From contig JAUCBJ010004292.1 in NCBI GenBank assembly GCA_032718475.1, positions 1 to 64,000 on the forward strand: a DNA stretch of 64,000 bases, given 5' to 3'. Positions 1 through 64,000 of this stretch are shown one piece after another. The DNA is from Nemertoderma westbladi. Lineage: Eukaryota > Animalia > Xenacoelomorpha. The stretch's first letter is position 1. Each line of letters begins with the position of its first letter. The position numbers and the translations under genes were made by a program. Under the pieces are notes generated by a model that was given only the letters and a program-made list of their open reading frames with translations, was not told the origin of the DNA and did no database searches.

Positions 1-3000
1 TTTAGTTATCTAGACTCGGCCTACTGGGTGTGTTGGGATTATATTTGTTTGTGTTGTTATTTTGTTTCTGTCCCTGCCACGGTGTGGCCCTACTCCCAGC
101 TATCTGTGGGCTTGTAGCCCCCTGTGTGGGTGCGTGTGGTAGCGACTGTCTTACTTTCGGGAATGGATCTGCCGGATTATGTTCGGGTTTAGGCCTGTTG
201 TATTCGGTCTTCGGCGCCTTCCCCAAACTATCCTCACTGTAGACTGGGTCTGTAATAAACTCTGCTTCGTAATTGAGGAAGTTCGACATTTCCTCTAAGC
301 CCGGTTCCGCACCTTTCTTCTCCCGGGTGGAGAAGGCGATCTTTCTCTATTTATTACGTAGCCAGATTGGCAGTGCCTGCGCTATCGTGGTGATATTATT
401 AGATGCGTTGAGTTCGTATGGCGCGTCTAGCGTCTTCAGCACGATTAACGCCTTCTCGACCTTATTCGTGAAGGTCTTTATGCTAACAGGGTTATCCTAT
501 AGGCCACCCGATGTTATTCCCCTGAGGGTCTGCCGGATGATCTTGGCTGGGTGTCCGTATTCCCTGTCTAGGGGCCGCCATGCAGTCGTGAAGCCACCCT
601 CGATGCCCTGATACTGCCTCACAATGTCGTATGCTGGGCCTCCTATGTATACCTGTAATATTTTAGGCACTCCGCCTGCGTCAGATTCTTAGTTAATATT
701 TCGTTGCTGTACATGCGTCGGAATTGCAGGTATTCTTCCGGTCCTGCTTCCGTCGAATTTAAATGGCTCAACTGGTGGTAGCTCGATCCTGGTCTTGAGC
801 GCATCGATAAGTGTTGCCATACCTGTGCCACGCCTGTGCTTCTAATGGGTTCGAGGGATGGTGTACAGACTCTCCTGTTGGGTGCGGTTCGCCCGTCGGG
901 CCTGTTGATCTTTTCTGTGTCGGATATATCATTTGGGGTAACAGCCCCCTCCATATCTCCGTGTCGCACGATCTGTTCTGGTCCAGGGGTTTCGATGTTC
1001 TGATCCCAGTTGAGTGTATTGTCAATATTGTAATGGGGAAATGTCACCCTGCCCCTCCCCCCCCACCGGTGTTATGTTTGGTACTGGGGTTGATGTTAAT
1101 ATATTGGGGCCCATACACCTATCTGCAATAACTCTCCCCTCCCCTGGATATATGTTATGTCCCTGCATATTATAGTCATACTGCTGTGCTGGTACCGGTA
1201 TAGGCCTATCCACTTCCTGCTTACCTACTGGTATGTACGCTGCGACTTCCGGATCTAATCCCGTTGTTCGCGCTCCCCTATCGCCTACACTATCTCTCCC
1301 AGCATGGCCTATAGTATGTGCAGTAAGGCCTACAGTATGTCCTGCAGTCTGCCTGTGCCCTTCCGGACCGAAGTTTAATCTTCTCGAATATTCCAAGAAG
1401 TCCTCCCCGCGACTACCGTACTCTCGATCGGCAGCTATATCCTGTCGGGAAGTTTCTCTTCGATCCCCTCTCCTGTTCTCGTCCTCGTATCGGTACGTTC
1501 TGTACCCTTCTCCTGGTGTGCGGTGCGTCTCTCCGGGGCGACGGCAATCTCCCGGAGTTCGACCCCACTGACTCCCTAACTCCATCTCTACTACCGACAG
1601 TTCACTGTCCGTCCTTGCTCTCCGGTTGCTCGTAGCAACGCTTCTTCTATTCTCTTCACTTCTTCGCTCTTCAGTGTAGTCCCCTCTCTCTCGACCTCCC
1701 GGTTAAACTCCACTGTTCTTCTTCTCTCTTCCGACTGACGTCTTCTCGCTCGCCCACTCCCGGCGTCAACATCTCTCTCTCGCCGGTGGACGCTCCTGGG
1801 GATACTCGCAATCCCCCTACTATTCTCCGTCGTGGTCACTACCTCTGTCCCGCGCATTATCGCCGACGCTCTGTGGGACATTCTCTGCCCCCCCCCCCCC
1901 CTCTCGCCACTAATCTCCCATGGTGGGGCGCCCGTAGCCCCCCCCCCCCCACTCGCCACTTCTTACTTCACTACCTCCTACTTCGCCTCTACGCCCCTCT
2001 CTAGTCGACGCACTATCTCTACTGCGGCTGGTCTATTCACCCCCGCCTCTCCCTCTACTACTGCGTGGCCTGGCAGGCTCCCGTCGGGTTGACTCACCCC
2101 CGCTACTCCCTGCCTAACTACGTGGCTTTGCAGGCTCTCATCGGGGTGACTCACCCCCGCTACTCCCTGCGTACTAACTACGTGGCCTTGCAGGCTCTCG
2201 CTGGCCGGACCACCTATGTCTCCTACATTAGTATTGATAGCCCCGTTATCAATATTATTATTTTCTAAATTATTTAAATTATTTGAATTATTTTGCTCAG
2301 AGTTTAAATTAGAATTATTATAATTTTGTATCTTTAAATTAATATTATTATTCGAATTATTTTGTATATTTGAATTTAAATTATTATTTGGATTATTTGT
2401 ATTTAAATTTAAATTATTATTACCAGGTAAAAGGTTATTTCCTGCAATAAAAGTTTGGTTAGGGTTGTCCACTACGGTACTATTAATATTAATTTCTCCT
2501 AACGTATTATTATTACCCCCCCCCCCCCCCCCCCGCCCGTACGGTTACACCAGTCCTGGCTCTGTCATCCGGTGCCTGTAAGTGGGGTATTAACAAACGT
2601 TTCCATTACTTCTGGCTCCTCGTAAATACTACCCGAGCCAGCCTCACTCTCAGATAATCCCAATTGCGCCAGTTCTAGTCGGCGCTTTTGCTTAGCCTGA
2701 TATTGCATAAGCCCCCTTAACCGGGCATGTATATCATCCCGCATGCACTTCCCCGCTCTCTCTCTCTCTCTATCTTCTCGTAAACTATGGTTCGCTAACT
2801 CTGTTTCTCTCGCCACCCGCTCTCTACGCTCGTTTTCTACTCTCTCTGCCCTCGCTTCCCGCTCCTTACGTTCATTCTCTACTCTCATTTCTCGTTCTTT
2901 ATGCTCGTTCTCTACTTTCACCTCTTGCTCTTTACGTTCCTCTGTCTCTCTCTCTTCTTGCTCTCTACAATTCCTCACCACCCTCTCGGCCCTCTCTCCA

Positions 3001-3902
3001 CACTCCCTCGCCAACTCTATCTCTTTCTCTAACAACGCAGTTTCCTCATCCAACTGCCTCTCTAATTCTTTCTGGTCTAGCGCCACCATGTCTAGTTGAC
3101 ACGCCAGATCTATCTCCAACACCCTTCTTGCTTTCGCAGAGGATGTAGTGGACTTATCGGTCGCGATGGACTCCCGTCGTCTCTCTGTCCTACTAACTTT
3201 CCCCCGCTTTCTGGGGTTCTCGCTAACTGATGAGACCGAATCCTCGGGGTTAACCTCGGGTTTGCCCTCATGCGGATCCGCCCAACCCACTAACTTAATT
3301 CCCCTGGCATCCACTAAATATGGCCCTATGTACACTACTTCAGGCTCCATAACCCCGGATCGCCACAGTTCGAATAGTTCGGTGGCGACACCCCTCGCTC
3401 TCTCACTCGCCAGTTCTCCCTGCCCAAAACGGAGCAGATACCAAAAATGTTTATTCGACTCACCTAGTCGTTGGTGTAACTTGGGCTGGTTTACCTTCTC
3501 TCCCTCTCTGTCCTCCTTTAACTGCTTCTTCGTGGCGTTGTAGGCCTGTCGAAGCCGATCTCTGGTCCCGACGTCCTCTTCGCCAACATCTCCTCCTCCT
3601 CTCCTGGTTCGGCGTCGTACCGGCGGCCCCACCATCGCCGTTCCGGTGGGCCGTCCTTCGCCCTCGGCCTGTGGCTGGCCGGCGACTTCGGTACTCCGAC
3701 CGCCATTGTGCGTCGACTCGTCCCTCTCTCGTGGTTGACGGCCGCCCTCCGCTTGGGGTACCGGATCGTCCCTCGTCGGCGAATCCGGCGTCGCAGGTCG
3801 ATACCGTCTCGTCGCGGCCTCGCGGATTGTTTGGTTGGTGTCGTCCGGGGTCCGCGGCCGCGTCCTCTCTCCCTCTGGATCTCGGGGCTCTCTATCACTC
3901 AT
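1..3902 (-). pseudogene. gag: BEL/Pao gag (coiled-coil N-terminus, Asn-rich linker, DUF1759-like capsid region), frameshifted
   Basis: Chain of ORFs 3902>2565, 2472>1978, 1959>1591, 1585>1022, 1047>643, 289>2. Joining frames gives PEEYLQFRRMY..LTQAECLKY/LQVYIGGPAYDIVRQY..GFTTAWRPLDREYGHP..ALPIWLRNK..EMSNFLNYEAEFITDPVYS, typical of BEL/Pao Gag. Several breaks lie near poly-C runs. Confidence 0.75.
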
Positions 3903-4361
3903 CTTTGCTTTATCTCTTCCTGGCAGTCACAGTTCGGTGGTTGGGAAATTGTATCACTGTGACGGGATCAAAGGATCCCGACCGGGTTGATTGTTTCGTA
4001 CGCGTCACCGCAGGCTGGGGTGTTACTGATTGTTTGGCCGAGGCCGTTAGAGAAAACTGAATTGAGTTAACGTTGTTGTTCAACAGTCTGATATGATATT
4101 GATGGCACAGTTGATATGATATTGTAAAAGCTTTTGCGGATATAACCAGTCATTTTCTCCGCAATATACCATATAGGTGTTTTAGCGGACATAACAAGCC
4201 ATTTCCCCCGCAATGCGCAGTATAGGTGCTTTAGCGGACATAACAAGCCATTTTTACCGCAATGCGCTTAATACTCTAAAGACTGGAACTCAGATGACGA
4301 AATCTGTCAGCTGATTTACTGTAAATGTGGAACATCTCTTTGTTCAGCTCGCTCAGCTCAG

Positions 4362-4373
4362 CCAATCAGAGCG
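4362..4373 (+). promoter_or_regulatory. CCAAT-box motif in LTR U3
   Basis: CCAATCAGAGCG is conserved in the otherwise divergent U3 of element B (23656-23667), 150-190 bp upstream of the inferred transcription start. Confidence 0.55.
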
Positions 4374-4550
4374 ATTTTCATTTTATCTTGTACAGAGGCC
4401 TACGGAAAACCGCGCAATGCATTACGGTCTTTGTTTTTTACCTTTCTGAGCGAGAGAACTGCTTGGAAATTCTTCTGTACTTCTGTGTTAGAAGTTTCAG
4501 ACTTTGACCTAAACATCAGAAACATCAGATGGCTTTGATTACAAGAATGT

Positions 4551-4561
4551 AAAACTATTAA
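4551..4561 (+). promoter_or_regulatory. Putative transcript 5' end / self-primer of element A
   Basis: AAAACTATTAA is the exact reverse complement of 5347-5357. Confidence 0.7.
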
Positions 4562-5346
4562 CTGAATCATACTTCATATCTGAATCACTGAAACAACGCG
4601 ATTCAACTACCGCATCACACCGCAATTCATGCATTGCTGCACATGGAACACTGCATAAGTAACACATACTGACTGTTCACCGCATTATTTGATTCTGTTA
4701 TAAATTGGTGTTATGTTGGTGTATATTGCTGATATATTTGGAGAATACCGATGAATAATCATAAAACCCCCAATCTTCTTGATTACTAAATGTTAGAGGA
4801 ACAGGTTTACCGGTAGCAACTGCGACTTACATTATAATGGTTTTTGCGTGAATTAAATGCTATTTCATGATCCCTACATGTGTCAGTTGCGATCCTCCTT
4901 ATATATGATCAAATTCAGTGACGGTCGGCAGATCAGTGTGCAGTAATGTGAAGTAGTGTGAAGTCGTGTGAAGTAGTGTGAAGGTTAATAAAGCATCTCC
5001 TAAAGAATGCGCTTTTTACGAAACTCAGTAGCCATCCAGTTGTGATTAGTATAAGTCATAACTCTGTTTTTATACTTAAAGCGCCACATCCTAAAGGAAC
5101 TGTTAATATTTCCCCGAAAGTAAATATATTGTCAGAGATTATATATTAACGATCAATCGAATAATACAGTAGGTCTACACTGCAATCACTATCAAAGCAT
5201 CCGAATCCAGTCTCCCTTAACTGTGGGTGAATGGTCGCGCACAGGCTGGCTTCGGCTGATGTACCTTCAGTACATTAAATAATTGATATACAAAAAGACA
5301 ATTAAAATTGGCAGGTTAAACTGCTAAAGTTCTAAAAGCGCGAACA

Positions 5347-5357
5347 TTAATAGTTTT
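5347..5357 (+). promoter_or_regulatory. Non-tRNA primer-binding site of element A
   Basis: TTAATAGTTTT directly abuts the LTR end, has no TGG, and is complementary to 4551-4561. Confidence 0.7.
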
Positions 5358-7323
5358 TAAACTCTTGATTGCACGTAGGCAATAAATATTTTGTCTATTG
5401 TTCTGGTAAGAACAATAATAGATTTTTGATTCTTTATTGCACCGTAGGCAATAAAGTCGAAGGTACCGGTCGAACGGTAAGCTGTAGGCCTAACTGCCCG
5501 AACCGGTACTTACAGGTACAGCAGTATTATTCGATTTTTATAATTATATACCGGTAGGTCTTGATATTTAATCAGGGACTGCAGCCCTGGTTTTTTTATT
5601 GGGATTTTACTTATTTCTGTCAGTTTTATTTATCTGTAAGTAATATTGAGCAGAAGGTGTGTAAGCCTGCTCAGATTGTATAAATAATTTGTAGGCTGGA
5701 TTGTTGTCTGACTGTTGTTGGGTCTGAAGAGATTGCAGTGTGTGTAGAGTGTATGTCCGATAAAGTACTAGTTAGGAAGGTGGGGGCATCCAGTGCTATA
5801 AGGTAAATCCCCCCCCCCCCACCCCCCGAAAGAATAAGTTGTACTACTCGGTTAGAACGCCTACTAACTAACCATTTCGGAGTCTGCATATACTGTAGTT
5901 TATTGAGGCTTGATAGTAGTCTGCCAACGTTTGGTCTGTATTTTGTTTGTGTAGTCTGCACGGGTAGCGTAATATTTATTATTCAGAGTCTATGCGAGTA
6001 TTCGCAACCTACATAACTCCCCAAGTTTATTCCTACAGTAATTGTGCTTGTTATACATACCGTTATAGTTAAATTAACCCCGGTACTACATCAGGGCTGC
6101 TTGGCATAGGTAAAGACTGGTGATTTTATGCTCTAGTCACTCCAGCAGATACCGTGGTTCTTTTAGCTGTACAAGTATATTTAACTGCTGGTTATTTGTT
6201 GTATAAGTACTTGTACCTAATTTAGGGTTTAGTGTACAGTGCTTTCCGAAGGTAATTAGTGTGTAGGCAGTATATTTGTGTTGTAAAGTGGTTAATAGGC
6301 ACGTTAGCTCTGGTTGGCTGCGGTAATTAACTTCTAGGTAAGGACACTCCAGGTACATAACGTAGTACTTATAGAGCTGTAGAGCTAAAGACTATAAGTC
6401 GTCAGATGGTGGTATTTTCTTATCTGGACAACGCAATATATATACTACTGCTTTATTATTTTCAAATACCGTAGTATCCTGTCCGTTTGTAAGAACCAGA
6501 AATTCTAACTCATTGTTAGGCTGGTTTGTAGATTTCCTGTAAAATTACCCTAAAATTTGTACGTGTAACTTTTGTGTTTATTTAGAGATTGTAATCTCAC
6601 ACTATATGTATGTAATTTGTAGTAATAAGTAACTTAGTAAAGTAGAATAATTTGTATTAGTGTCCAACAAGTAGCACTCCACTGAGAGCTTCCAGCTTCT
6701 GTGTAGTGACTCCTTACCCAGAAATAATAATATTTATTTCAAACATTGACAAAAACCCATTATACGGGTATATATATATTATAAATCAACTCAAACCGAT
6801 TTATAAAATAGTAGGCCTGTTATCCATCAATTAGGTCTTAATATCAGTTGGACTACTGCTTAATAACAGTAATAAAGTAAAGAAAAGTAACCCTAAAATT
6901 CAGAAATTCAGTTATTATAAAATAATTGACATACCGGTATTTACGATAGGCTTATTATATTTATTTCTATAAATTTATGCTGAAATTATATACCGGTATT
7001 CTGTAATTAATTCTAGTCCATAATCATACTTATATATACTATAAGTGTATGCTGTATACCGGTATTTATAGTAGGCTCATTATATATACTTATATAAATT
7101 TATGCTGAAATTATATACTGGTATTCTGTGACAAACCCTAGTCTGTAATAATACTTATATATATACTACAAGTGTATACCGGTATTCTAATATATTGTAT
7201 ATATATCACGTTACACTGAGTAACTGTATCGGTAATTAATTACTAGGCTTACAGTTGTTACTGAATTACTAGATTTGCTTTAACTGTCGTTATAGTAGTA
7301 GGCATTCAACTGTACAATCAAAC

Positions 7324-10300
7324 ATGGCTGACACAAAGCAAACTCTGTCAGATAGTCTCCTAGAAAGAACAGTCTGCGACTCCGACAGGAGTGCCGAACA
7401 TTTGAGACCTAAGTCCAAGTCCCCTCCTACTGTAAGAAAGGTCATCCCTCCAGTAGTAGTATCAGATCCTAGGCTAGTAAAGCACCGTAGGTCTATCATA
7501 GGCACTCGGGCTCAAGTCAAGCGGGACCAAGAGGCAGCTGTTAAACAGCAGCAGCACCCGAACCGAGAACTTATTTCTCAGCGGCCCGATAACTCCAGTA
7601 GTTCAGACACTGTAGAGTTGACACCCGAGCGCGGAGCAAAGATGGCAGAAGCAGTTTATTCGGATCCACTTCTCATTCTTCCTGAAGCCGTACTCACTAG
7701 AGTATTGATTGCGGTGGAGGAACATCAAATCGATTGGGCGAGAAGTAAGCGATCGACCAAGGACAGTTATGCGGGATACACGAAGGAGGAACTGAAGTCT
7801 ATTGTCGAGACGCAATGGAACTTCCCCGGACCCGGACTCCCGTTTAACTTATCGGAAGCTGCCTGGGAGGACTTATACAGGATGGGAGTGGTAAAGGACA
7901 CTAGAGATCCAGCTGTGTGGAAGAGGTCGGCAGCCGGATATGTACAGGGATTCTTCAGCTCTTTGGAGCGATTAGAGGAACAACTGTTCCAACAACCCCA
8001 GGGACCTCAAGAGCAGGGAGAGCTGCTTTATCAAGTTCGAGAACGAATCCTAAGAATCAGACTAATCCTTTCAGCCTTTGAGGAAGCCTCGAAGAGAAGC
8101 CAAGACACGTCGTTGCAAGTCGCCGTAAAGACTTGGTTCCAACAGGTGAGTCTTAAAGTCCAAGGAACAACCCAATGGAAAATTCAGCTAACTGAGCGCT
8201 CAACCCACAGAGAATCAACAGACGCTACCTTTTCTCAGGTGGAAAGTGAAGCGACATCAGAAAAACCTCAGAAGAAGGACGCCATTGACATCTATCTGTC
8301 GGACTATCAATGATTTATAGGTGACAAAGAGTTAAGGAGACGGCTAGCTGGACTTCACCCTAATAGTGAGGGAGCCAAATTTGTGCTAGACTCGTTAGAT
8401 GCGGAAAGGTTAGCAGCGGATCGAACTAAATTTGATGAAAGAATCCGCATAGTTAGGGTCCAAGAGGGCAGCTAAAGAAAAGGCAGATAGAAGACAGAAA
8501 GGCAGCGGCATCAGCGGCGGCAGAAGCTGAAAGAAAAGCGGCAGCGGCGGCGGCAGAAGTTGAAAGAAAAGCGGCAGCTGCATCGGCAGAAGCGGAAAGA
8601 AAAGCGGCAGCTGCAGCGGCAGAAGTGGAAAGAAAAGCGGCAACTGCAGCGGCAGAAGCGGAAAGAAAAGCGGCAGAGGCAGTGGCAGAAGCGGAACGGA
8701 GGGCATCTGAAGAGACTGCCCAACTAGAGTTGGAAAATCTTCAAGAGAAGCAAGATTACTTAAATAAACAGATACTAGTACTAGGATCGGCATGCTGCAT
8801 TGCAGCTGCATTTTTAAGAATGCTGTGCCGGCTTGTCAACAAAATTGCACCGCCACAACTCCCTATCACCCATGACATGTGCTAGATCATCCGCATCTTC
8901 AAGGCCAGTGTCCTTTAAGATACGTCTTAAGAAAGTCATGGGCTGTCCACCATGCTTATTCACTCCATGAGGCTGCCAAAGTACAAGATTATGCACTGGC
9001 TGGTCCTCATGGCAAAAGCAATGTCCTGCAAAGCGGAGGTGATTTTGTTCTAGTGTCAAGCTTGGGGGAACCAATGAGACACCTCTAATGTTATATAGTG
9101 TCTGGTTGGAGATGTGTGCATTGTACTTGACACAATGAACCCGGCGTAGCATTCTTGTGAATGTGCCATCCAGAGATTGGGTGTCCTCAGCAGTTAGAGC
9201 CCAGCATGGACTCCCGTAGAGGAGTACTGGAACTACTGCTGCTCTAAATAATCGGACCTTAAGTTTCCGATTAATTCTCGGTGACTTCCAAATCCTGGAA
9301 AGCCTATTAGGATATGCGTAGAACATAGTCAACCACAATAATGAACAAGAATGGTGCAAGTGTGTCTCCTTGGAGGACGCCCCATATCACTTCAAATGGT
9401 TCTGTGTCACTGTCAACAGTAGACACAAATGTTGTCGAACCATCGTATACTGATCTGATTGCTGCAATAATTTCATCAGGAATCTCATATAAAATGAAAG
9501 TATGCTGAACATATGTGAGCGAGAGACTGAATCAAAGGCCTTGAAGAAGTCAACAAAGATAACAGCCAGATGCCTGTCTTTCTTTTTTGATAACTCTTCA
9601 ATTATCCTTCTAAGTGCCAAAATGGGCTCCATGGTCCCACGACCTTTACGGAACCCATTCTGATTTCCACGTAGCAGTCTCTCAATGGGATCCCTGATGC
9701 GATTTAATAGAATTCTATTGTATAGTTTTGCAGCAATCGAGATCAATGAGATTCCCCGAAAAGAACCATAGAGTGTTAGGTTGCCCTTCTTGGGAACTGG
9801 CACCAACTTATTTGTTTTCATTTCTTGTGGGACTCTTGTTGTACGGTACATGTCTACTATGATGGGATAGATGAGCTTTAAACACTCAGGTATTTTAAAA
9901 ACCTCAGGGGGAACACCATCTACTCCACTGGCGCGATTGGTCTTAATGGTCTTTGCAGCAGCCTTCACTTCTGCAAAGGAGATATCGCCAATGGGAATAT
10001 CTGGGAGTACAGACTCAGACACTTTTACTTCTATAAAGTTATCAGGCAATACCCTGTCATTATTGAGGTGCTTTTCAAAGTGGGCTTTCCAACCATTGAG
10101 GCGATCGGCTGGTGATTCAGCCTTAACCTTGGTGGTTGGTTGGCTTTTCCGCACAGTAAGCAAATTGATCGATTTCCATGCCTGGGATGATTGCCTGCTG
10201 TTGTCAGCATCATTGATGGCATCAACCTGTTGGTTTATTAGCTCCTGTAGATTAACAGAGTACTGCCTGTTCAGGGACCTAGATGCAGCCTTAACTGCAT

Positions 10301-11835
10301 TCTTGGCCGCTGTAGTCTGTTTGAGTCGGGACTCTTTCTGCGCCTTATGAAGGTCATTTCGACACTTCTGAATTTTGTTGTCAGTCCAGGGGGCCCTTTT
10401 CCTGTTTCGAGGGTATACAGGAACTGTTTCTGCAGCTGCTAACTTAACTGCTTCTGTAAAGGCAGTATAGCCCTCACAGTGATCTGCCGCCTCAGAGGCA
10501 AGAGCCTCATACCTGTTGCTCAGCTGTAGTGTGAAGCTGGATCTCACACTTGGCTGTTGCAACAGAGAGGACCAGTCATGCCGCGGCAAGGCAGATTTCG
10601 TTGTTCTGCTAGCACGCAGACTAAGTCTTACCTTGGCCACAATAAGGCGGTGATCACTGGAGAAGGATCGAAGTGTAAATGCATTACAGTCTTGTATAGA
10701 GCTCCTGTATTTCCTACGAAACAGAATATGGTCTATCTGGGACTTGTGACCACTGGGTCCACTATGAGTCCATAGCTTTCCAGTTCGCTTCTTGAACTGG
10801 GTTCCAGCCGAAAACAATCCATTTCCAGAGATAAAATCCTGAAGATGGACAGAATTTCGGTTAACACTCTTGCTATAGACCCAGGGCGATGTAGGTGATT
10901 GATGCAGACTTGCATTAAAGTCTCCCAGGAATGTTAAGAATGCATGCTGATCCACTCCATCAGTAGCTGCTTGTAGATTGTGGTAGAAATTTTCCACCTC
11001 CTCTACAGCTAGTCAGATGCAGATTATAAGTCGATCTACTCCCAAGAGACAGGGATTTACATCATCTGATGAAGGCAATACAACAGATCCTGAAGGCGGA
11101 GGAAATAGATCTCGTTCCAACAGACGTAGAAGAACTCCCCACCGTCAGAAATTGCCTAATTTGCCCCCAGCTGTGAGAAGGCAACTAGCTAGTGTACACT
11201 TAGGTAGTACAGAGCACACAGACCAAATTATTAGAGTAGAAAGACTCCCTACTATAGTAGATGAGCCTGAAATAATTGGGCCTGTGCTCGAAGCCACCCC
11301 TTCTGTGATAGAGACACCTGTACTTCCAGAACCTAACTCTAAATTCCCTTTGCACAGTACTAAACTACCTGTGCCCAGTAGAATAGCACCAGAATCAGTC
11401 CCAGTCTTGGACGCCGAGCGAGACATCAACGATTTATCGCCCGTCGTCCCTCGTCTACCCGCTACTATGTTGGCGGCTCCCGCTTCGGCGGTCGAGTGGG
11501 TGGATGAGGGACGGCGGGGGATGGATCTCCTGCTTGGACAATTGGAGGAACAGCGCTTGCGTTCCTCCCAGCAGGTCCGAGAGATGGAAGGGACTGTTCA
11601 ACAGTTAAAGCGAACAGTAAGAGAAGGTAGGTTAGAGTTGCAAGAAGTGCAGCAGAGTATCGCGTTAGAACGCGATAAATTAGTAAATATACAAAGGGAT
11701 ATACCACCACCCCCTGTAACAATGTGTCAACCTGTCAATGTGCCAACCAAATATCGATAACTCGATATTAAATAATACGATGGCTCAAGAAAGTTTTACG
11801 CGTCAAATGGCTAGAACCGAAGCCCGTCAAGCGGT
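7324..11835 (+). pseudogene. gag: gag of element A (stop codon, LINE insertion, capsid and zinc-knuckle region deleted)
   Basis: Collinear with element B gag; premature TGA at 8311-8313; AAAEAERK coiled-coil repeats; RTE insert at 8775-11004; jumps from RTEARQAV directly to the pre-protease region at ~11835. Confidence 0.9.
8775..11004 (-). mobile_element. 5'-truncated, internally deleted RTE-clade LINE inserted in gag of element A
   Basis: APE C-terminus (LGDFNA, QIDHIL, SDHRL), RT motifs (QNGFRKGR, FVDFFKAFDSV, QGDTLAP), RTE C-terminus (LRFAGHC..LVLWQP..DRELW). The xADD core is missing at ~9310. Gag rejoins as ATA|ACAGCTAGT with no clear TSD. Confidence 0.9.
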
Positions 11836-11838
11836 TAT

Positions 11839-13241
11839 ATGACAAACACCGCGGTGTATCGAGCGCTTACGTATGAGACTGAAACCGATAACGAAGCGCA
11901 CCCGACTATTCCCGACCGACAACCATCTTGGAAAGCGCCAACTTCCAACATCGGAATCTGGGAATTCCCCGTAGTTCAGCTGAGAGTCCATGGATCAGGT
12001 AAGAGTTTTATAGTCAACGCCCTCCTGGACTCCGGCAGCACAGGAACATTCATCGACAATGAACTAGCCGAAGACATCTTTGCTGGACAACCCAAGTTCC
12101 GAACTAAGTTGAACCTTTCAGGAATTATGCAGGTTTGGAAATCCACAGTAGCTACAGACTACTATGTAGGAGCGTTGTCCACTCCCCAGGACGAACTAGG
12201 AGAACATAGCATAAGGTCAGTAAAAATGGTGGCGATAAAGAACTTTGCTACCAGCCAAGTGGAACCTTACAACTGGGATGAAGACGATTTTACCCAGCAG
12301 CATGATATCCCTAGATTCAAACCGACTACCCAGGAGTACAGATACTCATCGGCCAAAATGCGCATGAGGCGCTAGAGACATTAGAAAAACGGCCTGCTCG
12401 ACCGCAACCATTACAAACATATGCGGGAAGAACGAGAGTAGGTTGGTACTTCACTGGACCTTCCCGTAGAACACTCATGGAAAGATTACCTAACGACCAA
12501 GTACATCAGGTGAGTGAATGGGAAGAAGAAATCAGTGAGGGAGAGAACACAACTGAGGGAACACCACACTCCTCAGAAAATGACGATATTAACTCTAATG
12601 TAGATCAATGGAGACATTGCCCTGGGACGATTAATCCAGCCGACATCGCTTCCAGAGGAGCAACTCCTCAAGAACTGATAGATACTCCAGACTGGTTAGG
12701 TGGACCCGACTTCCTAAGTAAAGAAGAGGATGAATGGCCTCCTCATCTCACCACGGCTGAGATTAGACAAGCCAAGGGAGCGGAGAAAGTCAAACCTAAA
12801 ACCCGGACGAGTAAATCAAAGTTATTTAAACCCGTGATTGATCTGTCTGTACTACACATTTCAGGGGACGACGCTATGGGTCTAAACTCCCCCGCCACAA
12901 ATAAATCTGTCGTGGAAATTAGAGAAAGGGACTGTAAATCTGGAACACCAGACGTCTCGCAGGGACTCTCACCTCTCCTGCAGAGAGCTATAAATCACTA
13001 TAGCTCCTGGAATCGGCTTTGTAAGGCCGTCGTGTATTTGAAGCGATGTTTCCATCGTCACTATTCCAGGACAAAGAAGAAACCTGGAATTGTATTCGAA
13101 ACACAACAACTCAATCGCCCAGTTGGTCGTTTATGTTTACTGGAAAGTGACCGAGAACTATCCGGAAACTATGGAAGGCAAGATACTCTTCCCACGACCA
13201 CCTCCCTAATCCAACAAACATCTAGGGACTCCCCAACGTAA
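11839..13241 (+). pseudogene. pol: pol remnant of element A: aspartic protease plus short RNase H-end and integrase-tail fragments
   Basis: ALLDSGSTGTFI, then QWRHCPGTINPADIASRG, YSSWNRLCKAVVYL and LNRPVGRLCLL; frameshift near 12320; no YVDD or DDE domains. Confidence 0.88.
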
Positions 13242-14952
13242 CAGCGTCTGGAGTGGGTGTGTGATTATGTTATTTTATATTTGTTTTTATTATTTTTATA
13301 TTTACGTATGTATTATTATGTAATTTTATTATAATCGTTTTCTTTAATTTTATTTAGCAGAATGTTATTTTAGCGATTATTTAGTAGATTAGTGCAATAT
13401 ATACTCGTGTTTATTACTTAATTACTTATATTATATATATAGTGCAACGGCGAGAAATAATTCTTTTTTCTCTTTCCTTACTGTCCGTATCATATTATAA
13501 ATGCGTGACTACAGTAAGATGAAATATCCGTACTTATTAAAGTACAATAAAGCTCCTACTATACTCAAGTATTATTGGTAAGTAGAGTATTGGGAATGCA
13601 AAGTTCAGATCCTCGTGTCTCGGCTAAACCAAGCTCTGGGTAGACCTTGGAAACGACTTGCCTCTTCTCACTGACATTGCTTCTTGCAATATTGCTCTCA
13701 TACCGTATATTAAATAATACATATAGTAGAGTGATGTCCCTTTAACAGTAGCGTAAAACGCAAAATAAATCTGTTAAACCCTTTGACCAGCTGCCATTCT
13801 AGTCGATTAAGATATCGCGGCACCCACCGATATACTTGAAAGACAAAATTCTAGAATCAGTGGTTAACGTCCCCAGACAAGTTCTGGAATAAATCGGTGC
13901 CCATCTTAAATATTAAATATTTAATAAATAATTGTAAAATCTGTCAAAACAAATATAATAGAGTAAATGCTTACAAGTTAACTCTAGAAAATCTATAAAT
14001 CAAAATCTGTTAAAATTTAGATCCTTTAAAATTCTAGTCGATTAAGATATCATAGCACTTACCGATACTCTTAAAAAGACAAATTTTCTAGAATTAAGGA
14101 TCCTAGTCCCCAGACATGTTCTGGAATAAAATTGGTCTATTTTAATATTAAATAATAAAATTTACGGGAATAAATTTAAATTCACATCCTCTCATGAATT
14201 TGATAAATTGTCATTTTATACAATTTATAACATTCCCAAAATTCCATTAATTAATAGATCATGGGAGCGGAGATTCACCCTATTAAGTATATTAGTGTGA
14301 GAGAATCTCCAATATATAGTCAATAGCCGATAAAATTCATAAAATCATGTATAAAGGGGAATATTGACAATTAAAGAATTATTATTAAATAGCATCCCAG
14401 ATCTGTATGCATGAGAATTACCCTAATTGTACTGCTAGCTTTCCATAATGTCACCATGGCAACAACCACGCTAGAATTAGAAGTGAGTTAAAAGAACAAT
14501 AAAAAGCTTGCCCCATTGAATAGCATACGGAATAAATAGCGCACTGCTAGTATCCAGGGATACATAATAATAACGTGGCATTCTGGAAGGCACTTGACTA
14601 ACGGACAAATGGCCCGAATGTGTACAATTTGTGACAGTTGTGTGGAATTTGTGCGTTTATAGGTGAATGTTACTACTAAAGTGTGTTTACCGTAGCGAGT
14701 CACAGTTGTGAAAGTAGCCCTACCTCTGTAGTAAGAACCTGAAGTAAATCAAAGCCCTTGGGACGGACAGTGGAGTGACTCGCGCTGGTTGTTGTTGTCG
14801 TTGTGTAGCTACTATATTGGCGATAGACACAGCGGCGACAGTACATCAGCGCTGAGGAGCTTGCGCTGTCCGGGGGCATTGAGGGGGAGGCAGCAACGAC
14901 CGCTAGCCTAAATTATAATTAATTATAATATCGATAAACTCATATAGCAGCT

Positions 14953-16506
14953 ATGACTGAGTTGATAGAAGATGATCTTGGTATCAGGGAGCGATATACC
15001 CTACCATTGCAAGCGTTTGTTGATAGTTTAATACGCGGCGACGCTAGTCCACCCACTACGGAGGACGATGGCCGTTATATCGAACCGCCAATGTCAAAGG
15101 AACAGCTCACGCGTGAATTGGACTATAGAAAATTCACCGTTCGCTATACGCATCGTAATGGTACGTATATAGACTTCTTTACTACTGGCCATCCTATCGA
15201 TTTACACGATATGGACGCTGTAGACACCGAAAGGGAAATGATCCTATTTAAATATCATACCCAGCGGAGTCGGAACGATAAACTGAGAATCGAACACGAA
15301 AATTCTATTCGAAACCAACTCGAAAGAGAAGACGTTAAAGAACCGGATAAACGCAGTGACTTCAACGTATATTTGGAATTCTTGAGAAAGACATTGTAAA
15401 ACTGGAGAAAGATCACCAGCGTTTCCCCTACAAGACGTGCGTCTTTGGTATTATTACGATGAATGCCCTAGACCCAACCAACACACGGAAAGACATAAAT
15501 ATCCACGGAGACGTTGCGTTAAACACAGTTTTACTCGCTATATTTACGGGAGTTTCGAGCGAAACTTGTTCGACGTATCACCTACGCTCGCTCGACTCAA
15601 ACGATCCTTAAATAAACCGACGATCAGAGTTCCGGAATACTCGGTCAGACCTCCTCATTCCCTGGTGAGACCTCAGACTCTTGATCCTAATAGTATGATG
15701 GATCCTCCTGAGTTGTATTCATTGTTCAAAGATCTAGTGTTACCCGAGCAATTAGCCGGTGGCACTCCGGTTGTGGGCTCCCTAGATATTTGCCCATCCT
15801 ACCTAGCCGGATTGGGACGCGGACATTTAATATCGCCGTTCAATCCGTATAATCGTCCCGGTTTAACCCCGATACAACTTGTCACCGAGGTGGAGGAGAG
15901 AGTTGTACGAAATGCGTTAGACACTATTCAACTAAAGATCAGAAAAGGAACCTATGATTGTTTAGAGAAACGTAAATTGCAGCAGCAAGTCCAAGCGGTA
16001 AACGAATTAGCTTTATCTCAATTCGATCGGGAAATCCAGAATCTCTAAGAAGATATCGAACTTGGACGACCCTACTCTCCGAAAGAGTTTTGGATGAATG
16101 TTTCCAACGACCAGCGGAGGAAAATCAGCTCAAGGAGAAGCATATCGATTTCGACAGAGCCCGAGAACGCGAGTCGGAAAGAACCATCAAACCGAGGAAA
16201 TTTCTCACTACACATGGTCCACCTACCGCTCTCGTGCAGACGATTTGTCAGGGACCAGTAAGAGCTGTTGTCTTGAAACGTGCTCTGAAGGTTGTTCAAC
16301 CTCGCTCCACTGAGGTTGATACCGGTCGGCCGGGTACCTCGACCGGCGTATACACCGACCGTAACCCTAAACCTTCTGATGCAATTGTATTGCACCCTTC
16401 ACCTAGGAGTTATAGCCCTCCTAGTAAAGTGGCTCGCCCCAAAGAGAAAAGGACTCTTGCTAGCCTCCAAAAACTGCGTAAACGCCGTTTGCGTAAGAAG
16501 GACTAA
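14953..16506 (+). pseudogene. Extra 3' ORF region (ORF3) of element A, unknown function
   Basis: Three consecutive ORF pieces homologous to 33367-34888; ends KLRKRRLRKKD about 70 bp before the PPT. Confidence 0.7.
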
Positions 16507-16576
16507 CTGTTTAGAGTATTTTTATATTTTAGAAACTGTGATTTTTTATATTTTATAGAATTAAATCTCATTTTCT

Positions 16577-16584
16577 GGGAGCGG
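16577..16584 (+). promoter_or_regulatory. Polypurine tract of element A
   Basis: GGGAGCGG immediately 5' of the 3' LTR; identical in element B (34959-34966). Confidence 0.8.
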
Positions 16585-17748
16585 TGTAAAAGCTTTTGCG
16601 GATATAACCAGTCATTTTCTCCGCAATATACCGTGTAGGTGCTTTAGCGGACATAACAAGCCATTTTACCGCAATGCGCTTAATACTCTAAAGACTGGAA
16701 CTCAGATGACGAAATCTGTCAGCTGATTTACTGTAAACGTGGAACATCTCTTTGTTCAGCTCGCTCAGCTCAGCCAATCAGAGCGATTTTCATTTTATCT
16801 TGTACAGAGGCCTACGGAAAACCGCGCAATGCATTACGGTCTTTGTTTTTTACCTTTCTGAGCGAGAGAACTGCTTGGAAATTCTTCTGTACTTCTGTGT
16901 TAGAAGTTTCAGACTTTGACCTAAACATCAGAAACATCAGATGGCTTTGATTACAAGAACGTAAAACTATTAACTGAATCATACTTCATATCTGAATCAC
17001 TGAAACAAAGCGATTCAACTACCGCATCACACCGCAATTCATGCATTGCTGCACATGGAACACTGCATAAGTAACACATACTGACTGTTCACCGCATTAT
17101 TTGATTCTGTTATAAATTGGTGTTATGTTGGTGTATATTGCTGATATATTTGGAGAATACCGATAAATAATCATAAAACCCCCAATCTTCTTGATTACTA
17201 AAGGTTAGAGGAACAGGTTTACCGGTAGCAACTGCGACTTACATTATAATGGTTTTTGCGTGAATTAAATGCTATTTCATGATCCCTACATGTGTCAGTT
17301 GCGATCCTCCTTATATATGATCAAATTCAGTGACGGTCGGCAGATCAGTGTGCAGTAGTGTGAAGTCGTGTGAAGTAGTGTGAAGGTTAATAAAGCATCT
17401 CCTAAAGAATGCGCTTTTTACGAAACTCAGTAGCCATCCAGTTGTGATTAGTATAAGTCATAACTCTGTTTTTATACTTAAAGCGCCACGTCCTAAAGGA
17501 ACTGTTAATATTTCCCCGAAAGTAAATATATTGTCAGAGATTATATATTAACGATCAATCGAATAATACAGTAGGTCTACACTGCAATCGCTATCAAAGC
17601 ATTCGAATCCAGTCTCCCTTAACTGTGGGTGAATGGTCGTGCACAGGCTGGCTTCGGCTGATGTACCTTCAGTACATTAAATAATTGATATACAAAAAGA
17701 CAATTCAAATTGGCAGGTTAAACTGCTAAAGGTCTAAAAGCGCGAACA
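16585..17748 (+). repeat. 3' LTR of element A (1164 bp)
   Basis: Direct repeat of 4123-5346, followed by TSD GATAT. Confidence 0.95.
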
Positions 17749-18259
17749 GATATATTCACAATAGCGGATAACAGTATTGATACCGGTAATAGTAACTGAA
17801 CAGCCAATGTTGTTGATGGTGATGGTGACGGTGAAACAATATCGCCCGTCTGCACTGAAACTGATAACTGAGTAAACTGATTGATAAACCGGTAGCAAGT
17901 AGATAATATACGACACACCAATATTACTTCACTGCTACATTACTTTGGCCTCTTACCTAGTGGATGCTCTCCCTCGCCCTTATTGGCTAATAACCTACTT
18001 CACGCCTCTCCACTCTCTGGGAGTGTTTCCCCCTTGTTGCTAGCCCCTGCTAGCTGTCTCCCCTTCCGAGGTGGTTTGACCTCTAACCTCCCTTTGTGTG
18101 TGGCTTTGGGGTTTGCTGTTGGTTGTGATACGAGATTTGTTACTGCTAATCTCGTATCTCCAACATATTGCTGAAAATGCCACTATCCTATTTTATGAGG
18201 GTAATTCGGCGGAATTGAATCCGCTTACATTTATAAAATAAAATGTTTGCAAATTTATC

Positions 18260-18615
18260 TTATTATTTAATAATTAACATTTATTCTCAATGGCCCTTCT
18301 TTTTTTTACAGAATTTTGGTTATTTAATAATTAACATTTATTCTCAATGGCCTTTCTTTTTTTTTTTACAGAATATTGGTTATTTTATAATTAACATTTA
18401 TTCCCAATGGCCCTTCTTTTTTTTTTTTTTTTTTACAGAATATTGGTTATTTAATAATTAACATTTATTCCCAATGGCCTTTCTTTTTTTTTTTACAGAA
18501 TATTGGTTATTTAATAATTAACATTTATTCTCAATGGCCTTTCTTTCTTTTTTTTTTTTACAGAATATTGGTTATTTAATAATTAACATTTATTCTCAAT
18601 GACTCTTCTTTTTTA
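18260..18615. repeat. ~60-bp AT-rich tandem repeat, about 6 copies, variable poly-T
   Basis: Unit TTATTTAATAATTAACATTTATTCTCAATGGCC(T)nACAGAATATTGG. Confidence 0.9.
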
Positions 18616-19739
18616 TTCGATTTGATGTAACCCTTTTCTGTTATTTGATCCATTTGAGGAGTTTACTCAAAGAAAGGTTAATGAAATATAATTAACATTC
18701 AATCGGGTCTCATCTTTAGGTAAATTTATATTTATTTTTAGGTAAATTACTTGCTAGGGTGACACAGTTCTATTTCAAGGGGTTGGTGGAACAGGAGTTT
18801 TATAGCCCCGAATGACATTAAAAAGATGTTGTAATGGATGTAGTGTAGACTTGTAATGGATCATTGTGACGCCCTTAAGTCGGCCTGCCACTACCTTAAA
18901 CAGTTCTATTTGGCCTACACCCAGCCAAAGGGGTAGGTGGGGGGGGGGGGGGGGGGTTGCAAAAATTAAATATATAAATATAATTGTAAGGAAACCAAGA
19001 TCAACCACGTTAAATAAAAATTATAAGAAATTACACAAGCTTTCGAAATAATATAATATTTCTTTTTCAAGTGATTTAAATAATTAAATAAATAAAATGT
19101 ATATATATATTATGTTTATGAGTTTGTTGCGAATAAAAGATATAATAATTATTAATACTCAATGCCTTCGATGTCCTTGTATAATTCCGTGGACGCAATT
19201 CTAATCCGCCCCCTCCAGGGGAAAATCGACGCAAATAACAGCTGATTAATCTCAAAAATAAAACTGTAATGTCTTCTATAGATAGTAGTTTATTGTTTAG
19301 GTTATAATAACATGCGACTGTAACCTGCTACTTTCCCTTAACCCTTTCCGGCCGACTGTATATTTTTGTATACACTGAATTTATTTCACTACGAATTGCA
19401 TAATTTTAACTAATTATAGTTGGTTTCATCCAATTGTGGCACTATCACACTTCCTTTACTTATAAATTACCGATTCTGATTGGATAATTGTAGTAGAAGG
19501 CTTCAATGAACGATTTTAGATGCCGTGTTTTCAGGTATTGACATGATGACTACCTGGTATAGGAAAGATGGTTATTTAAACGCTTTGGCAAAGCGATATT
19601 GAGAATTTTGATTGGGTATTCCAAAGATGGATTGTCCAATGAGATAATAATACTTCCAGGATAAACTTTACAGTACATGTAGGCTGGTAGTGTTATTGAT
19701 AAATCACTGTATACATTTGTCTACGTTAGGTTTATAAAG

Positions 19740-20622
19740 TTGGGGAGTAGAAGTGGTGCAGCCACAGTTGTGGAGTAGATGTGGTGCAGCACCGTTGGGG
19801 AGTAGATATGATTCAGCCACCGTTTGGGTGATGTGGTGCATCCACCATTGGGGTGTAGGCCTAGATGTGGTGCAGCCACCATAGGGGAGTCGATGTTGAC
19901 CATTGGGGTGTAGATGTGGCGCAGCCACCATGGGGAGTAGATGTTGACCATAGGGTAGTAGAGGTGATGCAGCCACCATTGTGGATAGATGTGGTGCAGT
20001 CACCATTGTGGAGTAGATGTGGCGTAGAACCATAGGGGAGTAGATGTTGACCATTGGGCCTTGGGAGTAGAAGTGATGCAGCCACTATTGGGGAGTAGAT
20101 GTGGCGCAGTCACTATTGGGCCTTGGGAGTAGATGTAATGCAGCCACAATGGGGAGTAGATGTGGCGCAGTCACCATTGGGGAGTAAATCTAGCACACCC
20201 ACCATTAGGGAGTAGATGTGATGCAGCCACTATTTGGGAGTAGATGTGGCGCAGTCACCATTGGGCCTTGGGAGTAGATCTGATGCAGCCACTAATGGGG
20301 AGTAGATGTGTCGCAGTCACCATTGGGGAGTAAATCTGGCGCACCCACCATTGATAAGTAGATGTGGTGCAGCCACCATTGGGGAGTAGATGCTGACCAT
20401 TGATGAGTAGATGTGGTGCAGCCACCATAGTGGAGTAGATGCTGACCATTGATGAGTAGATGTGGTGTAGCGACCAATGGAGTAAATGTTGACCATTGGG
20501 GAGTAGATGTGGTGTAGCCACCATATGGAGTAGATGTTTACCATTGGGCCTTGGGAGTAGATGTGATTCAGCCACCATTGGGGAGTAGATGTGGTGCAGC
20601 CACCGTTGGGGAGTAGATGTTG
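19740..20622. repeat. Degenerate ~22-35-bp minisatellite
   Basis: Core GGGGAGTAGATGTGGTGCAGCCACCATT repeated about 30 times with variants. Confidence 0.9.
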
Positions 20623-21647
20623 TACACCCACAGTATACAGGCAGGGCAGATAGACATACAAACAATTGAAAAAAGTCAGTCAATACTGTTTTTTTCAAAC
20701 TTGAACAAAACTGACAGAAAAAAACCTTCACTGTATAATTCTTCATTTTAAGTTTTTTGTCGCACTGTGTTACTTTTAAACAACGTGTGTTGTGAAAACA
20801 CACAAAATTATAAAATTTTGGCATTTTGGCAAATTTCACAGTATTGACAGCTTTTTATTACCAAAAAACATAATTTAAATTTTTATAATTAAAATTGCCT
20901 GCTCGTTGCATGCTTTGTTTATTCTACATATATATATATATATATAGAGAGAGAGAATATACTTACTATACGATTTATGTATGTAAGTACTTACAATCTA
21001 GAGTTCGTATACAAAAGTATACATTGGGAACATGTTTCATATACCTAACGTATACTTTTGTATACAATAAAAAAAAAACATTGGAAATAATTTTTTGAAA
21101 ATTTTTTCATCGAAAATTATTATTTGGTGTATAATTAACCCATTAACAAGACCCTGACCATAGGTCAGGTCAGGTCCCCAGATCCTGCTACCACTATGGC
21201 AGTAATGTGGTACTACCTGTAGCTGCCAGCCCAGTAGGGCAGGCCCGATAAGCATAGCCTATTCATTATTTAGTTGATCAAGAGTGGGTTGGTTCAGCCC
21301 CGTCAACTAAATAAGTCATTGAGGGCTATAGCGCCTAGGGCACCATTGAAGGCAAAGGCTTGATACGCATCTGCATTAGAGATGATACACGCCCCGCCCT
21401 GTCTATACTGGATGCTCCTCTACCAGTGTAGGTAACCTAACCCAGGAGGCACACTTGGTTCAGGGTGTAACAAAAGGACCCCTACAGTCAGCAGCAGGGC
21501 TGTAGGCCATAGATAGGCAGAAGGTAATCAACCAACGGCTAGACATGCTGACAAGGTCGGCGGAAGGTAATCAACCAACGGCGATCTACTGCGAAGACGC
21601 TTGTAGGAGTTGCGACCACAAGCGGTTTACTCCCGCAACTGAAAGAT

Positions 21648-23371
21648 TTGAGTATGAGAACCCTCCAGGAGAAATACCGGCTCGGTCGTCGCCCGGGTCA
21701 ACAAGGACCGCGTCCCCCAGTGGTACACCAGGCTGGGGTCGATAAATTGGCTACTGGAACAGAAGACCGAGAAGAAAGAAGAACCAACCTGTTGAAATGT
21801 AAAAAGACACTAAAGATTGCTACAATGAACGCACGCACGCTGAAAGCACATACCAAACAGGGTGACATGGTCACTCTGGCAATGGAGTATAACATCGACA
21901 TCATCTGCATCCAAGAACATCGGATTTGTCATGAAGACACTGCCATGAAGTACAATGACATTGGAAATGGATGGACGTTAGTAACAAGCTCAGCAGTAAG
22001 AAACTCGGCCAATGCATCAATTGGTGGAGTAGGAATTCTGCTAAGCCCATTTGCACTTAAGACCCTAAACAACATCGAATCTATAAATTCCAGGGTTATG
22101 ATCGCAACATTTGATGGGAATCCCAAGGCAACAGTTATATGTTGCTACAGTCCAACCAATGCCTCAGAGCCAGAACAAGCAGTCAAGTTTTATGAAGAAC
22201 TTACTGGACTTATAAAGGACATTCCGAAACACAATGTTAAAGTCATTGCTGGTGACCTGAATGCCCAAATTGGCCCAGAAGACATCAAGGGTTAAACCTA
22301 TAACACCAGTTCTAACAGAAATGGGTACTTACTTTTAGACCTAAAGGAAGAATGTGAATTGATACCAACAAACAACATTTTCGAAAAGAGTAAGGGGAAG
22401 CTATGGACCTTTCAATACCCTATTGGAACCAAAGCACAACCGGATTACATCCTTTTAAACAAAAAGTGGAGAAACAGCATGATCAACTGCGAGGCATACA
22501 GCTCGTTCAACCTAATTGGTTCGGACCACAGAATTGTGACTGCAGAGATCAGACTCAGTTTGAGAGCCAGCAAACCCAGGACAAGCAAGCAAATCAAATA
22601 TGACTGGGAAAAACTCATAACTGACAATGCTGTAAAGGATGCTTATACAGTAGAAGTTCAAAACCGCTTTGAAGCACTTCAGTCAATGGATGAAGACCAA
22701 TCCACCAATTCAATATACCAGAATATAATAACAGCCCACAAGGAATCAGCCAAGAGGCATATCCCCCAGAAACCCAAACGAAAACAATATGTGCCATGGC
22801 AAAACTCTGAGGTTACTTGTAAGAGAGAAGATCTTAAGATAGCCTACAAAGTTAAAACCGAACAACCAACAACCGAAAACATTAACAAGGTTGAGAAAGC
22901 AAAGGACGATCTTAAATTGGCCAGGAACATCAGCCAGGAAAAGTACATACAGGATAAAACTGAAGCAATTACAACTGCTCACATACAGCAACAATCAAGA
23001 CTTACCTGGCAAACTGTAAATGAGGTATCTGGTCGGAAAAGTTGTGCAAAGGGGCGCCTCAAAGCCGATAGTCCTGAAGAACGTGTTGGGAAGTGGAAAA
23101 ATCACTTCAGCAAGTTGCTTGGGCAGCCACCAAACATCGAGGTCAGCCCTACAAGGAAAATATATGACAAGACACTACCTATAGAAACAGGGGACTTCAC
23201 ACCTGCCGAACTCCAAAGAAGCATTAAAAGCATGTCCAATAATAAAGCGAGTGGATTAGATGAAATCCCAGCGGAGGTATGGAAAACCGGAGTGCTAAAC
23301 AGACCATTATTGAATGTTTGCAACCGGATGTTAAAAGGGGAAAAGCCACCACCAATTTGGACTAAAGGTGA
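21648..23371 (+). pseudogene. RTE ORF 5' part: APE endonuclease and linker
   Basis: IATMNARTL, CIQEHR, GGVGILL, YSPTN, AGDLNA, PDYIL, SDHRIV, KASGLDEIPAE; in-frame stop at 22293-22295. Confidence 0.9.
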
Positions 23372-24549
23372 TGTAAAAGCTTTTGCGTCATTAACCGGTT
23401 ATTTTCCCTTAAAGTACTCTGTAGTTGGTTTGCCGGGCATAAAAAGGCCGTGTCCTTGCTGTACTGGTGTTTTAGAGGACATAAAAGTCATTTCTTCTGT
23501 ATTTGTACTGTATTTGTACTTTAGAGGACATAATCCGCAATCTCGTGACGCGATAAGCTGGATACTCTTGAAAACAGTGTCGCTACCATGACGACGGCTA
23601 ACAGCGTGCCACGTCGACGTTTCTTTGTTTCTTTGTTCTCTCGTTGTTCGGTTGACCAATCAGAGCGTTTTTTGTCTCTGTGTTGGAGGTGTATACAGAA
23701 CTCAGTAATTCAGTGTTATGTTTTTGCCCAGAGCCTAAGAACACCGGCTTTTGGCATCTCCGTATATCAACATTCTTTAGCTTTACATTAGTAGGCTTAA
23801 TTATAGAACGTATATCTGTTATCTTAACTAATCATACAAAATCAAACCCTACTTACTTATCATACATATCTATGCAATTCATATCTTGCATTACTGCTTT
23901 GCTGTTGGTTATTCGTTATATTTGTTGATGAATTATTATATCGGAATACTGATCAATAGTCAGACACCCCACCTTCTTGATATACTAAAGGTTAGAGAGA
24001 CCGGTTACAGATAAACGATTGCGACCTATGTTGAGTGGTTTGAAGTGAATCTAATGCTATTTCATATGCCCAACATAAATTGTCTGTTGCTCTCTTTATA
24101 CGTGACTAAATTTAGTGAAGGTCGGCAGATTAGTGTGCAGTATTGTGCAGCATTGTGTATGATTGTAACTGATAACAAAGCATCTCCTAAAGAATGCGCC
24201 ATATACATTAATCTATAGCCTTTTCGTTGTGACTAGTTTAAGTCATAACTCTGTTTACATATTTAGAGCGCCACGTCCTAAAGGAACTGTTAATATTTCC
24301 TGAAAGTGAATAATATTTGTCAGAGATTATATATTACGATCAGTCGAATAATACAGTAGGCTTACACCATCAATCATTAAGCTCCGAACTCAGTCTCCCG
24401 GGTATATCCAACGGGTGAATGATTGCGCATAGACTGGCTTCGGCTAATGTAGTGTATCAAATACTCGTCATAAGCTAAAGAATATATATCATCCAAAAGA
24501 CATTCTAATTTGGCAGGTTAAACTGTCAAAGGTCTTAAAAGCGCAAACA
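23372..24549 (+). repeat. 5' LTR of element B (1178 bp)
   Basis: TGTAAAAGCTTTT...AAAAGCGCAAACA. Confidence 0.95.
23812..23822 (+). promoter_or_regulatory. Putative transcript 5' end / self-primer of element B
   Basis: ATATCTGTTAT is the exact reverse complement of 24550-24560 and follows AGAACGT, as in element A's 3' LTR. Confidence 0.7.
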
Positions 24550-24560
24550 ATAACAGATAT
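24550..24560 (+). promoter_or_regulatory. Non-tRNA primer-binding site of element B
   Basis: ATAACAGATAT abuts the LTR end, has no TGG, and is complementary to 23812-23822. Confidence 0.7.
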
Positions 24561-26735
24561 TGCTTCTGGATTGCGGTGTAAGCAATCCAGTCTAAAGTAC
24601 CGGTACCGGTTGAACGGTAACCTGTACTGCTGTAGGCCTGTAGGCCCAACTGCCCGAACCGGTACTTACGGTACAGGTACATCAGTATTATTCGATTTTG
24701 ATAATTATATACCGGTAGGCCTTAATAATTAATCAGGGACGGCCGCCCTGGTTTTTTATTGAGATTTTACTTGTTTCTGTCAAGTTTTATTTATTTGCAG
24801 GCCAGTATTGAGCAGAAGGCGTGTAAGCCTGCTCAGATTGTACAGATAATTTGTAGGCTTGACTGTTGGCTGGCTAGCTGTTGATTAGGTCTGAACGGAT
24901 TGCAGTGCATGTAGAGTGTATGTCCAATAAAGAACGGTTAGGAAGTAGGGGCAGCCATCGCTGTAAGGTAAACCCCCATCTAAAGAATAAGTCGTACTAC
25001 TGGGTTAGAACGCATACTACTTAACCATTTTGGAGTCTGCATGTCCTGTGGTTTATTTAGGCTTGATAGGAGTCCGCCAGCGTTCGGTCTGTACTTTGTT
25101 TGTGTAGTCTGTACGGGTAGCGTATAATTTTATTTAGATAACTTGTAGGCTGGATAGTTGTCTGGCTGTTGTTGGGTTTGAGGAAATTTCGGTGTGTGCA
25201 AAGCATCTGTCCGATAAAGAACGGTTAGGAAGTAGGGGCAGCCATCGCTGTAAGGTAAACCCACATCTAAAGAATAAGTCGTACTACTGGGTTAGAACGC
25301 ATACTACTTAATCATTTCGGAGTCTGCATATACCGTAGTTTGTTTAGGCTTGATAGTAGTCTGTCAGTATTTAGTCTGCATTTTGTTTGAATGGTTTGTA
25401 CGCGTAGCGTAATATTTATTATTCAGAGTTTATGCTATTATTCGCAACATTCATTCCCCAAGTTTGTTCCTACAGTAATTGTGTTTGTTATACATACCGT
25501 TATAGTTAAACTAACCCCGGTACTACACGGGCTGCTTGGCGTAGGTAAAGACTGGTGATTTTGTGCACCGGTCACTCCGGCAGATACCGTGGTTCTTTTG
25601 GCTGTTCAAGTATTTTTAACTACTAATTATTTGTTGTACAAGTACTTGTACCTAATTTAGGGTTTAGTGTACAGTGCTTTCCGAAAGCAATTAGTGTGTA
25701 GCCAGTGTATTTGTGTTGTAAAGTGGTTGATAGGCACGTACGTTAGCTCTATTAACTTCTAGGTAGGGACACTCCGTGATACATAACGTAGTACCTATAG
25801 CGATACGGTTATAGGTCGTCAGGCGGTGGTATTTTCCTATCTGGACAGCGCAGTATATTTACTACTACTTATTATTTTCAAATACCGTAGTAACCTGTCC
25901 ATTGTAATAACCAGATATTCTAACCCTTTGTTAGGCTGGTTAGTAGACTTCTTGTAAAATTACCCTAAAAATTTGTATTTGTGTATTTGTAATTAAATTT
26001 TTGTGTTTATTTAGAGATTGTAATGTCAACCCGAATTGTACGTAATTTGTAGTATTAAGTAACTTAGGTAAATTAGAATTATTTGTTTTAGTGTCCAACA
26101 AGTAGCACTCCACTGAGAGCGCACAGCTTATGTGTAGTGACTCCCCCAGAAATAATAACATTTATTTCAAACATTGACAAAACCCATTAAACGGGTATAT
26201 ATATATTATAAATCAACTCAAACGATTTATAAATAGTAGGCCTGCCATACAACAATTAGGTCTCAATATCAGTTGGACTACTGCTTAAATAACGGTAATA
26301 AAGTAAGTTAAAGTAACCAAGTAACCTTAAAATTCAGAAATTCAATTATTTAAAATAATTGATATACCGGTATCCACGATAGGCCTATTATATATTTATA
26401 TTTGTACTGAAATCATACCGGTATTCTGTAATTAATTCTAGTTAATAATTATACTTATATATCCTATAAGTGTAAACTGTATACCGGTATCCACGATAGG
26501 CCTATTATATATTTATATATATTTGTGCTAAAATTATATACCGGTTTCTGTGAAAAACCTAGTCTGTAATAATACTTATATATACTATAAGCATACCGGT
26601 ATTCTAAAATATTATATATATCACGCTACACTGAGTAGCAGTATCGGTAATTAATTACTAGGCTAGCAGTTAAGGCTGAATTACTAGACTTGCTTAGACT
26701 GTAATATAGCAGTAGGCTTAACTGTGTAAACAAAC

Positions 26736-29700
26736 ATGTCTGATACTAAGCAGAGCCTGTCAGACAGTTTATTGGATGTAATTATGCGACTCAGATAGAG
26801 GTGTAGAACCGTCTAGTCCTAAGTTCAGTTCACCTCCCACTGTGAGGAAAGTCATCCCTCCAGTAGTAATAACAGAACCTAGGCTGGTCCAGCACCGTAG
26901 GTCTATCATAGGCACTCGAGCCCGGGTCAAGCAGGACCAAGAAGCAGCGGAACAGCAACAACCCGTGAGCCAAGAACTTATTTCTCAGCGGCCCGACAGC
27001 TCCAGTAGTGAAGATACTGTAGAACTGACACCTGAGCGCGGAGCAAGGATGACGGATGCGGTTTATTCGGATCCCCTTCTCATCCTTCCTGCAGCCGTAC
27101 TCACTAGGTTATTGATCGCGGTGGAAGAACACCAGATCGATTGGGCGAGAAGTAAGCGCTCAACTAAAGATAGCTATGAGGGATACACAAGGGAAGAACT
27201 GAAGTCTATGGTCGAGTCGCAATGGAACTTCCCCGGACCCGGACTCCCGTTTGATTTATCAGAAGCTGCCTGGGAAGACATACACCGGATGGGAGTAGCC
27301 AAGGAAACCATCGATCCAGCTGTGTGGAAGAGGTCCGCAGCCGGATACGCACAGGGATTCTTCAGCTCTATGGAGCGAGTAGAAAAACAACTGTTACAAC
27401 AACCTCAAGGACCTCAAGAGCAGGGACAACTGCTTTATCAGGTTAGAGAAAGAATTCTGCGAATCAGGCTAATATTATCAGCCTTTGAAGAGGCTTCTAA
27501 AAGAAGACAAGACACGTCGTTGCAAGTTGCCGTAAAGACTTGGTTTCAACGGGTGAGTCGCCAGGTTCAAGGAACAGCTCAGTGGAAAGCTCAGCTGGAG
27601 GAGCGCTCAACCCATGGAGAATCAACAGACGATACTTTTTCCCAAGTGGAGAGTGAAGCGACAGCAGCGAAACTGCATAAGAGGGATGCTATTGACATCT
27701 ATCTGTCGGACTATCAACGTTTTGTAGGAGATGAAGAGTTGAGGAGAAGACTAGAGGGGCTTAGCCCTAATAGTGAAGGAGCCCAGCTTGTGTTGGACGC
27801 AATTGATGTGGATAGGTTAGCAGCGAACCAAGCTAAATTCGATGAACAACTCCGCATCGCTAGAGACCAAGAAGAAAGGGTTAAGAAAAAACGCATAGAA
27901 GACAGAAAGAAAGCAGCAGTAGCAGCTGCAGAAGCCGAAAGGAAGGCAGCCGAAGAGGAAAGTAAAGCAGCCGAAGCGGAAAGAAAAGCGGCAGCGGCAG
28001 AGGCAGAAGCGAAAAGAAAAGCAGCCGAAATGGAAAGAAAAGCAGCCGAAATGGAAAGAGAAGCGGCAGCGGCAGAGACAGAAGCGAAAAGAAAGGCAAC
28101 CGAAATGGAAAGAAAAGCGGCAAAGGCAGCGGCAGAAGCGGAGCGGATAGCGGCCGAAGAGATTGCCCAATTGGAATTGGAAAATATTCAGGAGAATCAA
28201 GACTGCATAAATAAACAGTTAACAGCTAGTAATATGCAGATGATGAATCGATCTACTCCCAAAAGACAGGGATATACATCATCTGAGGAAGGCGATACCA
28301 CCGACACTGAAGGCAAAGGAAATAGATCTCACCTAAGCAGACGCAAAAGAACATTCCACCGTCAAAAATTGCCTGATTTGCCTCCAGCTGTTAGAAGGCA
28401 ACTAAATAACACCAACTTAGGTAGTACAGAACCCACAGACCAAATAATTACAATAGAGAGACTCCCTACTATAGTAGATGAGCCTGAAATAATTAGGCCT
28501 GTTCCCGAAGCCACCCTTTCGGTCGTAGAGACACCTGTACTCCCTGAACCTACTTCTCAATTCCCTTTGCACAGCACTAAGCTACCTGTGCCCAGCAGAA
28601 CAGTCCGTGAGACAGTTCATACCCTGGACTCCGAGCGAAATATTCATGATTTGTCGCCCGTTGTCCCTCGTCCACCCGCTACAACGTTGGCGAATCCCGC
28701 TTCGGCGGTCGAATGGGTGGATGAGAGACGACGGGGGATGGATCTCCTGCTCGGACAGATGCAGGAGACTGTTCAACAATTCAAAGGCACAGTAAGGGAA
28801 AGTAGGCTAGAGTTGCAAGAAGTGCAGCAAAGTATCGCGCTAGAACGCGATGAATTAGTAAATACACAAAGGGGTATACCACCACCCCCTGTAACAATGT
28901 GTCAACCTGTTAGGTCTGAAGTATCTCATGCGCAAGGTGTGGAGCCTACACGCATCTATACTGCTAGCGAAGTAGAAACTCCTATAGTGAACCCTATTAA
29001 GGGTAATTATAGACCTGTTGATAATGATATTCCCTATAGACCGGATCATAATCCGAGAAATTTATATACCGATAACTCGATATTAAATAACACGATGGCC
29101 CAAGAAAGTTTTACGCGTCAAATGGCTAGAACCGAAGCCCGGCAAGCGGTAAAGGTGGGAGAGATCGTCAAGTTCAATGGAGATGAGATGAAATGGTTAC
29201 CTTTTAATGAATATTACAAAGATAACATACAGAACTCTGTACTATCTAATGGAGAGAAACTTAGATTCCTCATCGAGTGCTTGGAAGGATCTCCCAAGTT
29301 AATGGCGTTAAAGTTTATTGGACATCCAGACGGATTAAGACAAGTTTGGGATACACTAAACATCAGGTATGGTAATAGGAACAACATAGCTGGGTATTTG
29401 TATGCAAAGTTGGTAGCGCCCCGAAAGTTTATTAGCAGCGGAATTATAGAGTTTTCCGATGAAATTCAGGAGATCTGCAGACAATTAGATTGGCTAGGTA
29501 AGTCTCATGAGTATCAGAATGCTATGGTTATTAGAGCAGTGGCTTCTACTTTACCGAAGGGTGGAGTAGGTACACGCTGGGATAAGAAAGTGTTATATAT
29601 GATGGAACAACAACGACGAGACCCTACCATGGCTGATCTCATGTCATTCCTAGATGGAGAAGTGAAATTACAGCTCCTGAAACTGTCCAGAGAGAAGACA

Positions 29701-29796
29701 CCGGAAAACAAGGTAAGTGAAAAACCCGTCGCTAGGAGAAAGGTAACACCAGTGTGTTATACAGCGGGAAAGACACTGACCGCGCTTATTACGTAA
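26736..29796 (+). pseudogene. gag: gag of element B (N-terminal extension, coiled coil, DUF1759-like capsid)
   Basis: ATG at 26736 homologous to element A's start, frameshift near 26780, then 984 open codons including KFNGDEMKWLPF, LSNGEKLRFLIECLEGSP, WDTLNIRYGN, LMSFLDGE. Confidence 0.9.
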
Positions 29797-31715
29797 ATAA
29801 AATGCCTATAGAACAGGTAAGTAAATTCAAGTCTCGACCCAATGACAGAAGAGAACCGGTAAGAAAAACCCCTCCTACGTCTCCCAAGAGAATTCATGTA
29901 AGAAAGCCCGAGGAAAGAACAAGTGTGCACCACACAGCACAGGTTAAAGTAAGTAACATCAAACCCAAATGTGTGCTGTGCGACGGGCCCCACCGCTTGA
30001 ATATGTGCGATGAATTCTTAAAGAAATCATTAAAAGAGAGACGGGAAGTCATGTGGGATAAGCGGTTGTGTTATAATTGCCTCAGACGAGGACACCAACG
30101 GCGAACCTGTTACTCCGACGCAAGGTGTGCAAAGTGCGGTGCAAAACATCATATCTTGTTGCACACTGAATTCGAACGAAGCAGCCCGAGTCAGGTAAGT
30201 GAGTCCGAACAACTACATGTCCAATTCAGTGATGTGAACGACACTGACCAAAGTTCTGAGATGGAAGGATTCTATACGGACGAATTCTCTGACCAAAACG
30301 AATCCTGTTACTTAATAAACACCACCGCAGTGTATCGAGCACTCATGTATGAGAAAGACACAGACAGCGACCTCACCCTAACTACTTCAGATCAACAACA
30401 ATCTTGGAAAGCGCCAACTTCAAATGTAGGAATCCGAGAATTTCCTGTAGTCCAGTTATGGGTCCACGGACCTCAGAAGAGCTATATAGTGAACGCCCTC
30501 CTGGACTCCGGCAGCACAGGAACATTCATCGATAAAGAACTAGCCGAAGACATCTTTGCTGGACAACCCAAGTTCCGAACCAAGCTAAACATGTCAGGGA
30601 TCATGCAGGTTTGGAAATCTGCTGTGGCTGCCGACTATTATATAGGTGAGTTGTCCACTCCACAGGATAAACTAGGAGAACACAGTATAAGGTCAGTCAA
30701 AATGGTGGCAATAAAGAACTTCGCTACCACCCAAGTGGAACCTTATAATTGGGACGAAGATGATCATGCCCAACAACTTAACATTCCTAGATTCGACACC
30801 GATTATCCTGGAGTACAAATATTAATCGGTCAAAACGCGCATGAGGTGCTGGAGACATTGGAGAAACGACCTGCTCAACCGCAACCACTTCAGACCTATG
30901 CGGTAAGAACTAGAGTAGGTTGGTACCTTACTGGACCTTCCCGAAGAACGCTCAGAGAAAGACTGCTTCAAGATCGCGTCTGCCAGGTGAGTGAATGGGA
31001 AGATGATACTAGTGAGGGAGACGACCCAACTGAGGGAACACCATACTCCTCAGATAATGACGATATTAGCTCCAATGTAGATCAATGGAGATATTGCCCC
31101 AAGAAGTTTAATCCAACTGACATCGCTTCCAGAGGAGCAACTCCTCAAGAACTGACAGATACTACAGACCGGTTAGGTGAACCCGACTTCCTGAGTAAGG
31201 AGGATGAATGGCCTCCCCATCTTACTCCGACTGAGATTAGACCAGCCAAGGGAGCGGAGAAAGTCAAACCTAAAACCCGGACGGGTGGATCGGAGTTATT
31301 TGAACCCGGGATAGATCTGTCGGTATTACATATTGCCAGGGACGACGCCGTGGATCTGGACCTCCCCACCGCGAGTGGATCCTTCATGAAGATCAGAGAG
31401 AGCGATTGGAGCTCTGGAACATCAGACGTCTCGCAGGGACTCTCACCTCTCCTGCAGGGAGCGACGGACCACTATAGCTCCTGGAATCGGCTTTGTAAGG
31501 CCGTCGTGTACCTAGAGCGATGTTTCTATCGTCACTATTCCAGGACGAAGAGGAAACCTGGAATTGTATTCGGGATGCAGCGACTCAATCACCCAGTCGG
31601 TCGTTTGTGTTTACCGGAAGGGAATGGAGGACTCTCCGGAAACTGTGGAAGGCAAGATTCTCTTCCCACGACCACCTCCCTAATCCTTCAAACATCTAGG
31701 GACTCCATAACGTAA
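29754..31715 (+). CDS. pol: Zinc knuckles + aspartic protease + vestigial pol fragments of element B (open, -1 frame relative to gag)
   Basis: BEL-type triple knuckle (CVLCDGPHRLNMC, CYNCLRRGHQRRTC, CAKCGAKHHILLH), LLDSGS, QILIG..AVRTRVGWYLTG, QWRYCPKKFNPTDIASRG, HPVGRLCLP; no RT or integrase core. Confidence 0.85.
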   Translation: MLYSGKDTDRAYYVNKMPIEQVSKFKSRPNDRREPVRKTPPTSPKRIHVRKPEERTSVHHTAQVKVSNIKPKCVLCDGPHRLNMCDEFLKKSLKERREVMWDKRLCYNCLRRGHQRRTCYSDARCAKCGAKHHILLHTEFERSSPSQVSESEQLHVQFSDVNDTDQSSEMEGFYTDEFSDQNESCYLINTTAVYRALMYEKDTDSDLTLTTSDQQQSWKAPTSNVGIREFPVVQLWVHGPQKSYIVNALLDSGSTGTFIDKELAEDIFAGQPKFRTKLNMSGIMQVWKSAVAADYYIGELSTPQDKLGEHSIRSVKMVAIKNFATTQVEPYNWDEDDHAQQLNIPRFDTDYPGVQILIGQNAHEVLETLEKRPAQPQPLQTYAVRTRVGWYLTGPSRRTLRERLLQDRVCQVSEWEDDTSEGDDPTEGTPYSSDNDDISSNVDQWRYCPKKFNPTDIASRGATPQELTDTTDRLGEPDFLSKEDEWPPHLTPTEIRPAKGAEKVKPKTRTGGSELFEPGIDLSVLHIARDDAVDLDLPTASGSFMKIRESDWSSGTSDVSQGLSPLLQGATDHYSSWNRLCKAVVYLERCFYRHYSRTKRKPGIVFGMQRLNHPVGRLCLPEGNGGLSGNCGRQDSLPTTTSLILQTSRDSIT

Positions 31716-33366
31716 CAACATATGGAGTGGGTGTGTGACTCTATTATTTTATATTATTTTATTATTTTTATATTTATGTATGTATTATTATGTAATTTTA
31801 TTTTAATCGTTTTATTTAATTTTATTTAGTAGTATGGTATTTTAGAAATTATTTAGTAGATTAGTGCAATATATATTCGCGTTTATTATTTAATTACGTA
31901 TATTATATATTTAGTGCGACGGCGAGAAATAATTATTTTTCTCTTTCCTTACTGCCCGTATTACATTATAAATACGTGACTACAGTAAGATGAAATGTCC
32001 GTACTTATTAAAGTACAATAAAGCCACTACTATATTCAAGTATTATTGGTAGGCAGAGTATTAGGAATGCAAAGTTCAGATCCTCGTGTCTCGGCTAAAC
32101 CAAGCTCTGGGTAGACCTTGGAAACGACTTGCCTCTTCACACTGGCATTGCTTCGTGCGATATTGCTCTCATACCGTATATTAAATAATACATATAGTAG
32201 CGTGATGTCCCTTTAACAGTAGCGTATAACGCAAAATAAATCTGTTAAACCCTTTGACCATCTGTAATTCTAGTCGATTAAGATATCGCGGCACCCACCG
32301 ATATACTTGAAAGACAAAATTCTAGAATCAGTGGTTAACGTCCCCAGACAAGTTCTGGAATAAACTGGTGCCCATCCTAAATATTAATTATTAATATTTA
32401 CAAAAATCTGTCAAATATCAGATCCTTTAAAATTCTAGTCGATTAAGATATCGTAGCACTTACCGATACTCTTAAAAGGACAATTTTTATAGAATTAAGG
32501 ATCCTATGTCCCCAGACCTGCTCTGGAATCAAATTGTGTCAATTTTAACATCAAATAATAAAATTCACGGGAATAAATTTAAATTCATATATTTAAATGA
32601 ATTTAATAAATTGTCATTTTATACAATTTATAACATTCCCAAAATTCCATTAATTAATAGATCATGGGAGCGGAGATTCACTCTATTAAGTGTATTTGTG
32701 TGCGAGAATCTCCAATGTGTAGTCAATAGCCGATAAAATTCATAAAATCATATATAGAGAGGATATTGACAATTAAAGAATTACTATTAAATAGCATCCC
32801 AGATCTGCATGCAAGAGAATTACCCTAATTCTACCGCTAGCTTTCCATAATGTCACCATGGCAACAACCACGCTAGAATTAGAAGTGAGTTAAAAGAACA
32901 ATAGAAAGCATGCCCCATTGAATAGCATACGGAATAAATAGCACACCGCTAGTATCCAAGAATACATAATAACAACGTGACATTCTGGAAGGCACTTGAC
33001 TAACGGACAAATGACCCGAATGTGTGATAGAATGTGTACCATTTGTGACTGTTACGTGGAATTTGTGCGTTTGTAGGTGAATGTTACTACTAAGGTGTGT
33101 TTACAGTAGCGAGTCGCAATTGTGAAAGTAACCCTAACTCTCCAGTAAGAACCTGAAGTATATCTAAGCCTTTGGGACGGACGGTGGAGTGGCTCGTGCT
33201 GGTTGTTGTAGTCGTTGTGCAGCTACGACGTTGGCGATAGGCACATCGGCGAAAGTACACCAGCGCTGAGGATCTCGCACTGTCCGGGGGCAGAGAGGGG
33301 TAGGCAGCGACGCCCGCTCGCCTAAATATAAACTCATTATAATATGGATAAACTTATATAGCAGAT

Positions 33367-34888
33367 ATGATTGAGTTGATAGAAGATGATCTTGGTATCA
33401 GAGAGCGATATACTCTACTTTTACAAGCGTTTGTTGATAGCTTGATACGCGGCGACGCTGGTCCAACTGCTGCGGAGGACGATGGTCGTTATATCGAACC
33501 GCCAATGTCCCAAGAGAAGCTCACGTGTGAGTTGGACTATAGAAAATTCACCGCTCGCTATACGCATCGTAATGGTATATATATGAACTTCTTAACTACT
33601 AGTCATCCTATCGACCTACACGATACGAACGATATAGACACCAAAGGAAAATGGTTTTATTTAAATATCATACCCAGCGGAAGCGGAACGATAGACTGGG
33701 ACTCGAACACGAAAATTCTATTCGAAACCGACTCGAAAGTGCAGATGTCGAAGAGCCGGATAAACGCAGCGACTCCACCAAATACCTGGAATGCTTGAGA
33801 GAAACCTATCTCGATATTACCAGTCAACAGAATCTAGAAACTCGATATCCTCAAGGTATACATCATGACCGCATGGTAGAACTCAAACGGCTCTATTCCA
33901 CTATGATGTATCTTACCGCCGATCGATCGCTACCTGTTGTACCGGATAGCTTCGAACGGATGGAGGAATATTGTAAGCTGGAGAAAGATCACTCGCGTTT
34001 CCCCTACAAGACGTGCGTTTTTGGTATTATTGCGATGAATGCCCAAGACCCAACCAACAAACGGAAAGACATAAACATCCGCGGAGACGTTGCTTTAAAC
34101 ACGGTTTTACTCGCTATACTTACGGGAGTTTCGAGCGAAACTTGTTCAATGTATCACCTACGCTCGTTCGACTCAGACGATCCTTAAATAAACCAATGAT
34201 CAGAGTTTCGGAATACTCGATCAGAGCTCCTCATTCCCTAGTGAGACCTCAGACTCTTGATCCTATCAGTATGACGGATCCTCCCGAGCTGTACTCACTG
34301 CTCAAATATCTAGTGTTACCTGAACGATTAGTCGGTGGCACCCAGTTGTGGGCTTCCTAGATATTAGCCCATCCTACCTAGCCGAATTGGGACGCGGACA
34401 TTTAATATCGCCGTTTAACCCTTACCACCGTCCCGGCTTAACACGATATAACCTGTCACCAAAGTGGCGGAGAACGTTGTACCAAACGAGTTAAACGCTA
34501 TTCTACAAAAATCAGAAAGGAAACCTGCGTTTGTTCAGATAAACGTAAGTTGTAACAGCAAGTCCAAGCGATAAACGAATTGCCTTTATCTCAGTTCGAT
34601 TGTGAAATCCAGAATCTCTAAGAAGATATCGAACTTAGACAACCCCATTCTCTGCGAGAGTTTTTGGATGAACGTATCCAGCTACGAGCGGAGGAAAATC
34701 AGCTCGAGGAGAAGCATATCGAAACGGCGGATACCCCGACCATAATCCTACACCTTCTGATGCAATCATATTGCACCCTTCACCCAGGATTTATAGCCCT
34801 CCTAGTAAAGTGGCTCGCCCCTAAAGAGAAAAGGACTCTTGCTAGCCTCAAAAGGCTGCGTAAACGCCGTCCGCGTAAGAAAGACTAA
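33367..34888 (+). pseudogene. Extra 3' ORF region (ORF3) of element B, unknown function
   Basis: Homologous to 14953-16506; retains ~170 bp missing in A (near 15395) and lacks a segment present in A near the C-terminus; several frameshifts. Confidence 0.7.
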
Positions 34889-34966
34889 CTGTTTAGAGTA
34901 TTTTTATATTTTAGAAACTGTGATTTGTTATATTTTATAGACTTAAATCCCATTTTCTGGGAGCGG

Positions 34967-36149
34967 TGTAAAAGCTTTTGCGTCATTAACCGGTTATTTT
35001 CCCTTAAAGTACTCTGTAGTTGGTTTGCCGGGCATAAAAAGGCCGTGTCCTTGCTGTACTGGTGTTTTAGAGGACATAAAAGTCATTTCTTCTGTATTTG
35101 TACTGTATTTGTACTTTAGAGGACATAATCCGCAATCTCGTGACGCGATAAGCTGGATACTCTTGAAAACAGTGTCGCTACCATGACGACGGCTAACAGC
35201 TGATATTGCCACGTCGACGTTTCTTTGTTTCTTTGTTCTCTCGTTGTTCGGTTGACCAATCAGAGCGTTTTTTGTCTCTGTGTTGGAGGTGTATACAGAA
35301 CTCAGTAATTCAGTGTTATGTTTTTGCCCAGAGCCTAAGAACACCGGCTTTTGGCACCTCCGTATATCAGCATTCTTTAGCTTTACATTAGTAGGCTTAA
35401 TTATAGAACGTATATCTGTTATCTTAACTAATCATACAAAATCAAACCCTACTTACTTATCATACATATCTATGCAATTCATATCTTGCATTACTGCTTT
35501 GCTGTTGGTTATTCGTTATATTTGTTGATGAATTATTATATCGGAATACTGATCAATAGTCAGACACCCCACCTTCTTGATATACTAAAGGTTAGAGAGA
35601 CCGGTTACAGATAAACGATTGCGACCTATGTTGAGTGGTTTGAAGTGAATCTAATGCTATTTCATATGCCCAACATAAATTGTCTGTTGCTCTCTTTATA
35701 CGTGACTAAATTTAGTGAAGGTCGGCAGATTAGTGTGCAGTATTGTGCAGCATTGTGTATGATTGTAACTGATAACAAAGCATCTCCTAAAGAATGCGCC
35801 ATATACGTTAATCTATAGCCTTTTCGTTGTGACTAGTTTAAGTCATAACTCTGTTTACATATTTAGAGCGCCACGTCCTAAAGGAACTGTTAATATTTCC
35901 CGAAAGTGAATAATATTTGTCAGAGATTATATATTACGATCAGTCGAATAATACAGTAGGCTTACACCATCAATCATTAAGCTCCGAACTCAGTCTCCCG
36001 GGTATATCCAACGGGTGAATGATTGCGCATAGACTGGCTTCGGCTAATGTAGTGTATCAAATACTCGTCATAAGCTAAAGAATATATATCATCCAAAAGA
36101 CATTCTAATTTGGCAGGTTAAACTGTCAAAGGTCTTAAAAGCGCAAACA
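34967..36149 (+). repeat. 3' LTR of element B (1183 bp)
   Basis: Direct repeat of 23372-24549, preceded by PPT GGGAGCGG and followed by TSD GGTGA. Confidence 0.95.
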
Positions 36150-37472
36150 GGTGAACTAAAGCCTCTCCCCAAGAAAGGAGACCTCGGCATACCAACAAAC
36201 TATCGTGGCATCTGTCTGCTTGTGGTAGCTGCCAAAATATACAATAAAATGATTCTATAAAGGATTAGGCCTCATATAGAGAAACTACTGCGTAAGAGCC
36301 AAAACGGATTTCGACCAAGTAGATCAACAATAGCTCAGATACTTGCACTACGGAGACTGATTGAAGGAATTAAGTCAAAGAATCTCCCCGCTGTCATGAC
36401 TTTTGTGGACTTCAAGAAGGCATTCGACTCCATCCATAGAGGTAAAATGCTTGAAATCCTAAGAGCTTATGGAATACCAGAAGTAATTGTTGCTTGCATT
36501 GGATTGTTATATTGTGACACAGAAGCGCAGGTACTCTCACCAGATGGTGAAACTGAGTTTTTCTCAATCCTGGCTGGCGTACTGCAAGGTGACACATTAG
36601 CACCATTACTATTTGTAATTGTGCTGGATTACGCAATGAGGACGGCCACAAAGGGTGAAGACCTGGGATTCACACTTCAAGAACGCAGAAGTAGTAGATA
36701 TCCGGCAACTACAGTCACAGACACCGACTTTGCGGATGACATCGCCCTGCTCTCTAATACGCTAGCAGATGCACAGCTTCTACTAAATAAAGTGGAGCGG
36801 GCTGCTAAGGAGGTTGGATTGCATATAAATGCTACAAAGACCGAATTCATGACCTTTAATGTTGATGGAAACTTGACAACCATTGATAATAATCAACTAA
36901 GGAAGGTCGATGACTTCCAGTACCTTGGATCATGGATAGAGAGTAGCAAAAAGGACATAGAAGTTAGGAAAGCAAAGGCTTGGGTAGCTCTATCAAAAAT
37001 GGATACCATCTGGAAATCAGATCTCTCCAGGCACCTGAAGACTAAGTTCTTTCGAGCCACAGTGGAAAGTGTATTTTTATATGGGGGTGAGACCTGGACA
37101 CTGACTAAATCACTTGAACAACGAATTGATGGTTGCTACACAAGACTACTAAGGGCAGCCCTAAACATCAGCTGGAGACAACACATGACAAACGCCGAGC
37201 TTTATGGTACAATACCACCTGTATCAACCACCCTCCGTGAACGCAGATTAAGATTCAGTGGGCACTGCTGGCGAAGTAAAGACGAGGTTATACCAGATCT
37301 ACTTTTCTGGCAACCGACTCATGGAAAGCGTAGTCGTGGACGACCGGCCATAACATATATAGATCAACTTGAAAGGGATACTGAACTTGGGAGAAACGAA
37401 ATTGCGACAACTATGGAGAATCGGGAAGCCTGGAAGGATCTCATTTCCACTGTCCGAGTTCGCTCGACCTAG
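36150..37472 (+). pseudogene. RTE ORF 3' part: reverse transcriptase
   Basis: NYRGICLL, QNGFR, FVDFKKAFDS, GVLQGDTLAP, FADD, FQYLGS, RLRFSGHCWR..GRPAITY; one in-frame TAA near 36258. Confidence 0.92.
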
Positions 37473-40400
37473 TAGTAGTAGTAGTAATGAAAAGAGAGAA
37501 GAAAGGAGATTATATAACTGCAGTTTGCAAATTTTTTAACAATTTGCAAAATCGTTAATAGTATTGATTGATTCGTGGCTTGACCAGTGTGTGTTGAGAT
37601 GAATAACTCCATTAATCAGGTTGGTTGCTTCCATACTGTATAACAGAGAGTAGGTGGTGTCCATTAGTCAATTAATTAAACATAACATCACAGCCCGTTG
37701 CGCGTTGCTGCAGCTTTACTAACCAACCTGCCCTTAATTATATGCCAATGACGTACGTGTTCAATAAAGGCCACTGCCCTTGGCCTACAATGAAACCACG
37801 AGCCACTGTCACATGGAATTGCTAACGCGCAGCATATTTTAATTTCTCCATTGTATCAGTTATTTTAGAGTTGTACCCGGGCGGTGGTGGTGGAGGTATT
37901 TATTTGCTCGAGGCAGGCCTCCCTATCTAAGCAACGGGTCAACACAATTTCTCAATTCGCCCTGCTATATTTGTATCTCTTATCACTTCCATAAAGCTAC
38001 TTTATCTCTCCCATTACAATGCAATCGTATTTATTTGCTCCATTGGAACAATATTTCACCCCTGGTTATTTTTTCATTGCTTTCCATAAAATTCATTCGT
38101 TTTTTTTTCTAAGACCAGCGAGCACTCTATAACAGAATGTTGTCACTGTATTTTGCGTGGCCGTATTTCTAAATTTTTGTATTACTGTACACTTCTTTTG
38201 TAAATTATTAAAATGATGTCATTGTGTTGTAACCTGCTTCTTTCAATTTATTAATAATTTAACTTTGAGGCGAAATATTAATTCGCCGAGATTGCATTTG
38301 CATCAACTTTCAACGCAAAAAAAATAGTAGATCAGCCTCTGAGCGTAGAGGTACAATATAATTAGGAAGACCTCTACAAGTCCCTATGTCGGCCGCTAGG
38401 TGGCGAATGACCTAATCCAATAATTACCTATAGGAAAAGCCTCATCTTGACTTACTGACCTGTCCCTCATTACCCGTTTATAAATACTTTATTTCCCCGT
38501 GATCCCAGCACTCATCTTGAAAAATACCTTTGTGTCCCTAATAAATATTTCATTTCCATTTGTTCCTGAGACCCGATCAGAATAAATTCCAAATATATTG
38601 TTGCCCTCTATATTTATTTCCCTACTAAAGACATTCCTACTGTAGAACCTACGTGATTTCCTTACTACCATGGAACTTTGTGTTTCTTAGAAGTAAACCG
38701 AAGATAATAAACTCTCGGCTTGCCTCAGGGGATGCTGTCCCTCCCACTACGCCGCTATAAGTTTGTATTGGTCCGACGTGGTTGGGCCCTTGGTCGACCC
38801 AATTTGGCTCCCATATTGGGCTATTGTTATATCGCCAGTTATTGATTTATAGGCCGGATCTACTGCCCTTTGTTACGACTCTTTCCGACATTAATGAGAG
38901 GACCAACTGCGTTCTGAGTGGTTCCTTCAGCCTTTAGGCCCCCGCTTTTGTGATGTATTTCTCATTTTACATATGGCCCAACTCCCCCCCCCCCCCCTTC
39001 CCTTCCTTCACCATCTACCAAATTGTCAATGGGTCACCCATATCTTGCCAGCCTATGCATCTATCTATAAAGGCCTGGGGCTAAGGTGTATGCGGCTATT
39101 GTAGGCTATAGCAATATGCATTAGTGATTGCCAGGCGTGTAGACTGCGGGCTTACTGTGTGTGTGTGTGTGAGGCCCCAGTCCCTCATATCCCCCACTGG
39201 GATTAGCTGAAGGCGTCTTTGTTACTCAGTGTTTATAGAGAGAACGTTGGAGCCAAAAGTTATCAGTTCAACTCGTTATTGTATTTGAGTTATATTATCA
39301 TCAGTGCCGGTATGGTTGGGGGATAACATTGTTTCATGAGACGTAAAGTTAGTTAATTAATTATGTTTGCAGTACTTCTATTTATACTCTATGCCTACAA
39401 AAATGTTAACATTAATGACTGTTTTGTTATATAGGCCTATTTACTATCAAAGATTGCGGTGTTAACTGTTATAACTATTAACTATAACTACAAAAACAAA
39501 TTAGTGTATTTATTCGTATAGTAATTAAAGCAACAATATGTTATTTATTTCTTATTAACCTTAATCTGTATTATTAACTAACTTTATGTTAACTTTTAGT
39601 TATCAATAATTACTTTGTTAATAATTTTAGTCCTATGTGCCTAATACAGTAATATTAATATGTTGTATTTGTCAGAAGAACTATTAGTAATGGATTATGT
39701 ATATATAAGTAATTTATTCATTATATTAAAACTAATACTGTAATGATTCATATTGTAATTGTTTATGTTTTGGATATATAATATATGAATCTGCTGTTTA
39801 ATTAAATGAAGGTAAGTTTTGTTTAATCCACGTGCCTACATTAGCCCTACAACACAGTGATGGGCCTACATTTTTGGATTACCTAACATTTTATTATCTA
39901 TACTGTAATTATAGTAATCTCCGGGATATGATATAAGGCACTACTACTATACTAGAGTCAGAGATTGAAGCTAGGCAAAGCAATTAAAAGAGCCCTAGAC
40001 CTATAACCTATCTAGGCCTATAACATATACACAATAACGCAATTTATTCATGTATCTAAATACATTGATACATCTACTTATATATTGTTTATCTTAATTA
40101 TATTTTTGGTATGTTGGCTGAGTCTCATAACATATGTAACATCTTGGCAATGAAAAGTGGGGACTTATATGTAAGCTGGTAATGTGATGTTTATTCCATT
40201 GGAACGTTAGTAGGAATTAGTTCTAAGTAATCTGCAGACTGTGGTTCAATGACCCTGGTTATTGGTGGTGGGGGAGTTGTATTTAGCTGGCTGCAGAGTG
40301 ATTGATTGACTGTCTGTGGTTGGACAGAGGCTGTTGTATACTCCGGCTATTGACACACTTGGTGTGTGCCCAACAGTTTACAAGGTAATGTATCCAGTAA

Positions 40401-43400
40401 AAGGTGTGTAATAGACTGTTACAGACTTTACACAGGCTCAATGGATGAGGTAGAACTTCCTGTATCTGCCAGGCTTTCTGCTTCACTGATAAGCCATGGG
40501 ACTAAGGTGTATTATTGGATAGTTGAGGCAGCATCTTTGATTCATCCGAGGACTGGCGCTGTGTTAATAGGCAAGGGCTGGTAGGCCTGCCATTTAATAT
40601 TATTGAGACTCTTTTTACTGTTGTGTGTTTATTGATACTGTACTACATCTGTAGCACTGTTATGGTGTAACATTGTAACAAAACAACTAATATACCGTAC
40701 ATACATAAGTTTTTACTGGTATTCGTAATGGGTGGCCTATTTTTCAAAAATGTTGTTATAATGTTATAATCATTATATGGTAGGATGATAGCAGGAGAAT
40801 ATGCCAGTATGCCCTAATATCTGTATATCAGTCTGTCAGTATATCTGTACCGGTATATATAAATTGTATGGCCTAATTTGTGTTGTGTTGTGTTTACTGT
40901 TTATTTTTGGTTTTACAGTTTTTTGATAGCCTAACATTAGCAGACTTACAGAATTACTGGTTGAGGCCTATCTGCACTGCAGATCTGTATTTGCAATCTG
41001 TCTGTCAGTCTGTCTGTCCTGCTGTCTGTAGAGGTAGGGTAGGTAGGGCTGTATGCCAGTATGCTGTACTGCTGTCTGACTGTACTGTAGGGTGGGTGGG
41101 TTGGGCAGTTGGGTAGCGGAGCGGCAGCGGCTAGGGCTGTAGCGGGTCCAACGAATCTACACAAAAAAATACAAAATACCGGTAGTACTGTAGTACAATA
41201 TAGTATGTACAGTATTGCATTATATTGTATTAGGCTATACGAACAGTCGGACAGTAGCCTACTTCTACTGTCTGACTGTTAGGCCTATACCAGCCAAAAT
41301 CTACATGAATCAAAGTTCTGTCAATCATTTCATACTTGACCACAGAACCAACTGCAGAACTGCAAGGCCACTATTTACACTGTCTGACTGTCAAACTGTA
41401 GCGGTGCATATTTCGGTGCCGTTGCATTTGCTTAATATTAACAATTGTATAGGGGCCTACCTACTTTACTGCTTTAAGTGTAATCTGGTAGTGCATGTAG
41501 TGTGTACTGGTGTATACTACATTACTACACACAGCAGCACAGACACTGGTCTGCCATCTGCTGGTCAGCTGGTATACAACTGTACAAGGTTTGCATGCGT
41601 TTCTCACTCGTTTGTACTATGTTTGCACTCTTTTGTACTATTTTTGCACTTTATTGTACTCTTTTGTACTATATCTGTAGGCCTACTATTTTGTAGTTTT
41701 TTGTACAGATTCGTCGGACCGCCTGTAGGGGGTAGGCGTCCCGCGTCTCTACCTGTCTACATGACTGCATAATTTGAATTTCTTGCTGAGCCTGACACTG
41801 ACACCTGGACCTGCTGATGCTGAAGTCAACTAAAAAAACTGGGAATAAATCCGATGATGGACCCACAGTCTGGATTAGGCCTACAGTCTGACAGTATTAG
41901 GTACCACGTACCAGTAACTATTACCGGTAAGCACACATTTTAATTGTTCAATGGATTATTTCTGTATTTAAGCCTATCTGCCCATCGCAGTCCGCAGTGT
42001 TGGGGAACAGTAAATGGATGTCTAAAAGGTAAGCGTAAGTGTAAGACGATCGATAGATCGATGAGTCAGCTCGGAAATTACCGGTCTGCCGGTCAGCCGG
42101 TCGGTACCGGCAGGCCGGTTCATCCAGTCATGTCAGCTTGTAGGCCTACAGGGTATTCATTCAGGAATTTTTAAGGAATAACTGCTACCGGTAGTGAATA
42201 GCGCTAGCGCTAGGGGTAACCAGTATCACTGCATTGGGAACGTAAACATAACCTCCTGCCCCAGCCCCTGCAGCAAGCACTGCATACTGACAGATGGAGT
42301 TTACTGTAAAGCAATAACTTTACAGTTATACTTTTAGGTAGGTTGCATGTTTTGTCAGTCAATCAGTTGGTTGTCTAATATATTTTATTCTTAAAAAATT
42401 GTTAGGGCCTACTTTTTCGCTCGGATTTATACCAAAATCGGGAGAAAAAGTTGCACTTTTTTACCCTAGGGAAAAAAAGTAACCCATAGGATCGCATTGA
42501 TTTTTCTTTTTTTCCTGGAGAAAAACGTAAAGTAAAATATTTTTGGTTTTTCTTAAATTTTATTAAATGTGTTGAAAGAGCATTGACGTAGCATTTACAC
42601 GTTCGACGTTTGAGTGTGTGAATGGATTTGAGCAAAATCCATTCACACACTCAAAGTTATTGCAACTTTAGTTTCTGCAAGGTGTACTCCAAAACGGAAC
42701 TCAATATCCAATATTGGTTTATTTTGTTAAGCGGCTCTCTAGTTACGTAATAAATATTCGAGAACTCTAAATTATTTAACATTGAGTAAGGCAGCATCAG
42801 GAGGAGAGTAACTACAGAACTATGGAAGCAATATCGGTATAGTAAAATACTATACCGGTAGTTCAATTTATTTTCTACCACTATATCAGTATATCGCTGT
42901 ACGTTTATTAAAGAATTGAGCAACAAAAAAGTACCAATTTTAAGAATAAAATTACGTATTACATGTAGAACATATTTTTTTCAATATTCTCTCGACCCTT
43001 TATTAACCTTACTGTTCGTAAATAAAATGCCTCGAGAATAGTGAAAGAATGTTCTACTTTTTTCCCATGTAATCTGGTAATGTAATAAATATTTATTTAG
43101 ACTATCTGACTAGGGATCTATAGGTACCGGAAACCAGATACCTGGGAGGGGACCGGAAACCAGATACCCTGGGAGGGGAGAGTTCATCTTGCTAACTATG
43201 TAGGCCTACTATCGAAACATGAGATTCGCTTTGTATATCATATTGTTTCGGCCTGCCGTACGTACCGGTGTACCAGTAGCCTACATGTCTAGTCTACATC
43301 CATACAAGATCGTCCCCCTCTTACTGGTGGACTCTATCGGCGACTGAGACTATTTGTTCGTCGATTGATATTTCTTTTTGTGGGTGTTCGTTCGTTCGTG

Positions 43401-43569
43401 GACTGGACTGGATGAGTCATCAATTATAGGACTGTAGGACCAGACCAGACCAACTAACCCTACCGGTAATCAAAAACTAGTATTCACCTGCAAAAATAAA
43501 CCCAAACCAGTATCTCCCATCTCACCAGTTAACTGTGTAGGACAGTTTAATGTTTAAAAAATGTTCAAA

Positions 43570-45180
43570 AGTTTAATGCTAAGAAATCTAAATGTTTATT
43601 TTTACACAGTTGCTCTCGTCATTATGTCTCTGATATATCCATGTTTATTAATGGTGCAATTCTAGAACAGGTATCGAAATACAAATATTTAGGACACTAT
43701 ATTACAAATGACTTTTCTGACGACATTGATATTCGTAATCAAACCAGGTGCTTTTACGCGAGATGTAACCTTCTAATTAGGAATTTCAATAAGTGCAGCA
43801 AAAATGTGAAATCTAAACTATTTTCCTGTTACTGTAGTACCATATATTGCAACTCTCTTTGGGCAGACGTATACTTTTCTAATTCCACCTTAGATCGTCT
43901 CAAGGTAGCATAGCATATAATAATACACGAAGTGGGGCCTTCGCGCAGCACGTGACTTAAATTTAATTTAAGTACTAATTCGAAAGTATTACTGTATTAG
44001 CAAATTTTAAGCAGATTTCGCCTAATCACTTTTTACCTCTTTCATTTCTATTCAGACATTTCTGACTCTAGCGGTATAGTGAGAACTGAAGATGGATTAG
44101 GGTCTCCAGCCCCACAAAGACACAGCCTATGGATGAATAGTACATACGTACATCGGCCAAGTTTCATCTTGAATAACGGATAACGAAATGAGAGACGGAT
44201 CTCACTTTCAGAAATTTCGTCGTATAGCGGCAGACCGATTAAATCTCCCCCCCCCCCCCCACAAAGACGCATCATGTGGTCCAGAATATATGGCAAGATT
44301 CAGCTTAAAAATTCTCTCAAAAATCTCAACTTTAGCTCATATTGATACCTACAAATTTTCAACTTGGCAGCTTTAAATCCGACAAAGTTATTAGCATGTC
44401 AAAATCGTAACGACGACAACGATTTCACTTTCAGACCTTTGGCCCTCTAGCGGCAGACTGGAGAACTGCAGATGGATTCGCCTCCTTTGAAAGTCACAGC
44501 TAATGGTCTAATACATATCTGCCAAGTTTCAGCTTAAACGGATTAAAAGCAAAGAAATGGGAAGGCATTTAATGTTTAGACATGTGGCCCTCTAGCGGGA
44601 GACCATTGCACTGATGGTGTCTGAAAGCCTCTCAAAAATCTCAACTTTTGCTCATATTGATACCTACAAATTTTCAACTTGGCAGCTTTAAATCCGACAA
44701 AGTTATTAGCATGTCAAAATCGTAACGACGACGACGACGACAACGACGACGACGACGACGACAACTATTTGCATAAATTGACCCACCCCCTAACAGTGTC
44801 AATTCGCTAAGGCTCCGCCAACTTCGTGGCTCGCCCCACAGTTCGCCGGCTGTTTGGGTTTAAATTCGACTGCAGTGCAAGTAACATGCTCGTCAGTCTA
44901 GGAATTAACAACTTTATTCACGTTAGACGATTTTCAGTCATTAGTTTATTTGATAGAGTATATGCGTCCAATAACATTATTCTTTACAATATCCGTAACA
45001 CTTGTTTATCTATATCTAAAATTTATGAGTCATTTTTACGTTGTAAAGTAGTAGAGTAGAGTTAATCTAAAAATGTGCTATTTCTAATATTTACTGTAGT
45101 TTATGGATGTTTATATATATTCATATATATATATATTGGAATTATCTGGAATAAATATGAAATAAATAAATAAATAAATA
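43570..45180 (+). mobile_element. 3' fragment of an RTE-X-like LINE, split by a non-autonomous element
   Basis: KYKYLGHYI..DIRNQTRCFYARCNLLIRNFNKCS..VKSKLF..YCNSLW continues as VRRLFGFKFDCSAS after 44840; (AAAT)n tail at 45150-45180; similar to the element at 57079-58515. Clade call by motif recall. Confidence 0.75.
43925..44840. mobile_element. Non-autonomous Helentron/DINE-1-like (HINE-type) element
   Basis: Interrupts the LINE frame at YNN|TVRR. The start CACGAAGTGGGGC pairs with terminal ACTTCGTG and GCCCCAC. It has an internal ~110-bp direct duplication and a (GAC)n microsatellite near one end. Confidence 0.6.
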
Positions 45181-45417
45181 TGTCAGATAGGCACCCCGCG
45201 GTACCGGTAGTGCGTCAAGTGCGGTAGTGTTACTGCTGTAATGTGTGTGGGGTGGTGTGTGGGTACCGGTATACCAAAATCATACACGAATGTCTAACAA
45301 CAAGTGGAATCTCTGTAAGTAATTAATTGTATTATGTAATTTTAATTTACAGAAAGTGACTTATGAATCATTGGATGGTTTGTAACCTAAATGCAATGGG
45401 AGTGATCCTGGTATAAA

Positions 45418-45484
45418 ATGAACCTAACCGGGATACAATTGATATCGCTGTGGATTTTAATTATGGTTTGCTTCGTTCGACAAG
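45418..45484 (+). CDS. RGM: RGM-family gene, putative first coding exon (signal peptide)
   Basis: MNLTGIQLISLWILIMVCFVRQG, hydrophobic; donor AG|GTTAGT in phase 1 matches the acceptor phase at 53651; upstream acceptor TTTACAG ends at 45352. Confidence 0.7.
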
Positions 45485-45624
45485 GTTAGTCAATAACTTT
45501 AAAGGGCCGGTTTGGTGGATTCTGTCGCGTTTTTATGTTACGTTTGTAACTGATACTCAATTTCATGGAATGTCTTAATTTAAAGTTCGAAATTTTTTTT
45601 GTAGATGAATTTAAGTATTTAGCA

Positions 45625-46062
45625 CAGGGACAGGATACGATACGATACGGAAATACGATACGGTGCGAAAAATCCAAGATACGATACGAAATACGAAAAT
45701 AGTTTCGTATTTTTTTTCGTATCGTGTTTTATCTAAGAGTTGATAAAAAAAAACATGTATGGATGGTGTATTACTGATTATTAATTACACTGTCTTACAC
45801 ATTTTATTGACATAATAAATCTGTAAACTGTTACGTAATTTATATACCAATTTTGGGCAAAAAATGTAAAGAAATTAAATAAGTGGTGGTAAATTTAGTT
45901 CGACTGTTGTAAACATTAATATTTACAAAATTATAAGATACGAAAATACGATACGAAATACGAAAAATATTTATTCGTATTTTACGATACGAAGTAAATT
46001 TTTATGATACGATACGAATAAAACAGTGCGATACGAAGTACGTAAATCCGTATCCTGTCCCG
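45625..46062. mobile_element. hAT-like MITE with GATAC subterminal repeats
   Basis: TIR GGGACAGGATACG / CGTATCCTGTCCC; TTAGCAC present at both ends (imperfect TSD). Confidence 0.7.
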
Positions 46063-46265
46063 ATTAGCACATATAATTTCATAGAATTTATCTGATGATA
46101 GTTAATGACCCACAGATTCTACTGTCGCTATGTCGATTAGATTATTTTACCCTTAACGTAAAACAAGATATATTCAATAGCTTTTGCTCTACAATTTATT
46201 GGTGTATTTTGGATTGTCTATTTTTACCAAACTCTGTTGGTCTCCCTACATCGTGACATGATAAA

Positions 46266-49200
46266 TTGCCCCCCGGACTATTAACTCCCCAGACTATTAA
46301 CCCCCCTGACTATTAACCCCCCGGACTATTAACCCCCCGGACTATTAACCCCCCGGACTATTAACCCCCCGGACTATTAACCCCCCGGACTATTAATCCC
46401 CCGGAATATTAACCCTCGGACTATTAACCCCCCGGACTATTAACCCCCCGGACTATTAACCCCCCGGACTATTAACCCCCCGGACTATTAACCCCCCGGA
46501 CTATTAACCCCCCGGACTATTAACCCCCCGGACTATTAACTCCCCAGACTATTAACCCCCCTGACTATTAACCCCCCTGACTATTAACCCCCCGGACTAT
46601 TAACCCCCCGGACTATTAACCCCCCGACTATTAACCCCCGGACTATTAACCCTCGGACTATTAACCCCCCGGACTATTAACCCTCGGACTATTAACCCCC
46701 CGGACTATTAACTCCCCGGACTATTAACTCCCCGGACTATTAACCCCCCGGACTATTAACCCCCCGGACTATTAACCCCCCGGACTATTAATTAACCCCC
46801 CGGACTATTACCCTCCGGACTATTAACCCCCCGGACTATTAATTAACCCCCCGGACTATTAACCCCCCGGACTATTAACCCCCCTGACTATTAACCCCCC
46901 GGACTATTAACCCCCCGGACTATTAACCCCCCGGACTATTACCCCCCGGACTATTAACCCCCCGGACTATTAATTAACCCCCCGGACTATTACCCCCCGG
47001 ACTATTAACCCCCCGGACTATTAACCCCCCGGACTATTAACCCCCCGGACTATTAACCCCCCGGACTATTAACTCCCCAGACTATTAACCCCCCTGACTA
47101 TTAACCCCCCTGACTATTAACCCCCCGGACTATTAACCCCCCGGACTATTAACCCCCCGGACTATTAACCCCCCGGACTATTAACCCCCCGGACTATTAA
47201 CCCCCCGGACTATTAACCCCCCGACTATTAACCCCCGGACTATTAACCCTCGGACTATTAACCCCCCGGACTATTAACCCTCGGACTATTAACCCCCCGG
47301 ACTATTAACTCCCCGGACTATTAACTCCCCGGACTATTAACCCCCCGGACTATTAACCCCCCGGACTATTAACCCCCCGGACTATTAATTAACCCCCCGG
47401 ACTATTACCCCCCGGACTATTAACCCCCCGGACTATTAATTAAACCCCCGGACTATTAACCCCCCGGACTATTAACCCCCCTGACTATTAACCCCCCGGA
47501 CTATTAACCCCCCGGACTATTAACCCCCCGGACTATTACCCCCCGGACTATTAACCCCCCGGACTATTAATTAACCCCCCGGACTATTACCCCCCGGACT
47601 ATTAACCCCCCGGACTATTAATTAACCCCCCGGACTATTAACCCCCCGGACTATTAATTAACCCCCCGGACTATTAACCCCCCTGACTATTAACCTCCCT
47701 GACTATTAACCCACCGGACTATTAACCCCCCGGCCTATTAACCCCTCGGACTATTAACCCCCCTGACTATTAACCCACCGGACTATTAACCCCCCGGACT
47801 ATTAACCCCCCGGACTATTAACCCCCCGGACTATTAACCCCCCGGACTATTAACCCCCCGACTATTAACCCCCGGACTATTAACCCTCGGACTATTAACC
47901 CCCCGGACTATTAACCCTCGGACTATTAACCCCCCGGACTATTAACCCTCGGACTATTAACCCCCCGGACTATTAACTCCCCGGACTATTAACTCCCCGG
48001 ACTATTAACCCCCCGGACTATTAACCCCCCGGACTATTAACCCCCCGGACTATTAATTAACCCCCCGGACTATTACCCCCCGGACTATTAACCCCCCGGA
48101 CTATTAATTAACCCCCCGGACTATTAACCCCCCGGACTATTAACCCCCCTGACTATTAACCTCCCGGACTATTAACCCCCCGGACTATTAACCCCCCGGA
48201 CTATTACCCCCCGGACTATTAACCCCCCGGACTATTAATTAACCCCCCGGACTATTACCCCCCGGACTATTAACCCCCCGGACTATTAACCCCCCGGACT
48301 ATTAACCCCCCGGACTATTAACCCCCCGGACTATTAACTCCCCAGACTATTAACCCCCCTGACTATTAACCCCCCTGACTATTAACCCCCCGGACTATTA
48401 ACCCCCCGGACTATTAACCCCCCGGACTATTAACCCCCCGGACTATTAACCCCCCGGACTATTAACCCCCCGGACTATTAACCCCCCGACTATTAACCCC
48501 CGGACTATTAACCCTCGGACTATTAACCCCCCGGACTATTAACCCTCGGACTATTAACCCCCCGGACTATTAACTCCCCGGACTATTAACTCCCCGGACT
48601 ATTAACCCCCCGGACTATTAACCCCCCGGACTATTAATTAACCCCCCGGACTATTACCCCCCGGACTATTAACCCCCCGGACTATTAATTAAACCCCCGG
48701 ACTATTAACCCCCCGGACTATTAACCCCCCTGACTATTAACCCCCCGGACTATTAACCCCCCGGACTATTAACCCCCCGGACTATTACCCCCCGGACTAT
48801 TAACCCCCCGGACTATTAATTAACCCCCCGGACTATTACCCCCCGGACTATTAACCCCCCGGACTATTAATTAACCCCCCGGACTATTAACCCCCCGGAC
48901 TATTAATTAACCCCCCGGACTATTAACCCCCCTGACTATTAACCTCCCTGACTATTAACCCACCGGACTATTAACCCCCCGGCCTATTAACCCCTCGGAC
49001 TATTAACCCCCCTGACTATTAACCCACCGGACTATTAACCCCCCGGACTATTAACCCCCCGGACTATTAACCCCCCGGACTATTAACTCCCCGGACTATT
49101 ACCCCCCGGACTATTAACCCCCCGGACTATTAATTAACCCCCCAGACTATTAACCCCCCTGACTATTAACCCCCCGGACTATTAACCCCCCGGACTATTA

Positions 49201-49775
49201 ACCCCCCGGACTATTAACCCCCCGGACTATTAACCCCCCGGACTATTAACCCCCCGGACTATTAACCCCCCGGACTATTAACTCCCCGGACTATTACCCC
49301 CCGGACTATTAACCCCCCGGACTATTAATTAACCCCCCAGACTATTAACCCCCCTGACTATTAACCCCCCGGACTATTAACCCCCCGGACTATTAACCCC
49401 CCGGACTATTAACCCCCCGGACTATTAACTCCCCGGACTATTACCCCCCGGACTATTAACCCCCCGGACTATTAATTAACTCCCCGGACTATTAACCCCC
49501 CTGACTATTAACCCCCCGGACTATTAACCCCCCGGACTATTAACCCCCCGGACTATTAACCCCCCGGACTATTAACCCCCCGGACTATTAACCCCCCGGA
49601 CTATTAACCCCCCGGACTATTAACCCCCCCGGACTATTAACCCCCCGGACTATTAACCCCCCGGACTATTAACCCCCCGGACTATTAACTCCCCGGACTA
49701 TTACCCCCCGGACTATTAACCCCCGGACTATTAACCCTCGGACTATTAACCCCCCGCCCGGACTATTGCCCCCAA
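46266..49775 (+). repeat. 16-bp tandem array (GGACTATTAACCCCCC)n with higher-order blocks
   Basis: Roughly 215 units; diagnostic variants recur about 1.25 kb apart (e.g. GGCCTATT at ~47732 and ~48981). Confidence 0.95.
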
Positions 49776-50163
49776 ATAACACTTACCCACTAAACAATAA
49801 ATTGGCCCCAAGGTGAATTGCAAAATAAATAAGGTCGTTCTTAACTAGCAAGTTACTCAAGTTCCTTTCATGTTACAACATTAAACAATAATTTTATATA
49901 GCTGAGTCAGTTTTATATTTAATAAAACATCCATGTTTGCTTGTATGCGCTCAATAATTCCGATGTTTTCCAACTTAAGTATTTCAATACAATAAAAATA
50001 AAATGTTAACTCGCTGAAGCCATTAAAGTATGATGTAATAAAAACTATAGCAGCTGGATAGGATAGGATAGCAGCATAGGATAAATCAAATTGTTCTAGA
50101 AATGAATCGTGGATATTTGGAATAACATATAATAATAATAATAATTATTATTATTTGTTATTA

Positions 50164-50778
50164 TTGTCCGGGGGTCGCAGTTGTCCGGGGGCCGCAGTTG
50201 TCCGGGGGCCGCAGTTGTCCGGGGGCCGCAGTTGTCCGGGGGCCGCAGTTGTCCGGGGGTCAGTTGTCCGGGGGCCGCAGTTGTCCGGGGGCCGCAGTTG
50301 TCCGGGGGCCGCAGTTGTCCGGGGGCCAGTTGTCCTGGGGCCGCAGTTGTCCGGGGGCCGCAGTTGTCCGGGGGCCGCAGTTGTCCGGGGGTCAGTTGTC
50401 CGGGGGCCGCAGTTGTCCGGGGGTCAGTTGTCCGGGGGCCGCAGTTGTCCGGGGGCCGCAGTTGTCCGGGGGCCAGTTGTCCTGGGGCCGCAGTTTTCCG
50501 GGGGCCGCAGTTGTCCGGGGGCCGCAGTTGTCCGGGGGCCAGTTGTCCGGGGGCCGCAGTTGTCCGGGGGCCAGTTGTCCGGGGGCCGCAGTTGTCCGGG
50601 GGCCGCAGTTGTCCGGGGGCCGCAGTTTTCCGGGGGCCAGTTGTCCGGGGGCCGCAGTTGTCCGGGGGCCGCAGTTGTCCGGGGGCCGCAGTTGTCCGGG
50701 GGCCGCAGTTGTCCGGGGGCCAGTTGTCCGGGGGCCGCAGTTGTCCGGGGGCCACAATTGTCCGGGGGCCAGTTGTCC
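50164..50778 (-). repeat. 15/17-bp tandem array (TTGTCCGGGGGCC[GC]AG)n
   Basis: Reverse complement shares the CCCCCGGAC core with the 16-bp array, in inverted orientation. Confidence 0.95.
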
Positions 50779-50932
50779 AAGTTCCGGTCTACCGTTAGAT
50801 CTTTATTTAACATTAATTATTGTATAATAGTGAAACAGAGACCAAATACAGCACAAGCACGATGCTTTTAAATAACAACATGAGATCGTATTAATCGTTA
50901 GGCGTTCCCAATGTAGCTGACATAGAAGAGAA

Positions 50933-51600
50933 GATGAGTCAAACAATAAAATAGTTTCAATGATTCCTGCTGTTCGCGTCGTCCTGCAATGATTCCTGCT
51001 GTTCGCGTCGTCCTGTATCTACATGAGTCAAACAATAAAATAGTTTCAATGATTCCTGCTGTTCGCGTCGTCCTGTATCTACTGTTTTTTCTACTTTAAT
51101 GATTCCTGCTGTTCGCGTCGTCCTGTATCTACTGTTTTTTCTACTTTAATGATTCCTGCTGTTCGCGTCGTCCTGTATCTACTGTTTTTTCTACTTTAAT
51201 GATTCCTGCTGTTCGCGTCGTCCTGTATCTACTGTTTTTTCTACTTTAATGATTCCTGCTGTTCGCGTCGTCCTGTATCTACTGTTTTTTCTACTTTAAT
51301 GATTCCTGCTGTTCGCGTCGTCCTGTATCTACTGTTTTTTCTACTTTAATGATTCCTGCTGTTCGCGTCGTCCTGTATCTACTGTTTTTTCTACTTTAAT
51401 GATTCCTGCTGTTCGCGTCGTCCTGTATCTACTGTTTTTTCTACTTTAATGATTCCTGCTGTTCGCGTCGTCCTGTATCTACTGTTTTTTCTACTTTAAT
51501 GATTCCTGCTGTTCGCGTCGTCCTGTATCTACTGTTTTTTCTACTTTAATGATTCCTGCTGTTCGCGTCGTCCTGTATCTACTGTTTTTTCTACTTTTAA
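50933..51600. repeat. 50-bp tandem repeat, about 11 identical units plus partial units
   Basis: AATGATTCCTGCTGTTCGCGTCGTCCTGTATCTACTGTTTTTTCTACTTT head-to-tail, no spacers. Confidence 0.95.
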
Positions 51601-51945
51601 TAGAATGATATGGTTATGCTATATACTATGGTTAATTGGATTTTTAGCCTATTGCATCTGCTGTAATCTTTATCCTTATTTATTTTATTTATATAAATCC
51701 CATTCAATCGTATTTAATATTTATTAAATATTCAAATATTTATTAGGTAACTAGAGAGCCGCTTAACTACATAAACCAATATTGGATATTGAGTTCCGTT
51801 TTGTAGTTCGCCTTACAGACACTAAAGTTGCAATAACTAATGGGCGGAAAAAAGTAAAATATCATTATTATATAGGAGGAGTATTATATATACGATAAAA
51901 AAAAGTAAAATATCATTATTATATAGGAGTATTATATATACGATA

Positions 51946-52174
51946 AAAAAAAGTAAGCGGAAAACACCGCTTTTTTCATTCATTTTCAATTTAGCGAAAT
52001 TCAACTATTCTGTCCGAGTGGTTGAGTTTTACACGAGTTAGCAGGTTTTTAGCACGAGCGAAGCGAGTGTTAATATGCCAACGAGTGGAAAACTCAACAC
52101 ACGAGGGCAGAATAACTGAATTTTGCTAAAAGTAAATGTGTGGAAAAAAGCGGTGTTTTCCGCTTACCTTTTTT
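51946..52174. mobile_element. Palindromic MITE-like element
   Basis: GTAAGCGGAAAACACCGCTTTTTTC / GAAAAAAGCGGTGTTTTCCGCTTAC inverted ends; the interior is also an imperfect palindrome centred on CACGAGCGAAGCGAGTG. Confidence 0.7.
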
Positions 52175-52509
52175 ATGTCAAATTTATATTGTTTTATTTG
52201 AAAAAAAAAATCAGTTAAAAAAATTAATTTAAAATTTTTTCAGAAAAAAATTATTTAAAAAAAGACATTTTTGTTAACGAATTTTCTGAAACTTTGTGAA
52301 AAAAAATAGATTATTTAATTCAATTTAAAAAATATTGGTAAGAAAAAGAGCATTTTTCAAATAAAATATCATATAAAATATCATCATATCAAAATAAAAT
52401 ATTGAGGGTGGAATTTCTTAAATTTTATTACAGTTGAAAAGAGCATCGAAGTAGAAAAGGTTTGCCAATAATTTGAGCAAAATCCATGACATACAGGCAG
52501 ATTGACAGG

Positions 52510-53536
52510 CATACAGATTACAGACAGACGGACCGACAGGTATACCGATTACAGACAGACGGACCGACAGGTATACCGATTACAGACAGACGGACCGACA
52601 GGTATACCGATTACAGACAGACGGACCGACAGGTATACAGATTACAGACAGACGGACCGACAGTTATACCGATTACAGACAGACGGACCGACAGGTATAC
52701 CGATTACAGACAGACGGACCGACAGGTATACCGATTACAGACAGACGGACCGACAGGTATACCGATTACAGACAGACGGACCGACAGGTATACAGATTAC
52801 AGACAGACGGACCGACAGGTATACCGATTACAGACAGACGGACCGACAGGTATACCGATTACAGACAGACGGACCGACAGGTATACCGATTACAGACAGA
52901 CGGACCGACAGGTATACCGATTACAGACAGACGGACCGACAGGTATACCGATTACAGACAGACGGACCGACAGGTATACAGATTACAGACAGACGGACCG
53001 ACAGGTATACCGATTACAGACAGGCGGACCGACAGGTATACCGATTACAGACAGACGGACCGACAGGTATACCGATTACAGACAGACGGACCGACAGGTA
53101 TACCGATTACAGACAGACGGACCGACAGGTATACCGATTACAGACAGACGGACCGACAGGTATACAGATTACACACAGACGGACCGACAGGTATACCGAT
53201 TACAGACAGACGGACCGACAGGTATACCGATTACAGACAGACGGACCGACAGGTATACCGATTACAGACAGACGGACCGACATGTATACCGATTACAGAC
53301 AGACGGACCGACAGGTATACCGATTACAGACAGACGGACCGACAGGTATACCGATTACAGACAGACGGACCGACAGGTATACCGATTACAGACAGACGGA
53401 CCGACAGGTATACCGATTACAGACAGACGGACCGACAGGTATACCGATTACAGACAGACGGACCGACAGGTATACCGATTACAGACAGACGGACCGACAG
53501 GTATACCGATTACAGACAGACGGACCGACAGGCATA
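52510..53536. repeat. 26-bp tandem repeat, about 39 units, probably the expanded microsatellite region of a HINE/DINE-like element
   Basis: GATTACAGACAGACGGACCGACAGGTATACC pattern; preceded by ATTTGAGCAAAATCCAT, which also occurs at ~42626. Confidence 0.9.
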
Positions 53537-53650
53537 CATACAGATACCGCCACCGCGCCATGAAATTGATAAACTGACAACGGCAATTAAATCACCGAAA
53601 ATTAAATATATATATATAAATATAAATATTTTTGGGTTTCTTTACTTTAG

Positions 53651-53868
53651 GTCTAACAATGTCTAAGATAAACAGGGACAACTGTTCAATCTGCGACAAG
53701 GACTCATCGTGGTTGAGACAGAATCCCAGCCAATCACCGGCCATGTGTAGAGTTCTACTGCGGCTCGAAAAATGTGTGGAAGACCTCGAGAAAACAGAAT
53801 GCCGCGCCAATCTGCAGCTACAACAGATGAAGACCTTCACTCGGGTCATTCGTTCTCACACGTTGAAG
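53651..53868 (+). CDS. RGM: RGM-family gene exon (N-terminal Cys-rich domain)
   Basis: Acceptor TTTACTTTAG, donor AAG|GTAAAT; NCSIC..AMCRVLLRLEKCVEDLEKTECRANLQ resembles the RGM_N cysteine pattern (C..L..Y..C...CRGDL). Confidence 0.8.
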
Positions 53869-54093
53869 GTAAATTAATAATGTAACTCACAGACCCCTAA
53901 TCGACATTTAATGGGAACATAAAGTTGTAAGAGTTACCGGTATAATAAAATATTACGCTGATATATTGTAACAAACTATATAATGATTGGGAGACTATAT
54001 ATATATGATATATATATATATGTGTATGTATATGTAACAAACTATATAATACTTATATGATGTAGTTTATTACTGTTACTTAATGTATTCTAG

Positions 54094-54351
54094 AACTGTA
54101 CTAGGAAGGCGGACACATCGGTATCTTCCATTGTCTCTACCACACCGGCTCCCAACAGATGTAATCTGTTCTACGATTCTCGCTCCGCCGGTAAATCCTT
54201 CTGCATGGTTTTTGGTGATCCACATCTAATACCTTTTGTTGGAGAGCCGACCACCTGTCTCGTAAAGGGAGCTCGACCTCTTGTTAGAAACAATTACCTC
54301 TCGGTGCAGCTACTCAATGTTGAGTTGGGTGGAGGTACAGTGACGTCAGAG
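54094..54351 (+). CDS. RGM: RGM-family gene exon containing the GDPH autocleavage motif (vWD-like domain start)
   Basis: FCMVFGDPHLIPFVGEPTTCLVKGARPLVRNNYLSVQLLNV versus vertebrate RGM [36 protein letters not shown]; acceptor TTCTAG and donor GAG|GTTAGT, both phase 0. Confidence 0.92.
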
Positions 54352-57075
54352 GTTAGTAACTCAGTTAATATGAACATCTACTCAATGTGGTAGAGTTGGG
54401 TGGTGGTACAGTGACGTCAGAGGTCAGTAACTCCGTTAATATGAACAGCTACTCAATGTGGTAGAGGTGGGTGGTGGGACAGTGACGTCAGAGGTTAGTA
54501 ACTCAGTTAATATGAACAGCTACTCAATGTGGAGTTGGGTGGTGGTACAGTGACGTCAGAGGTTAGTAACTCAGTTAATATGAACATCTACTCAATGTGG
54601 AGTTGGGTGGAGGTACAGTGACGTCAGAGGTTAGTAACTCCGTTAATATGAACAGCTACTCAATGTGGAGTTGGGTGGTGGTACAGTGACGTCAGAGGTT
54701 AGTAACTCAGTTAATATGAACAGCTACTCAATGTGGAGTTGGGTGGTGGTACAGTGACGTCAGAGGTTAGTAACTCAGTTAATATGAACAGCTACTCAAT
54801 GTGGTAGAGTTGGGTGGTGGTACAGTGACGTCAGAGGTTAGTAACTCCGTTAATATGAACAGCTACTCAATGTGGTAGAGTTGGGTGGTGGTACAGTGAC
54901 GTCAGAGGTTAGTAACTCAGTTAATATGAACAGCTACTCAATGTGGTAGAGTTGGGTGGTGGTACAGTGACGTCAGAGGTTAGTAACTCCGTTAATATGA
55001 ACAGCTACTCAATGTGGTAGAGTTGGGTGGAGGTACAGTGACGTCAGAGGTTAGTAACTCCGTTAATATGAACAGCTACTCAATGTGGAGTTGGGTGGTG
55101 GTACAGTGACGTCAGAGGTTAGTAACTCAGTTAATATGAACAGCTACTCAATGTGGAGTTGGGTGGTGGTACAGTGACGTCAGAGGTTAGTAACTCAGTT
55201 AATATGAACAGCTACTCAATGTGGTAGAGTTGGGTGGTGGTACAGTGACGTCAGAGGTTAGTAACTCCGTTAATATGAACAGCTACTCAATGTGGTAGAG
55301 TTGGGTGGTGGTACAGTGACGTCAGAGGTTAGTAACTCCGTTAATATGAACAGCTACTCAATGTGGAGTTGGGTGGTGGTACAGTGACGTCAGAGGTTAG
55401 TAACTCAGTTAATATGAACATCTACTCAATGTGGTAGAGTTGGGTGGTGGTACAGTGACGTCAGAGGTTAGTAACTCAGTTAATATGAACAGCTACTCAA
55501 TGTGGTAGGTTGGGTGGAGGTACAGTGACGTCAGAGGTTAGTAACTCAGTTAATATGAACAGCTACTCAATGTTGAGTTGGGTGGAGGTACAGTGACGTC
55601 AGAGGTTAGTAACTCAGTTAATATGAACAGCTACTCAATGTGGAGTTGGGTGGTGGTACAGTGACGTCAGAGGTTAGTAACTCAGTTAATATGAACATCT
55701 ACTCAATGTGGTAGAGTTGGGTGGTGGTACAGTGACGTCAGAGGTTAGTAACTCAGTTAATATGAACAGCTACTCAATGTGGAGTTGGGTGGTGGTACAG
55801 TGACGTCAGAGGTTAGTAACTCAGTTAATATGAACAGCTACTCAATGTGGTAGAGTTGGGTGGTGGTACAGTGACGTCAGAGGTTAGTAACTCAGTTAAT
55901 ATGAACAGCTACTCAATGTGGAGTTGGGTGGTGGTACAGTGACGTCAGAGGTTAGTAACTCAGTTAATATGAACAGCTACTCAATGTGGAGTTGGGTGGT
56001 GGTACAGTGACGTCAGAGGTTAGTAACTCAGTTAATATGAACAGCTACTCAATGTGGAGTTGGGTGGAGGTACAGTGACGTCAGAGGTTAGTAACTCAGT
56101 TAATATGAACATCTACTCAATGTGGTAGAGTTGGGTGGTGGTACAGTGACGTCAGAGGTTAGTAACTCAGTTAATATGAACAGCTACTCAATGTGGAGTT
56201 GGGTGGTGGTACAGTGACGTCAGAGGTTAGTAACTCAGTTAATATGAACAGCTACTCAATGTGGTAGAGTTGGGTGGTGGTACAGTGACGTCAGAGGTTA
56301 GTAACTCCGTTAATATGAACAGCTACTCAATGTGGTAGAGTTGGGTGGTGGTACAGTGACGTCAGAGGTTAGTAACTCAGTTAATATGAACAGCTACTCA
56401 ATGTGGTAGAGTTGGGTGGAGGTACAGTGACGTCAGAGGTTAGTAACTCAGTTAATATGAACATCTACTCAATGTGGAGTTGGGTGGTGGTACAGTGACG
56501 TCAGAGGTTATTAACTCAGTTAATATGAACATCTACTCACTGTGGTAGAGTTGGGTGGAGGTACAGTGACGTCAGAGGTTAGTAACTCAGTTAATATGAA
56601 CATCTACTCAATGTGGTAGAGTTGGGTGGAGGTACAGTGACGTCAGAGGTTAGTAACTCAGTTAATATGAACAGCTACTCAATGTGGTAGAGTTGGGTGG
56701 TGGTACAGTGACGTCAGAGGTTAGTAACTCAGTTAATATGAACATCTACTCAATGTGGAGTTGGGTGGTGGTACAGTGACGTCAGAGGTTAGTAACTCAG
56801 TTAATATGAACATCTACTCAATGTGGAGTTGGGTGGTGGTACAGTGACGTCAGAGGTTAGTAACTCAGTTAATATGAACAGCTACTCAATGTGGAGTTGG
56901 GTGGTGGTACAGTGACGTCAGAGGTTAGTAACTCAGTTAATATGAACAGCTACTCAATGTGGAGTTGGGTGGTGGTACAGTGACGTCAGAGGTTAGTAAC
57001 TCAGTTAATATGAACAGCTACTCAATGTGGAGTTGGGTGGTGGTACAGTGACGTCAGAGGTTAGTAACTCAGTTA

Positions 57076-57113
<38 letters not shown>

Positions 57114-60100
57114 CCAGGCCTGGAGGCCCATAATTAACATAAATTACAAATTACAATAATATAATTATTAGATCACAGCACAATTTAATAGTAAAATATA
57201 CGTATAATGAATAGAGTCTATTTCAAAGTTCTAAAAATCCATATTTATCATTTCCCGTATTCTGCTTGAAGGGGCTGTCACTTCCGATATTGTTTGCACT
57301 AAAATATTTGTAGAACTTTCGATGCGTGACCATAGTGATCGAATCGCGTTATACCGTACGTGAATGAATTTGCACAAGTTAAGCTCGCCAAACATTAGCG
57401 ATACACTGCAGTCATATTTATACCCAAATAATTTCCAGCTATATTGTTATAACCCACTCTAAATTTGTTGTATAATCTTGCGTCAAAATTGCGGCGAGCC
57501 CATAATGAGTTACAATAGAATTGTGAACAGAAAGCTAAAAATAGTTTCCGTTTTACATTAATCGAGCAGACACCAAATTTCCTAATTAACATATTGCCAC
57601 GTCTATAAAGTGCATGTAACTGATTGATAATGTCATGCCCGTCATCTGTGGAAGCATGAATAATATGGCCTAGATACTTAAATTGATCTACTTGTTCTAA
57701 CATAACACCATTTATATTAAATTTTGTTGTTACAATAGTTGTATTCGATTTCGGCACAAAACACATTAATTTGGACTTTTTCACGTTAATCTTGATTGAA
57801 TGTAATTTTGTATAGTCCTCAAATATACGTAATAGCTTATTCATGCCATATGCGGAGTTTGATAACACCGTGAGATCGTCCGCATACATGCAATGGTTCG
57901 CCCTATGATTACCAATTTGACAACCTACATTGGTAGCATCAAATTCTAAGCTTAAATCATATAAATAAACATTATAAAATAAAGGGGAAAGAATTCCACC
58001 CTGTTTAGTACCATTAGTAACAAAAAATGGGATGGAATGGAAACCCCCCCCCATCTCACGCTTATACACTGAAAACGATACCAATAAACCATAACACGAA
58101 CTAAATACAACGGCACTTTCCGTTCAATCAATTTACTAAAAAGTTTATAATGATTTACGAGGTCAAAAGCCTTGGATGAGTCTAAAAAGCACACATATAT
58201 AGGGCTGTCATTATCTAGGTAAAATTTTATAATTTCCTTTAGAGTGTATATGGCTAGCTCCGTGCCCAACTCCTTTTTAAAACCGAATTGTGAGTCCGTT
58301 GTGTATAGGTAATCTGATATTTTATCTAAATATACATGCTCCAGCAATTTGCTAGATATAGTGGAAAGAATAATTCCACGATAATTATCGCCGTCCGTGA
58401 TGTCGCCATTTCTATCTTTAACTAACGGTATCAAATCAGAAACTATACACTCTGGAGGCATTGAACCATGAATATTAATAAACGTATAAATATTTGCTAA
58501 ATGTACGGTCAAATTATGAACAAGTCAAAATATGAACAGCTACTCAATGTGGTAGAGTTGGGTGGTGGTGCAGTGACGTCAGAGGTCAGTAACTCCGTTA
58601 ATATGAACATCTACTCAATGTGGTAGAGGTGGGTGGAGGTACAGTGACGTCAGAGGTTAGTAACTCAGTTAATATGAACAGCTACTCAATGTGGTAGAGT
58701 TGGGTGGAGGTACAGTGACGTCAGAGGTTAGTAACTCAGTTAATATGAACAGCTACTCAATGTGGAGTTGGGTGGTGGTACAGTGACGTCAGAGGTTAGT
58801 AACTCAGTTAATATGAACAGCTACTCAATGTGGTAGAGTTGGGTGGAGGTACAGTGACGTCAGAGGTTAGTAACTCAGTTAATATGAACAGCTACTCAAT
58901 GTGGAGTTGGGTGGTGGTACAGTGACGTCAGAGGTTAGTAACTCAGTTAATATGAACAGCTACTCAATGTGGTAGAGTTGGGTGGTGGTGCAGTGACGTC
59001 AGAGGTTAGTAACTCAGTTAATATGAACATCTACTCAATGTGGAGTTGGGTGGAGGTACAGTGACGTCAGAGGTTAGTAACTCCGTTAATATGAACAGCT
59101 ACTCAATGTGGAGTTGGGTGGTGGTACAGTGACGTCAGAGGTTAGTAACTCAGTTAATATGAACAGCTACTCAATGTGGTAGAGTTGGGTGGTGGTACAG
59201 TGACGTCAGAGGTTAGTAACTCAGTTAATATGAACAGCTACTCAATGTGGAGTTGGGTGGTGGTACAGTGACGTCAGAGGTTAGTAACTCAGTTAATATG
59301 AACAGCTACTCAATGTGGTAGAGTTGGGTGGTGGTACAGTGACGTCAGAGGTTAGTAACTCAGTTAATATGAACAGCTACTCAATGTGGTAGAGTTGGGT
59401 GGTGGTACAGTGACGTCAGAGGTTAGTAACTCCGTTAATATGAACAGCTACTCAATGTTGAGTTGGGTGGAGGTACAGTGACGTCAGAGGTTAGTAACTC
59501 AGTTAATATGCACAGCTACTCAATGTGGTAGAGTTGGGTGGTGGTACAGTGACGTCAGAGGTTAGTAACTCAGTTAATATGAACAGCTACTCAATGTGGT
59601 AGAGTTGGGTGGAGGTACAGTGACGTCAGAGGTTAGTAACTCAGTTAATATGAACAGCTACTCAATGTGGTAGAGTTGGGTGGTGGTACAGTGACGTCAG
59701 AGGTTAGTAACTCCGTTAATATGAACAGCTACTCAATGTTGAGTTGGGTGGAGGTACAGTGACGTCAGAGGTTAGTAACTCAGTTAATATGCACAGCTAC
59801 TCAATGTGGTAGAGTTGGGTGGTGGTACAGTGACGTCAGAGGTTAGTAACTCAGTTAATATGAACAGCTACTCAATGTGGTAGAGTTGGGTGGAGGTACA
59901 GTGACGTCAGAGGTTAGTAACTCAGTTAATATGAACAGCTATTCAATGTGGTAGAGTTGGGTGGAGGTACAGTGACGTCAGAGGTTAGTAACTCCGTTAA
60001 TATGAACAGCTACTCAATGTGGTAGAGTTGGGTGGAGGTACAGTGACGTCAGAGGTTAGTAACTCAGTTAATATGAACAGCTACTCAATGTGGTAGAGTT

Positions 60101-62622
60101 GGGTGGTGGTACAGTGACGTCAGAGGTTAGTAACTCAGTTAATATGAACAGCTACTCAATGTGGAGTTGGGTGGAGGTACAGTGACGTCAGAGGTTAGTA
60201 ACTCAGTTAATATGAACATCTACTCAATGTGGAGTTGGGTGGTGGTACAGTGACGTCAGAAGTTAGTAACTCAGTTAATATGAACAGCTACTCAATGTGG
60301 TAGAGTTGGGTGGAGGTACAGTGACGTCAGAGGTTAGTAACTCAGTTAATATGAACAGCTACTCAATGTGGTAGAGTTGGGTGGAGGTACAGTGACGTCA
60401 GAGGTTAGTAACTCAGTTAATATGAACATCTACTCAATGTGGAGTTGGGTGGAGGTACAGTGACGTCAGAGGTTAGTAACTCAGTTAATATGAACATCTA
60501 CTCAATGTGGAGTTGGGTGGTGGTACAGTGACGTCAGAAGTTAGTAACTCAGTTAATATGAACAGCTACTCAATGTGGTAGAGTTGGGTGGAGGTACAGT
60601 GACGTCAGAGGTTAGTAACTCAGTTAATATGAACATCTACTCAATGTGGAGTTGGGTGGTGGTACAGTGACGTCAGAAGTTAGTAACTCAGTTAATATGA
60701 ACAGCTACTCAATGTGGTAGAGTTGGGTGGAGGTACAGTGACGTCAGAGGTTAGTAACTCAGTTAATATGAACAGCTACTCAATGTGGTAGAGTTGGGTG
60801 GAGGTACAGTGACGTCAGAGGTTAGTAACTCAGTTAATATGAACAGCTATTCAATGTGGTAGAGTTGGGTGGAGGTACAGTGACGTCAGAGGTTAGTAAC
60901 TCCGTTAATATGAACAGCTACTCAATGTGGTAGAGTTGGGTGGAGGTACAGTGACGTCAGAGGTTAGTAACTCAGTTAATATGAACAGCTACTCAATGTG
61001 GTAGAGTTGGGTGGTGGTACAGTGACGTCAGAGGTTAGTAACTCAGTTAATATGAACAGCTACTCAATGTGGAGTTGGGTGGAGGTACAGTGACGTCAGA
61101 GGTTAGTAACTCAGTTAATATGAACATCTACTCAATGTGGAGTTGGGTGGTGGTACAGTGACGTCAGAAGTTAGTAACTCAGTTAATATGAACAGCTACT
61201 CAATGTGGTAGAGTTGGGTGGAGGTACAGTGACGTCAGAGGTTAGTAACTCAGTTAATATGAACATCTACTCAATGTGGAGTTGGGTGGTGGTACAGTGA
61301 CGTCAGAGGTTAGTAACTCAGTTAATATGAACAGCTACTCAATGTGGAGTTGGGTGGTGGTACAGTGACGTCAGAGGTTAGTAACTCAGTTAATATGAAC
61401 AGCTACTCAATGTGGTAGAGTTGGGTGGTGGTACAGTGACGTCAGAGGTTAGTAACTCAGTTAATATGAACAGCTACTCAATGTGGAGTTGGGTGGTGGT
61501 ACAGTGACGTCAGAGGTTAGTAACTCAGTTAATATGAACAGCTACTCAATGTGGTAGAGTTGGGTGGTGGTACAGTGACGTCAGAGGTTAGTAACTCAGT
61601 TAATATGAACAGCTACTCAATGTGGAGTTGGGTGGTGGTACAGTGACGTCAGAGGTTAGTAACTCAGTTAATATGAACAGCTACTCAATGTGGTAGAGTT
61701 GGGTGGTGGTACAGTGACGTCGTCAGAGGTTAGTAACTCCGTTAATATGAACAGCTACTCAATGTGGTAGAGTCGGGTGGTGGTACAGTGACGTCAGAGG
61801 TTAGTAACTCAGTTAATATGAACAGCTACTCAATGTGGTAGAGTTGGGTGGTGGTACAGTGACGTCAGAGGTTAGTAACTCCGTTAATATGAACAGCTAC
61901 TCAATGTGGTAGAGTTGGGTGGAGGTACAGTGACGTCAGAGGTTAGTAACTCAGTTAATATGAACAGCTACTCAATGTGGAGTTCGGTGGAGGTACAGTG
62001 ACGTCAGAGGTTAGTAACTCAGTTAATATGAACATCTACTCAATGTGGAGTTGGGTGGAGGTACAGTGACGTCAGAGGTTAGTAACTCAGTTAATATGAA
62101 CAGCTACTCAATGTGGAGTTGGGTGGTGGTACAGTGACGTCAGAGGTTAGTAACTCAGTTAATATGAACAGCTACTCAATGTGGTAGAGTTGGGTGGTGG
62201 TACAGTGACGTCAGAGGTTAGTAACTCAGTTAATATGAACAGCTACTCAATGTGGAGTTGGGTGGTGGTACAGTGACGTCAGAGGTTAGTAACTCAGTTA
62301 ATATGAACATCTACTCAATGTGGTAGAGTTGGGTGGTGGTACAGTGACGTCAGAGGTTAGTAACTCAGTTAATATGAACAGCTACTCAATGTGGTAGAGT
62401 TGGGTGGTGGTACAGTGACGTCAGAGGTTAGTAACTCAGTTAATATGAACATCTACTCAATGTGGAGTTGGGTGGAGGTACAGTGACGTCAGAGGTTATT
62501 AACTCAGTTAATATGAACAGCTACTCAATGTGGAGTTGGGTGGTGGTACAGTGACGTCAGAGGTTAGTAACTCAGTTAATATGCACAGCTACTCAATGTG
62601 GTAGAGTTGGGTGGTGGTACAG
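54307..62622 (+). repeat. 68/71-bp tandem array derived from the RGM exon end plus 5' splice site, about 95-100 units, interrupted by a LINE
   Basis: Unit CAGCTACTCAATGTGG(TAG)AGTTGGGTGGTGGTACAGTGACGTCAGAG|GTTAGTAACTCAGTTAATATGAA; the first unit overlaps the coding exon. Confidence 0.95.
57079..58515 (-). mobile_element. 5'-truncated RTE-X-like LINE with poly(A) tail, inserted in the intronic array
   Basis: T-run at 57079-57110; NYRGIIL, QFGFKK, FLDSSKAFD, KQGGILSP, MYADD, FKYLGH; frameshift near the poly-G at ~58045; possible short TSD AATAT. Confidence 0.88.
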
Positions 62623-62681
62623 TATAGGTAACAGTTACATACGTCCGTTCCCTAGGTAACAGTTATATTCCCGTTCCCTAG

Positions 62682-62876
62682 GTAACAGTTACATTCCACG
62701 CTCGGGAGGGCTGCAACGACGAACAGACATACCAAGGAGGGATAGATAACTTACCCGGCGCCTTTATAAACGGAGCCAAGGATGTTGAGGGGTTTATAAT
62801 CACGAGGAACAAGGGACCAATAACAACCGTCGTTATAGAGTCGATGTTTATCGAAACTAGAGTGTCATTGAGACAG
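62682..62876 (+). CDS. RGM: RGM-family gene exon (vWD-like domain, continued)
   Basis: VTVTFHAREGCNDEQTYQGGIDNLPGAFING...FIETRVSLRQ versus vertebrate ITIIFK..ECTDQKVYQA..DDLPAAFVDG...YIGTTVFVRQ; acceptor CCCTAG, donor CAG|GTAGGT; 65 codons; absent from the ORF track. Confidence 0.9.
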
Positions 62877-62934
62877 GTAGGTGAATTCTACTGTCACCAT
62901 ATGTACGGGTCCTCTTAAACGGTGGATTATACTT

Positions 62935-64000
62935 TTATCGGCCTTTCCCTTCCCTTCCCTTCTTTATTATCTTCTAGATCGGCCCTTCCCTTCCCTTTAC
63001 TTTGATTTATTCTCTTCTAGATCGGCCCTTACCTTCCCTTTACTTTGATTTATTATCTTCTAGATCGGCCCTTCCCTTTACTTTGATTTATTCTCTTCTA
63101 GATCGGCCCTTCCCTTTACTTTGATTTATTATCTTCTAGATCGGCCCTTCCCTTCCCTTTACTTTGATTTATTCTCTTCTAGATCGGCCCTTCCCTTTAC
63201 TTTGATTTATTATCTTCTAGATCGGCCCTTCCCTTCCCTTTACTTTGATTTATGCTCTTCTAGATCGGCCCTTCCCTTCCCTTTACTTTGATTTATTCTC
63301 TTCTAGATCGGCCCTTCCCTTCCCTTTACTTTGATTTATTATCTTCTAGATCGGCCCTTCCCTTTACTTTGATTTATTATCTTCTAGATCGGCCCTTCCC
63401 TTCCCTTTACTTTGATTTATTATCTTCTAGATCGGCCCTTCCCTTTACTTTGATTTATTCTCTTCTAGATCGGCCCTTCCCTTCCCTTTACTTTGATTTA
63501 TTATCTTCTAGATCGGCCCTTCCCTTTACTTTGATTTATTATCTTCTAGATCGGCCCTTCCCTTCCCTTTACTTTGATTTATTATCTTCTAGATCGGCCC
63601 TTCCCTTTACTTTGATTTATTATCTTCTAGATCGGCCCTTCCCTTCCCTTTACTTTGATTTATTATCTTCTAGATCGGCCCTTCCCTTTACTTTGATTTA
63701 TTCTCTTCTAGATCGGCCCTTCCCTTTACTTTGATTTATTCTCTTCTAGATCGGCCCTTCCCTTCCCTTTACTTTGATTTATTCTCTTCTAGATCGGCCC
63801 TTCCCTTCCCTTTACTTTGATTTATTCTCTTCTAGATCGGCCCTTCCCTTCCCTTTACTTTGATTTATTCTCTTCTAGATCGGCCCTTCCCTTTACTTTG
63901 ATTTATTCTCTTCTAGATCGGCCCTTCCTTTTACTTTGATTTATTATCTTCTAGATCGGCCCTTCCCTTTACTTTGATTTATTATCTTCTAGATCGGCCC
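62935..64000 (+). repeat. 38/43-bp pyrimidine-rich tandem array, probably an amplified 3' splice site of the next RGM exon
   Basis: Unit TTTACTTTGATTTATTATCTTCTAG|ATCGGCCCTTCCC(TTCCC); runs off the window end. Confidence 0.9.

Follow-up and report, generated by a model that had tools for sequence, protein, structure and literature searches.

Probable self-priming from an internal LTR segment in two helper-dependent BEL/Pao elements of Nemertoderma westbladi

Priming by an element's own RNA is known from the Tf1/sushi group of Ty3/gypsy chromoviruses (Tf1, Tf2, Tj1, Tosmo), where the site behind the LTR pairs with LTR-encoded RNA. The Tf1 primer is 11 nt long; an RNase H cut frees it, and it is joined to the cDNA. 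For Tf1, a preprint describes a pretzel of three duplexes (bioRxiv 10.1101/2022.12.06.519325). Self-priming has also been predicted for copia TAR elements (Houba, Osr-1) and Tcn1, from an LTR region complementary to at least 10 nt that begin 0–5 nt behind the 5′ LTR (PMC6317226, passages on these elements). An initial sequence-only reading of the present locus, which knew the mechanism from Tf1/sushi, was incomplete in this: on those passages, predicted self-priming is not confined to Tf1/sushi and has more than one origin. BEL/Pao replication, on the other hand, is treated as tRNA-primed and poorly understood in the ICTV account of Belpaoviridae, which gives these elements a length of 4.2–10 kb and an 18-nt site for tRNA-Arg or tRNA-Gly (PMC8742986). 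Our search of the literature, with Repbase and GyDB outside its range, found no report of a self-priming BEL/Pao element.

The window analysed here, a stretch of 64,000 nucleotides from contig JAUCBJ010004292.1 (assembly GCA_032718475.1), holds two full-length LTR elements, A and B, flanked by target duplications of 5 bp. Both are young, non-autonomous BEL/Pao elements, with the following parts.

4123–5346, + strand: 5′ LTR of A, TG...CA, 1224 bp; target duplication GATAT at 4118–4122 and 17749–17753
8775–11004 (limits approximate), − strand: LINE fragment (endonuclease, RT) inside the gag region of A, from a gap in the A/B alignment and Pfam RVT_1 and Exo_endo_phos
11956–12803, + strand: broken protease region of A, with a C-terminal remnant of the RNase H region directly after it
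16585–17748, + strand: 3′ LTR of A, with an 11-mer copy (see below) at 16963–16973
23372–24549, + strand: 5′ LTR of B, 1178 bp; B is inserted in a LINE, with target duplication GGTGA
26782–29796, + strand: gag frame of B with DUF1759 (capsid region of Pao-type elements; E 1.2e-10)
29736–31715, + strand: frame of B coding for zinc knuckles and aspartic protease, with a remnant of the RNase H region at its C-terminus
34967–36149, + strand: 3′ LTR of B, with an 11-mer copy at 35412–35422

The two LTRs of A differ by 12 substitutions and 3 gaps, those of B by 5 substitutions and 1 gap. The earlier assignment to BEL/Pao is borne out by DUF1759 and by PF05380, present in all 16 homologs matched; B matches the Pao profile at E 3e-55 and 2e-27, and the Pao-type Gag, zinc knuckles, protease, TG...CA LTRs of about 1.2 kb and 5-bp duplication are those of animal-type Belpaoviridae. 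Unlike the described members of that family, A and B are longer (12.8–13.6 kb), have a weak polypurine tract and lack a tRNA site; nor do they show the PR-RT-RH-IN order of a BEL/Pao Pol, as no match to RT, the RNase H core or integrase was found in either (Pao profile positions 683–1227 and beyond 1343). Any cutting and copying thus needs a helper in trans, and an RT phylogeny is impossible for both. The sequence-only reading had not mentioned these absences. A third, older BEL/Pao remnant around A has no self-complement of at least 9 nt at any candidate LTR end.

The proposed priming concerns six short segments.

4362–4373, + strand: CCAAT box of A, common to B, 189 nt upstream of the 11-mer
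4551–4561, + strand: candidate self-primer 11-mer of A, with the predicted cut just 3′ of 4561
5347–5357, + strand: putative primer-binding site of A, adjoining the terminal CA, no TGG
23656–23667, + strand: CCAAT box of B, 156 nt upstream of the 11-mer
23812–23822, + strand: candidate self-primer 11-mer of B
24550–24560, + strand: putative primer-binding site of B, adjoining the terminal CA, no TGG

Neither element has a primer-binding site starting with TGG: the first TGG is found 58 nt past the LTR in A and 18 nt past it in B, none falls within 17 nt of either LTR, and an 18-nt site for tRNA-Arg or tRNA-Gly is absent. ARAGORN and Rfam found no tRNA gene and no RNA family within A or B. The sequence-only reading had instead reported perfect 11-bp duplexes between the site and the LTR, and these exist, 4551–4561 with 5347–5357 in A and 23812–23822 with 24550–24560 in B, each beginning next to the LTR's terminal CA and ending abruptly after 11 bp, at a T.T mismatch. 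Both 11-mers occupy the same alignment columns, after AGAA[C/T]GT, and they differ between A and B at 4 of 11 positions, each difference being offset at the site so that Watson–Crick pairing holds. The CCAAT box said to lie upstream is indeed common to the two elements, but its unequal distance from the 11-mer (189 against 156 nt) means that the spacing is not conserved. Within the window, each 11-mer occurs in both LTR copies and, reversed, at the primer site only, and these three matches are reached in none of 100 shuffles. When the LTR was shuffled with its dinucleotides kept, 32 (A) and 33 (B) of 20,000 shuffles produced a complement of at least 11 nt to the sequence that begins with the first base behind the LTR. 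Of the real internal start positions, primer site counted, 11 nt was reached in A by 9 of 11,198 and in B by 2 of 10,377. Of 21 helices of at least 8 bp possible in both elements at aligned columns, the primer duplex alone has four two-sided changes, a covariation resting on two sequences, and two others have one each. In sequencing run X1 (share 0.11), the loose end of a contig carries a third variant of the primer site behind 5350, with no TGG in the 30 letters covered.

Fifteen relatives were gathered, of which seven have a readable LTR/leader junction (L003–L006, L009, L010, L014); in L002, L007, L008, L011, L012, L013, L015 and L016, the 5′ LTR junction could not be read, and these eight were excluded prior to counting. 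None of the seven has TGG at offsets 0–8. With the junction model and offsets picked post hoc, after the data had been viewed, the LTR ends of L010 and L014 inferred (the latter with an offset of 8 nt) and no tRNA-primed BEL/Pao control in the comparison, six of the seven have a perfect self-complement of 11–12 nt, which random internal positions reach 0–14 times per 1,500. It is contiguous in L005 and runs across an LTR splice junction in the other five; L009 fails the strict test with 8 nt (133/1,500), pairing loosely at 10 of 11 across its splice junction. L003 and L004, sisters from the same assembly, differ at two positions in the exon-1 part of the junction, and matching changes at the site keep the pairing. 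All six spliced relatives have a GTRAGT donor. In the three LTRs of A and B examined, there is no GTRAG donor by which the 727–785 nt between primer and site could be reduced, and no primer of the splice-junction type. The relatives thus resemble A and B in the missing TGG site, in the self-complement and in belonging to a large clade with B; they differ in their splice-built primers (five strict cases and, loosely, L009, against contiguous ones in L005, A and B), in matching full-length Pao polyproteins over most of their length and in their short primer-to-site distances (44–153 nt). The primer duplexes are AU-rich. In the midpoint-rooted tree, B falls with these relatives and away from the named insect proteins at an SH-like support of 0.94, its closer placement being weak (0.31, 0.75); A, with two of the four domains, was omitted. 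Scans of viral contigs found no relatives, and a metagenome pattern scan gave a single match, in bacterial DNA, that we attribute to chance.

The predicted RNA fold around the site resembles the pretzel of Tf1 and comprises the following helices.

5155–5167, + strand: LTR strand of A's predicted 13-bp U5-leader helix (partner 5524–5536; P 0.95–0.97), no two-sided change
5173–5188, + strand: LTR strand of a predicted pretzel arm of A, pairing with the leader immediately 3′ of the primer site (partner 5366–5380)
5232–5240, + strand: LTR strand of A's predicted helix with the LTR end, a pretzel arm (partner 5338–5346)
5308–5327, + strand: conserved hairpin of A near the LTR end, two one-sided changes relative to B
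24343–24354, + strand: LTR strand of B's predicted U5-leader helix (partner 24685–24696; P 0.98)
24360–24375, + strand: LTR strand of B's predicted 3′ pretzel arm (partner 24569–24583; P 0.89)
24420–24428, + strand: LTR strand of B's predicted 5′ pretzel arm (partner 24541–24549; P 0.94 for 24423–24428)

These models suggest that the two extra duplexes of a Tf1-type pretzel, flanking the site, are present in both elements. RNAalifold, unprompted, formed both flanking arms and left the primer site unpaired. All 21 named pairs hold in A and B, with two two-sided changes (one per arm, plus a one-sided change in the arm 5173–5188/5366–5380), compared with none for slid controls; a shuffle control, with two rows only, was not significant (132/500), and A folded alone prefers a local alternative to the helix 5232–5240/5338–5346. 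For A, opening the site is predicted to cost 3.3 kcal/mol, compared with −7.5 for the duplex; the corresponding figures for B are 0.8 and −10.5. In an unconstrained nested fold, the probability of the primer duplex is near 0 in both elements, but this is not decisive since the duplex crosses the U5-leader helix and lies beyond what such programs model.

On this sequence evidence, A and B likely prime minus-strand synthesis with their own RNA rather than a tRNA; the predicted arms and six of the seven readable relatives back self-priming as the best reading. In the mechanism that we propose, the two flanking helices would keep the primer site open, and the 11-mer would dock onto it across them as a pseudoknot. 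The RT/RNase H of a helper would cut just 3′ of the 11-mer and leave a 3′-OH, from which a minus-strand strong-stop DNA would be made, about 785 nt long in A and 727 nt in B, or less if an undetected intron is spliced out; the 3′ LTR would restore the part cut off. Plus-strand synthesis would copy the primer over the primer site, and this would account for the full compensation between A and B. Transcription probably starts upstream of the 11-mer, perhaps by 100–135 nt, unlike in Tf1, and a longer 5′ fragment would then supply the primer at its 3′ end. The model as a whole, BEL/Pao elements that depend on a helper, hold the site in a pretzel and prime from an internal segment, seems to us probable. 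A and B are likened to Tf1/sushi in mechanism only: they share the missing tRNA site, the 11-nt length and the predicted three-duplex pretzel, and differ in being BEL/Pao rather than gypsy, with no Ty3/gypsy chromovirus RT or integrase, no RT or RNase H of their own and a primer 727–785 nt away. Their site is complementary to LTR-encoded RNA in the absence of a tRNA site, the same kind of sequence evidence as in the passages on copia TAR and Tcn1, whose definition they fit, although copia TAR, as treated there, is of another superfamily and from other hosts (plants).

The sequence-only reading had transcription beginning at the first A of the 11-mer, which the sequence makes doubtful. A strict Tf1 type, with the RNA starting there and its first 11 nt serving as primer, agrees with the sharp end of both duplexes at 11 bp, with a T/A step compatible with a pyrimidine–purine start, with the contiguity of the 11-mer and with LTR conservation that is generally higher downstream of it; added pairing upstream is not significant (p 0.12 and 0.37), nor is upstream pairing as a sign of an earlier start (Fisher p 0.07 for 9 elements, 0.19 for A and B). 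We nevertheless consider it unlikely: positions −45 to −1 of the 11-mer in A and B show no TATA-like motif, little conservation and no conserved core promoter, and the CCAAT boxes, at −189 and −156, are outside the usual −60 to −100. The relatives, moreover, give 11–12 bp despite exon-joint primers, so a length of 11 bp is no mark of a 5′ end; in L003, L004 and L006, the primer, 3 nt from one exon and 8 nt from the next, is 215–221 nt downstream of a TATA box and cannot be the RNA's first 11 nt.

Rather unlikely, too, is a genuine pairing that has a regulatory or structural role (masking of the site, dimerisation, packaging), with something else, such as a tRNA fragment, another small RNA or an RNA of the helper, as the actual primer. 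The region around the site is rich in conserved structure, and the copia passages of PMC6317226 include half-tRNA primers without TGG; however, the site differs at 4 of 11 positions between A and B and widely among relatives, so that one host RNA cannot match all, the elements contain no tRNA gene or Rfam family, and the sole complements of the site in the window are the LTR copies. A primer formed by a transcript 3′ end or a piece of an excised LTR intron, with the GT before the 11-mer as donor and CAG/GT as acceptor, is very unlikely. AGAA[C/T]/GT is like the donor of L006, and GGCAG/GTTAAAC, a conserved candidate acceptor 32–33 nt before the LTR end in A and B, is like those of L003, L004 and L006, but the donors are not GTRAG as in the spliced relatives, the acceptor tract, inside a hairpin, has 6–7 (A, poor) and 11 (B) pyrimidines per 21 compared with 11–16 in relatives, the resulting junction would pair with neither primer site, and no poly(A) signal lies near the 11-mer. 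Compared with the site near the LTR end, GT plus the 11-mer agrees at 10 of 13 letters in A, the best score of any position, and at 8 of 13 in B, where four positions score higher; the X1 contigs, which do not cover either 11-mer, contain no GT..AG joint. Chance complementarity, finally, would draw on long, AT-rich LTRs in which 8 other internal positions (A) and 1 (B) also reach 11 nt, yet it is scarcely credible: the chance is about 0.0016 for each element, the match falls on the exact site and in homologous columns, four changes are compensated, and six of seven relatives are alike.

Returning to self-priming, we tentatively suggest, at somewhat less than even confidence, that a large invertebrate clade of BEL/Pao dropped tRNA priming in favour of a third kind of primer, the 3′ end of a long 5′ fragment of its own RNA, pairing over about 11 nt and splice-made or ready-made depending on the family, and that in the lineage of A and B the primer shifted upstream by about 750 nt and the process depends wholly on helper enzymes. 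If self-priming is true, BEL/Pao would join Tf1/sushi gypsy and copia TAR as the third predicted origin, and a primer taken from inside the RNA would break with Tf1, where the RNA's 5′ end serves as primer. Silencing by tRNA fragments would probably not reach such elements, and LTR finders that need a tRNA site would overlook them or rank them lower. The model predicts exact RNA ends, at 4561/4562 and 23822/23823, which, with the strong-stop lengths, make it directly testable.

The elements concerned and their neighbours are as follows.

4123-17748, forward strand: element A, a full-length LTR element with target duplication GATAT
23372-36149, forward strand: element B, a full-length LTR element inside a LINE, with target duplication GGTGA
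179-4122 and ~17749-18230, reverse strand: an older, third BEL/Pao remnant (gag match, E 5e-16)
8775-11004, reverse strand: a LINE fragment nested inside A
21552-37472, forward strand: the LINE split by B, with an RT frame (36261-37472) open for 403 codons
18237-20647 and 44314-63980: many tandem arrays with units of ~16, 17, 28, 31, 38-43, 50, 60 and 68-71 nt, the largest at 54180 and beyond

In both A and B, the primer-binding site adjoining the 5' LTR (5347-5357 and 24550-24560) is the exact reverse complement of an 11-mer within the LTR (4551-4561 and 23812-23822), which a pattern search found elsewhere in the window only in the 3' LTR. This pairing, claimed in the sequence-only reading, was confirmed and is rare by chance: a complement of at least 11 nt arose in 32 of 20,000 shuffled LTRs for A and 33 of 20,000 for B, and 11 nt was reached at only 9 of 11,198 and 2 of 10,377 real internal positions, the site included. 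The claims of a homologous position and of compensated differences likewise held, as the two 11-mers occupy the same alignment columns and, among the 21 helices of at least 8 bp possible in both elements, the primer duplex alone carries four two-sided changes. Neither site starts with TGG, as had been stated, whereas the ICTV gives an 18-nt tRNA-Arg or tRNA-Gly primer site for BEL/Pao (PMC8742986). A search of the elements for tRNA-like genes found none. Element-encoded tRNA-like primers have reportedly been seen in the Cer elements of C. elegans. We regard the signature in A and B as real and well supported and, judging from sequence, self-priming as its most likely meaning, in a superfamily described as tRNA-primed.

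The literature describes self-priming in Tf1/sushi (PMC4600332), whose site resembles those of A and B in pairing with a stretch of the element's own LTR RNA, and predicts it for Tcn1 and the copia TAR lineage (PMC6317226); the earlier statement that the mechanism is known from Tf1/sushi stands, with predicted cases outside that group. Among the papers listed by literature searches on BEL/Pao, no title or abstract opening reports self-priming in this superfamily. Term look-up in PMC554778, PMC3118150 and PMC6238403 returned no mention of PBS or priming, and the accessible portions of PMC8220671 and PMC3601003 mention the primer site in general terms only.

The assignment of A and B to BEL/Pao was borne out by DUF1759 in the gag frame of B, by PF05380 (Pao family) in 16/16 homologs found among longer proteins, and by matches to a Pao profile built from 34 full-length polyproteins. 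A second frame of B encodes zinc knuckles and a protease. The profile matches gag (B only), the protease and a short C-terminal stretch of the RNase H region; neither element matches positions 683-1227 or beyond 1343, so that RT, the RNase H core and integrase are missing from both. The best representative matches share only ~26-51% identity across their matched stretches, and the search thus yielded no autonomous partner. Few substitutions separate each element's own LTRs (12 in A, 5 in B), so both insertions are young; A lies in the 5' region of the older remnant. In both elements, a broken extra reading frame (~14940-16100 and ~33350-34400; DNA identity ~87-88%) replaces integrase. It has no significant Pfam match and no homolog among longer proteins, and may be a captured gene or an env-like remnant.

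Relatives were sought by scanning prokaryote assemblies with marine-invertebrate-type protein seeds, which gave 15 BEL/Pao loci (L002-L016) in assemblies titled bacterial, likely leftover animal host DNA. The 5' LTR/leader junction was readable in seven, and eight were dropped. TGG is absent from offsets 0-8 in all seven, and six (L003, L004, L005, L006, L010 and L014) carry a perfect self-complement of 11-12 nt, a length that 0-14 of 1,500 random internal positions per locus also attain; the count includes two sister loci of a single assembly (L003 and L004) and two loci with inferred LTR ends (L010 and L014), and the test was shaped after data inspection on a set without a tRNA-primed control. 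The self-complement is contiguous in L005 and spans a GTRAG...YAG junction in the LTR in the other five. L009 fails the strict test (133/1,500), with 10/11 paired across its own junction. L003 and L004 differ by two matched changes, both on the exon-1 side, that preserve the pairing. We take the self-complement in 6/7 readable relatives as backing for the self-priming reading. A four-domain tree of 69 sequences, midpoint-rooted and with A left out, puts B in a clade that holds all fetched loci and stands apart from the named insect proteins (support 0.94); within that clade, the position of B is weakly supported. The older remnant in the window has no perfect self-complement of at least 9 nt at its candidate LTR ends; at one of these, near 3957, an LTR-side stretch pairs 9/10 by eye.

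In the strict Tf1 version, put forward in the sequence-only reading, transcription of A and B would start at the first A of the 11-mer, and the primer would be the 5'-terminal 11 nt of the transcript. In L003, L004 and L006, the primer starts 220, 215 and 221 nt past a TATA box and the first exon supplies only 3 nt of it, so it cannot be the 5' end of the RNA, although the duplex there likewise measures 11 bp. Neither A nor B shows a TATA-like motif at -45..-1 of the 11-mer; the CCAAT box sits at -189 in A and -156 in B, and what we take to be initiator-like motifs follow it by ~50-55 nt. From these features, we think that the primer in A and B is internal to the transcript. The strict Tf1 version, with the primer as RNA 5' end, seems to us improbable but keeps an appreciable minority chance, because the direct test for an earlier RNA start, which looked for extra pairing upstream of the 11-mer, did not reach significance (p 0.12 and 0.37).

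For Tf1, a preprint describes a requirement for three duplexes: the primer pairs with its site, and in two arms the sequence next to the site pairs with LTR sequence downstream of the primer (bioRxiv 10.1101/2022.12.06.519325). The arms predicted by folding in A and B match the latter two: RNAalifold on both elements predicts both arms with the primer site unpaired, and the 21 named arm pairs hold in both, with two two-sided and three one-sided changes. Slid controls of the arm pairs gave none, and a two-row shuffle control was not significant (132/500). Folded alone, B forms both arms (P 0.89-0.94), and A the 3' arm with a local alternative replacing the 5' arm. A U5-leader helix of 12-13 bp encloses the domain (P 0.95-0.98), with no two-sided change. 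The primer duplex crosses the arm and U5-leader helices, and its probability near 0 in the unconstrained nested fold is counted as a limit of nested folding rather than a refutation. On the site side only, duplex energies of -7.5 (A) and -10.5 kcal/mol (B) outweigh site-opening costs of 3.3 and 0.8 kcal/mol. A hairpin just 3' of the site (5432-5456 and 24566-24590), of which A has two copies, competes with the 3' arm and may act to switch the RNA between priming and translation/packaging states.

Under self-priming, A or B RNA would be packaged by Gag with a helper's Pol, the predicted arms would form, and the 11-mer would dock on the site as a pseudoknot. A cut just 3' of the 11-mer would then prime a strong-stop DNA of ~785 or 727 nt, whose transfer to the 3' LTR would restore the part cut off. 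Plus-strand synthesis would rewrite the site from the primer, which we propose is why both sides stay matched. The primer-to-site distance is 44-153 nt in the relatives; A and B have no canonical splice donor that could shorten theirs, and this long distance is the part of the mechanism with which we are least comfortable.

The sequence preceding the 11-mer (4540-4550, 23801-23811) resembles the splice donor of L006, and a conserved hairpin near the LTR end (5308-5327, 24510-24529) is similar to the acceptors in L003, L004 and L006; these stretches are possibly a relic of an ancestral LTR intron, or chance. In the 3' LTR of L011 (~11300-11950), the exon-joint letters are the same as in L010, with a donor GTAAGT versus GTGAGT and a diverged intron.
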